Shown piece after piece: positions 1-64,000 of a stretch of DNA of 64,000 bases; within the stretch, counting starts at the first letter, position 1; each line of letters opens with the position of its first letter. Source of the DNA: an uncultured Gemmatimonadales bacterium. Lineage in GTDB: Bacteria > Gemmatimonadota > Glassbacteria > GWA2-58-10. The notes under the pieces are model-generated. The model ran no database searches, was not told where the DNA came from, and saw nothing but the letters and a program-made list of their open reading frames with translations. The position numbers and the translations under genes are program-made. Location: positions 14,286 through 78,285 of the forward strand of contig CAZJQI010000008.1 in NCBI GenBank assembly GCA_964548275.1. Reading direction: 5' to 3'.

Positions 1-659
1 TGCCCCTTGCGCAGGGAGGTCGCCCCGGTGAAAGAGCCTTTCTCGTGCCCGAAAAGTTCGCTTTCCAGCACGCCCTCGGCAATCGCCGCGCAGTTTACTG
101 CAATAAAGGGTTTGTGGCGCCTGGCGCTCAGGCGGTGTATCGCCTGGGCCACCAGTTCCTTGCCTGTGCCGCTTTCTCCGAAAATCAATACTGTAGAGTT
201 TACCTGAGAATACTGGGCGATCCTTTCTATCCCCTCGCGCATCGCCGGAGTTTTGCCGATTATCCCGATACTGCCGATCAGCCTGTTGCGCTCAAGCAGG
301 CGGCTTACCGCCTCGGCTATTTCCTCCCCGTCCACAGGCTTTTCGAATACCTCATCCACACCCAGGGAGTCGAAATAGCTCAGGTTCTCCGGCTCAGTGG
401 GCTCGACCAGACAGATCACCCCCATAGTTGTCGGAGCGTGTTTGATTCCCTCCAGGAAACGAAGGGTGCTCTGCTCGTGGATCCCTCCGGTGATAATCAC
501 CAGGATAACGATTTCACCGGCAGCCGGTATGCTGTCGATCCGGGGCAGGCGGCTTATTTTTTTAACCTGTATGCCCTGCGAACCCAGTACCCCGATCACG
601 CGCGAGGCCGCCTCGGTATCGTTATCTGTAACAAGAATTCTGTAATCTGATACATCCAT
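1..659 (-). CDS. Sigma-54-dependent response regulator (NtrC/Fis family), partial; C-terminus lies beyond the window start
   Basis: Minus-strand translation from ATG at 659 gives a receiver domain ([14 protein letters not shown]...) followed by an AAA+ sigma-54 activator core ([19 protein letters not shown] ... [15 protein letters not shown]). The +strand ORF 45..650 in the track is its antisense artefact. Confidence 0.8.
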
Positions 660-1269
660 TTGATAATTCACTCTAAGCAAATATGATAGTTCTGACAAAA
701 TGGCAGATATTTAATTTACTTTGTAATCCTTGAATTGTCAATAGATCAATGCGTTGCAAAACCGTACTGTCATTATGAGTTAGTCGTCATGAGCCGCTGG
801 CTTACCCGGGAACAATAAAAATGTTTCATGTAGGGACACGGCGTGCCGTGTCCTGCAGTGGTTTTTACCGAAACCATGGAATAACGCTCCTTTGGTCCAT
901 TATTTTCGGAGCAGAATAACGTTGGAATTTCAAAAAGGGAATGAAAGCGACAGCTTTTGAAAATCTACTTGAATCATGGCTCGGTTGCATTTCGTTTGCA
1001 TTCTCATTGATTAACCAGTTAAATGTGATAAATTCTTATTCGAATGCAAATTTTCGGACTCAAACTTGGCATAACAAGTCCCCGGATTATCTTGGATTGA
1101 AAACCGCAGGCAGAACTTTAGCCACTCGTACTTCCATAAATGATATAATGTAATCTATAAATATTAAATAAGATAAATCTATAACTTAAAGTACCGGTTT
1201 AAAACTTCGAATCCAATATAGAATGGGAATATTATCCAAAATCCAGTGAAAAATAATAAGGAGGTCTGG

Positions 1270-2991
1270 ATGAGATATTTATCGGGTTTAGCCGTGTTTC
1301 TGGCTGTGGCAGTTTTAATTGATTCACTGCCGGCAGGCGATATTCACACCGGCAGCCAGCCCAGGATCGGCTACGAATACTGGATTCCTGCTTCTGAGAC
1401 TGATTCTGCGGGACAGCACGGGATTCATTTCAAGAAATTTATCAACGGTTCGGCGTACATGCCGAGATTCCCGTTCAGATTCCAGCGCTGGGACGAGCCT
1501 CAGCTCGGGGAACTGAAAAGACGGCTCGGTCTCGAAAAACTGATCAAAGATGCTTCCACTGAGTTTGAAATCGCTACCAGGATCGCGCACAAGGTCTGCA
1601 ATCTCTGGGCCCATTCTGCCCCGGTTGAATACCCGAGCTGGAACGCCCTGAAAATTCTGGATGAAGTTGGCCAGGGAGAGCAGTACTGGTGTACGTATAA
1701 GCAGCTTCTAACCATGCAGTGCCTCGCCTCGCTCGGCATTCACAGCCGGATTGTCCCCTGCCACTGGCACCATTCTCTGGAGTTCTGGTCCAACGATTTT
1801 CGCAAATGGGTTGTAATGGATGCCTGGACAGCGAATTATTACCGCAAGGACGGTATTCCCCTGGGCTCACTTGAACTTCACCGCTTAAGCCGTGAAACCG
1901 GCGGTGTGGAAGGTACAGGAGTATGGGAGATAAATATAAATCCCAACCGCTGGAAACCTGAACGCACACAGGACAGTGTGCTTGCCACCACTGACTGTTA
2001 CCAGCACGTGCGCTTCATCCCGCGCAACGATTTTCTTTCAGCGCCCCTGGAACCAAAGCCCGTGGGTGCGCCCGGAGATTATCTGAAACCCAATAACCAG
2101 TTAAATGATGTGATCCAGACCGCTCTGATTCATATCGCCTGGTGGCAGCCGGGTGATGCGCCAACAATTGTATGCCCCATGGTAAGATACGAACAGGATT
2201 ACAATTTTCCGCTCAACGAGGTCGAGATAACTTTCTCCAGGCCGGCCACGCAGGAGGGTGTCCTTGACCTGAGCTTCCAAACCCACACGCCGGAGTTCGA
2301 CAGTTATTTCAGGAAACTGGACGATGGTGACTGGGAGACGTGCGGGAGCCGCTTTCTCTGGGAACTGGAGCCCGGCACGAACAGCCTGAAAGTGAAATCG
2401 CGTAGCAGGTGGGGCAGATTCGGCTCGCCCAGTGAAGTGGTTCTGGAATACAGGCCGGAGGAACTTCGAGCGCCGGTTGTCGAAAGGCTCGAAATACCAG
2501 ATCCGGGGTTTGAAAAGATCGGTGGCAATACGAAAAGCGGGGACGGCCAGCCCACCGGCACCTGGAAAATGATCTACACTGACCGGTACCAGGAACCCGC
2601 TTTTTACGGCCCGGTGAACGAGAATCCCCATTCCGGCAAATACTGTTTCAAGATAGAACTCCGCAATCCACCGATCTATGCCAGGCTGCAAAGCGGAAGG
2701 TTTCGGGTCAATCCTGCCTCGGATGTCACTTTCACAGTCTGGCTCCGCGCTGACAAAGAAGCACGGGAGGTTACACTCTCAGTAAGCGATGTTACACGCG
2801 GGGGGCCTGGGAGTCAGGCAAAAGTCCACCACCGGGCGAGGGTGGGTACAAAGTGGAAACAGTACGAGCTAAAGGCCCGCCTTACTGCCCGGACAACCGA
2901 AGCTGCGGTAGGGGTGCAACTCATGAAAGGCGTCTTGTGGATGGATGATTTCTCGATCACCGAACACAGCAGAGCAGAGATTCCCTGGTAA
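1270..2991 (+). CDS. Secreted transglutaminase-like domain protein
   Basis: SD AAGGAGG 8 nt upstream of ATG 1270. N-terminal signal peptide MRYLSGLAVFLAVAVL. Cys-His-Asp arrangement typical of the transglutaminase-like core (WCTYKQLLTMQC ... HWHHSLEFW ... VVMDAW). Confidence 0.55.
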   Translation: MRYLSGLAVFLAVAVLIDSLPAGDIHTGSQPRIGYEYWIPASETDSAGQHGIHFKKFINGSAYMPRFPFRFQRWDEPQLGELKRRLGLEKLIKDASTEFEIATRIAHKVCNLWAHSAPVEYPSWNALKILDEVGQGEQYWCTYKQLLTMQCLASLGIHSRIVPCHWHHSLEFWSNDFRKWVVMDAWTANYYRKDGIPLGSLELHRLSRETGGVEGTGVWEININPNRWKPERTQDSVLATTDCYQHVRFIPRNDFLSAPLEPKPVGAPGDYLKPNNQLNDVIQTALIHIAWWQPGDAPTIVCPMVRYEQDYNFPLNEVEITFSRPATQEGVLDLSFQTHTPEFDSYFRKLDDGDWETCGSRFLWELEPGTNSLKVKSRSRWGRFGSPSEVVLEYRPEELRAPVVERLEIPDPGFEKIGGNTKSGDGQPTGTWKMIYTDRYQEPAFYGPVNENPHSGKYCFKIELRNPPIYARLQSGRFRVNPASDVTFTVWLRADKEAREVTLSVSDVTRGGPGSQAKVHHRARVGTKWKQYELKARLTARTTEAAVGVQLMKGVLWMDDFSITEHSRAEIPW

Positions 2992-3045
2992 GACGGCCAC
3001 CTCCGATTTGGGACGGATAACGCTTTGTCCTTGTATTGACAGTAG

Positions 3046-3074
3046 CTACCTGTCAGGGTATCTTTTGATTAATA
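3046..3074 (+). promoter_or_regulatory. Possible sigma-70-type promoter (TTGACA-N17-TATCTT) upstream of the ylbF-like gene
   Basis: TTGACA at 3046-3051, 17 nt spacer, TATCTT at 3069-3074. The same stretch overlaps a small hairpin (GACAG...CTGTC), so the assignment is tentative. Confidence 0.3.
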
Positions 3075-3193
3075 AAATGGTTAAAAGATTACATTGAAGT
3101 GGTCGGAGGTCCGTGCCCCTTTGCATTTTGATAAGAGATTTACCCTGAGAGATAAACTGCGATTAGCTTTTCTACCCTAATCCGGAGAGAGTA

Positions 3194-3550
3194 ATGGATT
3201 TAGAAAGTGCAGCAAAAGGACTGGGCAAGCTTATTGTGCAGACCCCGGAATACAAATATTACAATCAGGCTGCCAAGGACGTGGAGGGGGACAATGAATT
3301 GAGTGAATTGATGAAAAATTTGAAAGAACTTGAACAAAAAGTGCTGGAGGCCCAGAAAGAGGGGAAAAAAATCAGCGAGGAACTCAAGGCCGAGTACAAC
3401 AGTTTCCTGGAGAAGGTTCAGGGAAAAACGAAAATCCAGTCGCTCATCGCCACCCAGGAAAATTACCTCAAGCTGATGAGCAAGGTGAATGAAATGATTG
3501 CGGAGGGGATTCGCGAGGGTGCACAAAGCCGGATCATAACCGATTTTTGA
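3194..3550 (+). CDS. YlbF/YmcA family regulatory protein (UPF0342)
   Basis: 118 aa helical protein. N-terminus (LGKLIVQTPEYKYYNQAAKDVEGDNELSELMKNLKEL) matches the YlbF/YheA pattern. Confidence 0.55.
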   Translation: MDLESAAKGLGKLIVQTPEYKYYNQAAKDVEGDNELSELMKNLKELEQKVLEAQKEGKKISEELKAEYNSFLEKVQGKTKIQSLIATQENYLKLMSKVNEMIAEGIREGAQSRIITDF

Positions 3551-3558
3551 GCTGGAAG

Positions 3559-4452
3559 ATGAAAGAATCGCTCGCCACACCGGGCAGTCTCTATGTTGTC
3601 GCCACGCCGCTCGGCAACCTGGATGACATTACCCACCGGGCCGTGGAATTTCTTAAAAAAGTACCGGTAATTGCCTGCGAGAATACCCGCCACAGCGGCA
3701 AATTGCTCTCCCGCTACAGTATAAAGGCCCGCCTGATCAGCTATCACGAGCACAACGAACAGACAGCGGCAGGCCAGGTTGTTTCTTTGCTGCAGTCAGG
3801 GTTTGATGTCGCTCTTATTTCCGATGCCGGAACGCCGGGTATTTCAGACCCTGGCTACCGGGTGGTGAAACTGGCCCTGGAGCAGGGTCTGGATGTGGTT
3901 CCGTTGCCCGGCCCTTCCGCCCTGACAACCGCGCTGAGCGTCTCAGGCCTGCCCACGGACAGTTTCTATTTTGCCGGGTGGGTCCCTTCCCGTGAAAAAG
4001 AACTCGAGAAAACTCTCGCAAAACTCTCCTCACTCAAGGCTACGCTGATTTTTTACTGTCCGGCCCGGAAAATAAAAAACGTTGTTGTCAAGTTCCGGCA
4101 GGTTCTCGGCAACCGTCGGGCTGTGGTCTGCCGCGAGCTTACCAAGATTCACGAGGAAATCCTCCGCGGTTCCCTTTCGGAGCTGGAAAAAACTCTCGCA
4201 GATAGAGATTCGGTCAAAGGCGAGATAGTGCTGATCGTGGAGGGTAACAGGGCAAAAGAGATTGAGCCTGGCGAGGATCTGGCAGCTCGTCTGGCAGAAT
4301 TGCTCGATAGCCTGGATAATGTCGGTTCAATGGGCGCTAAAAGGCTTACCACGCTTGCCGCCGAAAGACTTGGCAGTCCGAGGAACAGGGTTTACCCGCT
4401 GGTCTGTGCCTACTTGAACAGGCTAAAAGAGGGACAAGTAAGCAAAGATTGA
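3559..4452 (+). CDS. rsmI: 16S rRNA (cytidine1402-2'-O)-methyltransferase RsmI
   Basis: Signature GSLYVVATPLGNLDDIT and tetrapyrrole-methylase fold motifs. The ATG at 3559 is preferred over the TTG at 3547, which overlaps the ylbF stop. Confidence 0.85.
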   Translation: MKESLATPGSLYVVATPLGNLDDITHRAVEFLKKVPVIACENTRHSGKLLSRYSIKARLISYHEHNEQTAAGQVVSLLQSGFDVALISDAGTPGISDPGYRVVKLALEQGLDVVPLPGPSALTTALSVSGLPTDSFYFAGWVPSREKELEKTLAKLSSLKATLIFYCPARKIKNVVVKFRQVLGNRRAVVCRELTKIHEEILRGSLSELEKTLADRDSVKGEIVLIVEGNRAKEIEPGEDLAARLAELLDSLDNVGSMGAKRLTTLAAERLGSPRNRVYPLVCAYLNRLKEGQVSKD

Positions 4453-4462
4453 AAGAACCAGC

Positions 4463-5740
4463 CTAGTGGGGGCTCTGCAGGGCAATTATACCGGGCTTGT
4501 CGGGATGCTGAACTTGCCAGATTATTTCTCCTCCGGGGGCAAGCTTGGTTATCAGGCCTGATTCCGAACTTACATAGACCGTATTGTCGTGATTGCTGTA
4601 TGCCAGGCTCCAGGGCCTGCCAAGTCCGGAAATCCGTGCGGTAAAAGCGCCGCTCCTGTCGATTTCATAAACCATGTCACTGCCGTAATCCGCCACCCAG
4701 CAAATATCTCCTGTGGTATTAACAGTCAGGGAGGTCGGATCGCTGAATGTACTCGTTTTTGACACCATATCCTCATCATCGAACAGGAACACTTTCCTGG
4801 AGCCGGTATCGAGAATCCATGCTTCCGTGCCCTGCTCACCGAGCACCACGCCCTCTGGGGTGACAAATTCCGAGTGGGAGTAATGAACAATCTTTCCCTC
4901 ATTCATCTTGACTCTGGCCACCATAGGCTCTGAAGAGCCAACCCAGACATCCCCTCTCACATTATCCACTGTAATCGAGGTTACAGGCAAATTAGTGGAT
5001 TGGGAAAAAAGCAGCTCGCCGCTTCCTATCTGGAAGTGGTAAAGTAAGCCGCTATCACCCTTTATGGCAATCCAGACCGTACGGCCCCTTCTGCTGAACT
5101 CGAACGCGGCCACAGAGCTAAGGGTCGCACCCTCACCGATAGGTTCTCCACTGAACGTATAGCGGTAAATTTCATGGGAAGCCCTGTCGAGAATCCAGAG
5201 CTCCTGGTTCGCAGGATCGATCTGGATATCCTGGATGTTGAAAAATGTTGCGTCAAGTCTTCGGATCTCGTCCTTGAAATCAGGTGTCATGAGAATTATC
5301 TCGCCGTAATCGAACAGCTCCATCCATCCGAATATCTCTCCGGGAGTGGCGATATCCGGCAATGTCTTGGGCTTTTCGGTATTGCCTTTGAGCACGAACT
5401 GAAGATTGTAGCTGTAGGACACGCCGTTTGTCGCAGTGTTGTCCAGAAAAAAAGTCGTTCCAGGAGAGAGTATACTGTCGTTAAGCACCACAGTATCAGG
5501 TAAATCGGAGGAAAATCTCTGCACCCGGATACCCTCAAGATCGTCGAAATCAAGAGGATCCCAGAGGAGAAAAACCTGTCCGTTGCCAGCAAGCGCGTTA
5601 AAGCCCAAATTTGTCTGATAGCGATCCGGATTGCACGGATCGATTGGGTTGGACCGCGACCGGTCCGAGCAGCCCAGGCCTGACAGAAAGATTAATAGGA
5701 TTGGAATCGATAACTTGAGCAGCGCGGGTATCTTTTTCAA
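4463..5740 (-). CDS. Lipoprotein with predicted beta-propeller (NHL/YVTN-like) repeats, function unknown
   Basis: Signal peptide with Cys (LLIFLSGLGCSDRS). Repeated beta-strand-rich segments with WxxD/GxxY patterns. Confidence 0.45.
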   Translation of the reverse strand: MKKIPALLKLSIPILLIFLSGLGCSDRSRSNPIDPCNPDRYQTNLGFNALAGNGQVFLLWDPLDFDDLEGIRVQRFSSDLPDTVVLNDSILSPGTTFFLDNTATNGVSYSYNLQFVLKGNTEKPKTLPDIATPGEIFGWMELFDYGEIILMTPDFKDEIRRLDATFFNIQDIQIDPANQELWILDRASHEIYRYTFSGEPIGEGATLSSVAAFEFSRRGRTVWIAIKGDSGLLYHFQIGSGELLFSQSTNLPVTSITVDNVRGDVWVGSSEPMVARVKMNEGKIVHYSHSEFVTPEGVVLGEQGTEAWILDTGSRKVFLFDDEDMVSKTSTFSDPTSLTVNTTGDICWVADYGSDMVYEIDRSGAFTARISGLGRPWSLAYSNHDNTVYVSSESGLITKLAPGGEIIWQVQHPDKPGIIALQSPH

Positions 5741-5769
5741 AACCGCAATCCTCCGGATAAAGCCAAAGG

Positions 5770-6687
5770 CTAGAATTTAAGGGCCAGCCCGGCCTTGTGC
5801 GGTAAAATTTTAACCGAAAGCCTGGAGGGTTTGTCCCCCTGAGCTTGTTTTTCGGCAGGGAACACGAAACGGCGGATCAACATGTAGCCGAATACACCAA
5901 GGGCAAGGTCGCCGGCAATAAAAGTCGCTTTAGATATCCTGTCATTGCGGCGCACCTTTGAATAAGCCTCCTCCCGGGCATTTGTGCCGAGCATTCGCAG
6001 GTATTGATCGTAATACTTATCAGCCTGTTGATTGAAATGAGCGCCGATGGCAAGCAGTATCACTCCACTCCCCAGGCTGGCCATCAGGTCCGGTGAAATC
6101 AGCTTCCTTAGCGGAGAACTGTAAGGGTAAGTGGCTAGATCATCCTCGACGAACCCGTCCACACTTACTGGCTCCAGGCTGTAAAACAACTCTGTACCGT
6201 AATCGTGAAGCCTGTCCAGATGGAGGGCCTTGTCCTGATATCCTTCCATTCTGACCACGACTGAGTCCCCTGTCCCGAGCAGAAAGTAAAAATCCCCCGG
6301 AGTCCTGCCGAGAAACCGTCCCCGGAAGTAAAGTTCTGCTGAATGGGGGTCGGTGCGGATTGTGAATATATCGCTCCTGGTCAGATCAATCGTTCTCTTG
6401 CCTGCCGAACCGATTGTGAAAGGATAGATCAGGTAGCGGTGGGCCCAGTAACTGGCAGTATGGTAAGGGAAGAATTTCAATACATGCTCGCCAGGGGAGA
6501 TCTCGATTTCAGTTGTGGCGTTCAATTCGAGAGTATCGCTGTCGAGCACAATCTTGCCCTGATCCGGGATAATGGTCAGCCATGCGGCTTCTTCACTGGC
6601 ACAAAGATTTACCCGGATTGCAAAAAGCAGGAAAATTGTCAAACCGGTCAGGCGGACCGGAAATCTGCTATTTTGCGTGGAATGCAT
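5770..6687 (-). CDS. Hypothetical secreted protein
   Basis: Long ORF with N-terminal hydrophobic segment (LTGLTIFLLFAIRVNLCAS). Start is uncertain; an internal Met is chosen to limit overlap with the upstream gene. Confidence 0.4.
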   Translation of the reverse strand: MHSTQNSRFPVRLTGLTIFLLFAIRVNLCASEEAAWLTIIPDQGKIVLDSDTLELNATTEIEISPGEHVLKFFPYHTASYWAHRYLIYPFTIGSAGKRTIDLTRSDIFTIRTDPHSAELYFRGRFLGRTPGDFYFLLGTGDSVVVRMEGYQDKALHLDRLHDYGTELFYSLEPVSVDGFVEDDLATYPYSSPLRKLISPDLMASLGSGVILLAIGAHFNQQADKYYDQYLRMLGTNAREEAYSKVRRNDRISKATFIAGDLALGVFGYMLIRRFVFPAEKQAQGDKPSRLSVKILPHKAGLALKF

Positions 6688-7852
6688 ATACCGTGCCCCT
6701 GTCAGAACAGTAATAAACATAATCTTTATATATAAGTGGAGAAGCACTCAGGCCCTCCTCGATTTTCCGGGACCAGAGTCGTTCGCCGCTGGCGATATCA
6801 AAAGCTGCCAGATCGCCGCTTTTCGTGCCGGTAAAGGCGTAATCACCGGTAACGCTCGGCGGCGCCACCGCGATACCGTTCAACCTCGCTTTCCATATCT
6901 GCGAACCGTCCTCTGCGGCAAGCTTGACCAGCCAGCCGTCCCTGGTACAAACGTAAAGGGCTCCATTGGAATAAACCGGGCCCGAGAAAACAGAATGCCC
7001 GATATTTACCTCCCACTCCTTTTTCAGGCTGTCCGGCTCAAAACAGATAACTTTTCCGCTGGCCAGGGCGCAGAAAAGGAAATAGCCGTCGCTGCTCAAA
7101 TCCCCGAAAAGATGCCTGCCGAGGTCAAGGCTGCCCGAACGGACCCCGTTGGAAGAGTCCAGCTTGTAGATATTTCCTTCCAGAGTGGGAACGTAAAGGA
7201 ACGGGTCAATGTAAACAGGAGCATACTCTATTTTCCCTTTGAGCTGAGTTTCCCAGTTGCGGAAACCGACCTCAGGGTTGAGGCAGAGCACTTTGCCGAA
7301 CTGGTTGAAAAGGAAGAGTCTGCCCTGTTCGAGAATCGGTGAGGAAACAGCCGGGCCGATTTTGCGCTCGATGTGTTTCTTCTTTGTATTGATCTCCGTA
7401 CAGTACACCTTGCCGTCCGGGGACCGGGTGTTAAAAAACATCCGCACGCCCTGGATCAATACAGAACCGCCGAATCCCCCTTTGAAAGTGCGGCGTTCCA
7501 CTCTCTCGCCGCTGTCCCGGTTGAGGATAACAATCCGCCGGTCCTTGGTGGTTACGAAAATATATTCATCAGCAGCACTGGGAGTTGCCCCGATCGAGCG
7601 GCCGACCCTGTTTTTCCAGGCCAGTTCCAGCGGCAGCCTGACCAGTGGCTTCACCGAGGCGGTTCTGCCATAGTCAGCCTTATCAACAGTCCAGCGGGCG
7701 TCAAGATCAGTAAAAAAGAGGGTCTTGCCTTTTCTGGCGTAAATGTCTCCTTCCGGGAATGAAATCAACAGGGCGAGCAAGACAGGGGATATTTTGAGGC
7801 AAAGCATTCCAGAATTATTTCTTATGGTTTTCATTTTATTTAAGCCCATCAC
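6668..7852 (-). CDS. PQQ-like beta-propeller repeat protein (BamB-like fold), secreted
   Basis: Repeated motifs (YVYYCSDRGTVYAFHAKDG, ALYVCTRDGWLVKLAAEDGSQIWK, GERLW) typical of PQQ-enzyme-repeat propellers. Signal peptide present; start codon choice is uncertain. Confidence 0.6.
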   Translation of the reverse strand: MMGLNKMKTIRNNSGMLCLKISPVLLALLISFPEGDIYARKGKTLFFTDLDARWTVDKADYGRTASVKPLVRLPLELAWKNRVGRSIGATPSAADEYIFVTTKDRRIVILNRDSGERVERRTFKGGFGGSVLIQGVRMFFNTRSPDGKVYCTEINTKKKHIERKIGPAVSSPILEQGRLFLFNQFGKVLCLNPEVGFRNWETQLKGKIEYAPVYIDPFLYVPTLEGNIYKLDSSNGVRSGSLDLGRHLFGDLSSDGYFLFCALASGKVICFEPDSLKKEWEVNIGHSVFSGPVYSNGALYVCTRDGWLVKLAAEDGSQIWKARLNGIAVAPPSVTGDYAFTGTKSGDLAAFDIASGERLWSRKIEEGLSASPLIYKDYVYYCSDRGTVYAFHAK

Positions 7853-8136
7853 AAAGCCGATAGTCTCTGATTCGAGGTATCTAATTTAGTTTCAATTCGT
7901 TTCAAAATCAAATCAGATGTTGACCCTTATCCCGGCAGGTCTTAAATTAAATTTCAAAGTCTGTTTCGAATTAATTCTTTCGAAACGACCCGTTAATGAA
8001 TATCTACCTATGCGGAGAAGAATTGTTCCGTTTGGTTGGCCGGAAATTTTTCAAAATTTACGGTTGCTGATAAGGAATTTTTCTTTTCCTTGGCGCGCCC
8101 CTTTCTGGTGTAAGTTTTAATTTACGTTGAGGCGGT

Positions 8137-8610
8137 TTGGGGTTGAATATCACCATTCTGGCAGTCGGAAGAATTCGCGAGAAGCCAATTGCCGCGCTCT
8201 GCATCGAATACGCAGATCGTATTCGCAAGTACGGCCATACTCTTTCGATAGAGGAAATTAAAGACGAGCCTGGGGACAGGCCATCTGACAAAATCCTTGC
8301 CAGAGAGGCCGATAGGCTGCGTTCCCGCATTCCGCAGGACGCATACCCGATAGCAGTGGACATCTCGGGGGAGGCCTGCAGCTCGACTGCCTTTGCCGAA
8401 AGAATCGACGATCTGATGATGCAGGGTACAAACAAGGTAGTCTTCATAATAGGCGGCTCCCTGGGATTGGAGCGGAAGCTCGTTGCAAGCTGCCGCTGGG
8501 TGTTCTCGCTGTCAGAGTTGACTTTCACCCATGAAATGGCGCGCCTGATCCTGCTCGAGCAGCTTTACAGGGCAAACACTATTTTGCGCGGGGAGCCGTA
8601 CCATAAATAG
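8137..8610 (+). CDS. rlmH: 23S rRNA (pseudouridine1915-N3)-methyltransferase RlmH
   Basis: 157 aa SPOUT-fold protein (NITILAVGRIREKP ... KVVFIIGGSLGL ... LLEQLYRANTILRGEPYHK). Alternative start codon. Confidence 0.85.
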   Translation: MGLNITILAVGRIREKPIAALCIEYADRIRKYGHTLSIEEIKDEPGDRPSDKILAREADRLRSRIPQDAYPIAVDISGEACSSTAFAERIDDLMMQGTNKVVFIIGGSLGLERKLVASCRWVFSLSELTFTHEMARLILLEQLYRANTILRGEPYHK

Positions 8611-9034
8611 CCGGGTCAAGGGAATTTACCTCTTTCGCTTTTACCTGCTTGATGAACGGAAAATCCGGATCGGCAGGCTGGGCAGTTTCATTTTTCCCGC
8701 GGGTTATTATATTTACACAGGAAGCGCTTTCGGAGGTCTCGATTCCCGCCTGAGGAGGCATTTCGAGGGACCTCGCAGCGGGCGGCTGCACTGGCATGTG
8801 GATTATCTTTCAATTCAGGCAGAGGACAAATCTTTCGCAGTTGTCCGCAGGGTGGGGGCAACCGAATGCGATCTAAATCTGGCGGTAGGACAGTTGCCCC
8901 ACGCGGTAACTGTTGCACCGGGCTTCGGCTCATCAGACTGCCGCTGCGCCAGCCACCTGTATTACATCGGAAAATCTCTCTGGCCGGAGTACCCTGGGCT
9001 TGAAAGCTGGACTTCCGGTGAGGGAAAATAGCAG
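8603..9034 (+). CDS. DUF123 domain protein (GIY-YIG-like nuclease superfamily), start codon non-canonical or unresolved
   Basis: Frame-2 translation gives VKGIYLFRFYLLDERKIRIGRLGSFIFPAGYYIYTGSAFGGLDSRLRRHFEGPRSGRLHWHVDYL, the hallmark DUF123 N-terminus including the HWH(I/V)DYL motif. No ATG, GTG or TTG occurs in frame between the upstream stop (8546) and GTG 8798, which lies after the conserved motif. ATA 8603 is 6 nt downstream of GGGAG. Confidence 0.5.
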
Positions 9035-9113
9035 GCATGGCTGATATCGGCAGCTATAAAGGCGAACCGTTCCGGCCGGATTCAACCAGGTTTATTTTGA
9101 CCGGTTCAAAGAA

Positions 9114-10727
9114 ATGAATCAAACAAACTTAAAATTTGTACCTCACCGTCCAGCGGCCAACTGGTTGGTGGAGGATTACCTTGCAGGTAAAAGAGAAGCC
9201 TGCGATTTCTATGGCGGCCATTACGCTGCAAAAGGCAGGCTCGCCGAGGTCGCCGGAAAAGTGGGGGGGAGGCTGGATCGCAGGCAGGTCTCAGATATTC
9301 TCTCGGCCCAGAGGACATTCGAACGGGTAAAAGAGGGCAAAAAGCGTCTGGAGCGCTTTGTCACCAATGGCGGGTATATAATCGCCACAGGACAGCAGCC
9401 GGTCCTTTTTGGCGGGCCGTTGTTTATTATCTACAAGTGTATCAGCACAATCAAGCTGGCCGCTCATGCGGAAAAATTGCTCGGCGTACCGGTTCTCCCC
9501 GTTTTCTGGAATGCCAGCGAGGACCACGATCTGGCCGAGGCCGCCTCGGTCAGCCTTCCCGATCTCCAGAATAACCTCGCCAGGCTAACTTTCTCCGCAA
9601 AGGGAGAAAATAACCGCTCGCTTTGCCAGATTGAAATCGATGAAAGTATTGACTCCCTGTTCGAGCGACTCGGCCAGATCACGCCGGAGACTGATTTTTC
9701 CGGATGGGTATATGATCTATTGGGTTCGGCTTACAGCAGGGGATCGAATCTCGGCCACGCTTTTTCCGATTTTTTGGCCGGTCTGTTTGCAGATTACGGG
9801 CTGTTTGTTGTTGATGCCTGCCATCCCTCGATTCGCCAGAAAAGCCGGGAGCTGTTCGAAACCGAAATCTCTGCAGCCAGGGAAAGCGCCGAGGCAGTGG
9901 GGAAAATGAACCACAGGCTGTTCTCCCTTGGATATCCTCTCCAGATCAAACCGCAGCAGGAAGATACCAACCTTTTTCTTATCCAGCATGGAATACGGGA
10001 AAAACTTCAGCTTGGGCCTTCTGAGGAAGAATTCAGGCTCAAGAGATCAGGGAACTTAATCAAGGCTTCCGAACTGCGCAAGCTCCTGGATAACTTCCCG
10101 GTATCATTCAGCCCGGGGGTGCTGATGAGGCCACTGGTCGAGGCGCATCTTTTCGGCCCCCTGTGCTATGTAGCCGGGCCGGGTGAAATGGGCTATTACG
10201 CTCAGATGTCCGAGCTGTACAAAATCCGCAACCTGCAGATGCCCGTAATTTACCCGAGGTTTTCGGGAATCCTGGTTGAAACCAAGATCACCCGTGTGCT
10301 GGACAAGTACGGCCTGGAGGCACCGGATTTGAGAGCCGGGGTGGATGAGCTTGCCGGCAGGCTTCTCGGCGAAAAGGGCGAACAGGCCCTTTTGCTTGAG
10401 GAAACCGGAAAGATCAGGTCTTTTCTGGAAAAAAGTTTCGCCCGGATAATAGAGCAGGCGCTCCGCTTAGACCCCACTCTCGAGGGCCCGGTTAAAAACA
10501 CCAGAGCTTTGATTGAATCGAATCTCGAACGCATGGAGAAAAAGTCCGCAGCGGCAGCCAGGAAACGCAATGAGACCATTGTCGCCCAACTGGGCAAAGC
10601 CGCCCTTCATCTCTGGCCTAATGGAAAGCCCCAGGAAAGGGAAACAGCCGGAATTTACTATCTGTTTCGCTACGGCCCGGAACTGCTCTCTTTCCTGATC
10701 AAAGAGGCTCCCGTGGAGTTGAACTGA
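9114..10727 (+). CDS. bshC: Bacillithiol biosynthesis cysteine-adding enzyme BshC
   Basis: 537 aa protein containing the BshC core block IATGQQPVLFGGPLFIIYKCISTIKLA ... VPVLPVFWNASEDHDL, and a C-terminal IYYLFRYGP block. Confidence 0.8.
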   Translation: MNQTNLKFVPHRPAANWLVEDYLAGKREACDFYGGHYAAKGRLAEVAGKVGGRLDRRQVSDILSAQRTFERVKEGKKRLERFVTNGGYIIATGQQPVLFGGPLFIIYKCISTIKLAAHAEKLLGVPVLPVFWNASEDHDLAEAASVSLPDLQNNLARLTFSAKGENNRSLCQIEIDESIDSLFERLGQITPETDFSGWVYDLLGSAYSRGSNLGHAFSDFLAGLFADYGLFVVDACHPSIRQKSRELFETEISAARESAEAVGKMNHRLFSLGYPLQIKPQQEDTNLFLIQHGIREKLQLGPSEEEFRLKRSGNLIKASELRKLLDNFPVSFSPGVLMRPLVEAHLFGPLCYVAGPGEMGYYAQMSELYKIRNLQMPVIYPRFSGILVETKITRVLDKYGLEAPDLRAGVDELAGRLLGEKGEQALLLEETGKIRSFLEKSFARIIEQALRLDPTLEGPVKNTRALIESNLERMEKKSAAAARKRNETIVAQLGKAALHLWPNGKPQERETAGIYYLFRYGPELLSFLIKEAPVELN

Positions 10728-10845
10728 ATACCAGGCCGGGATTGCTTGCCGCTGGAGCAGGCGCCTGCTTCGAGTTCATTCGGCGCATTGGTCTGCTTGC
10801 TTTTTAAATAGCCCCGATATAGTTTATTGAAAATGGATCCTCTCG

Positions 10846-11541
10846 ATGAATTCAATTATTGCGAATAACCTGGCTTTGGTGAGAGAAAAGATTGGCCGGG
10901 CCGAGATAAACGCGGGGGTTGCTCCCGGCACTGTGACCCTGGTTGGTGTGACAAAAAACAGGACTGTCCTGGAGATAGAGAACGCAATTTGTGGAGGGCT
11001 GACTGATATCGGTGAAAACCGCTTTCAGGAAGCCGTGAAGAAACTGCCGCAAATCAGACAGCCGGTTACCAAACATTTTGTCGGACACCTTCAGCGAAAC
11101 AAGGTCAAGAACGTGCTGGAGCTATTTGACCTTATCCAGTCTGTTGATTCCGAAAGACTGGCGCTTGAGGTCGATAAGCGGGCTAAACTCCGAGCAACCA
11201 AAGCTAAGATTCTCATGCAGGTAAACACCAGCGGGGAGGAATCCAAGTTCGGTGTTGAGCCTGACCGGGCCGAGCAATTGTACGAGGTTATTGCAGGGTG
11301 TGAAAACCTCGAGCTTTTGGGCTTGATGACAATCGGACTGTTCAGCTCCGACACTGCGGCAGTGGCCGCCTGTTTCAGGAAACTTCGCAAACTGTTCGAA
11401 AAATTCAGCTCCTTCACAGCTTCAACCTGCCGCATGGAAATACTTTCCATGGGCATGAGTTCGGATTATGAAATCGCGATTGCCGAGGGAGCGAACATGG
11501 TCCGCGTGGGCACGGCAATATTCGGCTCGTGCCCTTATTAG
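10846..11541 (+). CDS. yggS: YggS/YlmE family PLP-binding protein (pyridoxal phosphate homeostasis)
   Basis: 231 aa, with VTLVGVTKNRT (PLP lysine) and a C-terminal MGMSSDYEIAIAEGANMVRVGTAIFG block. Confidence 0.85.
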   Translation: MNSIIANNLALVREKIGRAEINAGVAPGTVTLVGVTKNRTVLEIENAICGGLTDIGENRFQEAVKKLPQIRQPVTKHFVGHLQRNKVKNVLELFDLIQSVDSERLALEVDKRAKLRATKAKILMQVNTSGEESKFGVEPDRAEQLYEVIAGCENLELLGLMTIGLFSSDTAAVAACFRKLRKLFEKFSSFTASTCRMEILSMGMSSDYEIAIAEGANMVRVGTAIFGSCPY

Positions 11542-11566
11542 AAACAGTGAAATTGAGGAGGCGAAG

Positions 11567-12469
11567 GTGAAAGTTACTCCACTGGAGCTTAAAAAGGCTG
11601 ATTTCAAGCGGGGATTCAGGGGCTACAGCAAGGATGAAGTCCAGAATTTACTCTCCTCCGCGGCGGAAACCCTCGAGGAATTTATCAAGGAAAACATGGA
11701 ACTCAAGCAGCAGCAGACCAAGCTTAGCGAGCGCTTGAAAAATTTTGAGGACGTGGAAAAAACAATTAACGAAACCTTGATCATGGCTCAAAAAACGAGC
11801 GAGTCAGCCCGGCAGAGTGCGGAACGGGAGGCCGAGTTGACCATTGCCAAGGCCGAGGTCCAGGCAGAGAAAATTCTCGAGGATGCCCGCGCTGAATTGA
11901 ATGCCCTGAAAAGAGAGCTCGAGATGCTTGGGCATGAGAAAAACGCTTTTCTGGTCAAGATGCGTTCCCTGGTGGCAAGCCAGTGGAAACTCCTTCAGGA
12001 GGAAAAAATCAGCGAACCGGTTGTGGCCGAAACAGAAGAAGCAGCACAGCCAGAAGAAGAACCGGCCCGGGAAGAGGCTGAAGAGGCCGGTGTGATGGAA
12101 GAAAAGCTTGAGGAAGCTCAAGCAAAGGAACCAGAAGAGGTTGCCGCAGAGCCTGAAGAAGCAGAAGAAACTGAGAAGCTTCCTGAAGGGGATTTTTCCA
12201 AAAAGCTGGGCGAAATTTTAAAATCAGATACTGAGGAAACCGAACAGGAGACAGCAGAGGAGATTGAGCCCCAGCCCGAGGAGGAGGAAAAGGAGGAGAA
12301 ACTTCTCTGGGAGGAGGAACAACCAGCGGAAGAACAGGAACAAACAGAAGGGGTTCGGAAGGAAGAGGATAAGGAGAAGCCGGATGTGTTCTGGGGTGCG
12401 GATGAAGCCACTGAAGGCGAATCAGATGAAGAAGATGAGTCAGAGAAGGGCAGCAATAGCAAGAAGTAA
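11567..12469 (+). CDS. divIVA: DivIVA domain cell-division protein with long acidic (E-rich) C-terminal tail
   Basis: GTG start with SD GAGGAGG upstream. N-terminus VKVTPLELKKADFKRGFRGYSKDEV is the canonical DivIVA motif, followed by coiled coil. It lies immediately downstream of yggS, as in ylm clusters. Confidence 0.8.
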   Translation: MKVTPLELKKADFKRGFRGYSKDEVQNLLSSAAETLEEFIKENMELKQQQTKLSERLKNFEDVEKTINETLIMAQKTSESARQSAEREAELTIAKAEVQAEKILEDARAELNALKRELEMLGHEKNAFLVKMRSLVASQWKLLQEEKISEPVVAETEEAAQPEEEPAREEAEEAGVMEEKLEEAQAKEPEEVAAEPEEAEETEKLPEGDFSKKLGEILKSDTEETEQETAEEIEPQPEEEEKEEKLLWEEEQPAEEQEQTEGVRKEEDKEKPDVFWGADEATEGESDEEDESEKGSNSKK

Positions 12470-12527
12470 AGGATTAAGTGAAACCTGCAATTGCCTGATA
12501 TTTAACGAATAAGCCAATCGATAAATC

Positions 12528-13370
12528 ATGGGAAAAAGGGAAATGGCGACAACAAACCTCTATGATATGGTAAATGAAGCCTCAACTGAAATTGCAAAGC
12601 GCACGGGTCTTGTCCCTGAAGTGGGGATAATTCTTGGAACCGGCCTTGGAGGGCTTGCGGCCCGGATCGAGATCGAGTGCGCGATTACCTATCCCGAGAT
12701 ACCCCATTTTGTTTCTTCCACTGTGGAAACCCATCAGGGACGCCTCCTGCTGGGAACCCTGAGCGGCAGGAAAGTGATGGCCATGCAGGGACGTTTCCAT
12801 TATTACGAGGGTTACTCGATGCAGCAGATCACCTTTCCGGTGCGGGTGATGAAAGCCCTGGGTGCGGGAACCCTGATCGTGTCCAACGCCTGCGGAGGGA
12901 TGAATCCGCAGTTCGACAAAGGCGACCTGATGCTGATCGAGGATCATATTAACCTTCTAGGCGTCAGCCCCCTTATCGGCCCCAACGATAACCGGCTTGG
13001 TGTCCGTTTCCAGGACATGTGCGAGCCCTACAGCCACGAACTGATAAAACTCGCCGAACAGGTTGCCCTGGAAGAAAAAATCCCGGTCAAGAAAGGTGTT
13101 TATGTGGCGGTTCCCGGGCCGAATCTGGAAACCCGGGCCGAGTACCGTTTCCTGCGGGGAACAGGTGCGGACGTGGTAGGCATGAGTACCGTTCCGGAGG
13201 TTATCGTGGCTGTGCACTCGGGACTCAAGGTACTGGGGATATCGATAGTGACCGATCTCTGTTTCCCTGAATGCCTAGAACCGGCCAATATCGAGGAGAT
13301 TATCCGGGCAGCCGGAGAGGCGGAACCCAAGCTCACGGATCTGATCAGTAAGGTGGTGGGGCGCTTATAA
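12528..13370 (+). CDS. punA: Purine nucleoside phosphorylase (PNP-I/PunA type)
   Basis: ILGTGLGGLA, QGRFHYYEGY, VVGMSTVPEVIVA are classic trimeric PNP motifs. Confidence 0.85.
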   Translation: MGKREMATTNLYDMVNEASTEIAKRTGLVPEVGIILGTGLGGLAARIEIECAITYPEIPHFVSSTVETHQGRLLLGTLSGRKVMAMQGRFHYYEGYSMQQITFPVRVMKALGAGTLIVSNACGGMNPQFDKGDLMLIEDHINLLGVSPLIGPNDNRLGVRFQDMCEPYSHELIKLAEQVALEEKIPVKKGVYVAVPGPNLETRAEYRFLRGTGADVVGMSTVPEVIVAVHSGLKVLGISIVTDLCFPECLEPANIEEIIRAAGEAEPKLTDLISKVVGRL

Positions 13371-13388
13371 CCTTTGCGGTGGTTCCAG

Positions 13389-15419
13389 ATGCGCACTAAT
13401 ATCATCCTGCTTCTAGTCTTTATTTCCGTCTCCCTATTCCCGCCAGATCCTGCTTATTCCCAGGCCTCGAGCGGCGTTGATGCCGCCTGGCGCGGGGATA
13501 TGAATGAAAACGGCGAAATCGATATTTTCGACTTGCTGGGCCTTATGCGTCATCTGGTTTCCGGAAACTTTGTATCAGACAAAAAACAGCAAATCGCAAA
13601 CGTTGACAGATCAGCTGACGGCAAGATTACTGTATTCGACCTTATCGCGCTGTTGAAAATCCTCTCCGGCAGGGAGGAACCCCGACCTGTTATATTCTCC
13701 TGCGGCGTTAATCATGTTTGGGCTGTAGGAGACGGGGAAAAGGTATTCCGCGATGATCTCGTACACCCGTGCATGAACTCGAACAGTATCTGGGACGGAG
13801 ACACGATCCGTTTTAAGGGGTTGTATAACGAGGTTCTCGCCTTTCAGGTGATCGTGATTGCAGGTAATTACGGCGCCTTGTCAGTGGAAGTGTCTGCCGA
13901 TTTTCTGGTACACACTGAATCGGGCGAGGTGATTGCCTCTGCGCAAAATCCTCCATACAGCCACGGCGGCTGGTTCGAGATATTCAGCCAGCACTACATT
14001 CATGTCGAGAATCCGACCAATCCCAACTGGTTTTACGGCTCATCTGCCTCGGCCCCTGCGCGCATGACCGGCTGGATACCGGATGCTCTGATCACCCCGG
14101 ATGCCGAACCCGACAAGGGTGGTTTCCCGATTCATATTCCTTCCTCAAAGGTCCAGGGCTTCTGGGTCGACCTCTTCCTTCCCCGCGACACGATAGCTTT
14201 TTCCCCCGGCGTGTACACAGGGAAACTCCGGGTTCTGGAAGAGGGGTGGGAAGTGGCTGCACTGCCGGTCAAGCTCGAGCTTTTGCCCCTTTATCTGCCG
14301 GATGAAAACCACTCCAATGTCTGGCTGTTCAACAGTGGTGTAAAGCTGTATTTCCCTGAATTGGACTCAACCCAGATCGATACGATGCTCAAGCACATGG
14401 CACACCGGCACAGGATCGATCTGGTAGGGGGCTTCCAGCCGCACCGCTCACAGTTCGATCAGGGGATGATGGATGCTTACAAGCCCTACCTTGATGGTAA
14501 CGCGTTTACCTCGCAAGCTGGCTACAAGGGACCCGGCCAGGGAGAGCCGGAGCACCTTTTCCCGATCGGGATGTACGGCAGCGCTGTATTAGGCGATACG
14601 AAAGAACAGGTGCAGGAGCAGTCAGACCTCTGGGTCGACTGGTTCGAGGCGAACGCTCCGCAGGTGCGCTATTTCTGGTACCTGATCGATGAGCCGGGAA
14701 CTGATAAATTCAACTGGGTCGCCGAGCGCGCAGGCTGGATCCACGACAACCCCGGCTCTGGAAAGCGCCTGCCGGTGTTCACCACCAGAGCGTGGACAGC
14801 GGAACTCGACAATGCAATCGACCTCTGGGCCGGCGGCCGCGGCATGGACCTTCAAAAACTGGCCGAACTGAAAGAACAGGGTGAGGATCACTGGTTCTAC
14901 AACGGGTCGCGGCCCCGTTACGGGTCCGTGATCCTGGAAGCAGAGGCGGTGGATTTCCGCATGAACGCCTGGGCCAAGTATATCTACCAGGTCAATACAT
15001 GGTTTCTATGGCACGGGAACCACTGGCGGCACAACAGTCAGGGCCCCAGAGCGCATGAACATCAGAACGTATTCACTGACCCGGTAACCTTTATCAGCGG
15101 GCCGAACACTTTCGGCAACGGGGACGGGATAGTGCTCTATCCGGGCAACGAACCGTTTTATTCTGATGAAAGCCGCGGATTGAACAAGATTTTCGGCTCG
15201 ATCCGGCTGAAAAACATCCGCCGGGGCCAGCAGGATTACGAGATCATGTGGCTGGCAGAGCAGAAAGCAGGCCGCGAGCAGGTGCTGGAGATCGTGAAGA
15301 AAGTGGTGCCCAGGGCGTTCAGCGAGGTGGACATGGATGAGGCCGTTCCCTGGTCCCAGCGAGGAGACGATTACGACGCAGCCAGGCTGGAGCTGCTGGA
15401 GTTGATATCAGAGCAGTAA
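13389..15419 (+). CDS. Secreted protein with N-terminal dockerin-like double EF-hand module; large C-terminal domain of unknown (possibly carbohydrate-active) function
   Basis: Signal peptide MRTNIILLLVFISVSLF. DMNENGEIDIFDLLGLMRHL and ANVDRSADGKITVFDLIALLKIL form a duplicated dockerin-type calcium-binding loop plus helix. The remaining ~580 aa have no motif I can assign. Confidence 0.6.
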   Translation: MRTNIILLLVFISVSLFPPDPAYSQASSGVDAAWRGDMNENGEIDIFDLLGLMRHLVSGNFVSDKKQQIANVDRSADGKITVFDLIALLKILSGREEPRPVIFSCGVNHVWAVGDGEKVFRDDLVHPCMNSNSIWDGDTIRFKGLYNEVLAFQVIVIAGNYGALSVEVSADFLVHTESGEVIASAQNPPYSHGGWFEIFSQHYIHVENPTNPNWFYGSSASAPARMTGWIPDALITPDAEPDKGGFPIHIPSSKVQGFWVDLFLPRDTIAFSPGVYTGKLRVLEEGWEVAALPVKLELLPLYLPDENHSNVWLFNSGVKLYFPELDSTQIDTMLKHMAHRHRIDLVGGFQPHRSQFDQGMMDAYKPYLDGNAFTSQAGYKGPGQGEPEHLFPIGMYGSAVLGDTKEQVQEQSDLWVDWFEANAPQVRYFWYLIDEPGTDKFNWVAERAGWIHDNPGSGKRLPVFTTRAWTAELDNAIDLWAGGRGMDLQKLAELKEQGEDHWFYNGSRPRYGSVILEAEAVDFRMNAWAKYIYQVNTWFLWHGNHWRHNSQGPRAHEHQNVFTDPVTFISGPNTFGNGDGIVLYPGNEPFYSDESRGLNKIFGSIRLKNIRRGQQDYEIMWLAEQKAGREQVLEIVKKVVPRAFSEVDMDEAVPWSQRGDDYDAARLELLELISEQ

Positions 15420-15476
15420 GACTACCAATCATGCAGGTTTATTTAAACAACCTTTTTTCACATATAAGGAGTCGAT

Positions 15477-17543
15477 ATGATTTCATTTAAAAAAACCGGC
15501 ACCATATTTTTTTTAACAGCTTTTTGTCTTTTGAATCTTCTGGCTTGTATCCCCGGCCAGAAAGCCAAACCCGCCACCCTGCTCGAAGACGATTTCTCAG
15601 GCCTCGCACCCGGCATGTTCTCCGCGCCCGTGGGCCCGCACACCGAGTACCACTACCTGCCCGAGGCTGCCCCGAAAGGCAACTGGGCCGTGAGCTGTTT
15701 CACCTGGGAAAGTGGAGCCCAGCGGGCCTGGTGGGTGATCGAGGAGGCCGGCGCACACGTGATGACCCAGACATTCGACAGCAGGCAGATGACCCACACC
15801 CACCCGATGGTGATCACAGGCGATACCCTCTGGACAGACTATACCGCAACTATAACATTCGCTGCTGACTCGCGCCGGGACCAGTGCGGAATCCTCTTCC
15901 GCTACCGAAACGACCGCTGCTACTATTTTTTCGGGCTGGACAGGGACAGAGCTCTGCTCAAGATGGTGCGCCATGCCACTGATTTCCACAAGCCGTACGA
16001 AAAAGTGTTGGCCGAGAAAGATTTTGCCTGGGAGACAGGCCGGTATTACACTGCCGTGGTCGAGCTCGAAGGTGATAAAATCAGGGCCTCGATCGAGGGC
16101 GGGCCTGTGCTGGAAGCAGTCGACACGACTTATCCTCGAGGCAAGCTGGGGCTGAGCTCGGATGTTCCCGCACGCTACAAATATGTTAAAGTGACCGCCA
16201 CTGCGAAGGAGAAAAAACGGATCGAAAAGGAGAAAGCCGCCGGAGAAGCCGAACTTGCCAAATTTCGAGCAGCCAACCCAAAGCCTGTGGTCTGGAAAAA
16301 AATCACGACAAAAAATTTCGGCGTGGGCCGGAACCTTCGTTTCGGCGACCTGAACCGCGACGGCACCTGTGACGTGCTGATCGGCCAGGTGCACCATCAC
16401 GCAGCCCCTCGCGACAGCTACAGCGAGGTCAGCTGCCTGACTGCAATGACATTCGACGGTGAAATCCTCTGGCAGATCGGCACACCGGATCCTGAGAAAA
16501 ACCATCTCACCAACGATGTCGCATTCCAGATCCACGACCTGGACGCTGACGGCAGCAACGAGGTGGTCTATACCATGAATATGGAGCTGATTGTAGCTGA
16601 CGGCGCCACCGGCAGAACCAGGTACAAGGCGCCGACCCCGAAAGCAAAGGCTCCCGCTGACGACTTCCCCCGTATCCTCGGCGACTGCCTCTTTTTCTGC
16701 GACCTCAGGGGCACCGGCCACGACAGGGACATTATTATCAAGGACCGCTACTGGCATCTCTGGGCCCTGGATGATAAGCTGAATATCATGTGGGAGGGGG
16801 CATGCAAAACCGGCCACTACCCGTATGCACACGATACAGACAGCGACGGCCGCGATGAGGTGGCGATCGGCTACACTCTTTTCGACCATGACGGCAGAAA
16901 GCTCTGGAGCCTGGACGAGAAAGTCGAAGATCACGCCGATGGGGTTGCAGTGGTCGATTTCAAGGAGAACGAGGAATCACAGTTGCGAATATTCTATGCG
17001 GCAAGCGATGCGGGAGTCTTCTACACAGACCTGGAAGGCAATATCCTTAAACATTACTGGATCGGCCACGGCCAGAACCCGGCAGTTGCGGATTTCAGGC
17101 CGGATATGCCCGGGTTGGAGGCTGTCTCGATTAATTTCTGGGGCAACCAGGGAATTATCCATTTTTTCGACAGTCAGGGTGAAATCTACCGCGATTTCGA
17201 GCCCAACCAGTACGGCAGCATGTGTCTGCCTGTAAACTGGACCGGTGAGCCGGGAGAATATTTCGTCCATTCGCCCAATGTTATCGAAGGGGGGATGTTC
17301 GACGGCTGGGGCAGGCCGGTGGTGATGTTTCCGGATGACGGCCACCCGGACATGTGCAACGCAGTGCTCGATATCACCGGCGACTGCCGCGATGAAGTTG
17401 TGGTCTGGGACCCGCACGAGATTTGGGTTTACACCCAGGATGACAATCCGAAACCGGGCAGGCTGTACAAGCCGGTGCGCAACCCGCTGTATAACTACTC
17501 GAACTACCAGGCAACGGTTTCCCTGCCTGGCTGGTCGGAATAG
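15477..17543 (+). CDS. Secreted lipoprotein: N-terminal beta-sandwich domain, then FG-GAP/VCBS-like calcium-binding beta-propeller (rhamnogalacturonan-lyase PL11-like repeats)
   Basis: Lipoprotein-type signal (FFLTAFCLLNLLAC). Repeated DxDxDG-type loops (DLNRDGTCDVLIG, DLDADGSNEVVY, DTDSDGRDEVAIG, DITGDCRDEVVVWD). A coiled-coil linker (KEKKRIEKEKAAGEAELAKF) separates the two domains. Family assignment is inferred, not proven. Confidence 0.5.
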   Translation: MISFKKTGTIFFLTAFCLLNLLACIPGQKAKPATLLEDDFSGLAPGMFSAPVGPHTEYHYLPEAAPKGNWAVSCFTWESGAQRAWWVIEEAGAHVMTQTFDSRQMTHTHPMVITGDTLWTDYTATITFAADSRRDQCGILFRYRNDRCYYFFGLDRDRALLKMVRHATDFHKPYEKVLAEKDFAWETGRYYTAVVELEGDKIRASIEGGPVLEAVDTTYPRGKLGLSSDVPARYKYVKVTATAKEKKRIEKEKAAGEAELAKFRAANPKPVVWKKITTKNFGVGRNLRFGDLNRDGTCDVLIGQVHHHAAPRDSYSEVSCLTAMTFDGEILWQIGTPDPEKNHLTNDVAFQIHDLDADGSNEVVYTMNMELIVADGATGRTRYKAPTPKAKAPADDFPRILGDCLFFCDLRGTGHDRDIIIKDRYWHLWALDDKLNIMWEGACKTGHYPYAHDTDSDGRDEVAIGYTLFDHDGRKLWSLDEKVEDHADGVAVVDFKENEESQLRIFYAASDAGVFYTDLEGNILKHYWIGHGQNPAVADFRPDMPGLEAVSINFWGNQGIIHFFDSQGEIYRDFEPNQYGSMCLPVNWTGEPGEYFVHSPNVIEGGMFDGWGRPVVMFPDDGHPDMCNAVLDITGDCRDEVVVWDPHEIWVYTQDDNPKPGRLYKPVRNPLYNYSNYQATVSLPGWSE

Positions 17544-17557
17544 AAGAGAGGAAAACC

Positions 17558-19348
17558 TCAGGTGGTCGCCCTTTTCAGGTCATTCTGCTCGGTCTCGTGG
17601 CGGAACTGCTCCAGCCGGTAGATGATCGAGCCGAGAACGAAAGACAGGGCGATCATCAGAATGCCTTTCAGAGGTGAGCCGAGAAAGATCGAACCCAGGC
17701 CGAAAATAAAGGAGAAAAGGCCCCCCGCACCCAGAGCGAAAGAAATGAGGTTAGACGAGAGAGGAGGACCGGCTGGCAATTTCTCCTGGTCCACCTGTGC
17801 GGTGATCCGCTGCCAGCCCGGGCCGCCCGGATTGGCCCTTCTTACGAAGCTTTTCAACTTCTCTTCAGACACGGGATCGGTCAGGAAAGTAACCGATAGC
17901 CATCCTGCCACGCTGAAAAGGCAGATAAAAACGTAGCGCTGCCACTCCGGAAAAACTATTCCGTACATCTCCAGCACGTTGATTGTGATACAGCCTATTA
18001 CCGAAAGTATGTAGGCCGTGATCTCGGTCCAGGCATTAACACGCCACCAGAACCAGCGCGCCAGCCACACCGCGCCGAGCCCGCTGAACAGTTCGGCCAT
18101 GAACTTCCAGGCATCAGCTATAGATTCAGTTATGCTCCAGACGCCGATTCCGGCAACGAGCACCACCATCATTGCCCCGCGGCCCACCCAGATATAGTGC
18201 CGTTGCGAGGCGTTCTTGCGCACGAAGCGCTTGTAGAAATCGTTTATCATGTAGCTCGAGCCCCAGTTGATCAGGGCGTCCACGCTGGACATGAATGCTG
18301 CCAGGAAAGCAGCGAACATGATCCCCCTCATACCGGCGGGAAGGTATTTCTTGATCATCATCGGATAAGCCAGCTTGTGGTCGGTCAGCTCGGGAAAATC
18401 GGCCATGCTGATAAGCGCCACCAGAATCCAGGGCCACATCAGGAAGGCGTAGTAGACAATGTTGAACCACACGCCGGCGAAAAATGCGTGCTTCTCGTTT
18501 TTGGTGGCCATGATCCTCTGGATAAACATACCGTTGCCGTCAGCCTTTTCGCTCGACCACCAGATCACGAAAATGTAAACGAAAAAGAGGGTCCAGGTGA
18601 ACTCGTTCCCTGTCTTGACAAAAGGCTTGACCACTTCCTCGCCCACCGGGACAAAGCTCAACAGCCCCTGGGCGGTCGAGTTGCCGAAAACCTCGATGAG
18701 CCGGGCTTCGATCCCGGAAAAGCCTCCGACTGCGCCGATAGCCACCACTGCGAGGAAAACCGAACCGAAAAAGGCGATGCAGAACTGGATCACTTCATTG
18801 GCAACAATGCCCCAGAGACCGGCTGCCAGGGCGTAGATCATTGTCACCCCGAGCATGACTGCCAGGGCCAGGTACTCGTTCCAGCCCAGCAGCACGGTGA
18901 TAAAACTCTGCATGGCCAGCATGATAAAACCGATATTGAGCGCGCTGAAAGCGATGCCGTAGAAAATGCTCTGGAAGCCTCGCAGGAAACCTGCCGAGCG
19001 GCCCTCGTAGCGTTCCTCGATTATCTCAAGCTCGGTAAGAATTTTCGCCCTTCGCCAGAAACGGACGAAAAGAAAAGTGGCGCAGAGGTTGCTCAGTGCG
19101 AAACACCAGAGGAACCAGTTTCCGGCAATCCCGTTGCGCCGCACCAGCTCGGTGACCATGAAAGGAGTGTCTGCAGCAAAACCCATTGCCGCGATCGAGG
19201 TGCCGGCAACCCACCAGGGCAGGGCTCTTCCGCTCAGGAAAAAATCCTCCATGCTCTTCCCGGCCCGCTTGGTAAAGTAAATCCCCACACCGATCACGAT
19301 AGCGAAATAAGCCACGATTACTATCAGATCTACAACATTCAATTCCAT
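17558..19348 (-). CDS. Sodium:solute symporter family (SSF) transporter with C-terminal extension
   Basis: From ATG 19348: MELNVVDLIVIVAYFAIVIGVGIYFTKRAGKSMEDFFLSGRALPWWVAGTSIAAMGFAADTPFMV is the typical SSF N-terminus. Multiple TM helices follow, plus ~100 aa of extra C-terminal TM segments. Confidence 0.8.
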   Translation of the reverse strand: MELNVVDLIVIVAYFAIVIGVGIYFTKRAGKSMEDFFLSGRALPWWVAGTSIAAMGFAADTPFMVTELVRRNGIAGNWFLWCFALSNLCATFLFVRFWRRAKILTELEIIEERYEGRSAGFLRGFQSIFYGIAFSALNIGFIMLAMQSFITVLLGWNEYLALAVMLGVTMIYALAAGLWGIVANEVIQFCIAFFGSVFLAVVAIGAVGGFSGIEARLIEVFGNSTAQGLLSFVPVGEEVVKPFVKTGNEFTWTLFFVYIFVIWWSSEKADGNGMFIQRIMATKNEKHAFFAGVWFNIVYYAFLMWPWILVALISMADFPELTDHKLAYPMMIKKYLPAGMRGIMFAAFLAAFMSSVDALINWGSSYMINDFYKRFVRKNASQRHYIWVGRGAMMVVLVAGIGVWSITESIADAWKFMAELFSGLGAVWLARWFWWRVNAWTEITAYILSVIGCITINVLEMYGIVFPEWQRYVFICLFSVAGWLSVTFLTDPVSEEKLKSFVRRANPGGPGWQRITAQVDQEKLPAGPPLSSNLISFALGAGGLFSFIFGLGSIFLGSPLKGILMIALSFVLGSIIYRLEQFRHETEQNDLKRATT

Positions 19349-19562
19349 CGGTCTTGGCTCCCTTGCACCAGGTAAGTATCCGGATGTGTGTTTATAAGTT
19401 GCTAATTGAAAGATCAGGCGATAATTTACATTTATGTAGCTTCCAGAACAAGGACAAAAGCTTTCTGTCCCCTGCAAATTGATTTTTAACGACCTCTGCC
19501 TTTAAGTCCATGAATATAGTCGGATACTGATATCAAAAGCCTGGTTAAAAGGAGCATCGGCA

Positions 19563-21872
19563 ATGACCAAAAGCAGTCTGGCAGTGGCTTTAATGTTGAT
19601 TTTTGCGCACTTGAACGATCTCTGCGGCATTGACCTTCATCTCTATGAGGAAAGTTATCTGGACAGAGTATCGGAGCCGGTTACCTGCGGCGTTCCTTTG
19701 GCCCGGGGATACTGCAATTCGGCGGACGAGCTGGTTTTGAAAATCGGTGGTCAGCCTGTGCCGGTTGAAATCCGCGAGGTCAGCCGCTGGCCGGACGGTT
19801 CTTTGCGATGGGTTCATCTTGATTTCCAGGTAAGTGTGCCCGAAGGACGCCTGATTACTGCCTCGCTGGACAAGGGAAAGAGAGCCCCGGTGGATTCAAA
19901 GCTTAAAGTTGAAAAAACACCGCGTGCGATAACTGTCTCCACCGGCAGGCTCAAAGTCGAGGTCTCCCGGAGAAATTTCAATGTCTTCAATCGCATTCAG
20001 GTTCCCAGCGAGGACGGCCGGTATTTCAGGACACTGGTCAATCCTCACAGGCGCGGACTGGTCGCCTGGGCCGGCAAACAGGAATTCCTTGCTGCTAATG
20101 ACACCCTCTCGGTCGTGGAAATCGAAAGCAGCGGGCCAATACGCCTTGTGCTGCGCGCCGAGGGAAACTTTCAGGACACCAACGGCTTGAAACTGTTCCA
20201 CTATATCTGCCGGCTTTATTTCTACAGCGATTCCCCTGTTGTCCGTCTTGCTTTCACTTTTGAAAACCGTGACCCGGTGATCGAAAACAAGGTAGCTCTT
20301 CAGGGCCTCCACGTGGAAATCCCGACCACGATCAGGGGCGCAGGCGGAGCCTATGATATCGGAAAGCCGGGGGGAGATGTTCAGGGAATTTTCCCAAGCA
20401 GGGTTTCAATGGCCTGGGCCCTTGTCAATTCATCCTCCCTGTCCAGTTTTGGAACGGAATCCTTCTTTGAAATCGCCGGCAGCCCGAAAGAGGAAAAATC
20501 CTCTGAACTGGGCTGGATCAGTCTGGGCTCATCCAAAGGCATGGTGGGGGTGGGACTGCGCTACTTCTGGCAGATGTGGCCCTCGATCCTGGAGGTGAAT
20601 GCCAGCGGCCTGATAAGGGCGGGTCTCTTTCCGCAAAGGTTAAACCGCTCGATCGATATCTATTCTGGGGTGGCCCGCACGCATTACCTGCGCTTTGCTT
20701 TTCTTGGCGTGGGCGATCCGGAACGTATAGGCTCCCTGGTGAACTCCTGCCAGCAGCCTCTTCTTGCACTGGCTTCAACCAGCTACTACTGCCAGGAAAC
20801 ACGTGCCTTCGGAAACATCTTCGACCGCGATCTCAGAAATTACCCGAAAGAAAACAGAAAGATTGTAGAACACGTTGATGGCGAGCTGGATTATGGCTAC
20901 AGTCACATGATGAATATGATTGATGAGCGCACCGTGAACGGGGTTACCCGCGACAGTTACGGGTTCCTGAACTGGGGAGACGGATTGCATTATGCATGGG
21001 TGCCCGGAGAGGATAGTGAGTTGAACCTTTCCTGGAACCACCACTATTACGACCTTCCCCATATGAGCTGTATCGAGTTCGCCAGAACCGGCTGTCTCTG
21101 CTGGCTGGATTGTTTCCTTCCGCAAGCCCATCACCTGATGGACGTGCATATGGTTCATTTCGATCCTGAAAATGAGCTTAACGGCCACAATCGCTACTGC
21201 CCGAGTACCGACCATGTTCGCCTGGACCCCAAGGATGCCTCGGATTACCAGACTGCAAAAGTCTACGTTCACCCAAACCAGAACCATTCGAAAACACAGG
21301 GCATGTTCGACCGGTACCTGCTTACAGGTGATGAAAGAAGCTTTGAGGTTGCTCTTAAGGCGCTCGAATTTGCGGCTTCATTCGGCGCTTACGGTGATTT
21401 CAAACAGCCCAGGGGCGCCGCCCACCAGGTGATGACACTGGTTTATGGCTACCGAATAACCGGAGATAAGCGTTACCTCGATATTGCCCGGAGTTCATTC
21501 GAAAAATGGTGGGAGCACTTTCAAACAACCGAAACGAAATTCACCAGGCGCTTTTTCCAGGTCGGGCTGCTGCTCGAGGCCTTTATTGATTTGTACGAGG
21601 AAACCGGGGACAGGAGAATTATCGAATTTACCAGGCAGGCAGTCGATTGGATGCTGGAGAACAGACCGAATGACAGGTTCCCCAACATGAGCCTGGCTCT
21701 GGGTTTCCTGTCTGCCAGGCCCAAGGAGCCGCGCTACACCGAAATGTTGAAAGAGTATCTTATGCTCTGGAAAGGTGTTCAGGGAAATCCGTTCAAGGAT
21801 TTCGCCATGCACGGCAGGAATGTCGCCAGGGCGCTTTATTATCTGTCAAACGAGGCCAGAGGCTCGAAATGA
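19563..21872 (+). CDS. Secreted protein, unassigned family, paralog 1 of a tandem triplet (N-terminal beta-rich region, C-terminal alpha-helical region)
   Basis: 769 aa with signal peptide. Blocks shared with paralogs 2 and 3: EPVTCGVP, VSRWPDGSLRWVHLDFQ, LFHYICRLYF, ENRDPVIENKVALQGLHVEIPT, WGDG(L/M)HYAW, WNHHYYDLPHM, HHLMDVHMVHF, NRYCP.TDHV, HSKTQG(M/L)FDRY..TGDER, FKQPRGAA.QV. Confidence 0.7.
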   Translation: MTKSSLAVALMLIFAHLNDLCGIDLHLYEESYLDRVSEPVTCGVPLARGYCNSADELVLKIGGQPVPVEIREVSRWPDGSLRWVHLDFQVSVPEGRLITASLDKGKRAPVDSKLKVEKTPRAITVSTGRLKVEVSRRNFNVFNRIQVPSEDGRYFRTLVNPHRRGLVAWAGKQEFLAANDTLSVVEIESSGPIRLVLRAEGNFQDTNGLKLFHYICRLYFYSDSPVVRLAFTFENRDPVIENKVALQGLHVEIPTTIRGAGGAYDIGKPGGDVQGIFPSRVSMAWALVNSSSLSSFGTESFFEIAGSPKEEKSSELGWISLGSSKGMVGVGLRYFWQMWPSILEVNASGLIRAGLFPQRLNRSIDIYSGVARTHYLRFAFLGVGDPERIGSLVNSCQQPLLALASTSYYCQETRAFGNIFDRDLRNYPKENRKIVEHVDGELDYGYSHMMNMIDERTVNGVTRDSYGFLNWGDGLHYAWVPGEDSELNLSWNHHYYDLPHMSCIEFARTGCLCWLDCFLPQAHHLMDVHMVHFDPENELNGHNRYCPSTDHVRLDPKDASDYQTAKVYVHPNQNHSKTQGMFDRYLLTGDERSFEVALKALEFAASFGAYGDFKQPRGAAHQVMTLVYGYRITGDKRYLDIARSSFEKWWEHFQTTETKFTRRFFQVGLLLEAFIDLYEETGDRRIIEFTRQAVDWMLENRPNDRFPNMSLALGFLSARPKEPRYTEMLKEYLMLWKGVQGNPFKDFAMHGRNVARALYYLSNEARGSK

Positions 21873-21899
21873 ATAAGCCTGCAAGGCACGGATCGCTCT

Positions 21900-22070
21900 T
21901 TAACCGAAAAAAATTCCTCGAAGCTCTGCTCCGTGGTAGCCCACTCCTGAGACAAACGTAGGGGCAACCGGCAGGTTGCCCGCGGGGTGGGGATGAAATT
22001 GTGGCATCAAATTTATAAAAAGAATTCCGAACAGATACACCGCGGCTTGCCGCGGGGTAGATCATTTGAT
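21900..22070. repeat. Dispersed intergenic element, copy A (between paralogs 1 and 2)
   Basis: Left motif gaaaaaaattcctcgaagctctgctccgtggta, internal hairpin ggcaacc-ggca-ggttgcc, right motif gatacaccgcggcttgccgcggggtagatcatttgat with embedded tight hairpin ccgcggc-tt-gccgcgg. Confidence 0.6.
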
Positions 22071-22107
22071 TTTGATAATATAACTCAGCCGGTAAGGACA
22101 TACGATC

Positions 22108-24417
22108 ATGTTAAAAAACTTGCTTGCCGTTTTAATAGCCCTGTTCATTACTGTTTCATCCGTTGGAGCGGTAAAACTCTCAGTTGAGGAAAGAAGCGGG
22201 ATTGTGCGGGTAAGCGAGCCTGTCACCTGCGGTGTGCCTTTTGCCGAAAGTGCTGTTTATTCGGAAGACAGCCTCGTTTTGCTGAGAGGCACCTTGCCTG
22301 TGCCGGTTGAAATCCGCCAGGTCAGCCGCTGGCCGGACGGCTCTTTGCGCTGGGTTCACCTGGATTTTCAGGCCAGTGCTGGGCCATGGGAAAACGTCCG
22401 CTTTTCTCTGGAAAAAGGTCCCGCTCAGCCTTTAGCTTCCAGTCTCGAGGTAAAGCGTACTGCCCGAGGCTTCACAGTCGAAACCGGAAAGATAAAGGTC
22501 GAGGTGAAAAGGCGGGGTTTCAATGTATTTAACCGCGTCCTGCTTGCCGGGGAAAACGGAGATTTTGTGAAGGAACTTGTTGCTCCGCACAGTCGCGGAC
22601 TGGCCGCCTGGGCCGGTGGAGAGGAGTATCTTTCCGCCAATGACCAGGCCTCGACACTCCGGGTTGAAAGCTCAGGCCTCATGCGCGTGGTGCTGCGGGC
22701 GCAAGGAGAGTTGAAAAACAGATCGGGGAACAAGCTTTTTCATTATATCTGCCGGTTATATTTCTACAACGGCTCTCCAGTTGTCCGCCTTGTCGTGACT
22801 GTGGAAAACAGGAATCCGGTAATCGAAAACAAGGTCGCTCTTCAGGGACTTCACGTGGAAATTCCCACAACAATGGTTGAAAGCGGCACGGTTTTTCATA
22901 TCGGCGGCCGGGATAGACATCTGGAGGGCCGGTTTGCCGGTTACGGTTCCAATGCTTTTATTCTGGCGCCCTCCTCGGAGCGCTACACTTACGGTGGGGT
23001 GGTGGAAAGTTGGCCCGGCGGCAATGCCAAGACCGAAAGCTCGGACCGGCTGGGCTGGATTGGTATTGCAAGCTCTCGCGGCGCGGTGGCGGTTGGCTTG
23101 CGCGACTTCTGGCAGATGCATCCTTCAAGCCTGGAAGCAGCCTCGGATCAGGGCCTGCTGCTGGTCGGCCTTTTCCCCCTGCGGCTCGGCAGGTCGATTG
23201 ATATCTATTCCGGAGTGTCTCGTACCCACTACCTGCGCTTTGCCTTCACCAGCCAAAACGATCCCGAGTTGCTGTGCTCGCTGACCAGAGCCTGCCAGAA
23301 ACCTCTTACTGCTGTGGCCTCACCGGCCTATTACTGCCGGAAAAGCCGAGCTTTCGGCAAACTGGTAGAGCGAGAATTGTCTCTGTTCCCGGAAGAACAC
23401 CACGCGCTGGTTACCACGGTGCAGAGAGAAACGGACGGGGGTCTGGCCAATCTGCTCTCGCTGGTGGAATCCCGCACTAAAAACGGCGTGACAGTGGAGG
23501 GTTACGGCTATCTGGACTGGGGAGACGGAATGCATCATATCTGGGTGCCTGGAGTGAAAGACCCGCATAACATCTCCTGGAATGGTCATTACTATGATCT
23601 TCCTCATACCTGCTGCCTGGAATACGTGAGCACAGGCAACTGGCGGTACTACGACTTTTTCCTCAGCCGGGCCCAGCATTTGATGGATGTCCATATCGCG
23701 CATTTCGAGCCAGGTAACAAGCTTAACGGTGCCAACCGCTACTGCCCGCCCACCGACCATGTGAGAATCGATCCCAGAAGGCGGGGAGATTTCACCTCCG
23801 CCAGGGTTTACGTATCAAACTCGACCAATCACCACAAGACCCAGGGGCTTTTCGACCGTTTTTATCTTACCGGCGATGAACGGGCGCTCGAGGTGGCCCT
23901 GAAGGCTGTGGAATTCGCCAATTCTTTCGGGGCCTACCGGGATTTCAAACAGCCGCGCGGGGCTGGTTTCCAGGTCCTATCCCTGCTCGAGGCCTACCGT
24001 TACAGCGGCGAAGCCAGATACCTGGAAACCGCGAAAATGACATTCGAGGCCTGGTGGGAGCATTTCAGCACCACGGAGACCAAGTTCACCCGGGGCTATT
24101 TCATGGTCGGGTACCTGCTGGAGGCTTTCGTGGACTACTACGAGATTACCGGGGACAGCCGGGCTGTGGAATTCATCCGCCAGGCCGTGGACTGGATGAG
24201 CGCCAGCCGCCCGAACGACTTATTCTCCAACATGACACTGAGTATCGCCTTTCTGGCGCACCAGACCGGGGAGACCGAATATATCGAACTGGCGAAAAAA
24301 CACCTTTCCCGCTGGCACGGTGTCTGGGAAAACGCTTTCAAGGATTTCGGCCTTCACGGCAGGGGCATTGCCAGGGCGCTCTACTATTTTTCCGATCAAG
24401 CCAGAGGAAGCGATTGA
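22108..24417 (+). CDS. Secreted protein, unassigned family, paralog 2 of tandem triplet
   Basis: 769 aa with signal peptide. Colinear with paralog 1 along its entire length (by eye roughly 55-65% identical) and carries the same conserved blocks. Confidence 0.7.
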   Translation: MLKNLLAVLIALFITVSSVGAVKLSVEERSGIVRVSEPVTCGVPFAESAVYSEDSLVLLRGTLPVPVEIRQVSRWPDGSLRWVHLDFQASAGPWENVRFSLEKGPAQPLASSLEVKRTARGFTVETGKIKVEVKRRGFNVFNRVLLAGENGDFVKELVAPHSRGLAAWAGGEEYLSANDQASTLRVESSGLMRVVLRAQGELKNRSGNKLFHYICRLYFYNGSPVVRLVVTVENRNPVIENKVALQGLHVEIPTTMVESGTVFHIGGRDRHLEGRFAGYGSNAFILAPSSERYTYGGVVESWPGGNAKTESSDRLGWIGIASSRGAVAVGLRDFWQMHPSSLEAASDQGLLLVGLFPLRLGRSIDIYSGVSRTHYLRFAFTSQNDPELLCSLTRACQKPLTAVASPAYYCRKSRAFGKLVERELSLFPEEHHALVTTVQRETDGGLANLLSLVESRTKNGVTVEGYGYLDWGDGMHHIWVPGVKDPHNISWNGHYYDLPHTCCLEYVSTGNWRYYDFFLSRAQHLMDVHIAHFEPGNKLNGANRYCPPTDHVRIDPRRRGDFTSARVYVSNSTNHHKTQGLFDRFYLTGDERALEVALKAVEFANSFGAYRDFKQPRGAGFQVLSLLEAYRYSGEARYLETAKMTFEAWWEHFSTTETKFTRGYFMVGYLLEAFVDYYEITGDSRAVEFIRQAVDWMSASRPNDLFSNMTLSIAFLAHQTGETEYIELAKKHLSRWHGVWENAFKDFGLHGRGIARALYYFSDQARGSD

Positions 24418-24537
24418 ACGGCAATCCCGATATGTTATCCTTTTGCCTGAAGTAAAATTAAGGCTTGATAGAAATTTTGAGAACAACTACAGCAGATCCA
24501 AATTCAGGAAATCTCGCTGAATGAATGGGAGTCGGTT

Positions 24538-27486
24538 ATGAGAAACAGGCTGCTGCAGGCAGGTGTTTTGTTATTTTCACTGGCATCGGTTTTACATGCC
24601 ATAGAACTGACAGTGGCTGAACGCAGCGGAATCGGCCGGATAAACGAGTCGGTCACCTGCGGCGTTCCCCTGCCCGTGAGCTGGGTAAATTCAACTGATG
24701 AACTGGTGCTAAGGGTTTTCGGAGAAATCGTGCCTTGCGAATTCAGGGAAGTCGCTCACTGGCCAGACGGCTCTATTCGTTGGGTGCATCTGGATTTCCA
24801 GGCATCCGTGGAGGCCAATGCAAGGCTCTCCCTCTGGCTGGACAAGGGAACTCCGGCACAGTTTGATTCCAGGCTCGAGGTGGTTGAAGAACAGGGCAAG
24901 GTAACAGTATCTACCGGGAGAATCAGGGCCGAGGTTCTCGCGGCTGGATTTAACGTGTTCAACAGTGTCTGGATCGATACCGGATCGGATGGAGATTACG
25001 ACAAACAGCTGGTAAGCACGCACGACAGGGGTCTGGTCATGTGGGCAGAAGGCCAGGAGTACCTGAGTTCAGCTGACCAGAATACAGAATTAACTGTGGA
25101 AAGCCAGGGAACCATGCGGGTGGTGCTCAAAGCAGAGGGTGATCTCAAGAGCACCACCGGCGCAACCGGATTCCATTTTATCTGCCGCCTGTACTTTTTC
25201 AATAACTCCCCCCTTGTTCGCCTGGCTTACACCTTCGAAAACCGCAGCCCTTATCTGGAGGGCCGTGAGGACATGGTGACTCTGGAAGGCTTGCACGTGG
25301 AGCTGCCCACAGCAGATTCGCATTCCGAGTTCTTCCTCGGACTGCCTGATCAGGATCTGAAAGCGACATCTTCTGAGGCAGGAGGCAATCAAATCTATCT
25401 CGGCACCAGCGCTACGAACCAGTTGATCTACTACCATGGAGAAAGCCAGGACAACGTTGGTAATCCCAAGGCGCTGAAAACAGACCGCATCGGCTGGATC
25501 GGGATGGATGTTGTTGAAAGCGGGCAAGTAAAATCACTGGTTGGCATGGGCCTGCAGGATTTCTGGCAGATGCATCCAAGCACGCTGGAGGTGGATGCCG
25601 AAACCGGATTGATTACCGCCGGGCTTATCCCGTATAGACTTGACACTCCCATCGATATTTACTCCGGGGTGGCCCGCACCCATTATCTGCGTTTCGTCTT
25701 TTTGCACGAGGAGGAAGCCTCCAACCTGGGAAAGATGCTCGCCGCCTGCCAGAAACCCTTGCTTGCAATAGCCGAGCCTGAATATTACTGCAGGGACAGC
25801 AATACGTTCGGTAAGATAATGGAACGAAATCCCGCACTCTATCCGCCCGAGCACCTGGAGGAGGTTCAGCGCGTTGAGAGAGAGCTCGATCTGGGCCTGG
25901 AGGACCAGCTGCGCAAGCTCGACAACCGCACGAAAAACGATGTAACCTGGGAGAGTTACGGCTTTCTCAACTGGGGTGACGGCATGCACTACGCCTGGGA
26001 ACCCGGGGTTCACGTTGCGCGAAATATCGCCTGGAACCACCACTATTATGACCTTCCGCACATGAGCAGTGTCGAGTTCGTGCGCACAGGGGATTACCGC
26101 TGGCTGGATTATTTTCTCTCCCGTGCCCACCACCTGATGGATGTGCACATGGTTCATTTCGGTCCAGGCAAATACCTGAACGGCGCCAACCGCTACTGCC
26201 CTCCAACCGACCACGTGCGCAGAGATCCCACAGATGATAGCGATTACACTACTGCTCCGGTTTACGTATCACCTTACACCAATCACCACAAGACTCAAGG
26301 GTTGTTCGAGCGCTGGTATTTCACCGGGGATGAACGCAGCCTGGACTGCGCTCTCCGGGGAGCTGAATTCGCCAGATCGTTCGGCGGGTATCCTGATTAC
26401 AAGCAGCCGCGCGGCGCGGCTTTCCAGGTCCTGACCCTGCTTGCCGCCTACCAGTGCACCGGCGACGATAAATACCTCCTGACTGCAAAAACCACTTTCG
26501 ACACCTGGTACAGCTATTTCCGCAGCACGAGCATCAAGTTCACCCAGGGATATTTCATGGTGGGATTTCTGCTCGAGGCTTTTATCGACTACTATGAAAT
26601 CAGCGGCGACAGCAATGTCGTAGATTTTGTCAAGCAAGCAGTGGACTGGATGCGCGCCAACAGGCCAGAAGAAAAATATTCGAACATGGCGCACGGTATC
26701 GGTTTCCTGGCCGCACAACTCGAAGACCCTTCCTATACGACATTACAAAAAGAATACCTCACAAGCTGGTACGGCACCTGGTCAAACGCCTACAAGGATT
26801 TCGGCCTGAACGGCAGGAGTCTCGCCCGCGCACTGTATTACCTTTCTTATGAAGGACAGGGTTACGAACTGCGGATGACCGGAGACTACGATGATGACGA
26901 AGCCCTGACAATCAGCGACCTGGTCGCACTGCTGGTCAAAGGGATGCAGGATGAGTCAAACCCGGAGATAGATTTCAACCGGGACGGCAAGTACTCTATC
27001 ATGGATGCACTCGCCCTGCTGATATATATCCGCGGGCACAGCGCAGGTGTTTCACTGGCCGCAGCAGGCAGGGATCTGAACTCGAAATTCCGGCTCACCC
27101 CGGTAGAGCTGGCTGAGCTGTTGGAACAACTGGTCAAGCTGGATCTTACTGAAAGTGAATGGGAAGCGTTAAATTCGCTACTAGACCGTGAGCAACTGCC
27201 CAGGGCGTTCACCCTGTCGCAGAACCGGCCGAACCCGTTCAACCCCACCACGACTATCAGTTTCGGCATCCCCCAGGGGCGTGCTCTGGAAGTGAAGCTG
27301 GTTGTGTATAACCTTAGAGCGATGCTGGTAAAGGTGCTTGTGGAAGAGGTAAAAGAGCCGGGATATTACAGTGTGCTCTGGGACGGCACTGATAACCAGG
27401 GAAAAGCGATTGGGTCCGGGGTGTATTTTTACCGCCTCAGTGCAGGCGACTTTTCTGCTGTGCGCAAAATGGTTCTGATGAAATAA
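24538..27486 (+). CDS. Secreted protein, paralog 3 of tandem triplet, with added C-terminal dockerin-like module and T9SS C-terminal sorting domain
   Basis: First ~780 aa are colinear with paralogs 1 and 2. A dockerin-like stretch follows (DYDDDEALTISDLVALLVKGM...DFNRDGKYSIMDALALLIYIRG). The last ~85 aa (PNPFNPTTTISFGIPQGRALEVKLVVYNLRAMLVKVL...GVYFYRLSAGDFSAVRKMVLMK) match the T9SS / Por secretion tail pattern. Confidence 0.75.
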   Translation: MRNRLLQAGVLLFSLASVLHAIELTVAERSGIGRINESVTCGVPLPVSWVNSTDELVLRVFGEIVPCEFREVAHWPDGSIRWVHLDFQASVEANARLSLWLDKGTPAQFDSRLEVVEEQGKVTVSTGRIRAEVLAAGFNVFNSVWIDTGSDGDYDKQLVSTHDRGLVMWAEGQEYLSSADQNTELTVESQGTMRVVLKAEGDLKSTTGATGFHFICRLYFFNNSPLVRLAYTFENRSPYLEGREDMVTLEGLHVELPTADSHSEFFLGLPDQDLKATSSEAGGNQIYLGTSATNQLIYYHGESQDNVGNPKALKTDRIGWIGMDVVESGQVKSLVGMGLQDFWQMHPSTLEVDAETGLITAGLIPYRLDTPIDIYSGVARTHYLRFVFLHEEEASNLGKMLAACQKPLLAIAEPEYYCRDSNTFGKIMERNPALYPPEHLEEVQRVERELDLGLEDQLRKLDNRTKNDVTWESYGFLNWGDGMHYAWEPGVHVARNIAWNHHYYDLPHMSSVEFVRTGDYRWLDYFLSRAHHLMDVHMVHFGPGKYLNGANRYCPPTDHVRRDPTDDSDYTTAPVYVSPYTNHHKTQGLFERWYFTGDERSLDCALRGAEFARSFGGYPDYKQPRGAAFQVLTLLAAYQCTGDDKYLLTAKTTFDTWYSYFRSTSIKFTQGYFMVGFLLEAFIDYYEISGDSNVVDFVKQAVDWMRANRPEEKYSNMAHGIGFLAAQLEDPSYTTLQKEYLTSWYGTWSNAYKDFGLNGRSLARALYYLSYEGQGYELRMTGDYDDDEALTISDLVALLVKGMQDESNPEIDFNRDGKYSIMDALALLIYIRGHSAGVSLAAAGRDLNSKFRLTPVELAELLEQLVKLDLTESEWEALNSLLDREQLPRAFTLSQNRPNPFNPTTTISFGIPQGRALEVKLVVYNLRAMLVKVLVEEVKEPGYYSVLWDGTDNQGKAIGSGVYFYRLSAGDFSAVRKMVLMK

Positions 27487-27523
27487 ATCGGCTTAATCCT
27501 TTGCATCCGGAGGCAAGTGCCAA

Positions 27524-29668
27524 ATGAAAAAGTTTCCGGGTTTTCAAAAATTACTTTTTCTCCTCGCTTTCTTTTCCATTTTCTACGTCAGATTCTCCTT
27601 CGCCGTAGAGGTATCCGAAGGACACCCACGCCTGTTTTTCCGGGACAGCGCCTGGGGAGAACGCTCGATCACCACGGAACAACTCAGGCAGCGGGCCAAT
27701 GACCCGCGCTACGCGGCCTATGTGAACAGGCTCACTTACAGCTCCTGCAACGTGGCTCTTAAAGCGATTCTGTTTGACGATACTCAGGCTGCCCGGGAAT
27801 GCATCTCCATGATGGAAAGCAACTTCGATTTCGACGGCACTACAACCGACGGCGAGCTGTTGATGTGGCGGGCCATGGCTTTCGACTGGCTTTACAACCA
27901 TCCGGATTTCACCGAGACTCACAAACAGAATGTGATCCGGAAACTCGCTCAGGGGGCGAGCTGGTGCAGGAGTGAGTATATCGGACAGGGTCCGCACGTT
28001 TTTCATACACGTATGTATGCGTTCGCTCTCGGTACAGCAATAGCGGGCCTTGCGCTCAAGGGCCACCACCAGGATGCGGATTTTTACATCGACTGGGCTG
28101 ACTCGATATTCACTCACCACCTTTTCCCTGCCCGCCACCTCCAGGGCGGCTCTGTGCACAACAGCCTGGCCTACGGCCGCAGGTACGTCATGTGGCATTG
28201 CGGCCATTTCATGAGTGCCTGGTATTCAGCCACCGGTCAGGACAAATGGAAAACGGTCCGCGAGCAGCAGGATGACTGGGCCTGGCGCGAGGCGGAATTT
28301 ATCATGTATGGGAGGCAGCCGGACGGGCTGCTGGTGCGTTACGGCGACTGTTTCAGACGCACCTCCGAGCGGTTCTCTTTCCGGGTGATCGGCGAGCGGG
28401 CCTTTGCCTGCAGCAAGCCGATAGGGATGAATTACCTCCACTACCTGTTCCAGACCCAGGCGAATATGACGGACAACCGCGTGGTGGAGGAAGGCAACGC
28501 CTATCATGTTCTTCTCTATTGGGACGCAGACGATCCAGGCCGCTCGTTTAAAACTCTGCCCACCAGAACCCTGTTCAGTCCCCAGGGCACCGGCATGGTT
28601 TTCTGGCGCAGCGGCTGGGGCGAGGACGATACGTTTATCTTTTTCAAGTGCGGCAACTATTTCGGCAACCACGGCCATTTTGACCAGGGCCACCTCGAGG
28701 TTTTCCATCGCGCACCGCTGTTGATCGAGGGCGGAGCCTACGAGGGCGATTTCGACAGCAATTACAGGCTTAACTATTACCGCAAAACGGTCGCCCATAA
28801 CTTGATCCTGGCGGTAAACCCCGCCCTGGCTCAGGATGAGGGAGGACAAAGGATTTTCAGCAACCAGGGCGAACCATCAGTGGAAAGCTACCTGGGTAAC
28901 CCGATTAACGAAACCGGAGATATTATTGATTACCGGGACCAGGGGAACTGGTGTTACGTTTCAGGGAGTTTCGGCAGCGCTTACGATAACAGTAGGATAA
29001 TTAGGGCCGTGCGCGAGGTGGCCTGGATCGGCGAGCGCTACCTGGTGGTTGTGGACAATATCAAACTGGGCAGCAGTTCTTTTCTGCCAAAGGTGATCTG
29101 GCATTATACGGTCACCCCCGTAATCGAGGGAAACCGATTTACAGTCACCGACCGCGGCGGCAGGGCGGTAGTCACCGTGCTGGCGCCCCCGGAGGCGACA
29201 ATCGACACAATTCAGGCTTACCGGATCGGCACCGCATATTACCCTCCGCCTGATCCGCGTCCCTCGATAGGGGTGGGGCGAACCGAAATCAGCGTGCCCC
29301 AGCCGGGAGTGGCCGATTACACCTTTGTCCAGGTAATCGACGTGGCCGATGAAGGGATCGCCCCCGGTAGCCTGGCTTTCGAATCAGATGAAACCGAGGG
29401 AACTCTGATTGTGACTTTGCCGGTAGGCACTTTCCGCCTGAGCGGCAGCCCGCTCGAACGCACGGCAGTCGCGTTCGAGGCTGCCGCGCTGGAACCGAGA
29501 GGCGATTTCAGCGGCAATGGCACCGTGGGTATCGAAGATCTGGTGAGCCTGCTTCTGCGCGCCCTTGAAAACACCAACGATCCTATGCTGGATTTCAACC
29601 AGGACGGACACTATTCGATCCTGGACGCCATTGCGCTGCTGCTATATATCCACTCGCAGGGGAGCTAG
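27524..29668 (+). CDS. Heparinase II/III-like polysaccharide lyase with C-terminal dockerin-like module
   Basis: Signal peptide. N-terminal alpha-helical (alpha/alpha toroid-like) region. GNYFGNHGHFDQGHLEVFHRAPLLIEGG matches the heparinase II/III C-terminal GH.H.D signature. C-terminus RGDFSGNGTVGIEDLVSLLLRAL...DFNQDGHYSILDAIALLLYI is a dockerin-type duplicated loop-helix. Confidence 0.75.
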   Translation: MKKFPGFQKLLFLLAFFSIFYVRFSFAVEVSEGHPRLFFRDSAWGERSITTEQLRQRANDPRYAAYVNRLTYSSCNVALKAILFDDTQAARECISMMESNFDFDGTTTDGELLMWRAMAFDWLYNHPDFTETHKQNVIRKLAQGASWCRSEYIGQGPHVFHTRMYAFALGTAIAGLALKGHHQDADFYIDWADSIFTHHLFPARHLQGGSVHNSLAYGRRYVMWHCGHFMSAWYSATGQDKWKTVREQQDDWAWREAEFIMYGRQPDGLLVRYGDCFRRTSERFSFRVIGERAFACSKPIGMNYLHYLFQTQANMTDNRVVEEGNAYHVLLYWDADDPGRSFKTLPTRTLFSPQGTGMVFWRSGWGEDDTFIFFKCGNYFGNHGHFDQGHLEVFHRAPLLIEGGAYEGDFDSNYRLNYYRKTVAHNLILAVNPALAQDEGGQRIFSNQGEPSVESYLGNPINETGDIIDYRDQGNWCYVSGSFGSAYDNSRIIRAVREVAWIGERYLVVVDNIKLGSSSFLPKVIWHYTVTPVIEGNRFTVTDRGGRAVVTVLAPPEATIDTIQAYRIGTAYYPPPDPRPSIGVGRTEISVPQPGVADYTFVQVIDVADEGIAPGSLAFESDETEGTLIVTLPVGTFRLSGSPLERTAVAFEAAALEPRGDFSGNGTVGIEDLVSLLLRALENTNDPMLDFNQDGHYSILDAIALLLYIHSQGS

Positions 29669-30186
29669 CCGTCCGGATATTTTTTCAGCCGCGAAAACTC
29701 CTCCTCGAAATTCGGGGTGAATGTGCCGCTTCCCAGCACGCGCTCGATTTCCGCGAAACTCCAGAACCGGCCCTCGTCGATCTCCGAGCGCAGTATCCGC
29801 ATCGGCCCCTTGTAGTAGCAGAGATATGAGGTCACCAGCTCTGTCTCCACCTCTGAACGCCAGATATAGCTGTAAAGAAACTGGATATCCACGCCTGCAA
29901 TACCGAGTTCTTCGCTCATCTCGCGTTTTGCCGCCTCAAGGACACTTTCCCCCGGAGCCACATGCCCGCCCACCGAGGTATCCCACTTGCCGGGCTGGAT
30001 ATCTTTGTCCGCGCTTCTTTTCTGAAGGAATATCCTCTGCTCTCCGGTTTTCTTCTCGATATCGAGCACCAGCACGTGCACGCTGCGATGGATGAGCTCC
30101 GGGTTGCCGTGCACCTCGCTGCGCGGCGCGTGACCGATAATTCGCCCGCTCCGGTCAACTATGTCAAATATCTCGTCAACGCTCAA
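29665..30186 (-). CDS. NUDIX hydrolase
   Basis: Nudix box GGHVAPGESVLEAAKREMSEELGI. TTG start overlaps the stop of the upstream small gene. Confidence 0.8.
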   Translation of the reverse strand: MSVDEIFDIVDRSGRIIGHAPRSEVHGNPELIHRSVHVLVLDIEKKTGEQRIFLQKRSADKDIQPGKWDTSVGGHVAPGESVLEAAKREMSEELGIAGVDIQFLYSYIWRSEVETELVTSYLCYYKGPMRILRSEIDEGRFWSFAEIERVLGSGTFTPNFEEEFSRLKKYPDG

Positions 30187-30539
30187 TTGTCAGGCTCCAG
30201 AGCACGAATCTCACCGGTTTGCTGAATGACCACCGGGAAGCCCTCCAGTGTGGAAGGAATCTTTTTCGTCAATTCGGGTGTCTTTTCGATCACCAGAACT
30301 TTAATACACAACTCGCCCTTATCTTCTCCGAGAGCTGTTCCTACCACCCCGGGAATGGACATCAGCTCCGGAGTGTGGGCTTTGAGCACTTCCTGGATGG
30401 TTTTTGAAGGCATTGTATTTTCTCTTTGTTGAATTTTATCTCTTGTACAGGCCATAAAGCTAAGGGCCGCGGCTATCATGCCTGTGCACAAAACAGCGAT
30501 TTTGATTCGAGAAACCATGGAAAACTTCTCTTCAAGCAC
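30183..30539 (-). CDS. Small secreted protein homologous to the N-terminal (pro-domain-like) region of the adjacent S1 protease
   Basis: 118 aa with signal peptide. IPGVVGTALGEDKGELCIKVLVIEKTPELTKKIPSTLEGFPVVIQQTGEIRAL aligns with residues ~60-110 of the protease (ADVVGTATGLGPAGTPAVLVLTKVPGVAGIPRSLDGVPVVVKVTGEIVAL). Confidence 0.5.
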   Translation of the reverse strand: MLEEKFSMVSRIKIAVLCTGMIAAALSFMACTRDKIQQRENTMPSKTIQEVLKAHTPELMSIPGVVGTALGEDKGELCIKVLVIEKTPELTKKIPSTLEGFPVVIQQTGEIRALEPDN

Positions 30540-30680
30540 GGCTTTTCCCAGCCTTTTCTATGAAAGTGTTAACATCGAGGGAAATATAAAAGCAATAGGG
30601 AAAGAGAAGCATAATAGCTGATCAGCATTTCCCTTTCCCTATTTTTTTTCAGGGGGATTTATAAAATAAAACTGTAAAAT

Positions 30681-31745
30681 TTACTCACCGTCAATTGACA
30701 CATTGAAGCTATTAAGCACATCACCAATATGATTAGCCACAGCAAAAGTGCCCCGCCTATTGCCAGCAAACAACAAACCAACGGGGTTGCGGCCAGGATC
30801 TGTAACCAGAAGCGATCCCGAATCCCCGGCCTTGATAACCGGTTTTCTGGCCTCTACTATGATTTGATTTACAAAACGAGCCGTACCCGAGCTGTAACCG
30901 ACATTAACAGTAGCATTGATAGCGGTAACCTGCCCTTTGGTCAGCCCAGTAGTCCTGCCGTATTTCTGTACTGCCATGTAGAGTTTAGCCTCGGCGGTAG
31001 TCGAGTTGGGTGTTCCATACCCGTCGCTCGGTGTGGCATTGTCGAGTAAATCCGTTTGAGCAATCGCCGCATCGATGGTGTTAGATGCCGAAGTGCTAAA
31101 GATGATCGGCTCGAAATCGTCTAAAGTGCCGATGACATTGTTGTCGTCAAGAATGCAGCCGGTATCGTAGAGCCCTGGCTGCAAAACCTTGCTACCCTTA
31201 GGAGCAGTGTTTTCAAGAGCATATACGTGGTTGTTGCTCAGGGCGTAAACCTTATTACCATTTTTTACCCTGGCCCCAATGGTGCCGGACGAACACTCTC
31301 CCTCGTTGCCTGTGGAAACACCTATCGGCACAGGACGTTCGAATCTATCTTTTGGATCAATCTTATCGCCATTGCCCGGTTTGTCTGGTTTGCCCGGTTT
31401 TGCTGGCTTGGGTAACGCTACAATTTCCCCGGTTACTTTCACCACAACCGGCACGCCGTCCAGGCTCCTGGGGATTCCAGCTACGCCAGGCACCTTTGTC
31501 AGAACCAGAACCGCAGGTGTGCCAGCCGGGCCGAGACCCGTAGCAGTGCCTACCACATCGGCCATGGCCATAAGCCGGGGAGTGTGCAGGTTCTGGACAG
31601 CCATCGCCCTTGCGAGACCGACACCGGCTCCCGCCAGGCTGGGACCTTCCGGCCCTGCCTCGAACGGCTGTTGTCTATCCTGGCAGCCTGAAAAAGCCAG
31701 AGCCAGGAACATGCATGGTGCAATAAGCCGAATAAAAAATTTCAT
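30681..31745 (-). CDS. Secreted chymotrypsin-fold (S1 family) serine peptidase with N-terminal pro-domain-like region and Pro/Lys-rich linker
   Basis: Lipoprotein-type signal (LALAFSGC). Catalytic motifs NNHV (His), GDSGSLLV (Ser), and a TAGHC-like region. Linker PKPAKPGKPDKPGNGDK. Confidence 0.75.
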   Translation of the reverse strand: MKFFIRLIAPCMFLALAFSGCQDRQQPFEAGPEGPSLAGAGVGLARAMAVQNLHTPRLMAMADVVGTATGLGPAGTPAVLVLTKVPGVAGIPRSLDGVPVVVKVTGEIVALPKPAKPGKPDKPGNGDKIDPKDRFERPVPIGVSTGNEGECSSGTIGARVKNGNKVYALSNNHVYALENTAPKGSKVLQPGLYDTGCILDDNNVIGTLDDFEPIIFSTSASNTIDAAIAQTDLLDNATPSDGYGTPNSTTAEAKLYMAVQKYGRTTGLTKGQVTAINATVNVGYSSGTARFVNQIIVEARKPVIKAGDSGSLLVTDPGRNPVGLLFAGNRRGTFAVANHIGDVLNSFNVSIDGE

Positions 31746-32094
31746 CCTTTCCCTTCTTTAAGGATGTGAAAAGAAGACAAAAAAATAATATTAAGATTAT
31801 TATGTTTATATATAATTTTTCCTGAAAAAGTCAATATTCTAAATTCCAAAAAAATAAACAATAGTTGTTGATTGGTTGATTGTATGTGGCATGAAAATAT
31901 GGAGTTAGTCCACCCTATAAAAGACTATCATAGCTGCCCAGTATTTAGAAAAAAAGCAAAAAACATGCCTCGAAGAACTGGATGTGTTTAAGATTACTCG
32001 GAGATGCGATTATCCCGTTTCCTCCGGCAGCCGTAAGGCTGGGTGGATAGACAGGCGTACTGTAGATCATATTTTACTTGCAAATAAACGGATT

Positions 32095-32130
32095 GGGGCG
32101 TCAATCAATCCCTGACGCCTCCTTTTTTTC
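32095..32130 (+). terminator. Rho-independent terminator inside a 1.1 kb gene-free region
   Basis: 9-bp stem GGGGCGUCA / UGACGCCUC with 9-nt loop, followed by CUUUUUUU. No +strand CDS lies upstream of it. Confidence 0.6.
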
Positions 32131-32520
32131 AATAGGTGCCTTAGCAATTGTCTGCCCTTTCAGTTTAAAGCCGGGAAAAATCCCCCTCTCCGGGATAAAA
32201 TCTTTCCTGATCCTGCCGGAATCTTAAAGTGCTTTTCCGCGGCAAATTTTGCTTACGGGGCTTCTTCTTATTTGAAATGCTTAAGGAGAACCCCTATTTT
32301 TCTAATTGGAGGCGAAAACTCCATTGCAAGGAGCGTTTATATTTATATTTGAATTTCGTAAACCTGTAACCATGGATAAAGTCAATTTTCTATTTTGATT
32401 CTGGCTAAAGTGAAGGTATTTTTCATTTAGCGAGTTATTTTCCTGAGCTTCTCATATTTAACTTTGCGTGGGGAAATGATCCGTTCCCGGGATTGAGAAA
32501 ACCCAGGAGATGGCTTTAAA

Positions 32521-32735
32521 GTTTAATCGAGAAGAATTCCCCGAAGCTTTGCTCCATAGTAAACAACCCGGGGATCGGCAGGTAATCCCCATTAACAAAA
32601 GGGAATCAATATGTAATCCCCCTAAAAAAGGGGAAGACAGGGGGTTGTCTTGATGTGTTCGCCCTCGGAGGAAATAAGATCGACCAAATTCATCATTATG
32701 ATACTCCGCGGCTTGCCGCTGGGCAGCTCATTTAT
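32521..32735. repeat. Dispersed intergenic element, copy B (upstream of mtaB)
   Basis: Left motif tttaatcgagaagaattccccgaagctttgctccatagtaaa. Internal units taatccccattaacaaaaggga / taatccccctaaaaaagggga / agacagggggttgtc. Right motif gatactccgcggcttgccgctgggcagctcatttatt. Confidence 0.6.
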
Positions 32736-32836
32736 TTTCGCTTTATAATTGGTTTAATTTAAATTAATTAGGACTCTTAACCTGAAGTGATTTATCAGGT
32801 ACAATTGGCCTTTCTGTTTCCGGGATACGATAGGGA

Positions 32837-34153
32837 ATGAAAGTATTTTTCAACACTTTCGGCTGCAAGACCAACCAGTACGATTCGGCTCTCATCGGGC
32901 AAATTTTCGAACAGGCAGGGTTTACTCTCACCGATAATCCGGATTCTGCACAGTGGGTTGTAGTGAATACCTGCTCGGTAACCAAGCGTGGAGAAGATAA
33001 GGCCTGCCAGTGGGTGCGCAAGATAGGCCGCGAGCATCCAGAGGCAAGAATAGCGGTTGTCGGCTGCTCGGTTGAGGTAAGCGCCGGGCGTTTCGCCGAA
33101 CTTCCCGGGGTGAGCCTGCTTCTGGGCACAGAGGAAAAATTCCGGCTGGGTGAGGTTCTGGCAGAATATGAAAAGAACAGGGGCAAATCACAGGAGAGGC
33201 TTGAGCCTGCAAGCGGCCTGGTCCGCAAGCTCGACCGATACAGCCAGAAAGCCGTGCTCACCGCGCACAGGGATCACGCCCGGGCTTTTGTAAAAATACA
33301 GGACGGCTGCAACAACCGCTGTACCTACTGTATCGTGCCGTTTACGCGGGGTGTGAGCAGGAGCAGGCCGCTCGAGCAGGTTCTCGCCGAGATACAGGCT
33401 CTTGAAACCCGGGGCCACAGGGAGGTGGTGCTGACCGGGATCCATATCGGCCGGTATGGCCTGGATCTGCCGGAAGCTTTAACATTGGCTGCCCTGGTGG
33501 AGAAAGTTCTCACTGAAACCGGTGAGGTTCGAATCCGCCTGAGTTCTGTGGAGGTTGGAGAGATTGACGAGCCTCTGGTGGAATTGCTCTCCAGCCGGGA
33601 AAGGCTTTGCAGCCATCTCCACATTCCCATTCAGCACGGCAGCAAAACAGTGCTCGCGCGGATGGGACGTAAGTACAGCCCTGCGGAATTCCGCGGAACA
33701 GTGGAAAGAATCGCCGAATCTCTGCCTGGTCTCGGCCTTGGTACGGATGTCATTGCCGGCTTCCCGGGTGAAACCGAATCTGAATTCAACGAATGCCGGG
33801 ATTTCATAGATTCCCTGCCCTTTACTTACCTTCACGTTTTCCCGTTCTCGCCGAGACCTGGAACCGAGGCTGCCAAGCTCGGCAATCACCTGATTAAAGG
33901 GGAGATTCGCAGGCGGGTTAAAATTATGCGTGAACTCTCGAACAGGAAAAGGGAGAGTTTCTTGCGCAGCCTGGCCGGGAAAACTCTTTCAGTGGTTCAC
34001 GAAAGCGAGCTGCCCTCTGGTGTTTCGGTCTGCCGCGCGGACAATTACGCCAGGGTTTATTATCAGGGCGCCAGTCCTCCAAAAATTTTTGATCTTATTG
34101 CAGAGCAGCCCTGGCGCGACGGTGTCTGGGCAAAATTGCCGGCTGGTGCTTAA
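32837..34153 (+). CDS. mtaB: MiaB-like radical-SAM tRNA methylthiotransferase (MtaB family)
   Basis: N-terminal MTTase domain KVFFNTFGCKTNQYDS with conserved Cys residues. Radical SAM CNNRCTYC. Confidence 0.75.
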   Translation: MKVFFNTFGCKTNQYDSALIGQIFEQAGFTLTDNPDSAQWVVVNTCSVTKRGEDKACQWVRKIGREHPEARIAVVGCSVEVSAGRFAELPGVSLLLGTEEKFRLGEVLAEYEKNRGKSQERLEPASGLVRKLDRYSQKAVLTAHRDHARAFVKIQDGCNNRCTYCIVPFTRGVSRSRPLEQVLAEIQALETRGHREVVLTGIHIGRYGLDLPEALTLAALVEKVLTETGEVRIRLSSVEVGEIDEPLVELLSSRERLCSHLHIPIQHGSKTVLARMGRKYSPAEFRGTVERIAESLPGLGLGTDVIAGFPGETESEFNECRDFIDSLPFTYLHVFPFSPRPGTEAAKLGNHLIKGEIRRRVKIMRELSNRKRESFLRSLAGKTLSVVHESELPSGVSVCRADNYARVYYQGASPPKIFDLIAEQPWRDGVWAKLPAGA

Positions 34154-34176
34154 CTTTGGATCATAGACAGCGAATT

Positions 34177-35502
34177 ATGGACAAGCTAAAGACATATTAT
34201 CTGGAGACTTACGGTTGCCAGATGAATTTCAGCGATTCCGAGCTGGTTGAAAGCCTGCTCTCCCAGGCAGGGCTCGAACCGGCCGGGGGGGCCGAGGAGG
34301 CTGATCTGATACTTGTCAATACCTGTGGAGTGCGGGAACACGCTGAACAGAGAGTTTTGACCAGGATTAGACAGCTCAGGGCCCAGAAAGAACACTCGCC
34401 GCACAAGCTGCTGGCTGTGATCGGCTGCATGGCCCAGCGTCTCGGAGAGGATCTCCTGGCAACCGCGCCGTGGGTGGATCTGGTGGTCGGCCCGGACGGG
34501 TACAGGAAAATCCCGGAGCTGATCAATGAACTGGCCCGCAATGATCATCTTCGGTTATCTTTTCTCGACTTTGTTACAAGCGAAACTTACGATGATCTCA
34601 TTCCCAGGCGCAGGGGCCTCTGGAGCGCCTGGGTGCCGATCACCCGCGGCTGCGACAATTTCTGCAGCTACTGTATCGTACCTTACGTGCGCGGCAGGGA
34701 GCGCTCCCTGGACCCTGCGGCTGTCGAGCGGCAGGTCAGGCAATTTGTCGATGAAGGTGCGGTCGAGATAGTGCTTCTGGGCCAGAATGTCAATTCCTAC
34801 AAATACGGTGACACTGATTTTGCCGGGCTTCTTCGGCGGCTGGACCGGGTAGAGGGCCTGCGCTGGATCCGTTTTCTCACCAGCCACCCCAGGGATCTGA
34901 GCGACAGGATTATCACAGCAATGGCCGAATGCAGCAAAGTCTGCGAGCACCTTCACCTTCCGGTCCAGTCGGGCTCTGATCACGTGCTTAAACTGATGAA
35001 CCGGGGTTACACCAGAGCTTATTATCTCGAACGGGCGGCTTCCCTGCGTCAAAAGATACCGGGAATCGCCCTGACAGCGGATATCCTGGTCGGTTTTCCA
35101 GGTGAAACAAAGCGCGATTTCAAGCACACGGTGAACCTGATGAAAGAGGTGCGTTTCGACTACGCTTATACTTTCAAGTATTCTCCCAGGCCGGGCACGG
35201 CGGCAGCCCGCCTGGCCGACACGGTGCCGGAAGCAGAAAAAGCGCGCCGCCTTCAGGAGGTGATCGAGCTCCAGAGGTCGCACACCAGGCAGGCACTTCA
35301 AAAGATGAACGGACAGAGCATGGAGGTTCTTCTTGTTGCACGTGCGAAAAGAGGGGACGGGAAACTTCGGGGCAAGACCCGGAGCCATTTCAACATTTTC
35401 CTGCCTGCGGATGAATCTTATCTGGGGAAAATCGTGCCTGCCACGGTAACCGGCGACACCGGGATGAACCTTCTGGGCGAGCTTCTGGAAACCCGATCAT
35501 AG
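34177..35502 (+). CDS. miaB: tRNA-i6A37 methylthiotransferase MiaB
   Basis: YLETYGCQMNFSDSE, radical SAM CDNFCSYC, C-terminal TRAM-like domain. Lies directly downstream of mtaB. Confidence 0.85.
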   Translation: MDKLKTYYLETYGCQMNFSDSELVESLLSQAGLEPAGGAEEADLILVNTCGVREHAEQRVLTRIRQLRAQKEHSPHKLLAVIGCMAQRLGEDLLATAPWVDLVVGPDGYRKIPELINELARNDHLRLSFLDFVTSETYDDLIPRRRGLWSAWVPITRGCDNFCSYCIVPYVRGRERSLDPAAVERQVRQFVDEGAVEIVLLGQNVNSYKYGDTDFAGLLRRLDRVEGLRWIRFLTSHPRDLSDRIITAMAECSKVCEHLHLPVQSGSDHVLKLMNRGYTRAYYLERAASLRQKIPGIALTADILVGFPGETKRDFKHTVNLMKEVRFDYAYTFKYSPRPGTAAARLADTVPEAEKARRLQEVIELQRSHTRQALQKMNGQSMEVLLVARAKRGDGKLRGKTRSHFNIFLPADESYLGKIVPATVTGDTGMNLLGELLETRS

Positions 35503-35627
35503 ATAGAACAGCACACTCAGTGACACACTGGATATCCATTCACAAAATCCCGGGTACTGGATATATTCCTTGCGTGCCTGAAATTTCCTCATAGCCTCAG
35601 TATATCCACTGTAAAAAGGAGGGTGGA

Positions 35628-38099
35628 TTGAATCCTGACGAGGCTGTGTATAAGCTCTCACCCGGCAGAAACCGGCTTCCCGCCCTGACCCTGGCGGCTC
35701 TTCTGGCACTGGGCATTTATTCAGCCCATCTTTCCGGATATCTCTGGGTTGTCCCGTCCATCCTTCTTGCAGCCTCTGTCATCCTTTATCTTTTTTTGCG
35801 ATCTCCCGGTTCGAGAGCGTACCTGGTTCAACTGTCCGTTTTTTCGCTCGTGGCTCTCTGCGGATTCTTTCTTTTTTACCTCCATAAACAAGAACGGCAG
35901 CACATCCTTTCCAAGCAGCCTTCGGTGGAGCGGCATGTCGGCCTGGCCGGGCACCTTCTCGGGCCGCCCTGGAAGACAAGGGCTTACGGCCTGGGCGACA
36001 GGCTGCATTTCCAGTTCCAGGTCGAGGCGCAGAGAGAAATCGGCAGCAGCGGATGGGAACAGGCGGGCTACCGCATTATTGTCACCGTACCTGACAGCCT
36101 GGGCCTGAGACTTTCCGGAAATGAAAGTCTTGCCTTTCCAGCCTTTTTGCAACAGGTGAGCGGGTACGCCAATCCCGGTGGATTCGACTGGAGAGAGTAT
36201 CTGGCGGCAAACTCGATCGTAGCCGAAGCTGTTATCGAGGCTCCAGGGGAGATTGAGCGTGTCTCGAGTTCAAGGTCATTGCTGTCAAGGCTTTTCAACC
36301 CCCGCCGTCTTGCGCTCGACCTTCGATCCCGCCTTTACGATTTCCACGAAAAGCTTTACCCCCCGGGCGGCGTGCGCGAGGTGGCCTCGGCGATGCTGAT
36401 CGGGGCCAGGCAGCAGGTGCCCCGCATCCTCCGGGATGATTTCGCCTCCAGCGGCACGATCCACGTACTGGTTGTATCCGGGCTTCATGTAGGTTTTATC
36501 GCAACAGTGGTTTACCTTTTATTCTCGCTTATCTCAGGCCGGGGCTGGACTACATCCCTGCTCTCGGTCGGGGCGGTGTTCCTTTTCGCCCTGACCAGCG
36601 GAGCCCGTCCCTCTGTGCTGCGGGCCTCGATCATGTGCGCATTTGTGCTGATGGCCCTGCCCCTTCAGCGAAGGAGGGTGGTGCTGAACAGCCTGGCAGC
36701 CGCATTCGCCATTTTACTGCTCTTTCGGCCGGACTGGCTATTCGATATCGGCTTTCAGCTTTCTTTCGCCGCAGTAAGCGGAATCGGGCTGCTCGTGCCT
36801 GGTCTGGAAGAGAGGTGTCATGCGAGAACCTGGTGGCAGAACCCGGTAAAGCGTTGGTTTGCTCGGCTCGTGCTGGCCAGTATCGCAGCCCAGCTTGCAA
36901 TAACACCCCTGGTCGCCTATTACTTTTTCCGCATCACGCCAATCGCTTTTATCGCCAACCTTTTCATGGTTCCTCTCGCAGGTATGGCTGTTGTTACGGG
37001 CTTTATTGCCGACCTGGCCGGGTTTGTCTGGCTGCCTCTGGCAAAAATCGCAGCAACACCGGCCGCACTGATTCTGAAAGCGATGATCTATCTGGCGCGT
37101 TTTTTCGCCGATCTTCCGGCAGCTTATTTCGATATTGCATCGCCCCGCGTTATGGATATTTTCTTTTTCTGGCTCGTGCTTTATGTGGGCTCAGTGATAC
37201 TAACCAGCCGGAGGAGGGCTGGCCGGCTGGTGCTGGTCTGCCTGCTCTGGGCGAACTTCCATCTCTGGGTGCCGTTTTTCGAAAACAGGACAGACGAACT
37301 TCTGGTGCGTTTTCTCGATCTAGGCCGGGCCCAGACGCCTGTACTCCACTTTCCCGGAGGGGTTACGATATTGGCTGATCCGGCAGGCAGAACGGGTTAC
37401 CGCTCCAGGGCCACCCGCGATGTTATCTCCCCATACCTTCTCAGACACAGCGGTAGGAAAATAGACTGGTTGCTTCTGCGGGGGAAACCTGATGCCCGTT
37501 ACAACTGGGCCTGGAATATATTGAACCGTTTCGAAGTGAACGGGATAATCATAACTGAGCCTGAGGATCCCACCCGATTTTTCGCCAGGTTTCTGAGCGT
37601 CTGCTCATCAAGAGGGGTTCCTGTTCGCCTGGCTACGATATCAGACACACTTCACCAGGGAAAAGCAGAATTGTTTTTCATCGGCGTACCCAGAACAGCC
37701 TTTGATGAGGCTGAGATCACGCGGAAAACAGATCCTGGCTTGATACCGGTTGTCAAACACAATGGACGAAGGTTCTTTCTTGCCGGTGCCCTATCAAGAG
37801 GCGAGGTGATCGAATTTAATGCCGGAACTGACGAGATCAGAGCGGATGTGCTGGAGTGGCCTGTCTCGCTCGCCGCCAGGGGAAGTGTAGATATCGCCAG
37901 CAGATTCAAAGAAATTGTCCGATCAGAATATGTAATCCAGCCTGTGAAAAACACTTACGGGGAATTGGATTATTACAGTTCAGATTTATCAGGCGTGAGT
38001 GAAAAATTCCGCCCTCTGGTTACTTCCCACTATGGCGCGGTGAGCTTCAGATCAAAGGAAGGGCTTCTGTGGCTGAGTACTGAGAGAGCTGGATTTTAG
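35628..38099 (+). CDS. comEC: ComEC/Rec2 DNA internalization competence protein
   Basis: TTG start after AAGGAGGG. N-terminal TM region, competence domain with multiple TM helices, C-terminal metallo-beta-lactamase-like region. 823 aa. Confidence 0.75.
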   Translation: MNPDEAVYKLSPGRNRLPALTLAALLALGIYSAHLSGYLWVVPSILLAASVILYLFLRSPGSRAYLVQLSVFSLVALCGFFLFYLHKQERQHILSKQPSVERHVGLAGHLLGPPWKTRAYGLGDRLHFQFQVEAQREIGSSGWEQAGYRIIVTVPDSLGLRLSGNESLAFPAFLQQVSGYANPGGFDWREYLAANSIVAEAVIEAPGEIERVSSSRSLLSRLFNPRRLALDLRSRLYDFHEKLYPPGGVREVASAMLIGARQQVPRILRDDFASSGTIHVLVVSGLHVGFIATVVYLLFSLISGRGWTTSLLSVGAVFLFALTSGARPSVLRASIMCAFVLMALPLQRRRVVLNSLAAAFAILLLFRPDWLFDIGFQLSFAAVSGIGLLVPGLEERCHARTWWQNPVKRWFARLVLASIAAQLAITPLVAYYFFRITPIAFIANLFMVPLAGMAVVTGFIADLAGFVWLPLAKIAATPAALILKAMIYLARFFADLPAAYFDIASPRVMDIFFFWLVLYVGSVILTSRRRAGRLVLVCLLWANFHLWVPFFENRTDELLVRFLDLGRAQTPVLHFPGGVTILADPAGRTGYRSRATRDVISPYLLRHSGRKIDWLLLRGKPDARYNWAWNILNRFEVNGIIITEPEDPTRFFARFLSVCSSRGVPVRLATISDTLHQGKAELFFIGVPRTAFDEAEITRKTDPGLIPVVKHNGRRFFLAGALSRGEVIEFNAGTDEIRADVLEWPVSLAARGSVDIASRFKEIVRSEYVIQPVKNTYGELDYYSSDLSGVSEKFRPLVTSHYGAVSFRSKEGLLWLSTERAGF

Positions 38100-38162
38100 A
38101 TGGGAATGCTTAAAATGTTCAGGTTTTCTTGGCAAGGAAAAGAAGCTGATCAGGTCCGGAAC

Positions 38163-39248
38163 TCAGACCTGGACGCTCTGGATCGTGATTTTGGTCTCTT
38201 TTGCCAGGTCTATCTCGTAAGGCTTTTCAATTTCCTTGCCAGCGGGTGTGGTGAGAACCCTGACCAGCGGGCGATCTATTTTCCGGGTATCATTGGTTAC
38301 CACAACAGCGGTTTCTCCGGTACTTAAAAGGACTGTACTTGCTGCAGGGTAGGGGGCAATGTTATTGATAAAGTGATCCAGGCATACCGGGTCGAAATGG
38401 GTACCCCGGCCCAGTTTCAGGTATTCGAGACCCACCAGCGGAGGAAGCCTTCTTTTATAACTGCGGTCAGAGGTGAGCGAGTCGTAAACATCGGCCAGGG
38501 CGGTATAGCGGCTCCAGATATGGGTTTTTTCTCCAACCAGGGAATTGGGATAACCGGTGCCGTTGTAATACTCATGGTGCTGAAGAGCCACACTGGCGAT
38601 GAGCGGTTTCATACTGGATTTATGTAGGAGGATTTCGTAGCCGATCGAGGTATGCCTCCTCATCCGTGCAAATTCATCCGGGTTAAGCCTGCCTTTTTTC
38701 TGGACTATTTCTATTGGAATGTGCGCCTTGCCGATATCCGAAAGCAGGGCTGCCATGGCCATATCGCGCAGTTCCAGCGTGGTGAACTTGCCGACATTCA
38801 CTGCTGTCAACACGGTTAGCACGGATACATTGACAGAGTGCATGAAAGTATAGTTGTCGAAACTTTTCAGATCGATCAGATCCATGATCTGGTCACCGGC
38901 GCTGACCAGGTCATCAACGATCTTGTCTGCCACGCTGGAGACCCTTGTCCGGTCGAGTGCAACCTTGTCCGACCTGGTACCGCTTTCGCGAATCAAATCG
39001 AAAGTTTCCGAGATCGTAGATACGGCCTCCATCCGTGTCTTATCGGAAATGACATCATTTACCTCGATATCCTCGTATCCCTTCTCATGGACATAGACCG
39101 AGGTATAGCCCATTTCTTTCAGACGCCTGATATAACGGGCTGATACAGCTACTCCGGCTCCGAGTAAAAGGGTCCCTTTCTCGTTGTAGATGGGCCTTCC
39201 TAACTCTTTCCCAGGCTCTAGAGAATCGAGAGATATCAGTTTCATCAA
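38163..39248 (-). CDS. HD-GYP domain c-di-GMP phosphodiesterase
   Basis: HD motif (LLSDIGKAHIP) and HHEYYNGTGYP (HD-GYP signature). Confidence 0.8.
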   Translation of the reverse strand: MMKLISLDSLEPGKELGRPIYNEKGTLLLGAGVAVSARYIRRLKEMGYTSVYVHEKGYEDIEVNDVISDKTRMEAVSTISETFDLIRESGTRSDKVALDRTRVSSVADKIVDDLVSAGDQIMDLIDLKSFDNYTFMHSVNVSVLTVLTAVNVGKFTTLELRDMAMAALLSDIGKAHIPIEIVQKKGRLNPDEFARMRRHTSIGYEILLHKSSMKPLIASVALQHHEYYNGTGYPNSLVGEKTHIWSRYTALADVYDSLTSDRSYKRRLPPLVGLEYLKLGRGTHFDPVCLDHFINNIAPYPAASTVLLSTGETAVVVTNDTRKIDRPLVRVLTTPAGKEIEKPYEIDLAKETKITIQSVQV

Positions 39249-39451
39249 CCTGCCCCTTGGAGAAGAATTATTAAATTCTATTTTTTTTCTTGCTCTTTGT
39301 CAAGCACCAACAGCCTATAGTTTTTGATAACCCCTGTTTTTGGCCCTTTTGGTGAATTTTTTCTCGATTTCCCATTTTTATTTGTTCTGCAATCGCTCAA
39401 CATTTATATTTCATTATTTGAAAAATATTCGATTCCAACGGGAGAAAGCCC

Positions 39452-41314
39452 ATGCCCGCTACTATCCGTCTGTTAGATGAAAATACCAAGAACCTGATCG
39501 CCGCCGGGGAGGTTATCGAGCGTCCGGCCTCGGTGGTAAAGGAACTGATTGAAAACTCCCTCGACTCAGGCGCACGCAGGATCACGATCGAATGCGAGGG
39601 GGCGGGCAGCCGCTTGATAAGGGTTATCGACGACGGCTGCGGGATGGGGCCTGAGGATGCAGAACTGGCGTTATGCCGCCATGCGACAAGCAAGATCGAC
39701 TCCGCGGACGATCTGAAAAATATCGCAACCATGGGCTTTCGAGGTGAGGCACTGCCTAGTATCTCCGCGGTGAGCAGGTTTGAACTGGAAACCTGCAGCC
39801 GGGATGATCCCTGCGGCAGTTTACTGATTGTCGAGGGCGGTAAGACTGTTGAGATCTCCGCTACCTCTCGCGCTCCCGGAACCATGGCTACAGTGCGCAA
39901 TCTTTTTTTCAATGTGCCGGCCAGGCGCAAGTTTCTTAAAAGCGATCAGACAGAGCTGCGCCATATCGTCCGGGTTGTTACAAGTATCGCAATCGCCCAG
40001 ATCGAGACCGCATTCAAGCTGACTCACGAGGGCAGGGAAATCTTTTCTGTACCTGCCTGCGATTCTGTAGCTGATCGCGTGGAGGAAATCTACGGCAAAA
40101 GGAGCCAGGGTAAGTACCTGCCGGTAATTTACGAGCGCGGAGATTTCGTGGTTGGCGGGCTGATAGCCACCCCGGACTCGGTTTCTGGCACCCGGCCCGA
40201 ACAGTACATGTTTATCAACAGACGCCCCTTTCACAGCCGTGCGGCGGCCCATGCGGTCCGCCAGGGATACCAGAGCACGATCCCGGATTCGGCACAGCCT
40301 TCTTTTTTCCTCTTTCTCACCATGGACCCAGCCGAAATCGATATAAACGTGCATCCAGCAAAGCTCGAGGTGCGTTTCCGCGATGAGGGATTGGTCTATT
40401 CCATGGTACACAAGGCAGTCCAGGAGGGATTGCGCCGGGAGGGAGCCATACCTGAACTCGAGTCAAGCGTTGGTGGTAAACTCATCTCCCTGAGCCCTTT
40501 AGTCACTTCGCGGCCAGGCGGCACAAAACTCCGGGGCAGGATCAATGACAGCGGGCTCGCTTCGGCAAGAAAGGCCGGCGCTTACCAGACCTCCTTTCTG
40601 ATACCGCTGTCTCGCCCCTTCTCAGCTCGTGGCCCAACCACGGATCAAGAAAAAGGCCTTTTCCCCGAAACCATGGCTGAAGAGGAAACAAAAAAGGGCG
40701 CCGATCAAGTTGAAAAAGCTGCGGAATCAATTCCTGTTGATGCTGCGCTGCCATCGATCTGGCAGCTTCACAACCGTTATATTTTTGTCGAGACCAAAAC
40801 AGGCTGTCTGGTTATCGACCAGCATGCGGCACACGAAAGAATACTCTTCGACAAGATAATGGACGATTTAAAAGACAAGCGGATCACCAGGCAGCGGCTT
40901 CTTTTTCCTGTCACCTTGCAGTTAACACCGGAAGAGCACGTGGCGGTAGAGGAGTTCAGGGCGATTCTGGAGCAGGCCGGGTTTGAAGTTGAGCAGTTCA
41001 GCGGACGTACGATTGTCGTACGCTCAGTGCCAACCCTGGAAAACCTGGGCAGCGTGGAGAATTTTTTCCGTGAGCTTTTACAGGACCTGGTCAGGGAGGG
41101 CCAGGGTTCCACCAGCACTCGCCATCAGACCTTGGCCCGCTCTCTGGCCTGCCGAGCAGCGATTAAAGCCGGCAAGGAACTTTCCATGCGCGAAATAAAC
41201 GAGCTTATCGACCAGCTTTTCGCCACTCAACTGCCATACGCTGATGTTCACGGACGCAACACGATAGTAGGGCTCACTCTGGAGGAACTCGACAAGAGGT
41301 TTGGCAGAAGTTGA
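39452..41314 (+). CDS. mutL: DNA mismatch repair protein MutL
   Basis: N-terminal GHKL ATPase IRLLDENTKNLIAAGEVIERPASVVKELIENSLDSGA. C-terminal dimerisation domain. Confidence 0.9.
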   Translation: MPATIRLLDENTKNLIAAGEVIERPASVVKELIENSLDSGARRITIECEGAGSRLIRVIDDGCGMGPEDAELALCRHATSKIDSADDLKNIATMGFRGEALPSISAVSRFELETCSRDDPCGSLLIVEGGKTVEISATSRAPGTMATVRNLFFNVPARRKFLKSDQTELRHIVRVVTSIAIAQIETAFKLTHEGREIFSVPACDSVADRVEEIYGKRSQGKYLPVIYERGDFVVGGLIATPDSVSGTRPEQYMFINRRPFHSRAAAHAVRQGYQSTIPDSAQPSFFLFLTMDPAEIDINVHPAKLEVRFRDEGLVYSMVHKAVQEGLRREGAIPELESSVGGKLISLSPLVTSRPGGTKLRGRINDSGLASARKAGAYQTSFLIPLSRPFSARGPTTDQEKGLFPETMAEEETKKGADQVEKAAESIPVDAALPSIWQLHNRYIFVETKTGCLVIDQHAAHERILFDKIMDDLKDKRITRQRLLFPVTLQLTPEEHVAVEEFRAILEQAGFEVEQFSGRTIVVRSVPTLENLGSVENFFRELLQDLVREGQGSTSTRHQTLARSLACRAAIKAGKELSMREINELIDQLFATQLPYADVHGRNTIVGLTLEELDKRFGRS

Positions 41315-42240
41315 TCCCGATCCTGATAGTGGCCGGTCCGACTGCCTCCGGGAAATCGAAGCTCGCAGTGGAGCTTGCCCGGAAGTTGGACGGCGAAATA
41401 ATCTCGGCCGATTCGCGCCAGATCTACAGAGGTCTTGATGCGGGAACGGTCAAACCATCAAAGGAAGAGCGGGCACGGGTGAGACACCACCTGATCGATA
41501 TTATCGATCCGGTGGAGAAATACAATGCCGGAAGATTCGCTCGCGATGCCGCCGGGGTAATCGAAAAGCTGGTTAACGAAAGAAAGACACCGATAGTATG
41601 CGGTGGAACGGGATTCTACATCCAGGCGCTGGTTCGACCGTTTTTCTCTGAACCCGAATCCTTGGATCGGAGAAAAGAGAAGGTGCGTCTCAGGCTGAAA
41701 GAAATGTATGAAAAAAAAGGAGCGGAAGCCCTTCATGGAGAACTGGCCGAACTGGACCCGGAGAGCGCAGCAAGGCTTCACCCCAACGATTTCCAGCGTG
41801 TAAGCCGAGCCCTGGAACTCTATTACCTTTCGGGCCGGACAATGACCCAGCTTCTATCCGAGCCCAAGGCCGAAAGTCCTTATATGCCTTTCACGATCCT
41901 TCTCGATCCGCAGGCTGACCAGTTGAAAGAAGCTATTCACTTCAGAAGTAAAAGATTGTTCAACTCCGGCTGGCCTGAGGAAGTAAGAGCTTTGTTAGCC
42001 TCTGGAGTCCGCCCCGACGCTCCTGGACTGCAAAGCCTTGGCTACAACGAAGTTATAGACCTGGTAAAGGGCAAAGTAGGCCGGAAAGAGACCCTGGAGA
42101 AAATTATCAGAAAAACCTGGCAGTACGCCCGCCGCCAGCGTAGCTGGTTCAAGGTTCGGCATGCTGAGATGAATGTTGATCCGAAAAATCTCGCTCCCGA
42201 GGAGATAATCTCTCTGTGGAGCGCTCATTGCTCACGATAA
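41311..42240 (+). CDS. miaA: tRNA dimethylallyltransferase MiaA
   Basis: P-loop IVAGPTASGKS, then DSRQIYRGLDAGTVKPS. TTG start overlaps the mutL stop. Confidence 0.9.
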   Translation: MIPILIVAGPTASGKSKLAVELARKLDGEIISADSRQIYRGLDAGTVKPSKEERARVRHHLIDIIDPVEKYNAGRFARDAAGVIEKLVNERKTPIVCGGTGFYIQALVRPFFSEPESLDRRKEKVRLRLKEMYEKKGAEALHGELAELDPESAARLHPNDFQRVSRALELYYLSGRTMTQLLSEPKAESPYMPFTILLDPQADQLKEAIHFRSKRLFNSGWPEEVRALLASGVRPDAPGLQSLGYNEVIDLVKGKVGRKETLEKIIRKTWQYARRQRSWFKVRHAEMNVDPKNLAPEEIISLWSAHCSR

Positions 42241-42258
42241 ATAAGACTACAGGAAGTT

Positions 42259-43407
42259 ATGCCTTCAGCGAAAAAAAATCTGAAAATAGGAATCACCTGC
42301 TACCCGACATTCGGGGGCAGCGGAGTTCTGGCCACAGAACTCGGTAAACAGTTGGCCCAGCACGGCCATGAAATACACATTATTTCCTACGCCCTGCCAT
42401 ACAGGCTAAAAGGCTTTTACAGCAACGTTTTTTTTCATGAAGTGCAGGTTTCCGCTTACCCGCTGTTCGAGTACCAGCCTTATACCTTGTCCCTGGCAGT
42501 GAAAATGCACGATGTCGCGCTGGAATACGGCCTTGACCTTCTTCACGTACATTATGCGATCCCGCATGCCACAAGCGCCTGGATTGTCAAAGAGATGCTG
42601 GGCAAGAACCACCCGATAAAGGTAATTACAACTCTCCACGGTACTGACATCACTCTTGTCGGCCGGGAAGAGAGTTTCAGGTCGATTACCCGGTTCAGTA
42701 TAGATAAATCAGACGGGGTGACTGCGGTAAGCCGCTATCTTTACCGGCAAACAGTTGAGGAGCTTAAAGTAAACAAGCAGATCGAGATCATTCCGAATTT
42801 CGTGGATACGGAACTTTTCAAGCACGTGGATGAGCACGACTGCACCCGCTCCATGCTTGCCCAGCCGGACGAAAGGATAATCATGCATATTTCGAACATG
42901 AGGCCGGTGAAAAGGCTGCCGGATGTTATCCGGGTTTTTGCTAATGTTGCAAAAAAAGTGAAAGTGCGGCTGATATTGATTGGTGACGGCCCTGACCGGG
43001 CAGGAGCGCACAAGCTTGCCGAGGAACTGGGAGTAAGTGACCGGGTGGTGTTTCTTGGCGCTCAGGAATCGATTGCCAGCCTGCTTAATTGCGCAGATAT
43101 CGCTTTGCAGCCAAGCGCCTTGGAAAGTTTCGGTCTGTCAATCCTGGAGGCTCTTTCTGTTGGTGCGCCGGTTATCAGTACACGCTGCGGCGGTCCTGAA
43201 GAGGTGGTCGTCCACGGTGAATGCGGTTATCTTTCAGAAATCGGGGATGTGGAGGATATGAGCAGAAACTGTCTTCGTCTTCTTAAAGACCAGAAACTGT
43301 ATAACGAGTTCAGCAAAAAGGCCAGGCAGCGCGCGGTGGAAAATTATGAGATCCAGAAAATAACCCGGCGCTATGAAGATTTTTATTACAACGTGCTTGG
43401 CTGCTGA
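42259..43407 (+). CDS. bshA: Bacillithiol biosynthesis glycosyltransferase BshA (GT4, N-acetyl-alpha-D-glucosaminyl L-malate synthase)
   Basis: KIGITCYPTFGGSGVLATELGKQLAQHGHEIHIIS ... LLHVHYAIPHA ... TTLHGTDIT matches the BshA N-terminus closely. Overall GT4 architecture. Confidence 0.85.
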   Translation: MPSAKKNLKIGITCYPTFGGSGVLATELGKQLAQHGHEIHIISYALPYRLKGFYSNVFFHEVQVSAYPLFEYQPYTLSLAVKMHDVALEYGLDLLHVHYAIPHATSAWIVKEMLGKNHPIKVITTLHGTDITLVGREESFRSITRFSIDKSDGVTAVSRYLYRQTVEELKVNKQIEIIPNFVDTELFKHVDEHDCTRSMLAQPDERIIMHISNMRPVKRLPDVIRVFANVAKKVKVRLILIGDGPDRAGAHKLAEELGVSDRVVFLGAQESIASLLNCADIALQPSALESFGLSILEALSVGAPVISTRCGGPEEVVVHGECGYLSEIGDVEDMSRNCLRLLKDQKLYNEFSKKARQRAVENYEIQKITRRYEDFYYNVLGC

Positions 43408-43453
43408 AGTTCTCTCAACTGGCCCGGGACGAATTTAACTTCTGGAGAACTGT

Positions 43454-44311
43454 TTGGAATTAAGCGAACAAACCAAGGAACTAATCAGCAAAGCATTAGC
43501 TGAAGATATCGGTAGCGGCGACTACACCACGTTGTGGTCCGTGCCTGGTGATCATAGAACTACGGCCAGGATTATCGCTCGGGGCACTGGAATTGTCGCC
43601 GGCATGCCGGTGGCCAAGTATCTTGTCACGCGGTTCGACCCGGAACCGGTCCTGGAATCGGCGACCCCGGACGGCCAGATAACAACTGCCGGGCAGGTGG
43701 TGATAGAGCTGACAGGTTTGACCAGACATCTTCTGAGCATTGAGCGTTCCCTGCTCAATTTTCTTCAACGGCTCTCCGGTATTGCCACCCTGACCCGCAG
43801 GTTTGTCGACAGGGTCGAAGGCACAGGTGTGAAAATCCTCGATACACGCAAAACCACTCCCGGTTTGAGAGAACTCGAAAAGTATGCTGTGAGAGTTGGT
43901 GGCGGTTTCAACCACCGCCTCGGACTCTACGATTACGTGTTGCTCAAGGAAAACCATATCTCCGCCGCAGGAGGAATTACTAAGGCTGTCCAGGCGGTGA
44001 AAAAGGCGAATCACCGGAACCTGCCGGTCGAGGTCGAGACCTGCACACTGGATGAAGTGCGCGAAGCGTTGAAAGCAGGGGTTTCGCGGATCATGCTTGA
44101 TAACATGACAGTGGAGCAGATGAAAGTTGCGGTGGAGCTTATCCGCAACATCGATGCCCGCCCTGTCCCGGAGATAGAGGCCAGCGGCGACATTAATTTA
44201 AAAACCGTCATGGAGGTAGCCGCAACCGGGGTGGATTTTATTTCAGTCGGTACGTTGACCCACTCCGCGCCTGTGCTGAACTTAACCATGATTATTGAGC
44301 CCGGCCTGTAA
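43454..44311 (+). CDS. nadC: Nicotinate-nucleotide pyrophosphorylase (carboxylating) NadC
   Basis: ALAEDIGSGDYTT, LDTRKTTPGLR, LLKENH motifs. Confidence 0.85.
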   Translation: MELSEQTKELISKALAEDIGSGDYTTLWSVPGDHRTTARIIARGTGIVAGMPVAKYLVTRFDPEPVLESATPDGQITTAGQVVIELTGLTRHLLSIERSLLNFLQRLSGIATLTRRFVDRVEGTGVKILDTRKTTPGLRELEKYAVRVGGGFNHRLGLYDYVLLKENHISAAGGITKAVQAVKKANHRNLPVEVETCTLDEVREALKAGVSRIMLDNMTVEQMKVAVELIRNIDARPVPEIEASGDINLKTVMEVAATGVDFISVGTLTHSAPVLNLTMIIEPGL

Positions 44312-44337
44312 TCTGCAGGCAGAAAGGCTCGCCGACC

Positions 44338-45378
44338 ATGTTTGCATACTGCCTTGAAAAAAAGCTTATCGAAATTTTTAAAAATAACAGGCACCGATAC
44401 CTGGATGAAAAGACCCTGTTGAAAGAGTTCGGCCTGGCCGAGGAGCTGAACGTTGACACTGAAAGTGATCAGGACTTGGAGCGAACAATCGATATCCTCA
44501 GGCTTCAGGGCTACGAAATCGATGGAGACCTGACAAGGGGCTGGATCCTGATCAGCCTGCCGCCGGACAGCCTGAATTACTTTGAGCTGGAAAGCGCCCT
44601 TAAAACGACTTTCCTGGGCAAATGCCTCTTTACCTACCGGATTATCGGCTCCACAAACGCGACTGCCAAAATGCTGGCTGAAACCGGTGCTCCGGATGGG
44701 TCGCTGCTCGTGGCAGAGGAGCAACGGCAGGGCAGGGGGCGTTTCGGAAACTCGTGGCACTCACCGGCAGGAGGGGGTATCTGGGCCAGCCTTATCCTGC
44801 GTCCGGGAATCAAGCCCGCGCAATTAGGCAGCCTGGTTTTGCTGGCGTCATTGAGTATCTGCCTTGCAATTGAGGAGCGTACCGGTTTCAAGCCGCGGAT
44901 CAAGTGGCCCAACGATCTTTACCTCAACGACAGGAAGCTGGGCGGCGTGCTCTGTGAGGCAGACTGGGTTGGCAGCGAACTGAAATACGTTATTCTCGGT
45001 TTCGGGGTTAACGTAAATATAAAGCGTTTCCCTGCTGAACTCGAAAATTCCGCCACTTCGTTATTGCTTGCCGCTAAGGGAAAGAAAGTTTACCGGATCG
45101 GTCTTCTGGCCGAAATCATGGACAGGCTCGAAGAAGGGTATTTCCAGTTCCTGGCCGATGGATTCGCTTCATTTCTTCCCAGGGTGCAGGTGCGAGACTA
45201 TCTGCGCAACCGAACAGTCGAGATAGAACTCGACAATAGCGAAACCGTGGGAGGTATTGCCAGGGGAATTGACGAGCGCGGCGCTCTTCTTCTCGAAACC
45301 CCGGGCGGGCAGCGCTTTGTGAAAATCACCCAGGGCCGTGTTCTGCACTGGAAAGGCTCTGAAATTCAAACCGGATAA
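44338..45378 (+). CDS. birA: Biotin--[acetyl-CoA-carboxylase] ligase / repressor BirA
   Basis: N-terminal HTH, then GRGRFGNSWHSPAGGGIW (biotin-binding GRGRxG motif) and KWPNDLYLNDRKLGGVL. Confidence 0.85.
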   Translation: MFAYCLEKKLIEIFKNNRHRYLDEKTLLKEFGLAEELNVDTESDQDLERTIDILRLQGYEIDGDLTRGWILISLPPDSLNYFELESALKTTFLGKCLFTYRIIGSTNATAKMLAETGAPDGSLLVAEEQRQGRGRFGNSWHSPAGGGIWASLILRPGIKPAQLGSLVLLASLSICLAIEERTGFKPRIKWPNDLYLNDRKLGGVLCEADWVGSELKYVILGFGVNVNIKRFPAELENSATSLLLAAKGKKVYRIGLLAEIMDRLEEGYFQFLADGFASFLPRVQVRDYLRNRTVEIELDNSETVGGIARGIDERGALLLETPGGQRFVKITQGRVLHWKGSEIQTG

Positions 45379-45395
45379 TTAAAAATGGTGGGAAA

Positions 45396-46166
45396 ATGAT
45401 CCTCGCTTTTGATATCGGCAATACGCATATCGTGATGGGACTTTATCAAGGCATGAAGCTGATTCACCACTGGCGGTTCGACAGCAAAATCGACCGAACT
45501 GTGGATGATTACGGCCATCTCGTGCTATACATGCTTGAACGTGTGTCCAAAGTAAATAAGGTAAAGGGAGTGGTGATCGGATCGGTGGTGCCCATGCTGA
45601 CTTATGTGTTCGAGAAACTCTCTCGCCGCTACTTTAAAGTAAATCCGCGGCTGGTGGACGGAAAAGCTGATCTTGGGATAACTTACGAGGTCAATTCTCC
45701 ACATGAACTTATCGGTTCGGACCGTATCGCAAATGCCCTGGCAGTCAGGGAGCGCTATCACGAGAACTGCATCGTGGTGGATGTGGGCACAGCCACTACT
45801 TTCGATCTGATCTCTGCGAAAGGAGCCTACCTCGGCGGTGTAATCGCACCCGGAATCAGAACCTGTGCCGAAGCCCTGATAGAAAAAGCAGCAATGCTTT
45901 CCAGAGTGGAAATCGAAGCCCCGGCCAAGGTGATCGGCAAGGATACGAAAACCATGATGCAATCGGGGATATTTTACGGGGCAATCTGCCAGATCGATGG
46001 TATAGTGGAAAGGTTAAAGCAGGAATGGGGTGTCGGGTGCAAAGTCATCGCCACCGGCGGGTTTGTCAGCATGATTGCTAAATTCAGCCGCCAGATTGAC
46101 ACAGTTGATCCAAACCTCACTCTCGACGGTTTGCGAATCGCGTTCGACAAACTGGCAAAAAAGTAA
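45396..46166 (+). CDS. coaX: Type III pantothenate kinase CoaX
   Basis: MILAFDIGNTHIVMGLY ... VDVGTATTFD ... GGV motifs. Lies downstream of birA, the usual synteny. Confidence 0.85.
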   Translation: MILAFDIGNTHIVMGLYQGMKLIHHWRFDSKIDRTVDDYGHLVLYMLERVSKVNKVKGVVIGSVVPMLTYVFEKLSRRYFKVNPRLVDGKADLGITYEVNSPHELIGSDRIANALAVRERYHENCIVVDVGTATTFDLISAKGAYLGGVIAPGIRTCAEALIEKAAMLSRVEIEAPAKVIGKDTKTMMQSGIFYGAICQIDGIVERLKQEWGVGCKVIATGGFVSMIAKFSRQIDTVDPNLTLDGLRIAFDKLAKK

Positions 46167-46191
46167 CTGTTTCGTCCTTTACTTTGGTTTC

Positions 46192-46660
46192 TTTAATCGA
46201 AAAGAATTCCCCGAAGCTCTGCTTTGGTGTAAATTGCTTTATGGTTTTATCCTTGTTTTCATAGAGTTGCCTCGTGACACATACAATATTTATTCTCATC
46301 CTTCACAATTCGGGAAGAATGGGATTTAAACCTGGGGATCTTATTTCAGATCGTGCTTGAAAGCCACCATTCCCTCCTAACAAGGGGGTACATTCCAAAT
46401 TTTCCCCTATCAAGGGGGTTCATTCCAATTCCCTCCTAACAAGGGGGTACATTCCAAATTTTCTCCTATCAAGGGGGTTCATTCCAATTCCCCCCTATCA
46501 AGGGGGGACATTCCAAATTCCCCCCTATCAAGGGGGGAGACAGGGGGGTGTTATATTAAACAGTTGGGGTTTGGTACCCGAAATCGGGATCACGAATTTC
46601 AGGGATTCACACAAAAATTACACTGATACTCCGAGGCTTACCGCGGGGTAGTTCATTTAT
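46192..46660. repeat. Dispersed intergenic element, copy C (expanded copy, contains the tandem hairpin array)
   Basis: Left motif tttaatcgaaaagaattccccgaagctctgctttggtgtaaa at 46192. Right motif gatactccgaggcttaccgcggggtagttcatttat at 46625. Interior holds expanded repeats ending in agacaggggggtgt, as in copy B. Confidence 0.6.
46368..46549. repeat. Tandem array of ~29-30 bp hairpin-forming units (alternating two unit types, ~59 bp higher-order repeat, about 3 copies)
   Basis: Contiguous units cattccaa(a)ttccctcctaacaagggggta and cattccaaattttcccctatcaagggggtt. Each contains a C-tract...G-tract able to pair (CCCCC-N6-GGGGG). There are no intervening spacers. Confidence 0.8.
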
Positions 46661-46823
46661 AAACAAGTATTTTTTCCAAAATATTTCTTTGGAAGTTGAA
46701 CAAGTTATTAACAAAAAGAGTCTTTAAACCAGGTCCAATTTCTGCCTTGCCAGTTTAAACCCGCCTTCATCCCAGCCTAATAAAAGGCAGTATTAGATAA
46801 AATGGCAACAAATGGAGAATTAA

Positions 46824-47528
46824 ATGGGTCAGATGACTAAAGATGAACTTCACCAGTATGATGGAAAACAGGGGAACAAGGCTTACGTGGCCTTTGAAGG
46901 GAAGATTTACGATCTTACCGGAAGCAAGCTCTGGAAAAACGGGGTTCACCTGAAGACCCACCATGCAGGCCACGACCTGACTTTGGCCATGAAAGCCGCA
47001 CCGCACGGCCCACAGGTAATGGAGCGTTATGAGGCGGTTGCAGAATTGGTCGAGGAGAAAGCGGTTGAAGCCGCAAAGCCGGCGCTGAAAACCCCGGGCA
47101 AGCTCGCGACAATGATCCTGGACCGGCACCCTCATCCCATTTCAGTGCATTTCCCGATAGCCCTGAGCATCAGCGCTGCGTTGTTGTCAATCCTCAGTCT
47201 TTATATACCGAACCACGCGCTTGAAAAAGCCGCTTTTTATAACATGATTTTCGCAGCAGTGACCACACCGGTATCCATCTTTACCGGTGTTTTAAGCTGG
47301 TATTACAATTACAGCGGCATCTGGACTCACATCTACCGCATGAAAATCCTTCTCTCAATCGTTCTGATGGTATTATTTGCCGCTGCCTTGATTGTACATT
47401 TTGGTTTTCTCACCAGTGGTGAGAATGGTGGATTCTGGTACTGGCTCTACACAATGAGCGTTCTTTTCATGGCTCCAACAGTGATGGGCCTTGGTTATTA
47501 CGGTGGAAAAATAACTTTTCCCTCTTAA
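46824..47528 (+). CDS. Cytochrome b5-like heme/steroid-binding domain fused to a polytopic membrane domain
   Basis: DELHQYDGKQGNKAYVAFEGKIYDLTGSKLWKNGVH...HAGHDLT is the b5/MAPR-type fold pattern. C-terminal half has 4-5 TM helices. Confidence 0.55.
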   Translation: MGQMTKDELHQYDGKQGNKAYVAFEGKIYDLTGSKLWKNGVHLKTHHAGHDLTLAMKAAPHGPQVMERYEAVAELVEEKAVEAAKPALKTPGKLATMILDRHPHPISVHFPIALSISAALLSILSLYIPNHALEKAAFYNMIFAAVTTPVSIFTGVLSWYYNYSGIWTHIYRMKILLSIVLMVLFAAALIVHFGFLTSGENGGFWYWLYTMSVLFMAPTVMGLGYYGGKITFPS

Positions 47529-47537
47529 CGGGAGTTT

Positions 47538-48059
47538 ATGGCTATGGATAAATCAGAGATAAAGCAACTGGAAAATATGATTGAAGTTGTGATGTGTTTC
47601 ATCCCAAAGGAGCGGCAGGCTCATGATGTTTTCATGAATGCCTCGAAGGAATCCAAATTAGAGATGGCGCGGGTTCTTTTCGAAACCTTGGCAAATCAGG
47701 AGGAACAGCACGAGTCCAGGTTGCGGGCCACCCTGGAACTGCTCAAACAGGAACTGGATGAGGCAAAGGGGAAAGAGGTGCCGGATATAGGCATGGACCA
47801 CATGGAAGATGAAGAGATACCTGCGGAAGAGAGAATCAGGGACATCGAGCGGGCGATGGAAGTGGTGATGCGGATGATCCCCAAGGAGCACGCTCTCAGC
47901 CAGTTATACCTTTCTACTGCAAAACAGGCAAGAAGAGAATTCACCAGAACACTATTCGAGTGGCTTGCCGACCAGGAAAAACAGCACGAATCCAAGCTCC
48001 GCGGAATACTCGACCTGCTTAAAATGCAGGCTCACGAGATCAGGCATAAGCAGGATTGA
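47538..48059 (+). CDS. Ferritin-like / rubrerythrin-like diiron protein built from an internal tandem duplication
   Basis: Two ~80 aa repeats (IEVVMCFIPKERQAHDVF...LANQEEQHESRLRATLELLKQE and MEVVMRMIPKEHALSQLY...LADQEKQHESKLRGILDLLKMQ), each with an ExxH motif. Confidence 0.45.
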   Translation: MAMDKSEIKQLENMIEVVMCFIPKERQAHDVFMNASKESKLEMARVLFETLANQEEQHESRLRATLELLKQELDEAKGKEVPDIGMDHMEDEEIPAEERIRDIERAMEVVMRMIPKEHALSQLYLSTAKQARREFTRTLFEWLADQEKQHESKLRGILDLLKMQAHEIRHKQD

Positions 48060-48116
48060 GGCAAGCCAGGCTGATGTTCGATAAAAAGTGGTAGGGGTAA
48101 CTAATCGATATTATAC

Positions 48117-48150
48117 CGGCAGTGCTCTCGAGCCGCTGCCGGTTTTTATC
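48117..48150 (+). terminator. Rho-independent terminator after the ferritin-like gene
   Basis: Stem CCGGCAG / CUGCCGG (7 bp) with 13-nt loop, followed by UUUUUAUC. Confidence 0.55.
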
Positions 48151-48359
48151 ATCAGGATATTGGGTAAGGCGATTACACCTGAATATACTTCTGGTTTAAG
48201 GGATAAGTAATTTTGGGCTTTACAAATCATATCTATTATATTATATATATATTATAATAGAGAGTATATTAAGATTGATCAAACTTTAGCGAATTAACCC
48301 GGATTTTACGCGGGCTGTCTAAAACGGTGCCTGCGCTGTTAACTGCTGGAGGGAATTCA

Positions 48360-49202
48360 ATGTGGAATTACACGGATAAAGTTATGGAGCACTTTCGTAA
48401 CCCGAAAAACGTCGGCTATATCAAGGATGCGGACGGAGTGGGGGAGGTCGGATCGACGGCCTGCGGCGATGCCCTGAGGCTGATGTTCAAGCTTGATGAC
48501 CAAAGCCGGATAGCCGATGCCAGGTTCCAGACATTCGGCTGCGGAAGCGCCATAGCAACCTCTTCCGCTCTGACTGAAATGATCAAAGGCAAGACTCTGG
48601 AAGAGGCTGAGAAAATAACTAACCAGGATATCGTGAGTTTCCTGGGAGGATTACCCGAGCAGAAAATGCATTGCTCGGTGATGGGCAGGGAGGCTCTCGA
48701 GGCTGCCATTGAGAATTGCCGAAACGGTACGACAGGCAAGCGTGAACTTGAGGGCCATGTAGTCTGTGTCTGTTTTGGAGTGACAGAGGATAAAATAAGG
48801 TCTGCAATCAGAGACAACGGTCTGACCACTGTCGAACAGGTTACCAACTATACCAAGGCAGGCGGGGGCTGCGGCGGCTGCATCCCTGAAATCGAGGAAA
48901 TCCTGGCCGAGATGAACGGCAAGAAATCCTCGGAGGAAAAACCAGCAAAACCTCAACCCAAGAAACTGACCACACTCGAGAAGATCAGGCTTATCGAGAA
49001 AGTAATCCAGGAAGATATCAGGCCGGAGCTGAAAAAACACGGCGGTGATCTGGAACTTGTCGATATCGACGGTAATAACGTGATAGTAAAACTGTTAGGT
49101 TCATGCACCGAATGCGGCATAACCCGGTTTACCCTTAATACTCTTATCGAGCCGAAACTTCGCCAGAAGGTCTCAAGTGAACTGGCTGTAATGGAGGGAT
49201 AG
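48360..49202 (+). CDS. nifU: NifU-type Fe-S cluster assembly scaffold (IscU-like N-domain, BFD-like [2Fe-2S] middle, NifU C-domain)
   Basis: SD GGAGGG before ATG 48360. GSTACGDALRLMFKLD...FQTFGCGSAIATSSAL (IscU-type Cys). CVCFGVTEDKI...GGGCGGCIPEI (BFD-like). C-terminal LLGSCTECGIT (NifU CxxC). Confidence 0.85.
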   Translation: MWNYTDKVMEHFRNPKNVGYIKDADGVGEVGSTACGDALRLMFKLDDQSRIADARFQTFGCGSAIATSSALTEMIKGKTLEEAEKITNQDIVSFLGGLPEQKMHCSVMGREALEAAIENCRNGTTGKRELEGHVVCVCFGVTEDKIRSAIRDNGLTTVEQVTNYTKAGGGCGGCIPEIEEILAEMNGKKSSEEKPAKPQPKKLTTLEKIRLIEKVIQEDIRPELKKHGGDLELVDIDGNNVIVKLLGSCTECGITRFTLNTLIEPKLRQKVSSELAVMEG

Positions 49203-50365
49203 TGAACAAGATAGTCTACCTCGACAACAACGCCACCACCAGAGTGGCTCCGGAAGTATTCATAGAGATGAAGCCCTTCCTGAGCGATTTCTATGGAAAT
49301 CCATCGAGTATCCATACTTTCGGAGGAGGGTGTCGCAAGTTTATCAATAAGGCCAGGGAACAGGTCGCCGAACTACTGGCCGCTGAGCCTGAGGAAATAA
49401 TTTTCACCGGGAGCGGCTCCGAAAGCGACAACACCGCAATTATGGGAGCACTGGAGCTTGCGGGCCCTGAAAAGAGACATGTGATAATCACCCAGGTCGA
49501 GCATGAGGCGGTCCTGGAAGTCGGCCATTATCTCAAGCGAAAAGGTTACCGGGTGACCGAACTTCCCGTGGACCGTAAAGGCGCGCTAAATCTTGACCTT
49601 CTTGCAGATTTGATTACTGAGGACACCGCGGTGGTGAGTGTAATGTGGGCCAATAACGAAACCGGGGTCGTTTACCCGATAGAGCAAATCGCCGAGATAG
49701 TCAAATCAAAAGGTGTGTATTTCCATACTGACGCGGTGCAGGCAGTCGGAAAAATTCCTGTTGATTTGAGCAGGGTGCCTGTGGATTTCCTGGCTCTCTC
49801 CGGACACAAGTTTCATGCACCCAAAGGTGTCGGCGTTCTTTTCGTGCGTAATGGAATCAAGATGCCGCCTTACATCCGGGGTGGGCACCAGGAAAACGGA
49901 ATACGCGCCGGTACTGAGAACGTGGCAGGTATTGTAGGGCTCGGCAAGGCGGCCGAGCTTGCCAGGGAGCGTATGTCTGCGGATGCAGACCATGAAAAAA
50001 CACTGCGAGACAAGCTCGAGAAAGGCATCCTGGCCACCTGCAAGGACAGCCGGGTCAACGGCGCCAACAGGCTGCCCAATACCCTGAATGTGAGTTTCGA
50101 GTTTGTCGAGGGCGAATCCATTCTGCTGATGCTCGATGATCTCGGTATCTGCGCCTCCTCTGGGTCGGCCTGCACCTCGGGATCGCTGGAGCCGTCGCAT
50201 GTTCTTCGCGCAATGGGTGTTCCTCACTCTATGGCCCACGGTTCGATAAGGTTCAGCTTGAGCCGCTATACCACGGAAGAGGAAATCGATTACGTGCTGG
50301 AGCACATGCCGAAAGTTATCGACCGCCTGAGGGAGATTTCTCCTTTCACCCACCAGATTGCCTGA
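49202..50365 (+). CDS. nifS: Cysteine desulfurase NifS/IscS
   Basis: YLDNNATT, SGHKFHAPKGVG (PLP lysine), SSGSACTSGSLEPSHVL (active-site Cys loop). GTG start overlaps the nifU stop. Confidence 0.85.
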   Translation: MNKIVYLDNNATTRVAPEVFIEMKPFLSDFYGNPSSIHTFGGGCRKFINKAREQVAELLAAEPEEIIFTGSGSESDNTAIMGALELAGPEKRHVIITQVEHEAVLEVGHYLKRKGYRVTELPVDRKGALNLDLLADLITEDTAVVSVMWANNETGVVYPIEQIAEIVKSKGVYFHTDAVQAVGKIPVDLSRVPVDFLALSGHKFHAPKGVGVLFVRNGIKMPPYIRGGHQENGIRAGTENVAGIVGLGKAAELARERMSADADHEKTLRDKLEKGILATCKDSRVNGANRLPNTLNVSFEFVEGESILLMLDDLGICASSGSACTSGSLEPSHVLRAMGVPHSMAHGSIRFSLSRYTTEEEIDYVLEHMPKVIDRLREISPFTHQIA

Positions 50366-50384
50366 TACAGTAGAGTAAAAGAAT

Positions 50385-51197
50385 ATGCCGGAATTACCGG
50401 AAGTTGAGACAATAGTACGCCAGCTTCAACCGGGCCTGGCAGGCTGCAGAATAGTATCTGTCGAAATCCTCGATCCCAGGCTGGAAACCCCGGCGAAAAA
50501 CAAGCTTCCCGGCAGGAAGATTCTCGATATCACCCGGCTCGGCAAGCAGGTCTGCCTGGAGCTTTCAGGCAATGACAGAGATGAAATGAAACTCTGGCTT
50601 CTGTTCCACCTGCGCATGACCGGCCGTTTGATCACCCATAGCTGCAGCTTGGACCAGAACGAGAGGCACCTTCGCGCGCGGCTGGTTCTCGACCAGGGAA
50701 GCCTGCTGTTCTATGATATGCGCAGTTTCGGCTGCCTTCTGGTGCTTGATTCCCTGCAGGAGGCCCTGCCTAAAGGAATCGATCCTCTATCTCGCCGATT
50801 TACCAGACGGAAGCTCAGGGAACTTATCAACGGTTCGAAACAGGAAATTAAGCCCTGGCTGCTGCGCCAGGATCGCCTGGTGGGGCTGGGCAATATCTAC
50901 ACCTCGGAAATACTGTTCGCCTCTGGAATAGACCCGCGAAGGCAGGCGGGTTCTCTTAAATCCGATGAACTGCATCGCTTGCACAGCCAGATTCGTCGGA
51001 TTCTCCTGCTTGCTATAAAAAACTGCGGCACCACATTCTCCGATTTCCAGGACTCCCAGGGACGAACCGGCTCTTTCCAACGTCTTCTTTCAGTTTACGG
51101 CAAAACAGGGCAGCCATGTCCCAACTGCTCCGGGCCGATCCAGCGCATTGTGCAGCAGCAGAGGAGCACCTTTTTCTGCTCCGCATGCCAGAAATAG
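50385..51197 (+). CDS. mutM: Formamidopyrimidine-DNA glycosylase MutM/Fpg
   Basis: MPELPEVETI N-terminus (catalytic Pro2/Glu3). C-terminal zinc finger CPNCSGPIQRIVQQQRSTFFCSACQ. Confidence 0.9.
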   Translation: MPELPEVETIVRQLQPGLAGCRIVSVEILDPRLETPAKNKLPGRKILDITRLGKQVCLELSGNDRDEMKLWLLFHLRMTGRLITHSCSLDQNERHLRARLVLDQGSLLFYDMRSFGCLLVLDSLQEALPKGIDPLSRRFTRRKLRELINGSKQEIKPWLLRQDRLVGLGNIYTSEILFASGIDPRRQAGSLKSDELHRLHSQIRRILLLAIKNCGTTFSDFQDSQGRTGSFQRLLSVYGKTGQPCPNCSGPIQRIVQQQRSTFFCSACQK

Positions 51198-51391
51198 TTC
51201 ATCCACTGGAGGAAACTTCCACGCCCCTTACTTGTTAAATCAAATTTTAACACAGCAGGTCTTGACATCTCCTCCCACAGGCAATACGTATTTAAAGAAG
51301 AGCACCCGGGAGGCAGATTCGCTCTTTTTCTTGTCTGATAATCTCGAAATCAAGATCAGGCTCTATATACATTTTTTCAAAGGAGCATTAC

Positions 51392-51907
51392 ATGTCTGAA
51401 AGACAGGGAGCAGCCTTCATGAAAGGCAACCCGCTCACTCTTGTCGGCAATGAGGTTAAAGCAGGGGATAAGGCTCCGGATTCCGTGCTGGTGGGCAGCG
51501 ACCTGAGCGAGGTCAGGTTGTCCTCTTTTTTCGGCAAGGTGCTGGTGCTCTCAGCCGTGCCGTCGCTGGACACACCGGTCTGCGACACAGAAACCAGGCG
51601 GTTCAATGAGGAAGCAGCCAGGCTGGGCCATGAGGTTAAGATCGTCACGGTTAGTATGGACCTGCCATTTGCACAGAAACGCTGGTGCGGTGCTGCCGGG
51701 GTGGAAAACGTGGTGACCCTGTCCGACCACCGCAATGCCAGCTTCGGCCAAGATTACGGCATACTGATCAAGGGCTTGCGCCTTCTTGCCCGGGCTGTTT
51801 TCGTGGTGGACAAAGAGGGTGTGGTGCGTTACGTCCAACTGGTCAAAGAGGTGGCCGATGAGCCTGATTACGATGAGGTCTTGGCTGAAGTTAAAAAGCT
51901 GCTCTAG
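51392..51907 (+). CDS. tpx: Thiol peroxidase Tpx (atypical 2-Cys peroxiredoxin)
   Basis: SAVPSLDTPVCDTE (peroxidatic Cys) and FAQKRWCGAAG (resolving Cys). 171 aa, with SD AAAGGAG upstream. Confidence 0.85.
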   Translation: MSERQGAAFMKGNPLTLVGNEVKAGDKAPDSVLVGSDLSEVRLSSFFGKVLVLSAVPSLDTPVCDTETRRFNEEAARLGHEVKIVTVSMDLPFAQKRWCGAAGVENVVTLSDHRNASFGQDYGILIKGLRLLARAVFVVDKEGVVRYVQLVKEVADEPDYDEVLAEVKKLL

Positions 51908-51965
51908 AAATTGATTCGGCTTTTATCATACATAATCCTTTTACTTACCGGCACAGGAGGTTCCA

Positions 51966-52340
51966 ATGGCAGGCAGAGGCCAGGTTTTTAAATGCTCGGA
52001 ACATGAAATACTGGTCGAGGTGCTTCACGGGGGCGACGGAGAACTGCAGATCAACGGCAAACCTATGAAGCAAATGACCGAGAACACGGTTGATGCCGCA
52101 ACAGAAAAACACGTCCCGGTTATCCAGAGGACATCGCACGGTTACACGATTCATGTGGGAAGTGTGGCCCACCCCATGGAAGAAAGCCATTATATCGAGT
52201 GGATCGAACTGGTTACCGGGGACATGGTTTGCCGCAAATACCTCAAACCCGGTGACCAGCCGGTCGCCGAGTTTCCCGTGGTGGGCGAAAATGTTGTCGC
52301 CAGGGAGTACTGCAACCTGCACGGATTGTGGAAGGCCTGA
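51966..52340 (+). CDS. dfx: Desulfoferrodoxin-type superoxide reductase with degenerate N-terminal (desulforedoxin-like) domain
   Basis: C-terminal SOR site residues KHVPV, H...H, C-N-L-H (EYCNLHGLW). N-terminal domain has a single Cys (FKCSEHEILVEVL) rather than the four-Cys FeS4 site. Confidence 0.7.
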   Translation: MAGRGQVFKCSEHEILVEVLHGGDGELQINGKPMKQMTENTVDAATEKHVPVIQRTSHGYTIHVGSVAHPMEESHYIEWIELVTGDMVCRKYLKPGDQPVAEFPVVGENVVAREYCNLHGLWKA

Positions 52341-52412
52341 AAAAAGGGAAAGGTTATTCTTGTTTGACTAAAGGGGAGCGGGCCTGTGAGCCGCTTCCCT
52401 TTTTTCTTTTTT

Positions 52413-52500
52413 AGTCCAAAAGAATCGCTCGAATCTTTACCCCGGAGTAATCCTTCCAGAAGATCAGTCTTTAATCCCCCCTTTGGAAAAGACTCGTTCT
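52413..52500. repeat. Possible degenerate copy D of the dispersed intergenic element
   Basis: agtccaaaagaatcgctcgaatctttacc resembles the left-end motif (about 20/31). Followed by taatccttccagaag and tttaatcccccctttggaaaagac, which resemble internal units. Confidence 0.3.
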
Positions 52501-52909
52501 CTGCACTAGCTTTGGAAAGGTGATTATAATTGGTGCAAAGGTTGCCAATCACAGTATTTGCTTCTCCTATCAGATGACGGGGGAAACTTTCAGCATGAAG
52601 ATGTTTGCTGAAATCCTGCCGCCGATTTATCGATTGCGGTGTTATGCAGCTTAAAATGAGGGGAAAAACATTTATTTTTTTTTGCTATGATCAATATACC
52701 ACTTGACACTTTGAAAGAAAACAATTAATTATAATTAAAGAAGTTTAAAATCCTTCCGATTCCGGGCAGGAGGACATAATATTGCGATAAAACAAAAGAA
52801 AGCCAAACCAAGGCATAACAGTTTTAATATAGAGAATAGCGGTTTATATCCCCCCTCCTATTAATCCCTTATAATCTATTATTCGAAGTAATCTGCGCAG
52901 GAGGGCTCT

Positions 52910-54085
52910 ATGACCTGTCTTAAGATCAGAATACTGGCTTTATCTGCTGTTTATGGGATCACGCTGCTTGTTACAGAGGCTTTTTGCCAGGGAATCGATA
53001 GAGATGAGTACAGCGGAATAGATAATGACATCAATTCTGTTGTGATAACAGGCAAATCAAACCTGAAGACTGCCGAATTCCTAGAGATTCCTGCCTCCGC
53101 CCGTGGAATAGCACTGGGGAGCGCCTTCAGCGCAGTTGGCGATGATGTCAATTCCATATGGTGGAACCCGGCTGGACTGTCTTATCTAACCAGGATCGAG
53201 ACCTCGGTTTCGCACTTGAATTACAATCACCAATTCGGTATGGATTACACCTTCGCCGCCGCGGGAATTCCGATAATCAGAAACAAACTCACGCTCGGTG
53301 CTTTTTTCGGCTATTTTGACTACCGGGATTTTGAAATCACATCTATATCTCAACCCACCGGTACGGGGGAAATAGCCAAATTCTTCGATTATCAGGCCGG
53401 TGGCTCTTTGTCCTACCGTATTTTAAAAAATCTATCTTTGGGTTTCAGCCTCAAGCGAGTGCATCTTGACATGGGCGCCGCATACAAAGCCAGTGCGCTG
53501 GCTTTAGACGCAGGAGCCTTATACCGCTACAGCCATTCCAATCATCAGCTAAGCCTTTCCATTTCAGTACAAAACTACGGGACCGATTTTTCCAGCGAAA
53601 GAGTGATAGACAATGACATCAATCTGGATACAACCAGGGTAAGCCGCTATGGATTTTATAAAACTGTTACCTATGAGTTGCCTAGTTCGGTAACACTCGG
53701 GTTCGGCTACCAATATCAATTTGCTCAGAACTACAACATTCTGACTTCCTTCGAGTACTGCAAACCCAAAGAATTTTTAAACTCATATCAAAGTCTTAAG
53801 TCGCTTGGCATGGAATTCAATTGGCCGGTGTCAAAATTTCTGAAAGCCTCTGTCCGCGCAGGACGGCTTACCCTGGAAGGCCGCCGGCAGGCAGTATATG
53901 TGGAACAATTAAAGTATATGTTTCTAGGGGAAGGGGAATATACCCTGAAAAACCGGACCGAATCCCGATTAGGCTGCGGCTTGGATTTCACTGTCGCCAG
54001 CAGGTATGTCAGACTCGATTATGCGAGGAACATGAGGCAGGGCATACCGAACCAGGATTTTCTCACCCTGAGTGTAGGAATTTGA
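52910..54085 (+). CDS. porV: PorV-like (LptO / FadL-like) outer-membrane beta-barrel protein, probable T9SS component
   Basis: 391 aa with signal peptide. EFLEIPASARGIALGSAFSAVGDDVNSIWWNPAGLS matches the conserved PorV/UPF0164 N-terminal block. Remainder shows alternating beta-strand patterns. Confidence 0.7.
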   Translation: MTCLKIRILALSAVYGITLLVTEAFCQGIDRDEYSGIDNDINSVVITGKSNLKTAEFLEIPASARGIALGSAFSAVGDDVNSIWWNPAGLSYLTRIETSVSHLNYNHQFGMDYTFAAAGIPIIRNKLTLGAFFGYFDYRDFEITSISQPTGTGEIAKFFDYQAGGSLSYRILKNLSLGFSLKRVHLDMGAAYKASALALDAGALYRYSHSNHQLSLSISVQNYGTDFSSERVIDNDINLDTTRVSRYGFYKTVTYELPSSVTLGFGYQYQFAQNYNILTSFEYCKPKEFLNSYQSLKSLGMEFNWPVSKFLKASVRAGRLTLEGRRQAVYVEQLKYMFLGEGEYTLKNRTESRLGCGLDFTVASRYVRLDYARNMRQGIPNQDFLTLSVGI

Positions 54086-54109
54086 GGCCTGGATGTGGAG
54101 GCGAGCTCT

Positions 54110-54871
54110 GTGAGCTGTCTCAAGATTAGAATACTGGCTTTATCTGCTGTTTGCGGGATCACGCTGCTTGTATCCGGCGGCTGCCAGAGCGACAATCCGC
54201 TCGCACCCGGGAAAGGAGCGATTCTGCAGGATTACCTGCCGCTGCAGGGCAACAGCCAGGCTTACAGATTCACCTTGTTTTACTCATCGTGGCATGGACC
54301 GGATTCCTATTACTCCCATAACATAAACGGCATTTGCCAGATAATTATCATAAGAGGCCCGGACAATGCATCCTATTTTCACCTGATATCGACTGCTATA
54401 TTCAACGTTGAATTAGACTCCATTTTTAAACAACCGTATTATCCCGAATACGAAACTACCGTGAATAAAGATTACAGTATCTCCCATTCCAGTGATTTAT
54501 ACCTGTCCGCGGATTCCCTGTGGTACGAGGTGGACGATTCAGATACCTCGGATGCCGTGACCCGCAGGTTTGCAATGAATTACTCCAAAGACACGGGAGG
54601 CAGCGTCCTGGACCTGGCCCCGTTCCTTCCGCCCGGCTGGGAAATCAAACTATTTGGGCACAGTCCCGAAATATTGTCGAATAATACAGCCGAGACGAAA
54701 GGAGACACCCTTATTTATACTTTCGATGTAAGGCACAGACCTACAGATGTATATGAAGGTACAGCAAAGTTTCTGAAAGGCGCAGGACTCTTCTCCATCC
54801 AGTATACATTTTCGTGGGGCGAGGGGACGCTCTCAATTACACGCACGACTATCTCCTACACGAAAATCTGA
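54110..54871 (+). CDS. Lipoprotein of unknown function; shares its RBS and signal-peptide DNA with porV
   Basis: GTG 54110 preceded by GGAGG. Signal SCLKIRILALSAVCGITLLVSGGC is encoded by a 67 bp stretch that is 62/67 identical to the porV 5' end. Mature protein has no recognisable domain. Confidence 0.5.
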   Translation: MSCLKIRILALSAVCGITLLVSGGCQSDNPLAPGKGAILQDYLPLQGNSQAYRFTLFYSSWHGPDSYYSHNINGICQIIIIRGPDNASYFHLISTAIFNVELDSIFKQPYYPEYETTVNKDYSISHSSDLYLSADSLWYEVDDSDTSDAVTRRFAMNYSKDTGGSVLDLAPFLPPGWEIKLFGHSPEILSNNTAETKGDTLIYTFDVRHRPTDVYEGTAKFLKGAGLFSIQYTFSWGEGTLSITRTTISYTKI

Positions 54872-55023
54872 TCCGGACGCAAATACCTCGTATAACAGCA
54901 AAGGGGCTGTCCCAAAAGGGCAGTCCCTTTTTATTTTGAGTCTGATAAAGTAATTTTCCTTGCGGTAAAAATGGGTCAGATTTTGTCCGGGAGCTTAGAC
55001 AGCATTTTACACCGCGGGGCTGT

Positions 55024-57009
55024 TCATTTCTTCCTTAACTGCAGCTTCCAGGTATCCTTCAGCGGGGCATTATCGCCTGCTCGCAAGACTATCCGGTTCA
55101 GGTTTTCTCCCCAGGCCGAGCTTAGCCTGCTGTCATCGAGTTCTATCTTTTCCACTGCCGGTGTGAGCTTATCAGCAGGATAGTTCAGCTCGAGTTTGAA
55201 CCCCTCTCCCTCTGCACTCTTTTCACTCAGGGTGATCAGTCCTTTTTTCTCCAGGTTCACTTCACAGGGAGTGAGCAGGCTGAGCATCAGCTCTCCGTCG
55301 CGTTTGGCAAGCCTGTATGATTCCACCAGCCGCACCTCTTTACCTCGCACGAGGCGCACCGCGCGTTTCCATGAAATGACTCCTGCGCTTTCCGGGTATG
55401 CACCGGCAATATCGCTTGAAAGTTCGGCATAGGAGTTTTTCTCTTTATAGCGGACATCCCTGGCAGCGAAAGTCCTGCCCTCTTTCTGCATCACTCCGTT
55501 GATCGTGGGCAGGTTGTGGAAAGCCGACTGCATGGTCCATATTTCGTAGCGTTTATCGCTGAACGTTTTGCGAGTGTATGTGCCTACCCCGGCATCGATA
55601 ATCGCCGGTCGGCCGTCCACATAGACTGTGAAATTGCCCACATCGTTATGGTTGTGGTTTTCGGCATTGTGGCCTCCCTTGGCCGCAAGGTACAACCCCT
55701 CAGAGGTGCCTGCTCTGGAGCGTGCGGCCATGACCTGGATCCCGTCCAGCCAGACATCCCGTACATGCGGCTGAAAACCCTCAGCCGAGATCAGCTCGCG
55801 AAGGTTGGACAGTGCCGGCAAGGCCCGGCCTATACTTCCTGAGACACCCGGGTCTTTTGCCATCTGCTTTTTTGCCGCGTAAGCCCCCAGTGCGGCCATA
55901 TTTTTGTCGCCGATCCTTTTGCCAAACCTGTAGACCAGGTCACCGGCAATTCCCACCTTTGCCGGGGCGTCTGCGAAATTGATAAAATAACGCTCGTCTA
56001 TGTGCGTGCGGTAAATAAAACGTCCCATTTGCTGTATCAGTGGCTTGTTGTATATGTCGATCTCGCTGTTCGTGGCACTTCGCAGCAGCTCCAGGCAGTC
56101 AAAGAGCGAGGCAGCAGCCCGGCCCCAGTAGCTCGGGCCCTCATCGCAGCCGCCGTCCGGATGATAGGAAGAGATAAATAGATCGAGGCTCCGCAGAACT
56201 TTTTCCACAGCAGCGACGCGCCTGTTATTATCACCCTCGAGCAGAAAGTTGGCTGTGAGCCAGTTGGAATTGCACCACGGGTTCCAGTTGTTTATATGCG
56301 AACCAGAAAAACCCATCCACCAGAAATCATCCCTTTCAAGACAGGGCCGCAGCACTCGCACACTGGCCTCGCGCAGCAGCCGGGTGTTGATCAGCGGGGA
56401 AATCTCATCGAGCTGCGGGCCGATAAGGTAATGAATCCAGGCGAGAAGAGCCACGGTCTCGGCACTGAAAAGGTCCACAACCGGTTCTTCCACATCGGGA
56501 AGGCCGGAGCTGGCTCGCTGTGCGTTAATATGCGCCGGAATCACCCAGCTCGACTCTTCCAGAATCGCCCACACACCGTTTACTATCTCATCCATAAAAC
56601 GCCCCTTCGCCTCCATACACTCTGCCAGAACGAGATTTGCAAGCCGGTTTCTCCTCTCAAAATACGGCTCCTCGTACCTGCTACGGTTGCCGTTTATCGA
56701 GAACTCCAGGTAGAGGGTGGCAGGCAGCACGGGCCACTTTTCCCCGAGAACCTGTTCCGCCCTGGCGAGATGTACCCGGCGGGTTTGCTCGGGCAGCGAG
56801 TTCCAGAAATCCCGCTCTGCAAGGGTAGCAAAAGGATGCCATTCGGAGTGGGGCAGGAGAACTTCTCGAAGGGTTTCTATCGGGTACTGGGAACTCAGGC
56901 TGGGCTTGGATTGGCCGGGATAGGCAGGAAGCAGCTGAAAATAAGCGAGAAAGGGGAATAGAAACGCATTGACACACAATACCCTCCGGAGTTTTTTAGA
57001 GCTGAACAT
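55024..57009 (-). CDS. Heparinase II/III-like polysaccharide lyase (second copy)
   Basis: SD AAGGAAGG before ATG 57009, signal peptide. Alpha-helical N-domain. GGHNAENHNHNDVGNFTVYVDGRPAIIDAGVGTY matches the heparinase II/III GH.H.D signature. Confidence 0.7.
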   Translation of the reverse strand: MFSSKKLRRVLCVNAFLFPFLAYFQLLPAYPGQSKPSLSSQYPIETLREVLLPHSEWHPFATLAERDFWNSLPEQTRRVHLARAEQVLGEKWPVLPATLYLEFSINGNRSRYEEPYFERRNRLANLVLAECMEAKGRFMDEIVNGVWAILEESSWVIPAHINAQRASSGLPDVEEPVVDLFSAETVALLAWIHYLIGPQLDEISPLINTRLLREASVRVLRPCLERDDFWWMGFSGSHINNWNPWCNSNWLTANFLLEGDNNRRVAAVEKVLRSLDLFISSYHPDGGCDEGPSYWGRAAASLFDCLELLRSATNSEIDIYNKPLIQQMGRFIYRTHIDERYFINFADAPAKVGIAGDLVYRFGKRIGDKNMAALGAYAAKKQMAKDPGVSGSIGRALPALSNLRELISAEGFQPHVRDVWLDGIQVMAARSRAGTSEGLYLAAKGGHNAENHNHNDVGNFTVYVDGRPAIIDAGVGTYTRKTFSDKRYEIWTMQSAFHNLPTINGVMQKEGRTFAARDVRYKEKNSYAELSSDIAGAYPESAGVISWKRAVRLVRGKEVRLVESYRLAKRDGELMLSLLTPCEVNLEKKGLITLSEKSAEGEGFKLELNYPADKLTPAVEKIELDDSRLSSAWGENLNRIVLRAGDNAPLKDTWKLQLRKK

Positions 57010-57208
57010 CTCGACCTTCCTTGCTAAATGATTGTCCAGGCTGATACAGGCATCTTTTATCAATCAAGCTCATCAACAGATTATGCCTTTTGGAAACTAA
57101 GATAACAGGGAAGAAAATATACAAAGCAACTAACCCGGATTATTAATGAAACCCGGATCTTGACATGGCGGATCACTTATTTTCACATTTTTATCAGCCA
57201 CCGAGGGA

Positions 57209-57292
57209 GGGGGGCGGCGGCTGTGCGACTTGGGTCGCACAGGCCGTTGCGCTTTTGCACAACGGTGCGCATTTCATGCGCCCGCCGCCCCC
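57209..57292. other. 84-nt GC-rich multi-hairpin (three hairpins closed by an 11-bp stem), 24 nt downstream of the TPR gene stop
   Basis: Outer stem GGGGGCGGCGG / CCGCCGCCCCC. Inner hairpins ctgtgcgac-ttgg-gtcgcacag, ccgttg-cgcttttgca-caacgg, gcgcat-ttc-atgcgc. Confidence 0.5.
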
Positions 57293-57316
57293 AGGCCCCG
57301 CACAAACATTACCCTC

Positions 57317-59647
57317 TCACCCGATAATTTCGAACAGCACCGCCTCCTCGTCCCAGAACATCATCATGTTGTCCCGGGCCTCAATCAGCAGGCGGTAGGT
57401 GCCGGGAGCCAGCACTGAGCTGTCCAGCAGGAACGATTCGGCCACCGGGCCGTCGCCGGAATCGACCTCCCGATCGAAAATGTGCCTGATCTCGGTGTTT
57501 TCCTTGGCTTCGCCGAACGTGAGCAAGCCGGCCAGCGCGCCAGTGATCCGTCCCAGGATACTCTTTTCCCCCTCGTAGCGGATAACATCTATATACTCCC
57601 GGTAGCTGCGCTTGCCGCCGGGGCCGTTATCCAGGTTGTAGTATTCCAGGTAGACCCGGATTTTTTCGCCGCGCTGGAAGCGGAACGAGGGCCGGGGGAT
57701 AAACCGCACGCCGTGGCGCTCGTGGGCAGCTCCGCCCGCGGGCGGGTCCAGGCCGAGCACGATGGCGGATAGTTCCAGATATCCCTTGTTGAACCGCTTC
57801 AGATTCAGCAGGCCTCGCCCGTTCCAGCACTCCTCTCCAGCGGCCAGCTTGATCGCGTAGTTGCTCTTGCCGGGCGGGAAATACAGCCTGTGCACCGCCA
57901 CCCAGCGGTTTTCCGGTTCGCCGGGGATGCGGAAACAGTCGCTGTGGCTGCGCAGAAGTTCGGTCCACAGGGTGTCGTAGGCGGCCGCCACGGCTGTGAC
58001 CAGTTCGATGTGCTCGGGCAGCACCTGGTCCTGATAGATTTCCTCCGTGATTCCCGAGCCGTCGGCCGAGCGGAACTGCGCCAGGTAGTATTCCTCCGCC
58101 TCGTGGATTCCCGGTTGGACGTGCCTCTGCTGCTGTATAGCCTGCTGCATGTCACCCCATACTCTGGGCGTGCTGTTTTTGTCCATGTTTCCGAAAACGC
58201 CGGGGCTAGAAGGCGGGCGGAAGATGAATTCCCCGATCAGCGGCGGTTTCTCGAACATGAAAGGCCGGCCGTCGTACCACCAGATCTCCACCGGACCGCT
58301 CAGTTTATTATTAACCGGCATGCGCCCGCGATTGTATTCCGTGCTGAAGCTGGTTCTGTCTTTCTTGATTTTTTCAGGCGGACCGTAGCGGAGATACAGC
58401 AGGCCCCGGTGGTCCAGCCCCAGTGGATGCCCGGGGGAGAACGTGGTTTCCTCCGAGTGATATTTGTACTCGAAGCCATGGTAACCCAGAAGCTGAATAG
58501 CGTCTTCGCTCACGTTGAACCGGTTGTAAGGATTGTTCTGCCGGTAATTGCGCTGGACATGGCCCAGCCTGAGGTAGTGCTCGGCCAGCCGGCGATTGAG
58601 TCCGGAGAGCTTGTCGGGATTGCCGTCGGCCCAGAAGTAGTGGAGGAATTCCTTCTCCTGTCCCGCATCCACCGCCCCCCGGCAGCGGTCGACATCCTCC
58701 GGAGTGAAAATACCGGCGGCCTCGGCGAGCAGGCGGTCGAATTCGCCGGTGCGGCCGGCGGTCTCCACAGCTTGCCAGTAGAGGCGCTGGAAGGCGAGCG
58801 TGTCGCCTGTCTCCAGCCGGCAGCGGGCCTCCAGCAGGGGAATCTCCGGGCTGACAAACTCCGGGTTATCCTTCTGCAGTGCCAGCAGTTCGGCCAGGGC
58901 CGCCTCCGGCCCCTCAACCAGGTAGCGGTCCCGGGCCAGTTCCAGCCGCCAGGATGTGCTGTCCGGGTGGTTTTGCAGGTAGGCAGCCAGCAGGATAATC
59001 ACCCGCCGGATTTCCTCCACGGTGCGGTCTTTCACCCGCTCCCGCCAGATCCGGTAGGCGTCGCGGTAGCTGATATCCACCTCCAGCAGGTGCAGCAGGG
59101 CCCGCATTGCGATTCGCACATCATCCGTGGAGGGCTCGCCGTCGAGCATGATCCGCGCCTTGGCGTACAGCACCGCCGGGCTGTCCGGGTCGATCGCCAG
59201 CGCCCGGCGGAGATGATCCGGGGCGGTCCACTGTCGGTGCTTCAGCAGGTAAGCGCACCAGGCCAAGCCGGTGTGGGCGGCGATCCGAATGCTGTCGACT
59301 GGAGAGTACAGCGCGGCGGTGAAATCACGTGACGCGGCTTCGCGGTTACCGGCCATCAGTTGTAGCCGGCCGCGGTCCAGCAGAGCGACGTGGTTCTCCG
59401 GCTGCCGCGAGATCGTGTTATCCAGTATGACTAACGCTCCGGAGGTGTCGCCGGCGGCCAGTAGCTCGGCAGCGCGGTAATTACTAACGCTAAACGTGTA
59501 TTGGATTTCATGTTTGGGATATTCGGCACATATATTGCCAGCAAATAGGAGGCAAACCAGTACCAATTTGCCTCTTAATCCTATCTGTAGACAAGTGGCT
59601 TTGCCTGACATGTTCCTCATCTTCCTTGTGGTACTTTTATATTTCAT
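57317..59647 (-). CDS. Secreted TPR-repeat protein of unknown function (high-GC gene)
   Basis: 776 aa ORF with N-terminal hydrophobic signal (LVLVCLLFAGNICA). TPR-like helical repeats in the N-terminal third. The C-terminal half has no assignable motif. The long antisense ORF 57890..59332 is low-complexity (R/P/G-rich) and judged spurious. Confidence 0.5.
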   Translation of the reverse strand: MKYKSTTRKMRNMSGKATCLQIGLRGKLVLVCLLFAGNICAEYPKHEIQYTFSVSNYRAAELLAAGDTSGALVILDNTISRQPENHVALLDRGRLQLMAGNREAASRDFTAALYSPVDSIRIAAHTGLAWCAYLLKHRQWTAPDHLRRALAIDPDSPAVLYAKARIMLDGEPSTDDVRIAMRALLHLLEVDISYRDAYRIWRERVKDRTVEEIRRVIILLAAYLQNHPDSTSWRLELARDRYLVEGPEAALAELLALQKDNPEFVSPEIPLLEARCRLETGDTLAFQRLYWQAVETAGRTGEFDRLLAEAAGIFTPEDVDRCRGAVDAGQEKEFLHYFWADGNPDKLSGLNRRLAEHYLRLGHVQRNYRQNNPYNRFNVSEDAIQLLGYHGFEYKYHSEETTFSPGHPLGLDHRGLLYLRYGPPEKIKKDRTSFSTEYNRGRMPVNNKLSGPVEIWWYDGRPFMFEKPPLIGEFIFRPPSSPGVFGNMDKNSTPRVWGDMQQAIQQQRHVQPGIHEAEEYYLAQFRSADGSGITEEIYQDQVLPEHIELVTAVAAAYDTLWTELLRSHSDCFRIPGEPENRWVAVHRLYFPPGKSNYAIKLAAGEECWNGRGLLNLKRFNKGYLELSAIVLGLDPPAGGAAHERHGVRFIPRPSFRFQRGEKIRVYLEYYNLDNGPGGKRSYREYIDVIRYEGEKSILGRITGALAGLLTFGEAKENTEIRHIFDREVDSGDGPVAESFLLDSSVLAPGTYRLLIEARDNMMMFWDEEAVLFEIIG

Positions 59648-59913
59648 GCAATAGTCGAACTGTGCAACCTTGAAACACTGTCATAGACCGTGTCGAACAG
59701 TATCAGAAGTAACGTAATCCGGGTCCGGCGAAGGTGAAAGCCCTTTGATTTTATTTTAACTCTATTTTTTCATTTTTTCAAGTTTATTTTAAATAATTTT
59801 CATTATTTATCCTTTAAACATTGTCGCCTTGCTCAAAATGGAAGCTTGTTTTACCACACACCAGATCAAGAGTTTTTCGCATGGAAGAGAAATAAGTGGT
59901 TTAGATCTCTCAG

Positions 59914-60216
59914 TTGGTTTTCCTTTGGCCTAGATCTACTGTTCTCCCAGCGCTGTACGGTTCCAGGATCAACTACCATCTGAATAGCCAATTCCTTTTA
60001 GCTCAAGCCAATAAACTGCCGGTATCTGTCTATCTTTTCCCCCCAGGCTGCGGGTTGAATTTCACTGTCGCCGGCAGATCTGTCAGACTCGCCGACACAA
60101 GCTTTGGTGCGGCGAAAATACGATTTGCTGAAAAATTGTTTGATAGACGTACCAAGTGTGTTTATACTTGTAGGCATCCGTCCGAAGGGAATCCCACCGG
60201 ACGGTGTGTCAGCTAG
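59914..60216 (+). pseudogene. Possible remnant of a PorV-paralog 3' end
   Basis: Nucleotides 60046-60091 are 41/46 identical to porV 53972-54017. In-frame peptide GCGLNFTVAGRSVRLADT versus PorV GCGLDFTVASRYVRLDYA. The surrounding ORF has no other homology I can see. Confidence 0.3.
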
Positions 60217-60251
60217 AGTAACCCTTTCCAGTTTTCGCAAACAGTGGTGCC

Positions 60252-61628
60252 ATGAACGAGGAAAAAGGCAGCCTGGCCTATGTGGTAGGGGTCTGCATGG
60301 TTGCAGCCCTGGGCGGACTTCTGTTCGGATATGATACCGCGGTTATCTCCGGGGCGATAGGTTTCCTTCAAACCCGCTTTGAGCTCGATCCGGCCTGGAC
60401 CGGATGGGCAGCCTCATGTGCCCTGCTCGGTTGTGTGATCGGTGTTTCCATTGCCGGAACGATGAGCGACCTGCTCGGCCGCAAGAGGGTTCTGATCCTC
60501 TCGGCGGTTCTTTTCCTTGTTTCGGCAGTTGGAACGGCTCTTCCCAGAAACATAACCGAGTTTGCCATTTTCAGGATAATCGGCGGCCTGGGGGTGGGGG
60601 CTGCCTCGATGACCTCGCCGATGTATATCGCTGAAATCAGCCCGGCCCGGATCAGGGGAAGGATGGTCTCGGTCAACCAGCTCGCAATTGTTACCGGTAT
60701 ACTGGTGGTCTATTTCGTCAATTATTTCATTGCCGGGCAGGGTGATGAATCCTGGAACATCCAGTACGGCTGGCGCTGGATGTTCGCCTCCGAGGCCCTG
60801 CCTGCTCTTCTGCTGCTCCTGCTGCTGTTTCCAGTGCCTGAAAGCCCGCGCTGGCTTACCAAGCAGGAGCGGGTCAATGACGCCCTGGCTGTGCTGCGGC
60901 GAGTCTGCGGCAGCCAGCAGGCAAAAAAGGAACTGACCGCTATCAGGGAGGCGATCACAACTGAAAGCGGATCGCTGGGGATGCTTTTTCAGCCTGGAAT
61001 GAAAATCGTGCTGGTGATCGGTGTTACGCTGGCTGTATTGCAGCAGGTGACCGGGATCAACGTTATCCTGTATTATGCCCCCGTGATTTTCAAAAAACTG
61101 GGCTCGGGCACAGACGCCGCTTTTCTTCAGACAGTAGTGGTCGGCGCGGTAAATCTCACTTTCACTGTTGTCGCTATCTGGGCTGTCGACCGCCTGGGCC
61201 GCAAGCCGCTGATGATTATCGGGGCATCCGGTATGGGCCTTTGCCTCTGGGCTTTCGGCCTGGCTGCCTATTTCGAAAAAACCGGGGCCTGGGCCCTGGT
61301 ATTCGTCCTGGGCTATATCGCCTCTTTCGCCTTTTCCCTTGGGCCGGTAGTCTGGGTGGTGCTTTCGGAGATCTTTCCCACCAGAATCCGCGGCCGGGCC
61401 ATGGCGCTGGCCACGGTCTGTCTCTGGGCCGCCAATTTCGTTGTTTCCCAGACATTCCCGATAATGAACGAAAACAGGTTCCTCGTGGAGAGATTTCACC
61501 ACGGCTTTCCGTTCTGGATCTACGGAACCCTTTGCGGCGTGACAATTTTATTTGTCTGGCTTTTTGTGCCTGAAACAAAGAGAAAAACCCTGGAAGAAAT
61601 CGAAAGGATGTGGCTGCGGCAGAAATGA
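60252..61628 (+). CDS. MFS sugar porter family transporter (XylE/AraE/GalP-like)
   Basis: LFGYDTAVISGA, GRKRVLILSAVLF, PESPRWL, and PETKRKTLEEIE sugar-transporter signatures. 12 TM helices. Confidence 0.85.
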   Translation: MNEEKGSLAYVVGVCMVAALGGLLFGYDTAVISGAIGFLQTRFELDPAWTGWAASCALLGCVIGVSIAGTMSDLLGRKRVLILSAVLFLVSAVGTALPRNITEFAIFRIIGGLGVGAASMTSPMYIAEISPARIRGRMVSVNQLAIVTGILVVYFVNYFIAGQGDESWNIQYGWRWMFASEALPALLLLLLLFPVPESPRWLTKQERVNDALAVLRRVCGSQQAKKELTAIREAITTESGSLGMLFQPGMKIVLVIGVTLAVLQQVTGINVILYYAPVIFKKLGSGTDAAFLQTVVVGAVNLTFTVVAIWAVDRLGRKPLMIIGASGMGLCLWAFGLAAYFEKTGAWALVFVLGYIASFAFSLGPVVWVVLSEIFPTRIRGRAMALATVCLWAANFVVSQTFPIMNENRFLVERFHHGFPFWIYGTLCGVTILFVWLFVPETKRKTLEEIERMWLRQK

Positions 61629-61955
61629 GAATAGACAAAGTCGGCGGGAGCGTTTTTTACCTGAAAACAACAAGGGATATAATAACCTTATTGGCAGTCG
61701 AGTTTGCACCCTCGAAAAAACTTTTGTTTACTTTTGGTTACAAAAGTAACATGAAAAAATAATTTTTCTTTCAGCCTGCCAGTTAACCGGCAAGTACAAA
61801 GTTACATTTCAATTATAATGCAGGGGGCGGTGATTGGCTATCTCTGCTAATCCGGCGAATATTCTTTTGCATCTTCCACAGCGCCCTTTTAGCTTATCTT
61901 AGCTCACAATACCCGCACGCCTGAACAGTTCACTTGCTCAGAAAGGGCACGGCAA

Positions 61956-64000
61956 ATGAAAACCTCATCGCTCCTGCTTTCGATCTTTCTTTTCAGCTTT
62001 GCTGCTGCTGGATTCGCCCTTGAATCAAGGACTGTGATCGGGCTTTCCGGCACCTGGGATTTCGAGCAGACCGAGACAGCCTTTGCTCCTGAAAAATTCA
62101 CCCGCAAAATTCCAGTGCCCGGGCTGATTTTCCTCGCGCAGCCCCGGATAGAACAGTACGAGGCCTACTGCGACGGCACCTACGAGCCACGCTACAACTG
62201 GTACCGAAGGAAATTCACGGTTCCCGCTGATCTGAAAGGCAGGCAGGCTGTACTGACCATCCTGAAAAGCAAGTATGTGATCCAGGCTTTTCTCAACGGC
62301 ATAGAGCTGGGGCAGTCGGTTTCCTGCTACACTCCGGTCGAGTTTTTAGCCTCCCACGCCGTGCGTTTCGGGCAGGAGAACGAGCTGCTGGTGCGCCTGG
62401 ACGACAGGAAACGGCTGCCCAGCCAGGCCGCGGGAAGCACTGACAAGGAGAAAGTCACCTACTGGCCGGGTATCTGGGATGAAGTTTATATCTCTTTCAC
62501 CGGCCCGCTCAGACTCAACAATGTCCTCCTGCTGCCCTCCGTGGCCCGGAGCAGGGTGACTGCCAAGGTGCGGGTGAGAAGTTTTCTGCCGGCCCAGGTT
62601 CAGTACGGCGACAGGATGCAGGACTCCTGCACGGTCCAGATCGCCGTGCGCGAAAAGAAGTCCGGCACACAGGCGGGCGCTCCGGTCGCCCGTTCTCAGA
62701 TTGTCAAGCGGGATAATTTTACCGTGATCGAGGTCGACGTGCCGATCGACAACCCGCGCCTCTGGTCGCCTGAGGACCCGTTTATCTACACTGCTGCTGT
62801 TACACTGCGCGACAGCCAGGGCAAGACCAGCGACAGGATCGAGCAGGATTTCGGCCTGCGCGATTTCACTCGCAGCGGCAAGCATTTTACACTTAACGGC
62901 GAGAAAATACTGCTGCGCGGCACGAATATCACACTGTACCGTTTTTTCGAGGACCCGAACTGCAAGGCTCTGCCCTGGGACAGACAGTGGGTGACCCGGC
63001 TCCTGGATGAAATACCGGGCAGGCTGGATTGGAATGCCATGCGGATCTGCGTGGGCATTGCGCCCAAATTCTGGTACGATATAGCGGATGAGGCAGGCCT
63101 GATGATCCAGAACGAGTGGCTCTACTGGCAGAACCACGGCTGGGACGACCAGATCAGGGCCGAGTACACAGACTGGGTCTGGGCTGACGGCAGCCATCCG
63201 AGCGTGGTGATCTGGGACGCGATCAACGAGAACTGGGACGACTATATCGGCAACGAACTGATCCCCGAGCTGAAAAGGCTCGACCCGACACGGATCTGGG
63301 ACGCAGGCTACATGACCAGCGAGCACATGACCCTGGACGAGATGGACGAGCCGCATCCTTACATGGTTTTCGGCCACCGCACCGGATTTAATGACAAGCC
63401 CGGTGATCCGCCTTACCCCCTGGGCGACCTTCATTACTGGGGCCACTCCAGGAACAGCCTGCTGAGCTCCAGCGCTGCCCAGCTCGCCAACGAATACGGC
63501 TGGGTCTGGCTCTGGCGCAACGGCAGCCCGGCAAAGCTCACCACCGGGGTTTACGACTTTTACCTGGGCAGCCGGGCCACTCCGCAGCAGCGCCGCGAGT
63601 TCCAGGCTTACTGGGTGCAGCTTCAGACCGAATGGCTGCGCACCGAGCGCTCCCTGGCAGGCGTGCTCGCTTTCTGCTACCTGACAAACGACCTCGGGTT
63701 CACCGGCGACTGGTTTCTCCACCCCATTGCAGAGCTGAGACCTGCGCCTGCCCTGAAATGGCTGAAACACTGTTTCGCACCCGCTGCAGTGTTTATCGAC
63801 CTGGAGGATGCCCGCTACTCCAGGCACGTGCCCGCAAGAGAACCGGGAAGTCTGCTTTCTTTCACCCTGGTGGGAGTGAACGACAACAAGCAGGAGGTGA
63901 AAGGCCGGGTAGAAATGCGGCTTCTCGATTCCAGCGGCAGCGAAATTGTAAAAAAATCTTTGGAAATCGCCATACCTGCCTATTACAAGAAATACCAGCC
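61956..64000 (+). CDS. Glycoside hydrolase family 2-like enzyme (partial; continues past window end)
   Basis: Signal peptide MKTSSLLLSIFLFSFAAAGFA. N-terminal sugar-binding jelly-roll pattern (YNWYRRKFTVPADLKGRQAVLTILKSKYVIQAFLNGIELG). TIM-barrel block SHPSVVIWDAINE resembles the GH2 acid/base NE motif. No stop codon before 64000. The antisense ORF 62346..63827 is an artefact. Confidence 0.7.
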   Translation, partial: MKTSSLLLSIFLFSFAAAGFALESRTVIGLSGTWDFEQTETAFAPEKFTRKIPVPGLIFLAQPRIEQYEAYCDGTYEPRYNWYRRKFTVPADLKGRQAVLTILKSKYVIQAFLNGIELGQSVSCYTPVEFLASHAVRFGQENELLVRLDDRKRLPSQAAGSTDKEKVTYWPGIWDEVYISFTGPLRLNNVLLLPSVARSRVTAKVRVRSFLPAQVQYGDRMQDSCTVQIAVREKKSGTQAGAPVARSQIVKRDNFTVIEVDVPIDNPRLWSPEDPFIYTAAVTLRDSQGKTSDRIEQDFGLRDFTRSGKHFTLNGEKILLRGTNITLYRFFEDPNCKALPWDRQWVTRLLDEIPGRLDWNAMRICVGIAPKFWYDIADEAGLMIQNEWLYWQNHGWDDQIRAEYTDWVWADGSHPSVVIWDAINENWDDYIGNELIPELKRLDPTRIWDAGYMTSEHMTLDEMDEPHPYMVFGHRTGFNDKPGDPPYPLGDLHYWGHSRNSLLSSSAAQLANEYGWVWLWRNGSPAKLTTGVYDFYLGSRATPQQRREFQAYWVQLQTEWLRTERSLAGVLAFCYLTNDLGFTGDWFLHPIAELRPAPALKWLKHCFAPAAVFIDLEDARYSRHVPAREPGSLLSFTLVGVNDNKQEVKGRVEMRLLDSSGSEIVKKSLEIAIPAYYKKYQ

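Follow-up and report, generated by a model that had tools for sequence, protein, structure and literature searches.

Gene content of the locus

The window (the whole 64,000-nucleotide stretch of DNA that was analysed) contains three genes that all lie on the minus strand, as the earlier note described: a putative NAL1-like S1 serine protease gene encoding an exported lipoprotein precursor of 354 amino acids (30681..31745), a gene for a small exported protein that would have 118 amino acids if translated from a GTG codon (30183..30539), and a gene for a NUDIX hydrolase of 173 amino acids (29665..30186), all three taken from the ORF list and the last also identified by its match to PF00293. The ATG at 30518 is the likelier start of the small protein, giving it 111 amino acids, because its homologues begin with M[IV][AS]RIKIA. 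The window has a single copy of each of the protease, small-protein and NUDIX domains. Neither the protease nor the small protein was matched by PADLOC, which makes a known defence system unlikely.

A predicted NAL1-like serine protease

The protease begins with a signal peptide and lipobox (LAFSG-C21; 31683..31745, minus strand, as are the other features of the three genes), read from the sequence; residues 2-19 are modelled by AF2 as a helix. The N-domain (residues about 40-112; 31410..31628), modelled as a helix and four strands with pLDDT of 92-98 and found by BLASTP to be common to the small protein, is joined by a low-complexity linker rich in Pro, Lys and Gly (residues 113-130; 31356..31409; pLDDT about 58) to a catalytic domain of chymotrypsin fold (30684..31355) with structural matches to NAL1, SGPB and alpha-lytic protease. 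Comparison of the N-termini of homologues indicates that the linker differs in length. The codons of the triad are those of His173 (31227-31229), Asp225 (31071-31073) and Ser309 (30819-30821), which are invariant across 64 protease homologues; more than 5178 homologues were found. The AF2 model of the whole protease has a pLDDT of 88.7 and a pTM of 0.84; the tethered N-domain is confidently docked in this monomer (same pTM), and residues 109-110 (VA of EIVAL) are placed in a high-confidence beta-bridge.

Rice NAL1 (NARROW LEAF 1; PDB 7Y77, 8PMG, 8PME and 8HAU; PF25608 and PF25819), which likewise consists of a small alpha/beta domain, a linker and a chymotrypsin-fold domain with His, Asp and Ser, is the closest match of the bacterial protease in structure (E 2.5e-16) as well as in sequence-profile comparison, the protease family profile having detected NAL1 among PDB sequences at E 2e-6. 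The best 33 Foldseek matches of the protease model were all to rice NAL1 (E 2.5e-16 to 7.6e-13), and next came S1E proteases of the alpha-lytic and streptogrisin type, to which the catalytic domain is similar at E about 1e-11 to 1e-12; alignments with NAL1 spanned 366-410 columns, versus about 225-235 for the catalytic-only S1E proteases. Pfam Nal1_C (PF25819) was matched by 63 of the 64 protease homologues at E<=1 (best 2.1e-9), the window protease itself scoring 21.6 bits against a gathering cutoff of 26.1. On these sequence and model comparisons, the protease is predicted to be NAL1-like, with an intact catalytic triad. In contrast to NAL1, the bacterial proteins are exported (by signal peptide or lipobox), lack NAL1 residues 1-88 and the C-terminal tail, have a longer, low-complexity linker, lack the phosphate-binding insertion with R120, R122 and K123, and are accompanied by a distinct gene that encodes the N-domain as a free copy, an arrangement unreported for NAL1.

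Identity of the N-domain

The N-domain is probably the bacterial counterpart of Pfam NAL1_N (PF25608), which spans residues 89-168 of rice NAL1, the 'ATP-binding domain' (ABD). It is collinear with the NAL1 ABD, upstream of the catalytic domain, and has the helix and four strands of the published ABD description. The identification rests on directed HMM tests with 300 shuffles, which replaced hhalign: the N-domain profile matched NAL1 residues 113-142 with 9.8 bits (0 of 300 shuffles as good), and hhalign gave a weak match of the small-domain profile to one NAL1 fragment (E 0.011, probability 3.9%). NAL1_N was also the Pfam family most often matched among 26 members of the small-protein family, four of which had sub-threshold matches (11.7-16.3 bits against a gathering cutoff of 27 bits; best E 0.006; positions 33-72 of 80 in the profile), while the small protein of the window had no Pfam match at E<=1. 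The ATP-phosphate ligands R120, R122 and K123 of NAL1 lie in a 5-residue insertion (FRIRKGDL) absent from both the bacterial N-domain and the small protein; a Lys equivalent to K139 (TK/EK-T) is the only NAL1 phosphate ligand kept in the bacterial domains.

In rice NAL1, the ABD binds ATP (PMC12012508) and is a permanent, oligomer-building domain retained in the mature active enzyme (PMC12012508). Its interface with the adjacent catalytic domain covers 1991 A2, and the enzyme depends on it for stability and activity (PMC12012508); the trimer is built of these ABD-to-SPD contacts, with oligomerisation required for activity (PMC12012508), and the hexamer of an N-terminal strand exchange contributed by the 1-88 region (PMC12012508).

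The label of pro-domain that the earlier note gave to the N-terminal segment is not supported by these comparisons, the segment aligning to the NAL1 ABD instead and having no detectable similarity to the alpha-lytic pro-region. In the directed tests, the alpha-lytic pro-region scored 1.4 bits against the N-domain profile (14 of 300 shuffles as good) and gave nothing against the small-domain profile. PF02983 had no match in 26 small and 64 protease sequences, the profile search of PDB sequences gave no pro-region at E<=10, and pro-regions were absent from the 50 listed Foldseek matches of the small-protein model.

A free-standing paralog of the N-domain

The small protein has a signal peptide with a lipobox up to Cys24 (...LSFMAC24; 30447-30518), bearing out the claim that it is secreted, and a mature domain modelled by AF2 as alpha-beta-beta-alpha-beta (30198-30407; pLDDT about 97 over residues 41-105). 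This topology is generic. A lipobox or Sec signal is present on the small protein in most loci, the strict lipobox pattern occurring in 23 of 64 small proteins versus 7 of 64 partner proteases, and many small proteins have a Cys-x4-6-Cys pair typical of extracytoplasmic proteins. It is thus a single-domain protein, predicted to be exported and usually anchored by a lipid. In 60 of 64 loci it stops 0-5 residues past the conserved GEIRAL motif, so that the C-terminal tail would be free. Ninety-one homologues of 68-195 amino acids were found without any Pfam domain, and a search of representatives with the small domain returned 4027 at E<=1e-3, of which 1464 reached E<=1e-10; judging by score calibration, the small protein may comprise roughly a thousand clusters at 50% identity. 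Stand-alone proteins with two or three tandem copies of the domain also exist (P0212, P0213, P0215). Another candidate member with 16 matches to the small-domain profile (P0220) was rejected as a false positive, being a 16-repeat PASTA protein in which only an 18-residue motif is matched. The small gene is real and under constraint, its mature domain having a dN/dS of 0.08-0.10; the copy in strain locus L106 was left out of the codon statistics because it has an in-frame stop. Searches of the PDB with the small-protein model by Foldseek gave nothing significant (EscJ best at E 0.014; NAL1 chain 8pmg_F at E 0.27), and neither did its sequence (no match) or the small-domain profile (only chance matches to ribosomal uS19).

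The proposed alignment of the small protein with the protease N-terminal region was reproduced by BLASTP (29 of 60 residues identical, 48%; E 2e-11), which pairs small-protein residues 55-114 with protease residues 54-111, far beyond chance. Profile searches agree in both directions, with 2.5e-16 for the small ORF under the protease profile and 5e-13 for the protease under the small-domain profile, and the small protein is a true paralog of the N-terminal domain of the protease. The motifs HT..L, VVGTA.G, IP..L.G.PV and TGEI.AL are common to the free copy and the N-domain; the stretch between strands 2 and 3 differs: the modelled small protein has a helix there (KTPEL), the modelled N-domain a loop (PGVAG). 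The nearest neighbour of each of 122 domains was of the same class (122/122), mean identity being 52.9% between small proteins versus 37.9% between a small protein and its own N-domain. The small proteins form one clade apart from the N-domains, suggesting that they stem from one ancient duplication, and are better conserved than the N-domain. Judged by sequence, the small protein is an ancient stand-alone paralog of the NAL1_N/ABD-like N-terminal domain of the upstream protease. Distances between small domains correlate with those between N-domains (r 0.62, partial 0.57) and much less with those between catalytic domains (r 0.30, partial 0.12), a comparison that the narrow range of catalytic distances may weaken.

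Conservation of the gene pair

Of 63 testable metagenome loci, selected solely by their protease, 57 have the small gene immediately downstream in the same orientation, across several phyla, and six lack it, so the synteny check that the earlier note proposed came out in favour of the pair. In a second set of loci, reached through the small protein with one sequence as query, the protease is upstream wherever upstream DNA is present. The pair occurs in at least six phyla (Latescibacterota, Gemmatimonadota, Ignavibacteriales, Kapaibacterium, Bacteroidota and Eisenbacteria), and a Chloroflexota locus has only the 3' end of a protease ORF upstream. In L005 the two genes share 11 nt, and at many loci the downstream ORF, delimited from stop to stop and not from a mapped start codon, opens within a few bases of the end of the protease ORF or overlaps it. 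All other neighbours change across phyla while the adjacency of the pair persists, a pattern typical of functional coupling and not of a relic. The protease and small genes thus form a conserved two-gene module in many bacterial phyla, consistent with the small protein being an inhibitor, a chaperone or another dedicated binding partner.

Some pair loci contain tandem duplications: L021 has protease-protease-small, L018 has small-small, and L002 has a second protease that has decayed. An apparent 'split protease' arrangement in L002-L004, with the small gene followed by a catalytic gene without an N-domain, was rejected because the ORF retains the end of an N-domain and a poly-G frameshift, marking it as a decayed second protease copy.

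The NUDIX gene and the intergenic hairpin

The NUDIX hydrolase matches PF00293 at 67 bits (cutoff 21.1) and has an intact Nudix box, GX5EX7REUXEEXGU, as GHVAPGESVLEAAKREMSEELGI. No NCBIfam equivalog was reached at cutoff, YfcD-like and IPP-isomerase-like families being best, and the protein has no signal peptide. Its TTG start overlaps the TGA stop of the small gene in a TTGA motif, just as the earlier note claimed; the 4-nt overlap is kept in close relatives and probably couples translation of the two genes. NUDIX genes accompany the pair only in close relatives whose entire local gene order is shared, and unrelated genes take their place in L001, L002, L005 and L007. The NUDIX gene, which the earlier note had counted in the unit, is therefore a lineage-specific local passenger outside the conserved module, and would play no part in its mechanism.

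The 141-nt gap between the protease and small genes contains a terminator-like hairpin, AGGGAAAGGG...CUCUUUCCCU, followed by a U-rich tract (30595..30643, minus strand; the stem is that of the centroid structure), which a simple terminator scan missed because its loop exceeds 8 nt. Equivalent hairpins and U tracts with altered stem sequences are present in L013, L105, L106 and L025. Rfam had no match within 29500-33000. Genes overlap at the small/NUDIX junction here and at the protease/small junction in L005, but a single unbroken transcript of all three genes, as proposed earlier, is not assured, since the conserved hairpin splits the protease from the small gene in this lineage.

A divergent catalytic cassette between strains

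Comparison with L013, L105 and L106 delimits a divergent cassette (30437..31454) that comprises the linker, the catalytic domain, the intergenic hairpin region and the signal peptide of the small protein, and is 58-79% identical in nucleotides versus 90-100% for the flanks. The dS of the SPD is 0.63-1.08 versus 0.18-0.38 for the flanks, and within the close group the SPD has 63-75% amino acid identity, the N-domain 86-94% and the small domain 91-97%. The catalytic domain is thus exchanged between close strains as a divergent cassette, with the N-domain and small protein conserved, which hints at diversifying or balancing selection on the exported protease.

Possible functions of the free domain

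Tentatively preferred here, at somewhat short of an even chance, is the reading that the free copy is exported together with the protease, usually with a lipid anchor, mimics the N-domain and, by docking on the enzyme, restrains it, positions it, or both. The small protein may act in trans as a mimic of the tethered N-domain, because it retains the fold and conserved surface motifs of that domain. After co-export, it would dock on the protease at the site of the N-domain, or with the partner of the N-domain, the equivalent in NAL1 being the oligomer-building contact of the ABD with the catalytic domain. Docking would restrain the protease and/or hold it at the envelope of the producer, making the small protein a dominant-negative or 'safety-catch' partner comparable to Spi of SpeB and to the exported Bfi lipoproteins of Bacteroides. 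Since the small protein and the catalytic domain do not co-vary, and the former stays constant while alleles of the latter are swapped, the small protein would either contact the catalytic domain through conserved surfaces or have the N-domain itself as its true partner. In favour of this reading are the paralogy, the conserved adjacency, the single constrained duplication, the export of both proteins, the identity of the N-domain, the co-variation of the small domain with it and the precedent of inhibitors encoded beside their proteases. Against it, the protease has an N-domain of its own, confidently docked in the monomer model, so that competition by the free copy would require the tethered N-domain to be released, swapped between subunits or cleaved at the linker; the differing stretch between strands 2 and 3 and the six of 63 proteases without a partner also count against it.

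A less probable account, but one with perhaps a quarter of the weight, is that the free domain is an assembly or activating subunit, which would fill a vacant site in trans or pair with the tethered N-domain to complete or stabilise an active hetero-oligomer and, if lipidated, would also anchor a soluble protease to the membrane. The NAL1 trimer, built by ABD-to-SPD contacts in an enzyme that must oligomerise to be active, is a model for such an assembly; the excess of lipoboxes in small proteins over proteases (23/64 versus 7/64) suits a tether, and the co-variation of the small domain with the N-domain and not with the catalytic domain and the existence of tandem-copy proteins (P0212, P0213, P0215) point the same way, the near-obligate pairing (57/63) suiting a subunit and an inhibitor equally. 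Yet the bacterial enzymes lack both the N-terminal strand that makes the NAL1 hexamer and the basic ATP-binding residues, six of 63 relatives have no partner, and in the window, where both proteins are lipoproteins, a tether would be redundant. The stricter reading of the earlier note, a cleavable pro-domain of the alpha-lytic or subtilisin type whose free copy is a steric folding catalyst and/or a tight product-like inhibitor with its C-terminal TGEIRAL tail in the active site, is unlikely: the homologous domain of NAL1 is kept in the mature active enzyme, the alpha-lytic pro-region scored 1.4 bits in the directed test, a value matched or beaten by 14 of 300 shuffles, PF02983 matched none of the 26 small or 64 protease sequences, and pro-regions do not appear among the listed Foldseek matches. 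What speaks for it is that, besides NAL1, the catalytic domain is closest to S1E proteases (SGPB, alpha-lytic) that depend on N-terminal pro-regions, together with the long flexible Pro/Lys/Gly linker between the two domains, the free tail in 60/64 loci, the modelled beta-bridge at protease residues 109-110, and Spi as a precedent for a propeptide analogue.

The remaining explanations carry less weight. It is rather unlikely, slightly more so than the pro-domain reading, that the locus is a polymorphic cassette-type system, in which a swappable catalytic 'warhead' is bracketed by a constant 'handle plus safety' pair (the tethered N-domain and the free lipoprotein paralog) and alleles recombine between strains or lineages as in polymorphic toxin loci because the protease targets other organisms or variable targets, the free domain giving generic, allele-independent self-protection. 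That the two proteins have no functional coupling, the small gene being left over from a partial tandem duplication of the protease 5' end with an independent function (such as envelope ligand binding) or none, is improbable: the tandem duplications at L021, L018 and L002 and the hairpin between the genes in this lineage would agree with it, but the small proteins form a single old clade, better conserved than the N-domain and with dN/dS about 0.1, and stay adjacent to the protease in 57/63 loci across phyla while other neighbours change. A three-gene functional operon including the NUDIX hydrolase, for example with nucleotide-linked regulation echoing ATP binding by the NAL1 ABD, is largely refuted by synteny and very improbable; the TTGA overlap is conserved in close relatives and the NAL1 ABD does bind ATP, but the NUDIX protein is cytoplasmic (no signal peptide) while the other two are exported, it is absent beside the pair outside the immediate lineage, and the insertion that bears R120, R122 and K123 in NAL1 is missing from the bacterial domains.

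Relationship to known systems and implications

PBI2 and CTLA-2 are protease partners derived from the N-terminal region of the protease itself. MicroProteins or dominant-negative regulators, a concept from eukaryotic transcription factors, are stand-alone interaction domains that titrate a multi-domain parent; the small protein, made only of the interaction domain of its parent, resembles them by analogy and not by homology. The alpha-lytic and streptogrisin pro-regions (PF02983; PDB 2PRO and 4PRO) are also N-terminal alpha/beta domains preceding an S1E-like catalytic domain, but have no detectable sequence similarity to the N-domain described here, and we know of no stand-alone pro-region gene for these enzymes.

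Propeptide-analogue or exported inhibitors are encoded beside, and co-transcribed with, their own proteases (PMC2873492). In the SpeB-Spi system of Streptococcus pyogenes, a small homolog of the protease N-terminal region likewise adjoins the protease gene and is co-transcribed with it (PMC2873492), but SpeB is a C10 cysteine protease whose fold is unrelated to that of the S1 protease here; its N-terminal region is described as a propeptide (PMC2873492), and Spi is described as protecting the producer cell (PMC2873492), whereas the small protein has an export signal. The staphopain-staphostatin and Bacteroides fragilis Bfp-Bfi systems also have a small gene tens of bases downstream of a secreted protease gene, and the Bfi proteins are predicted to be periplasmic or lipoproteins and proposed to protect the envelope of the producer (PMC2873492); unlike the small protein, however, these inhibitors are lipocalin-like and not paralogs of any part of their protease.

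The analysis defines a widespread, unannotated two-gene module in environmental bacteria, gives a NAL1_N/ABD-like name and structural context to the N-domain and to an orphan small protein, and connects secreted proteases of bacteria with the rice yield gene NAL1, about whose N-terminal 'ATP-binding' domain little is understood. If the polymorphic-cassette reading were true, a similar free-domain logic might regulate plant NAL1-type proteases. Bacteria appear to use the NAL1_N/ABD-type domain as a detachable protein-protein module, and the pair most likely forms a unit of protease plus regulator. If the free copy regulates the protease, the short list of Spi, PBI2 and CTLA-2 would be extended to the S1 clan and to a domain other than a classical propeptide.

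A NAL1-like protease and its stand-alone paralog

The minus strand of the window carries three consecutive ORFs in tandem: an exported S1 serine protease (30681-31745, 354 aa), a small protein (30183-30539, 118 aa from a GTG start) and a NUDIX protein (29665-30186, 173 aa from a TTG start). Homologues of the small protein begin with M[IV][AS]RIKIA, which indicates the ATG at 30518 as its start (111 aa). The earlier note was correct that the small protein aligns with an N-terminal segment of the protease, far past chance (BLASTP, 29 of 60 identities, E 2e-11, residues 55-114 to protease residues 54-111), and that it is secreted: it has a lipoprotein-type signal peptide (LSFMA-C24), as does the protease (LAFSG-C21). 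No second copy of the shared domain or of the protease domain was found elsewhere in the window.

The protease matches Pfam family Nal1_C below threshold (21.6 bits, cutoff 26.1), and 63 of its 64 close homologues match this family as well. The protease family profile finds the chains of rice NARROW LEAF 1 (NAL1) in the PDB (E 2e-6). A confident AF2 model (pLDDT 88.7, pTM 0.84) has NAL1 structures as all of its best 33 Foldseek matches (E 2.5e-16 to 7.6e-13, 366-412 aligned columns), followed by the S1E proteases SGPB and alpha-lytic protease (~1e-12 to 1e-10) over only 223-235 columns. His173, Asp225 and Ser309 are invariant across the family, which is very large (>5178 homologues at E<=1e-3). 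In other lineages, some partner proteases (L002, 3251-4897; L007, 3111-4820) are extended at the C-terminus by domains of the kind usual in secreted and cell-surface proteins: CarboxypepD_reg and MG2-like domains, or CARDB.

The N-terminal domain of the protease (N-domain) is compact in the AF2 model (residues ~40-112, one long helix and four strands, pLDDT 92-98) and is followed by a variable Pro/Lys/Gly linker and the conserved start of the catalytic domain (DPxxRFxRPVPIGVSTGN). Pfam makes no above-threshold assignment for the N-domain or the small protein. Directed profile tests were run against NAL1 (sequence checked against PDB 8pmg_A) and the alpha-lytic pro-region (verified 2pro_A). The N-domain profile scored 9.8 bits against NAL1 residues 113-142 (LGTAVGFRIRKGDLTDIPAILVFVARKVHK) and the small-protein profile 4.5 bits, with none of 300 shuffles as good in either case; against the alpha-lytic pro-region the N-domain profile scored 1.4 bits, equalled by 14 of 300 shuffles, and the small-protein profile gave nothing. 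The aligned part of NAL1 falls within Pfam NAL1_N (PF25608, NAL1 residues 89-168), the "ATP-binding domain" (ABD), and NAL1_N is the commonest Pfam match of individual small proteins (4 of 26, all sub-threshold, best E 0.006, profile positions 33-72). PF02983 was matched by none of the small-protein or protease sequences scanned, and no pro-region appeared among PDB matches, either by sequence profile (E<=10) or in the 50 listed for Foldseek of the small-protein model. On these results, the shared segment is the bacterial counterpart of the ABD, and it is not detectably a pro-region of the alpha-lytic type. The previous reading of the small protein as a free pro-domain is plausible in making it a partner of the protease, but the label "pro-domain" is unproven and probably misleading. 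In NAL1 the phosphate ligands R120, R122 and K123 belong to an insertion absent from the bacterial domains, and the term "ATP-binding" should therefore not be extended to the latter.

The small-protein family

The small protein is modelled by AF2 as alpha-beta-beta-alpha-beta (pLDDT ~97 at residues 41-105). A word-indexed search found 91 homologues of 68-195 aa, none with a Pfam domain. With an exhaustive profile search the number of representatives (50% clusters) rose to 4027 at E<=1e-3, of which 1464 reach E<=1e-10. Almost all of the best 150 have 73-255 aa and carry the domain at the C-terminal end, a few in two or three tandem copies. Since E 1e-10 corresponds to ~53 bits and tethered N-domains reach no more than 17-55 bits with this profile, we infer that the majority of the 1464 stand alone. 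A lipobox or Sec signal is present in most small proteins, and the first hairpin of many contains a Cys-x4-6-Cys pair, as would fit an extracytoplasmic location.

Purifying selection on the mature small domain is strong (dN/dS 0.08-0.10). Among 61 non-identical pairs, the nearest neighbour of every domain (122 of 122) belongs to its own class, and mean identity is 52.9% between small proteins as against 37.9% between a small protein and the N-domain of its own protease, which indicates a single ancient duplication and co-inheritance since then.

One apparent homologue, P0220 (3346 aa; 16 PASTA repeats with Kelch/galactose-oxidase-like and laminin-G domains), was rejected, as its 122 bits stem from an 18-residue motif (like SIPGVVGTA) that recurs 16 times; such false positives call for caution in profile searches. 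In P0216 (250 aa) the first ~200 protease residues are fused directly to a small-protein domain, through either deletion or misassembly.

Conservation of the pair across lineages

In every locus reached through the small protein for which upstream DNA exists, the adjacent preceding gene lies on the same strand and encodes a NAL1-like protease that has an N-domain of its own; these loci are from Latescibacterota, Gemmatimonadota, Ignavibacteriales, Kapaibacterium, Bacteroidota and Eisenbacteria, and at the Chloroflexota locus only the 3' end of a protease ORF precedes the small gene. Conversely, 80 metagenome loci were fetched by the protease alone, and the small gene is immediately downstream in 57 of the 63 with enough downstream DNA. 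The suggested synteny check thus finds the small gene kept beside the protease in several phyla, and in lineages other than that of the window the two genes abut or overlap (by 11 nt in L005). Other neighbours differ by locus (acetyltransferase, ABC transporter, opposite-strand genes).

Copy number varies: the order is protease-small-small in a Gemmatimonadales locus (L018, 3917-4630) and protease-protease-small in an Ignavibacteriales locus (L021, 1231-4222), and among stand-alone proteins such as P0212, P0213 and P0215 there are two to three tandem domain copies. Three assemblies share a decayed second protease copy 3' of the small gene (L002, 5360-6320; also L003 and L004) with the same defect: only the end of the N-domain is left, the frame changes, and a 10-G run shifts it before the GDSGS motif. 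On the 8.08-Mb Latescibacterota chromosome OZ252228.1, beside IS elements of rve and IS110 types, N-domain and catalytic domain of the partner protease fall into separate ORFs in two frames (L001/L017, 4780-5861); this gene, possibly a pseudogene, is next to an intact small gene.

Divergent catalytic domains among close strains

Three loci from closely related strains (L013, L105 and L106) keep the order of the window, with ~90-100% nucleotide identity that extends to the 1.09-kb non-coding region upstream of the protease (95%), the N-domain and the mature domain of the small protein. A sharply bounded block from ~31454 to ~30437, comprising the linker, the catalytic domain, the intergenic hairpin region and the signal peptide of the small protein, is only 58-79% identical. 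Catalytic-domain dS is 0.63-1.08 and dN 0.17-0.30 (dN/dS ~0.27), compared with dS 0.18-0.38 and dN 0.02-0.085 in the flanks; this three- to fivefold rise in dS suggests that the catalytic-domain alleles are older, imported or long-maintained, beyond mere fast evolution. Within the group, catalytic domains are 63-75% identical, as divergent as from those of unrelated lineages, compared with 86-94% for N-domains and 91-97% for small domains. The block looks like the product of recombinational cassette exchange or of long-term balanced alleles. In a set of 60 pairs, distances between small domains correlate with those between N-domains (r 0.62, partial 0.57) and only weakly with those between catalytic domains (r 0.30, partial 0.12), while N-domain and catalytic domain of the same polypeptide reach only 0.34, all correlations with the catalytic domain being lowered by its narrow range of distances.

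The small gene of L106 (3652-3987) has an in-frame stop (TIQ*VLK), marking either a pseudogene or a sequencing error. A PcRGLX/FlgD-Ig-type gene of L013 aligns to the collinear window segment ~25900-26830 and also matches 23472-24400 and 20937-21439 (~69% nucleotide identity); the extra matches indicate a putative tandem family of large secreted polysaccharide-lyase-like paralogs beside a heparinase II/III-like gene.

Operon structure and the NUDIX gene

The earlier note suggested that all three genes form a co-transcribed unit. They do share a strand, and the small gene and the NUDIX gene are translationally coupled, the TGA stop of one overlapping the TTG start of the other as TTGA (kept in close relatives), but the NUDIX gene accompanies the pair only in close relatives sharing the entire local gene order, and a stable terminator-like hairpin followed by a U-rich tract (30595-30643, minus strand) begins ~40 nt past the protease stop. 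A simple terminator scan missed it (loop >8 nt). An equivalent hairpin and U tract, with changed stem sequences, occurs in L013, L105, L106 and L025, and was not found in the distant L007. In the window lineage, transcription therefore probably stops, in part at least, behind the protease, which would leave the small gene and NUDIX dependent on read-through or on a separate promoter. We take the functional pair that is conserved to be protease and small protein, and count NUDIX as a passenger.

The NUDIX protein (PF00293, 67 bits, intact Nudix box) has no signal peptide in its sequence. It resembles YfcD and IPP-isomerase-type NUDIX proteins below equivalog cutoffs and has a weak match to PDC-S07, a candidate family of PADLOC (E 1.8e-7). 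Between the protease and a divergently oriented radical-SAM (MiaB-like) gene, an AT-rich stretch without convincing ORFs (31746-32836) is 95% identical to L013, its flanks mostly 91-99% per 150-nt step. It contains terminator-like hairpins near 32566-32623, has no Rfam match, and may serve as a promoter or in regulation, or else encode an undescribed RNA.

Possible role of the small protein

The data show paralogy and export of both proteins, near-obligate adjacency of their genes, strong constraint on the small protein and a shared domain homologous to the NAL1 ABD. In the NAL1 trimer the ABD of one subunit contacts the protease domain of the next, and activity requires oligomerisation (PMC12012508). 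Our tentative preference is for a free domain that imitates the tethered N-domain in trans: once co-exported, it might dock on the protease at the N-domain's interface, or on the N-domain itself, and so restrain or position the enzyme at the producer's envelope. The main rival, somewhat less probable, gives the small protein a positive role, as a subunit that helps to assemble or to anchor an oligomer like that of NAL1. That the small protein is strictly a pro-domain acting as foldase or inhibitor seems unlikely: the S1E-like catalytic domain and the conserved free C-terminal GEIRAL tail are suggestive, but the domain shows no relation to known pro-regions and its homologue in NAL1 is not removed. 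A functionless relic of duplication is more doubtful still, given the constraint on the small protein and the synteny, and a functional three-gene unit including NUDIX, which the synteny contradicts, is very improbable.

That a protease may have beside it a small partner derived from its own N-terminus is already known in general. Spi, a propeptide analogue, has its gene beside speB and shares its transcript, and the Bfi inhibitors of Bacteroides, which are exported or lipoproteins, are encoded directly downstream of their proteases (PMC2873492). Literature searches returned no description of the present pair. What it adds is the clan (S1, NAL1-like), the breadth of the pair's conservation and a duplicated domain that would be of an oligomerisation type rather than a demonstrated propeptide.

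Follow-up and report, generated by a model that had tools for sequence, protein, structure and literature searches.

It is well known that members of the IS200/IS605 family transpose by a single-strand 'peel and paste' route that uses the Y1 HUH enzyme TnpA, with a preference for the lagging-strand template being typical of the family. The REP and BIME sequences have a conserved 5' GTAG head followed by a palindrome, are arranged in inverted or alternating orientation and go together with a single-copy RAYT that is flanked by inverted REPs. Other kinds of short repeats are recognised by their surroundings: in a simple-sequence contingency locus the repeat tract is part of an ORF or of the promoter spacer belonging to the regulated gene, in a CRISPR array the direct repeats are separated by unique spacers of similar length, and in a type III toxin-antitoxin system a tandem RNA repeat stands immediately upstream of the gene for a ToxN-family endoribonuclease. 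For IS608 it was described that the target TTAC flanks the left end and that the element moves as a single-strand circle, with TnpA acting on the end hairpins (PMC5027513). Transposase-free derivatives of IS200/IS605 elements, called PATEs, were described in Haloquadratum walsbyi; they have no inverted terminal repeats, carry palindromes near both termini, make no target duplication and are below transposase-coding length, and terminal-only PATEs arise when the core is lost through repeat-mediated deletion (PMC3119063). The pneumococcal BOX elements have the structure boxA-(boxB)n-boxC, where boxB folds independently and its count varies by slippage or unequal crossover (PMC3049150).

Here we consider an array of hairpin units that lies downstream of coaX in the window, i.e., in the whole stretch of 64,000 nucleotides that was analysed. 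We propose that a non-autonomous derivative of the IS200/IS605 family (a PATE, or loosely a MITE) carries the array as its central module of variable length, a reading to which we assign a probability of about 0.82. A single strong tandem array is detected by TRF at 46369–46536, which can be read either with a 30-nt period and 5.7 copies (83% matches, score 238) or with a 59-nt period and 2.8 copies (93% matches, score 294), topping all tandem repeats in the 64-kb window, where no other scores above 57. With direct-repeat family D3, the per-unit folds and the identity matrix taken together with TRF, the array is delimited as six hairpin units of 29–30 nt at 46369–46546 on the + strand, the units starting at 46369, 46398, 46428, 46458, 46487 and 46517. 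The hairpin core CCCCTATCAAGGGGG occurs six times consecutively in the array when up to 3 mismatches are allowed, and the whole window contains 11 matches to it as compared with 2.7 ± 1.6 after shuffling, none of 100 shuffles getting to 11. The six tandem units of about 29–30 bp given in the preliminary description are thus confirmed by TRF, by the core counts and by the folds. Its higher-order repeat of about 59 bp also holds, since units 1 and 2 (46369–46427) and units 3 and 4 (46428–46486) form a duplicated 59-nt block with identity at 58/59 positions. The alternation of two variants, which was described for the array as a whole, applies to units 1–4 but not to units 5 and 6, which belong to a third variant, CCCCCCTATCAAGGGGGG, that is more stable than the others. 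Two recent block duplications are visible in the array.

When the units are folded singly, each gives a stem of 6–8 bp between a C-run and a G-run and a 4-nt loop (AACA or ATCA), with energies from −5.5 to −16.4 kcal/mol. The earlier statement that every unit folds in this manner is therefore right for all six, with the qualification that the stems of units 1, 3 and 4 each require one T.G pair. All six units are in direct orientation, they are contiguous with no spacers between them, and the GTAG head is absent from them; their linkers, ACATTCCAAAT, show no relation to the ATCAGTATGTAG that homologous arrays usually have. After the last unit comes the conserved junction GGGGGGAGACAGGGGGGTGT (46532–46551, + strand), which was defined by alignment of the array-type copies and is common to copy B (see below) and to array-type copies on other contigs. 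In ssDNA folds of whole elements a separate hairpin forms for every unit, beside the hairpins of the left and right ends. Because each unit folds on its own, the unit count is free to change without disturbing the ends.

The array is contained in copy C, a non-autonomous IS200/IS605-type element (PATE/MITE) of 460 nt that extends over 46198–46657 on the + strand, as delimited by its left and right end modules; the location inside this copy and downstream of coaX had been described correctly, judging from the end modules and Pfam. Among the matches listed, copy C is the longest transposase-free copy (the script maximum is 459, while the coordinates give 460). Directly 5' of it, at 46192–46197 on the + strand, lies TTTAAT, which from the conservation of the flank in the family is presumed to be the target or left cleavage motif. 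The left-end module with its subterminal hairpin occupies 46198–46231 (+ strand), with CCCCGAAGC at 46209–46217, the loop TCT and GCTTTGGTG at 46221–46229, and this stem is decayed, having mismatches with respect to the family consensus CCTCGAAGC/GCTTCGGGG. The right-end module GATACTCCGAGGCTTACCGCGGGGTAGTTCATT, also with a subterminal hairpin and ending in TTCATT, was placed at 46625–46657 (+ strand) by the end-module search and the hairpin covariation, and mismatches are present in both end hairpins of the copy. The segment from the left end to the array (46232–46367, + strand, about 135 nt) is peculiar to copy C: blastn against all loci finds the same locus only, with no counterpart in any other copy fetched, and just its final ~45 nt are similar to the short linker of other array-type copies. 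It is noted that a sigma-54 promoter, which was considered in the 5' module, is rejected on direct reading because the GG-to-GC spacing is 8, not 10.

Upstream of copy C is coaX, encoding type III pantothenate kinase (45396–46166, + strand; Pfam Pan_kinase and named homologues), and downstream is a gene for a cytochrome b5-like/DUF2231 membrane protein (46824–47528, + strand; Pfam Cyt-b5/DUF2231), the gap between the two being 657 bp. The array lies 275–455 nt upstream of the start codon of the latter gene, and between the two come the right end of the element and then ordinary spacer of about 165 nt. Across 46330–46766 no ORF reaches 40 aa, and the terminator scan gives no intrinsic terminator within 45900–47000.

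The history of the insertion can be followed at the coaX locus of relatives. By its CoaX homologues, of which the named ones are 70–75% identical, the source organism is placed close to Candidatus Glassbacteria/Gemmatimonadota. Of the other assemblies, one (JGI 3300008516) runs across the locus and is identical there, and two short-read assemblies end at the element, the breaks being at the 5' module and just past the array. In locus L133, where CoaX is 94% identical, an element starts from the same TTTAAT, next to a 3' flank of coaX that is conserved. The core of this element is of the short, standard layout with two units, one of which is split by an IS5-like insertion, and its right flank is a different gene. 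An origin of this right flank by recombination between window copies was considered and dropped, as no match to it is found in the window. In locus L134 (CoaX 88% identical) coaX and the cytochrome b5-like gene are 67 bp apart and the element is absent, and it is absent downstream of coaX in L135 (87%), L136 (85%) and L137 (74%) as well. Since these four more distant relatives lack the element and the 94% relative has it, the insertion downstream of coaX is young relative to the gene order, and both the array of six units and the additional piece of 135 nt are peculiar to the window lineage.

The window holds three complete copies of the element, as compared with a chance expectation of 0.01 and 0.00 for the two end modules. 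The 5' module reads TTTAAT CGAAAAGAATTCCCCGAAGCTCTGCT and onwards, the 3' module is the GATACTCCGAGGCTTACCGCGGGGTAGTTCATT given above, and in copies A, B and C the two modules have identical order and orientation with different cores between them. Copy A (21905–22066, + strand, 162 nt) has no array, its core being one GTAG-headed hairpin, GTAGGGGCAACCggcaGGTTGCCC, and near-identical counterparts of it are found in loci L015, L009 and L011. Copy B (32528–32732, + strand, 205 nt) belongs to the array-type subfamily and has two hairpin units, at about 32585–32603 and 32616–32633, with GGGGAAGACAGGGGGTTGTC directly after them. A probable fourth copy in a decayed state is suggested, weakly, at 52412–52500 (+ strand) by repeat family D10 and by-eye comparison with locus L101; this copy has a degenerate left end followed by GGAGTAATCC...GATCAGTCTTTAATCCCCCC, similar to the start of an array-type copy, and no recognisable right end. 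All of the window copies are on the + strand, for which the GC skew is +0.02 and the share of coding bases is 74%, values that agree, though weakly, with the lagging-strand preference. Inspection by eye suggests for some copies a plausible long-range stem that would close the array (e.g., in copy B ACAACCC/GGGTTGT, in copy A CCCACTCC/GGGGTGGGG), but it is absent from the minimum-free-energy folds and inconsistent across copies, and was rejected.

Outside the window, a scan with one genome per species gave six stretches with the 5' module in three MAGs, namely Candidatus Glassbacteria, Bacteroidota and a MAG labelled 'archaeon' (four contigs), and the module is present in at least 120 metagenome contigs. 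In viral contigs the unit pattern has 0 matches, and the one match of the 5'-module pattern, which lies within the coding sequence of a high-GC phage, is ascribed to chance. We extracted 149 copies, from among the matches listed plus the window. Among the matches listed, 9/149 are of IS length (529–559 nt by the script, 545–570 nt with flanks), 68/149 are transposase-free with lengths of 136–460 nt (median 162), and 24/149 are 40-nt fused-end copies, consisting of a single hairpin that has the head of the left end and the tail of the right end. The other 48/149 among these matches have no recognisable right end, and for 18 of the 48 the end of the contig is no more than 300 nt away.

The family consensus is CCTCGAAGC-TCT-GCTTCGGGG for the left end and CCTCGCAGC-TCT-GCTGCGGGG for the right end, so that the two end hairpins are alike in direct orientation, being identical in some IS copies, and terminal inverted repeats are absent. 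Across 37 distinct sequences the right-end stem is paired at 90.7%, as compared with 34–60% once the register is slid, and 13 double-sided compensatory changes are seen in it versus 3.0 ± 1.6 after shuffling (0/500 shuffles reach the observed number). Positions −8 to −3 of the left flank are T/T/T/A/A/T in 90–135 of the 148 copies listed, the conservation being limited to T-T-T-A-A-T-C-A and the sequence being random beyond −9. The right boundary is sharp at TTCATT, with random flank after it (99 copies among the matches listed), and because of this sharp stop followed by random flank we conclude that there is no target-site duplication, none being visible in the flank logos (148 left and 99 right flanks among the matches listed). 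At L009/L075 a second copy begins immediately past the TTCATT of the first one. A search among 130 loci for a pair of filled and empty sites precise to the nucleotide gave none, only self-hits and one false lead (L107/L108). The metagenome copies listed show no bias in how they are oriented relative to adjacent genes (60:53 upstream and 39:52 downstream), and thus no sign of the lagging-strand preference. Rfam yields nothing relevant, whether for the window at gathering thresholds, for the 751-nt locus with E values as high as 10 or for nine related loci, the best match being a Tetrahymena snoRNA with E = 0.84. Locus L020 carries an unrelated fluoride riboswitch.

When the hairpin unit was searched for in other loci, it was found in homologous elements with 2 to 7 units, and in all the loci fetched (774 kb) it occurs essentially only within the framework of left end and right end or remnants of it. 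In this array-type subfamily the left end is followed by a short linker, after which come n units of ~30 nt, then GGGGGARACAGGGGGTTGTC, about 55 nt of spacer and finally the right end. The number n is 2 in window copy B, L053 and L133, 4 in L035 and L098, 6 in window copy C, 7 in L101 (one unit disrupted) and at least 6 in L117, where a two-unit higher-order repeat is also present. The instability of copy number that the preliminary description had anticipated is accordingly borne out at the level of the family, by these counts of 2, 4, 6, 7 and at least 6 units and by the two block duplications, while the one other full assembly of the locus has the same number. At different loci the array-type copies adjoin unrelated genes. 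Kept across the subfamily are the period of 29–33 nt and the stems, C4–6/G4–6 plus T-A pairs, and variable are the two central loop bases and the linkers of 10–12 nt. Units in L035 and L101 have GTAG or GTAA heads before the palindrome, and these units are also direct. The same IS5-like IS is found in two independent copies, those of L117 and L133, each time directly behind CCCCCTTAAG of a unit.

The link with a transposase comes from the IS-length copies. Five of the nine were translated (L026, L111, L118, L126 and L131), and an ORF of about 150 aa lies between the two ends. Three of these five products were scanned and match Pfam Y1_Tnp with E from 3e-29 to 5e-35; one of the scanned products also matches the NCBIfam equivalog transpos_IS200 with 124 bits against a cutoff of 55, and the motifs HVHFL and FWTSGYY are present in the transposase products. 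The homologues number 5198 proteins at E ≤ 1e-30, which are named IS200/IS605 in Flavobacterium and Bacteroidetes records and 'REP element-mobilizing transposase RayT' at JGI; this search placed no autonomous copy in the window's own lineage. The 64-kb window contains no tnpA/Y1 gene, tblastn of five TnpA sequences giving nothing below E = 0.027, and the right-end stem of the window type (CCGCGG...CCGCGG) has no exact match on any autonomous copy found. Since its end stems are mismatched, there is no tnpA in the window and a right end with the CCGCGG stem is on no autonomous copy found, copy C is probably an immobile fossil.

Based on these data the following mechanism can be proposed. Mobilisation would be in trans, by a TnpA that uses the single-strand 'peel and paste' route. 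Because this route needs just the end hairpins and the cleavage motifs, the interior of the element would be free cargo. In such an interior the units may have multiplied by slipped-strand mispairing or unequal recombination, and for copy C the presumable steps of expansion are that a two-unit block was duplicated once and that a single unit, the last one, was duplicated once. The array would have no dedicated role in the host, and if coaX or the cytochrome b5-like gene were affected at all, as for instance through hairpins in read-through RNA, this would be a by-product. What speaks against this proposal is that no empty site precise to the nucleotide was recovered, that neither a tnpA in the window nor an autonomous copy with the window-type right-end stem was found, that the metagenome copies are unbiased in orientation, and that the unit stems are nearly invariant. 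The best reading is therefore that the array is a passenger tandem module, ordinary selfish DNA rather than a dedicated regulatory switch.

By contrast, it can be supposed that the array is an adaptive module, either a structure in ssDNA or RNA that aids excision or retention, or an mRNA stabiliser or attenuator exapted by the host, or a landing pad for mobile elements. With this supposition, which we consider unlikely, the near-invariant stems as opposed to the variable loops and linkers would reflect selection, and judging from the aligned units this pattern could indeed indicate selection on the hairpins rather than pure neutrality. A related possibility, also with a low probability and compatible with a transposon origin through exaptation, is that a functional structured RNA is formed by the array or by the entire element, i.e., a stabiliser or attenuator of a transcript between coaX and the cytochrome b5-like gene, a role that REP and BOX sequences can have, or a small RNA or protein sponge of repeated hairpins. 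In favour of such an RNA are the stability of the +-strand RNA fold, which exceeds that of shuffles (z = −3.1), the retention of three of the unit stems by T.G pairing, which is a legal pair on the + strand only, the conservation of unit stems in the subfamily while loops and linkers vary, and the sigma-70-like consensus match at 46258–46287 in the extra segment, which points into the array; moreover, BOX modules are reported to alter the expression of neighbouring genes (PMC3049150). However, the promoter scan gives sigma-70-like matches at chance level (2 found versus 1.9 expected), a terminator-like site is absent, no Rfam family appears even at E up to 10, the genes beside array-type copies are unrelated, the linkers are not conserved (ACATTCCAAAT here and ATCAGTATGTAG elsewhere), and the element is missing altogether in relatives with 85–88% identical CoaX. 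One specific form, a CsrA sponge acting through GGA in the −-strand linkers TTGGAATG, was dropped because the linkers ATCAGTATGTAG of homologous arrays are without GGA.

That the units are REP-like, forming a BIME-like cluster kept by a domesticated RAYT instead of being passive cargo, we regard as very unlikely. The units in L035 and L101 that open with GTAG or GTAA and then a palindrome, the core of copy A, which is a classic GTAG plus palindrome, and the 'RayT' label of the transposase homologues at JGI are in its favour, but the label is a generic COG name, the transposase scores as an IS200 equivalog and belongs to a multi-copy IS between direct left and right ends, the units of copy C have no GTAG head and are all direct, not alternating, and the units are confined to the end framework or its remnants in the 774 kb of loci. 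The preliminary description had suggested a contingency locus, a transcription insulator or a protein-binding array, and one may think of a phase-variation locus or a spacing-sensitive binding array that tunes the cytochrome b5-like gene, since the repeat number does vary between 2 and 7 units among family members and the array is upstream of that gene on the same strand. To this we give an even smaller probability: the start codon is 275 nt past the end of the array, with the right end and ~165 nt of spacer intervening, the 88% relative has the gene pair 67 bp apart without the element, the same type of array lies beside unrelated genes elsewhere, and a conserved linker motif for a binding protein is absent. 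Rather than within an ORF or in a promoter spacer, the array is situated within a transposon-derived element, 275–455 nt before the start codon, and it travels with that element to unrelated loci, so that, with unconserved linkers and no terminator-like site, the suggested regulatory functions find no support. Finally, a reading as a CRISPR array in degenerate form or as a ToxI-like antitoxin repeat of type III, to which the short structured direct repeats and a weak CRISPR-DR7-like match at 46244–46279 (E = 4.2) could point, has a nearly vanishing probability, being effectively refuted by the missing spacers and missing partner genes; the match is non-significant and outside the array, and the downstream gene encodes a Cyt-b5/DUF2231 membrane protein, 275 nt off, not a ToxN-type nuclease. 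The units are contiguous and no CRISPR repeat family reaches the gathering score, and the earlier view that the array is not a CRISPR is correct. Among the possibilities mentioned in the preliminary description, the 'inert relic' that it gave as the alternative is closer to the evidence than the functions that it proposed.

With the passenger-module reading, a hairpin array of 180 nt and a gap of 657 bp after coaX are explained in the annotation as transposon debris, and the array is guarded against being mistaken for a regulatory or CRISPR-like feature. Moreover, the ends, the flank motif and the modular layout are defined for an IS200-type family that is widespread and very compact, and for the derivatives of it that have no transposase, in uncultured lineages (Glassbacteria/Gemmatimonadota-like, Bacteroidota and others), and it is noted that elements of the family disrupt short-read assembly. 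The copies with 0 to 7 units provide a natural series for testing how much interior structure is tolerated by single-strand transposition, and the variable hairpin core is a possible marker for strain typing, comparable to BOX elements.

Now we compare the element with the known systems. As in IS608, ISDra2 and IS200, one strand carries both the left-end and the right-end hairpin, the left end adjoins a specific short motif (TTAC in IS608 and TTTAAT in the present family; PMC5027513), no duplication is made and the full-length copies have a Y1_Tnp transposase; the difference from these IS200/IS605 members is that the window copies are without transposase and have decayed end stems. With REP/BIME sequences it shares the clustering of short, G+C-rich extragenic palindromes, a GTAG head on some units of the family and the tie to the Y1 HUH enzyme superfamily, but the present units are all direct and embedded in a bounded mobile element, those of copy C have no GTAG, and the present enzyme behaves as a multi-copy IS200 transposase. 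The likeness to PATEs is as follows: both have no terminal inverted repeats, palindromes near both termini, no target duplication and no transposase, share their termini with IS200/IS605-type transposons, occur as terminal-only versions (40 nt in the present family and 52 bp in PATEs) and have other mobile elements inserted within them, which in the present family are the IS5-like IS of L117 and L133 (PMC3119063). The present family differs in being bacterial (Glassbacteria/Gemmatimonadota-like, Bacteroidota and other MAGs), in having as partner a very compact IS of about 545–570 nt with tnpA only, and in that the copies of one of its subfamilies contain tandem hairpin units whose number varies, a module that is not found for PATEs in the available part of PMC3119063. 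This module resembles BOX elements, where conserved 5' and 3' modules likewise surround a variable number, from 0 to many, of tandem internal modules that fold by themselves and differ in count between copies (PMC3049150). Because BOX elements have inverted terminal repeats and target duplications, the resemblance is one of architecture only; the present family has neither the repeats nor the duplications, the partner of BOX is of the DDE type, and the boxA, boxB and boxC sequences, as judged from the descriptions in PMC3049150 only, are unrelated to the element. The element thus belongs to a kind of system that is already known, being a new member of its family whose modular core is a BOX-like variation.

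The interior of the element, a non-coding derivative of the IS200/IS605 type, is generally free cargo. The cores differ widely between subfamilies across many of the loci fetched for comparison (e.g. L019, L020, L027, L103 and L120), with the core of one other subfamily being a nested palindrome based on GTCATTCCCGC...GCGGGAATCC...GGATTCCG...CGGAATGAC and the core of another being formed by CAGAATYC repeats, the number of which is variable (L016, L017, L023 and L043). In copy C (window 46198-46657), an extra ~135-nt segment at 46232-46367, which separates the left end from the array of hairpin units, has no equivalent among the other fetched element copies. This segment contains a sigma-70-like TTCATA-18-TACAAT at 46258-46287, directed into the array, and a weak, non-significant match resembling the CRISPR-DR7 repeat at 46244-46279 on the minus strand (E = 4.2).

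It is noted that in two of the loci, L117 (~160-1770) and L133 (~3086-4690), a hairpin unit is interrupted by an IS5-like IS directly 3' of CCCCCTTAAG. This IS encodes DDE_Tnp_1 and DUF772, its two copies share 95% identity across 1406 nt, and the element copies that host them occupy different loci. Two scenarios can be considered here: either the loop of the unit is a favoured target of the IS5-like IS, or the composite is mobile as one unit.

In the right-end stem, the T.G pair at columns 8 and 24 of the right-end alignment A3 is kept in 29 of the 37 distinct right ends. The palindrome seems to be imperfect by design at this position, and the pair may be a feature recognized by TnpA. Note also that elements occur as a head-to-tail pair in L009 (1519-2030) and in L075, with the TTCATT of the first directly abutting the left end of the second. 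These pairs suggest that the right-end terminus can be used as a target instead of TTTAAT.

Elsewhere in the window, 223 bp at 44088-44310 are missing from L003 (contig of JGI 3300028837), both sides being 100% identical to the window. The missing stretch is the 3' part of nadC, called there at 226 aa versus 285 aa, and its absence represents a strain-level deletion. At 19563-27486 lie three paralogous genes in tandem (769, 769 and 982 aa), with a DNA identity of 60-90% in patches, and the gap between the first and second holds element copy A. A 78-nt direct repeat of 87% identity (52894-52971 and 54094-54171) is located at the starts of two neighbouring, apparently paralogous genes.

The autonomous IS in L026, L111, L118, L126 and L131 consist of a tnpA of ~150 aa and two ends of ~40 nt each. 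In both L126 and L131, the hairpin of the left end is a 22-mer identical to that of the right end. With such identical hairpins, repeat-mediated deletion would account for the 40-nt fused-end copies being so frequent. End to end, the autonomous copies measure only ~545-570 nt, which is small for an element of the IS200 group.

Follow-up and report, generated by a model that had tools for sequence, protein, structure and literature searches.

A short leader sequence shared by two adjacent, otherwise unrelated genes of an outer-membrane barrel and a predicted lipoprotein: probable partial duplication followed by short-tract gene conversion

Two adjacent genes are located on the plus strand of the window, which means the whole 64-kb stretch of DNA analysed here; the features given below lie on the same strand unless stated otherwise. 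Gene 1 (52910..54085, 391 aa) encodes a PorV/PorQ-family (FadL-like) outer-membrane beta-barrel, as indicated by family models and a PDB sequence match. It passes the curated cut-off of NCBIfam NF033709 (PorV_fam) with 119.5 bits against 90 and scores 35.8 against the Pfam Toluene_X cut-off of 29.7. Among PDB sequences, PorV (6h3i_F, E 7.5e-4) is the sole significant match. On the other hand, the scores with the equivalog models are far under their cut-offs, with 36.3 bits against at least 250 for NF033710 (T9SS PorV) and 73.2 against at least 220 for NF033711 (PorQ). Therefore, the functional name PorV is unjustified. The PorV barrel named in an earlier note on this DNA is kept as a member of the PorV/PorQ subfamily but not as PorV proper. 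Gene 2 (54110..54871, 253 aa) encodes a predicted lipoprotein of a small family without Pfam or NCBIfam model, and its start was taken as called in JGI contig L012. The AlphaFold model of the lipoprotein is all-beta (pLDDT 73.8). The best PDB match to this model had an E of 0.01 and a TM of about 0.3, and a functional assignment through structure was withheld. The intergenic gap between the two genes is 24 nt. An intrinsic-terminator-like hairpin was found only 3' of gene 2 (54900..54930). Since there is no such hairpin between gene 1 and gene 2, the pair looks like one operon. The 5' untranslated region (52831..52893) is ~91% identical in a diverged relative, L007, and a diverged version of it precedes the lipoprotein gene of L005, a locus without barrel gene. 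The neighbour genes encode thiol peroxidase, desulfoferrodoxin, a heparinase II/III-like protein and a TPR protein, and no recombinase gene was found among the neighbours of the locus.

Each gene starts with a copy of the same DNA. The first copy, R1 (52894..52971), is composed of an AGGAGG ribosome-binding site, the ATG at 52910 and codons 1-21 (MTCLKIRILALSAVYGITLLV) of the barrel gene. The second copy, R2 (54094..54171), begins 9 nt past the stop codon of gene 1 and is composed of a GGAGG ribosome-binding site, the GTG at 54110 and codons 1-21 (VSCLKIRILALSAVCGITLLV) of the lipoprotein gene. Sequence inspection, a repeat search and direct count gave 68 of 78 identical bases (87%). The repeat had been noticed earlier as a match of 62/67 between 52905-52971 and 54105-54171. 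The repeat itself is confirmed, but the direct count over this core is 61/67, with mismatches at 52910, 52914, 52921, 52927, 52953 and 52954. Its content, namely the Shine-Dalgarno region, ATG against GTG and the first ~20 codons, is as had been described, with 21 codons per copy. Beyond the core, the repeat is extended in the 5' direction by weaker similarity across the ribosome-binding site. The spacing from R1 to R2 is exactly 1200 nt. At this offset, the identity per 20-nt block is 15-18/20 within the repeat and 0-7/20 outside of it. The blocks upstream of 52900 reach 5-7/20, which means that there is no common promoter, operator or long 5' untranslated region. The limits of homology are thus -16 and +62 around each start codon, and the 3' limit is a common 8-mer, CTGCTTGT, directly 5' of each gene's own cleavage region. 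Past the leader, similarity between the two genes is absent, and the proteins are unrelated as previously claimed: the barrel belongs to the PorV/PorQ family, and the lipoprotein has no family match. The identity of R1 and R2 in the window includes synonymous sites. An exact 25-mer and an exact 17-mer are common to both copies and occur twice each in the 64 kb, where shuffles expect ~0. A chance origin of the identity is excluded. Against the coding part of the leader, every other site in the window scores below 32/62, and at the protein level the leader peptide, (M/V)(T/S)CLKIRILALSAV(Y/C)GITLLV, is carried by two ORFs only.

Codons 1-21 of both copies correspond to the n- and h-regions of a Sec signal peptide, and the c-regions are private. 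The comparison of cleavage sites proposed in the earlier note gave a predicted signal peptidase I type site, TEAFC↓QG, for gene 1 (c-region TEAFC↓Q, 52973..52990) and a predicted lipobox, SGG↓C, for gene 2 (c-region SGG↓C, 54173..54184, preceded by LLV). The former was deduced by sequence comparison and the latter by family alignment. The mature N-terminus of gene 1, QG..EYSG, aligns with distant PorV-family homologues. The lipobox Cys is invariant in all 10 of the 10 lipoprotein family members, and several of them have the canonical L-A-G-C. By its lipobox, the gene 2 product is a predicted lipoprotein and a predicted substrate of Lgt and LspA.

The layout was 100% identical in contigs of two separate JGI metagenomes, 3300008516 (30 kb contig) and 3300028837. 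A protein collection has further entries for both proteins, from Logan assemblies and from an NCBI contig of 85.5 kb. The same layout was observed in L007, whose DNA identity is ~88%. An assembly artefact, a possibility considered in the earlier note, is therefore ruled out as the source of the repeat by independent assemblies and a diverged relative. A third copy of the leader was present neither in the 64-kb window nor in 185 kb of fetched loci, and the leader was not seen on any further exported protein of the window. A 42-aa query with the two leaders in tandem was searched against 5.8 billion proteins and gave 8 word-sharing candidates with 0 at E<=10; the sensitivity of this search was low, because even known carriers failed to score. 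The DNA pattern of the leader had one match in 185,579 species genomes, in an unrelated membrane-protein gene of a Methanoregula MAG, which was judged to be chance, and no match in viral contigs. A metagenome scan with the lipoprotein alignment yielded three loci only, and the leader was in none of them. In the data searched, the leader was thus not found on many genes, the observation by which the earlier note would have taken it for a common lineage-specific signal peptide. The sequence is metagenome-derived and signal peptides are compositionally alike, which would suit an explanation by artefact or by a signal peptide common in the lineage. Considering the independent assemblies, the DNA-level identity far beyond chance and the lack of a third copy in the window, the fetched loci, the genome and viral collections (by pattern) and the protein collection (by word), such an explanation has a negligible probability.

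Relatives of the two genes were compared. They are divided with respect to the leader, since L007 carries both copies and the lipoprotein orthologues in L006 and L011 carry an unrelated one. In the family alignment, 6 of the 10 lipoprotein family members, with 39-83% identity to the window protein, have a leader of another type, MxxN..., with 25 residues up to the lipobox Cys. L006 and L011 show 91-92% DNA identity to the window lipoprotein gene from CTGCTTGT onward, and 5' of it their match to the window leader is 24/67, which is the chance level. Because the MxxN... leader is kept in these close orthologues as well as in distant members, the shared leader is derived in the lipoprotein gene, whose original leader was of the MxxN... 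type. We infer that the leader came originally from the barrel gene, for the single reason that the barrel gene is the other carrier; the leaders of distant PorV-family proteins have no recognisable similarity to it. The layout of L007 is 5'UTR-R1-barrel gene-R2-lipoprotein start, and its sequence stops 9 nt past the second copy. The two copies of L007 match each other at 44/67 positions overall and at 11/27 in their centres. The duplicated layout, seen in two lineages only (the window and L007), is older than the split between them. In the first 6 and in the last 6 leader codons, any two of the five copies seen agree at 13-18/18 positions, so some constraint on these conserved 5' and 3' blocks is possible. 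The start codons vary among the copies (ATG, GTG, TTG). Distant lipoprotein homologues are located alone or in tandem with no barrel gene beside them, and distant PorV-family homologues are located in different operons. A conserved barrel-lipoprotein gene pair was rejected, since homologues of either gene occur without the other. An upstream box common to L006, TTTTAATAT..GAAT..CGGTT, was marginal (1/300 shuffles equalled the match) and was not relied on.

A putative gene-conversion patch was identified in R1 (52929..52949). Here 11 of the 21 sites differ between window R1 and L007 R1, and window R1 is in the R2 state at 11/11 of them. The patch is flanked by surviving R1-specific sites, codon 4 CTT and codon 15 TAT. 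The background difference between the window and L007 is 7.1% of sites in the 5'UTR and gene body. At this rate, the probability of at least 12 differences in 27 sites is ~1e-7, or ~1e-4 after correction for some 1000 window positions. Within the centre of the leader, window R1 is identical to window R2 at 25/27 sites and to L007 R1 at 15/27. By this comparison, an R1 patch of about 21-31 nt carries R2 states in the window lineage and not in the L007 orthologue. Ectopic gene conversion between short intragenomic repeats, also described as concerted evolution, makes paralogous copies in one genome more alike than orthologous copies. The window tract is similar in that it is sharp-edged, its flanks are normally diverged and its paralogous similarity is higher than its orthologous similarity. 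It is dissimilar from the usual case in its very small size (about 21-31 nt) and in its location in a 78-nt repeat within otherwise unrelated genes. We infer a transfer from copy 2 to copy 1. Alternatively, the 11-site patch could be a replacement in the first copy of L007, and the single hybrid copy of L005 is compatible with either direction. It looks as if only a patch of the repeat was recently homogenised and the duplication itself is older. The recombination or gene conversion suggested earlier is therefore supported as the cause by the relatives, but the word recent does not apply to the duplication, which predates the L007 split.

The Logan contig L005 (1.1 kb) can be aligned over its full length (87%) to the window sequence from which 52894-54093 has been removed. 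It retains the 5'UTR of the barrel gene upstream, and the lipoprotein gene, the terminator and the next gene downstream. This locus presumably arose through recombination between the two direct repeats; alternatively, the contig could be chimeric, with the join in the repeat. Around the ribosome-binding site, its leader is of the second-copy type (14/16), and a single crossover would therefore have to fall at the very 5' end of the repeat. The whole operon is inside a strain-variable island of 2.6 kb (52405..55029, without strand). The island is absent in L019, where the flanking convergent core genes are 68 nt apart. A 47-nt remnant (60045..60091), detected by the repeat search at the edge of a second variable island, matches 53971-54017, in the 3' part of gene 1, at 89% identity; located 6 kb from the operon, it is a trace of a past rearrangement involving gene 1. 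Judged by the remnant and the absence of the island in L019, the region is recombination-prone. The island as a mobile element was rejected, as it has no plasmid match, no target-site duplication at its edges and no neighbouring recombinase. A weak 34-nt match between its left edge and a repeated intergenic element had no significance in blastn.

A partial duplication or replacement probably put one DNA piece before both genes, and short-tract gene conversion between the copies probably followed. A single piece with ribosome-binding site, start codon and Sec n- and h-regions would have come to head both genes of the operon, and the duplicated copies would later have swapped sequence by short-tract gene conversion. 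Each copy would be merely the membrane-targeting part of a signal peptide. The private cleavage regions would set the route, sending the barrel to signal peptidase I and the lipoprotein to lipidation and signal peptidase II. Working proteins would be obtained only from recombinants retaining the private cleavage regions, and this need would explain the sharp 3' boundary at CTGCTTGT. The repeat is an ordinary recombination by-product of a known kind rather than a new device, and no new mechanism is needed.

The opposite history would start from a tandem duplication of a lipoprotein gene that owned the leader, after which a PorV-family body with its cleavage region replaced the mature part of the first paralogue in frame. 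Tandem paralogous lipoprotein genes of the family do exist in other lineages (L022; the adjacent P0009/P0010), and L005 has the arrangement 5'UTR-leader-lipoprotein, without barrel gene and with a ribosome-binding-site part of the second-copy type. However, the tandem paralogues elsewhere bear their own MxxN or MESY leaders instead of the shared one, which within the lipoprotein family is a derived trait. An in-frame illegitimate fusion within the signal peptide and the loss of a whole paralogue body would also be required. Therefore, this history is unlikely. The absence of the barrel gene from L005, the exact product expected from an excision, and the location of the operon in a strain-variable island could also be read as a programmed switch, in which repeat recombination removes or re-inserts the barrel gene behind a fixed promoter-leader site in the style of cassettes or phase variation. 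We regard this as very improbable. The lipoprotein gene of L005 is ~8% diverged from that of the window, so L005 represents a different lineage and not a variant inside one population. Direct repeats lead to one-way deletion, the exact identity within the repeat is just 25 and 17 nt, both independent assemblies have the full layout, and no neighbour gene encodes a recombinase.

The earlier note had also proposed a selected translation or targeting module, with co-regulated translation initiation or a common export route as examples. An identical initiation region and targeting sequence would keep the barrel and the lipoprotein co-regulated or co-targeted, for instance via a common RNA-binding regulator or export route. 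The single operon, the conserved first and last 6 codons of the five copies and the identity at synonymous sites are in its favour. However, Rfam with permissive thresholds gave nothing in 52300-55000. The predicted RNA folds of R1 and R2 are not alike, neither is more stable than those of shuffled sequence (z -0.65 and +0.09), and no structure is common to the folds of the window copies and those of L007, L005 and L006. A pairing against the ribosome-binding site (52851-52860/52899-52905) was predicted in the window and rejected, being not above shuffles and missing from the best fold of L007. Also, L007 retains both genes with leaders matching at only 44/67 and centres at 11/27, the start codons differ, the cleavage regions are private, the orthologues of L006 and L011 work with an unrelated leader, and the other exported proteins of the window do without it. 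The selected module was thus not supported and is improbable, though slightly less so than the switch. No evidence was seen for selection on the identity of R1 and R2 itself.

Leader sharing via recombination has precedents in Borrelia erp (PMC10016077), Mycoplasma vpma/vsp (PMC2268961) and S. aureus lpl (PMC2568036). As in erp and vsp/vpma, one leader stands on genes with unrelated mature parts, with an identity of 61/67 in the window. The erp genes of Borrelia burgdorferi (OspE/F-related, 'upstream homology box', Elp) form a large multicopy family on prophage plasmids, whereas the window has two adjacent genes, with two leader copies in 64 kb and no further carriers in the collections searched. 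All erp products are lipoproteins with the same sorting residues, while one of the window genes encodes a predicted signal peptidase I substrate (TEAFC↓QG against SGG↓C). The common part of erp includes promoter and operator; that of the window covers <=16 nt before the start codon and ends before the cleavage region. In Mycoplasma agalactiae vpma and M. bovis vsp, the 5' untranslated and signal-peptide coding regions are conserved among clustered, otherwise differing genes (PMC2268961). Phase variation of these genes depends on a tyrosine recombinase encoded next to them, whose target sites lie in the 5' region, and the genes have a common lipobox, AAKC. In contrast, no recombinase was found at the window locus, the cleavage motifs differ, and each gene has one copy of a direct repeat. 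In the tandem lipoproteins of S. aureus lpl, studied by Tsuru and Kobayashi in 2008, homologous recombination at a short conserved segment within adjacent ORFs reshuffles both sides (PMC2568036). The unit of evolution is not the ORF in lpl and in the window alike. However, lpl genes are full-length paralogues with a central recombination site, and the window genes are non-homologous with a common segment at the extreme 5' end.

For annotators, the result means that N-terminal identity of adjacent genes is not equal to homology, and short-read assemblers may join such repeat loci wrongly. The leader duplication opens no long-standing question. There is a very slight probability that the 78-nt pair is a working device, namely a fixed promoter-plus-leader 'expression site' where recombination between the repeats would insert or take out mature-protein cassettes (a barrel or a lipoprotein). 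Such a leader would be neutral on the processing route, and each cassette would supply its own cleavage region. In that case, the window, L005 and L006 would represent different states of one modular locus for envelope proteins in a lineage that is uncultured. With partial duplication and gene conversion as the preferred explanation, very short repeats within an operon may undergo gene conversion and can drive the loss of the intervening gene. Also, one non-homologous gene could then receive the targeting part of its signal peptide from another, even if one encodes a signal peptidase I substrate and the other a lipoprotein, provided that the cleavage region stays private.

The leaders of the two adjacent genes lie within direct repeats at 52894-52971 (copy 1) and 54094-54171 (copy 2), which show 68/78 identity at an offset of exactly 1200 nt. 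The earlier note had reported a duplicated 67-bp leader with 62/67 identity at 52905-52971 and 54105-54171. The strong match was reproduced, but a direct count gives 61/67, with copy 1 mismatched at 52910, 52914, 52921, 52927, 52953, and 52954. Exact blocks of 25 and 17 nt are common to both copies and occur twice each in the window, where chance would give none. No other position in the window reached at least 32/62 identity with the coding part. Six-frame translation of the window gave the leader peptide in just two ORFs, those of the two genes. The repeat layout is 100% identical in contigs of two different JGI metagenomes, both proteins are listed on one 85.5 kb NCBI contig in the protein collection, and the layout is seen again in a diverged relative, L007. 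Therefore, an assembly artefact was ruled out. The repeat is real and well explained.

The first gene (52910-54085, 391 aa) encodes a PorV/PorQ-family outer-membrane barrel. Its product scored 119.5 bits with the NCBIfam PorV/PorQ subfamily model (cut-off 90) and fell far under both equivalog cut-offs, PorV and PorQ. The sole significant match in a PDB sequence search was PorV (6h3i_F, E 7.5e-4). The product of the second gene (54110-54871, 253 aa) matched no Pfam or NCBIfam model, and its family is small, with 10 clusters among 5.8 billion proteins. The family is marked by an invariant cysteine behind the hydrophobic leader and by a conserved DNPLAPGKGA motif after it; this pattern points to lipoproteins. 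The AlphaFold model of the product is all-beta (pLDDT 73.8), with no convincing match in the PDB. The spacing of 24 nt between the genes, and the only terminator-like hairpin found, which is 3' of the second gene (54900-54930), makes them a predicted two-gene operon. Each repeat copy has its ribosome-binding site and start codon (ATG in copy 1, GTG in copy 2), together with 21 codons that encode the n- and h-regions of a signal peptide, the former charged and the latter hydrophobic. The homology ends on its 3' side at CTGCTTGT (Leu-Leu-Val), and the sequence beyond is private to each gene. In the barrel gene, the private cleavage region TEAFC↓QG is a predicted signal peptidase I site, because the mature start QG..EYSG can be aligned with distant PorV-family homologues. 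In the lipoprotein gene, it is the lipobox SGG↓C. The ribosome-binding site of the barrel gene (52899-52905) has a possible pairing partner in the 5'UTR, the C-rich run CCCCCCTCCT (52851-52860). This pairing appears in the best fold of the window, yet is no better than shuffles, and is not in the fold of L007.

L007 has the same order as the window (5'UTR, copy 1, barrel gene, copy 2, and lipoprotein start), and its barrel protein is 84% identical (about 88% for DNA). Its own copies share 44/67 identity overall and 11/27 in the centre. These sequences show that the leader duplication is old. Against a background difference of 7.1% of sites between the window and L007 (5'UTR and gene body), 11/21 sites of copy 1 differ at 52929-52949. 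At all 11, copy 1 of the window has the state of its own copy 2, which at 10 is also that of copy 2 in L007. Such a cluster would arise by chance with a probability of ~1e-7 per scan position and ~1e-4 after correction. Copy-1-specific states are kept on either side (CTT at codon 4 and Tyr at codon 15). This mosaic patch is what a short gene-conversion tract would leave behind. Transfer from copy 2 to copy 1 is favoured because that donor is in cis; a replacement in copy 1 of L007 is the less likely alternative. Another related contig, L005, can be aligned over its full length with the window once 52894-54093 is removed, and its lipoprotein is 87% identical. Its order is the 5'UTR of the barrel gene, a single leader, the lipoprotein gene, the terminator, and the next gene. 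Such a layout would be the product expected of recombination between the repeats, with the caveat that this 1.1 kb Logan contig may hold a chimeric join. Near the barrel C-terminus, L007 (1055-1110) has three tandem 8-residue GRLTLEG-like repeats, opposite which the window (53880-53950) has about 30 unrelated residues; this stretch is hypervariable in genes otherwise 93% identical.

An MxxN... leader with 25 residues to the cysteine is found in six members of the lipoprotein family (39-83% identity). The DNA of two related contigs, L006 and L011, is 91-92% identical to the window from CTGCTTGT onward. Upstream, their sequence is MRRNKVSVTLGAIITLAGLLV, and its match to the window leader is at the chance level (24/67); in both contigs, exactly 21 codons have been replaced. 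The shared leader is a derived state in the lipoprotein gene, and its inferred donor is the barrel gene. The most likely history, and a fairly probable one, is a partial duplication or replacement of the leader between operon neighbours, then gene conversion and deletion. The first event would have set the ribosome-binding site, start codon, and n/h-region of one gene on its neighbour, with the junction at CTGCTTGT, the 8 nt common to both leaders. This junction would be survivable only with both cleavage regions intact, and would have survived because each was left so. A short tract would later have been swapped between the 78-nt copies through gene conversion, and in one lineage the copies may have been the substrate for loss of the intervening gene. 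Recombination or gene conversion had been suggested as the cause in the earlier note, and the comparisons with relatives support it. The opposite history, a tandem duplication of the lipoprotein gene after which the body of the first gene was exchanged, is unlikely.

A selected translation or targeting module, also suggested there, found no support. An Rfam search of 52300-55000 gave no match. The RNA folds of the window copies are unlike each other and no better than shuffles (z -0.65 and +0.09), and no common structure was found among the copies of L007, L005, and L006. The start codon of the leader copies may be ATG, GTG, or TTG. On these genes the leaders are diverged in L007 and unrelated in L006 and L011, and the leaders of other exported proteins in the window differ. 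A segment selected for co-regulation or targeting is thus very improbable. Nor did the leader prove common to many genes, the finding that would have spoken against a local duplication: 185,579 species genomes gave one match, judged chance, viral contigs gave none, and an insensitive word search of 5.8 billion proteins gave 8 candidates, none scoring. That the repeats form a programmed switch is less probable still.

The barrel-lipoprotein operon is accessory. In the related contig L019, whose flanking genes share 93-96% identity with those of the window, 52405-55029 is absent, and 68 nt separate the convergent genes for desulfoferrodoxin and the heparinase-like protein. Several further contigs bearing close relatives of both flanking genes differ in length from the longest contigs that are listed for the clusters of the lipoprotein, an indirect hint that the empty site is common. 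More distant lipoprotein homologues are solitary or tandem paralogues, and distant PorV-family homologues are located in other operons; the pairing is not conserved. A second strain-variable island has at its right edge a 47-nt fragment (60045-60091, 15 codons) with 89% identity to the 3' part of the barrel gene (53971-54017). This fragment probably remains from another or an earlier barrel-gene copy, and it adds to the evidence that the surroundings of the barrel gene have been rearranged. The operon island (52405-55029) and the second island (57155-60095, with the gene of a 776-aa TPR protein) flank the heparinase-like gene, and L019 has neither. No target-site duplications or mobility genes were found at the island edges, no recombinase among the operon neighbours, and no plasmid match for the operon island. 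Two stretches of about 70 nt, at 50583-50655 and 52089-52158 within the fpg and desulfoferrodoxin genes, are missing from the contig of JGI sample 3300028837, which is otherwise 99.9-100% identical to the window; the contig of 3300008516 matches the window in full. The gaps reflect either strain variation or a difference in assembly.

Other repeats and paralogues were also observed. In other lineages the lipoprotein family forms tandem paralogue pairs (L022, 439-2001, and the P0009/P0010 contig), with separate leaders and near-identical lipobox and mature-protein start (LCACGNDDNPLA). In L016 (269-1721) a homologue of the lipoprotein gene is cut off after 86 codons by an insertion, which bears on the opposite strand a 410-aa gene for a putative mutator/IS256-type transposase. 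The window holds three copies of an intergenic element (21897-22072, 32520-32738, and 46190-46663), 77-91% identical within two conserved blocks; in the third, hairpin-like units of 29-30 nt follow one another head to tail at 46369-46545 (ATTCCCTCCTAACAAGGGGGTACATTCCA). The segment 19563-27486 carries three paralogous genes in tandem, each about 2.5 kb long (769, 769, and 982 aa), with DNA blocks 60-90% identical.

Leader sharing over unrelated mature parts, made by recombination, is known from the Borrelia erp genes (PMC10016077, PMC12242104) and the Mycoplasma vpma/vsp loci (PMC2268961). A third case is the S. aureus lpl cluster, in which a short shared segment within adjacent ORFs is the recombination site (PMC2568036). 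The present locus resembles them in the general process, ectopic recombination with gene conversion. However, it does not belong to these families, because it has just two members within the window, no common promoter or long 5'UTR, and no recombinase among its neighbours, and it crosses processing classes, a signal peptidase I barrel and a lipoprotein. The locus is a fresh example of an already known type of event, and its significance is modest.
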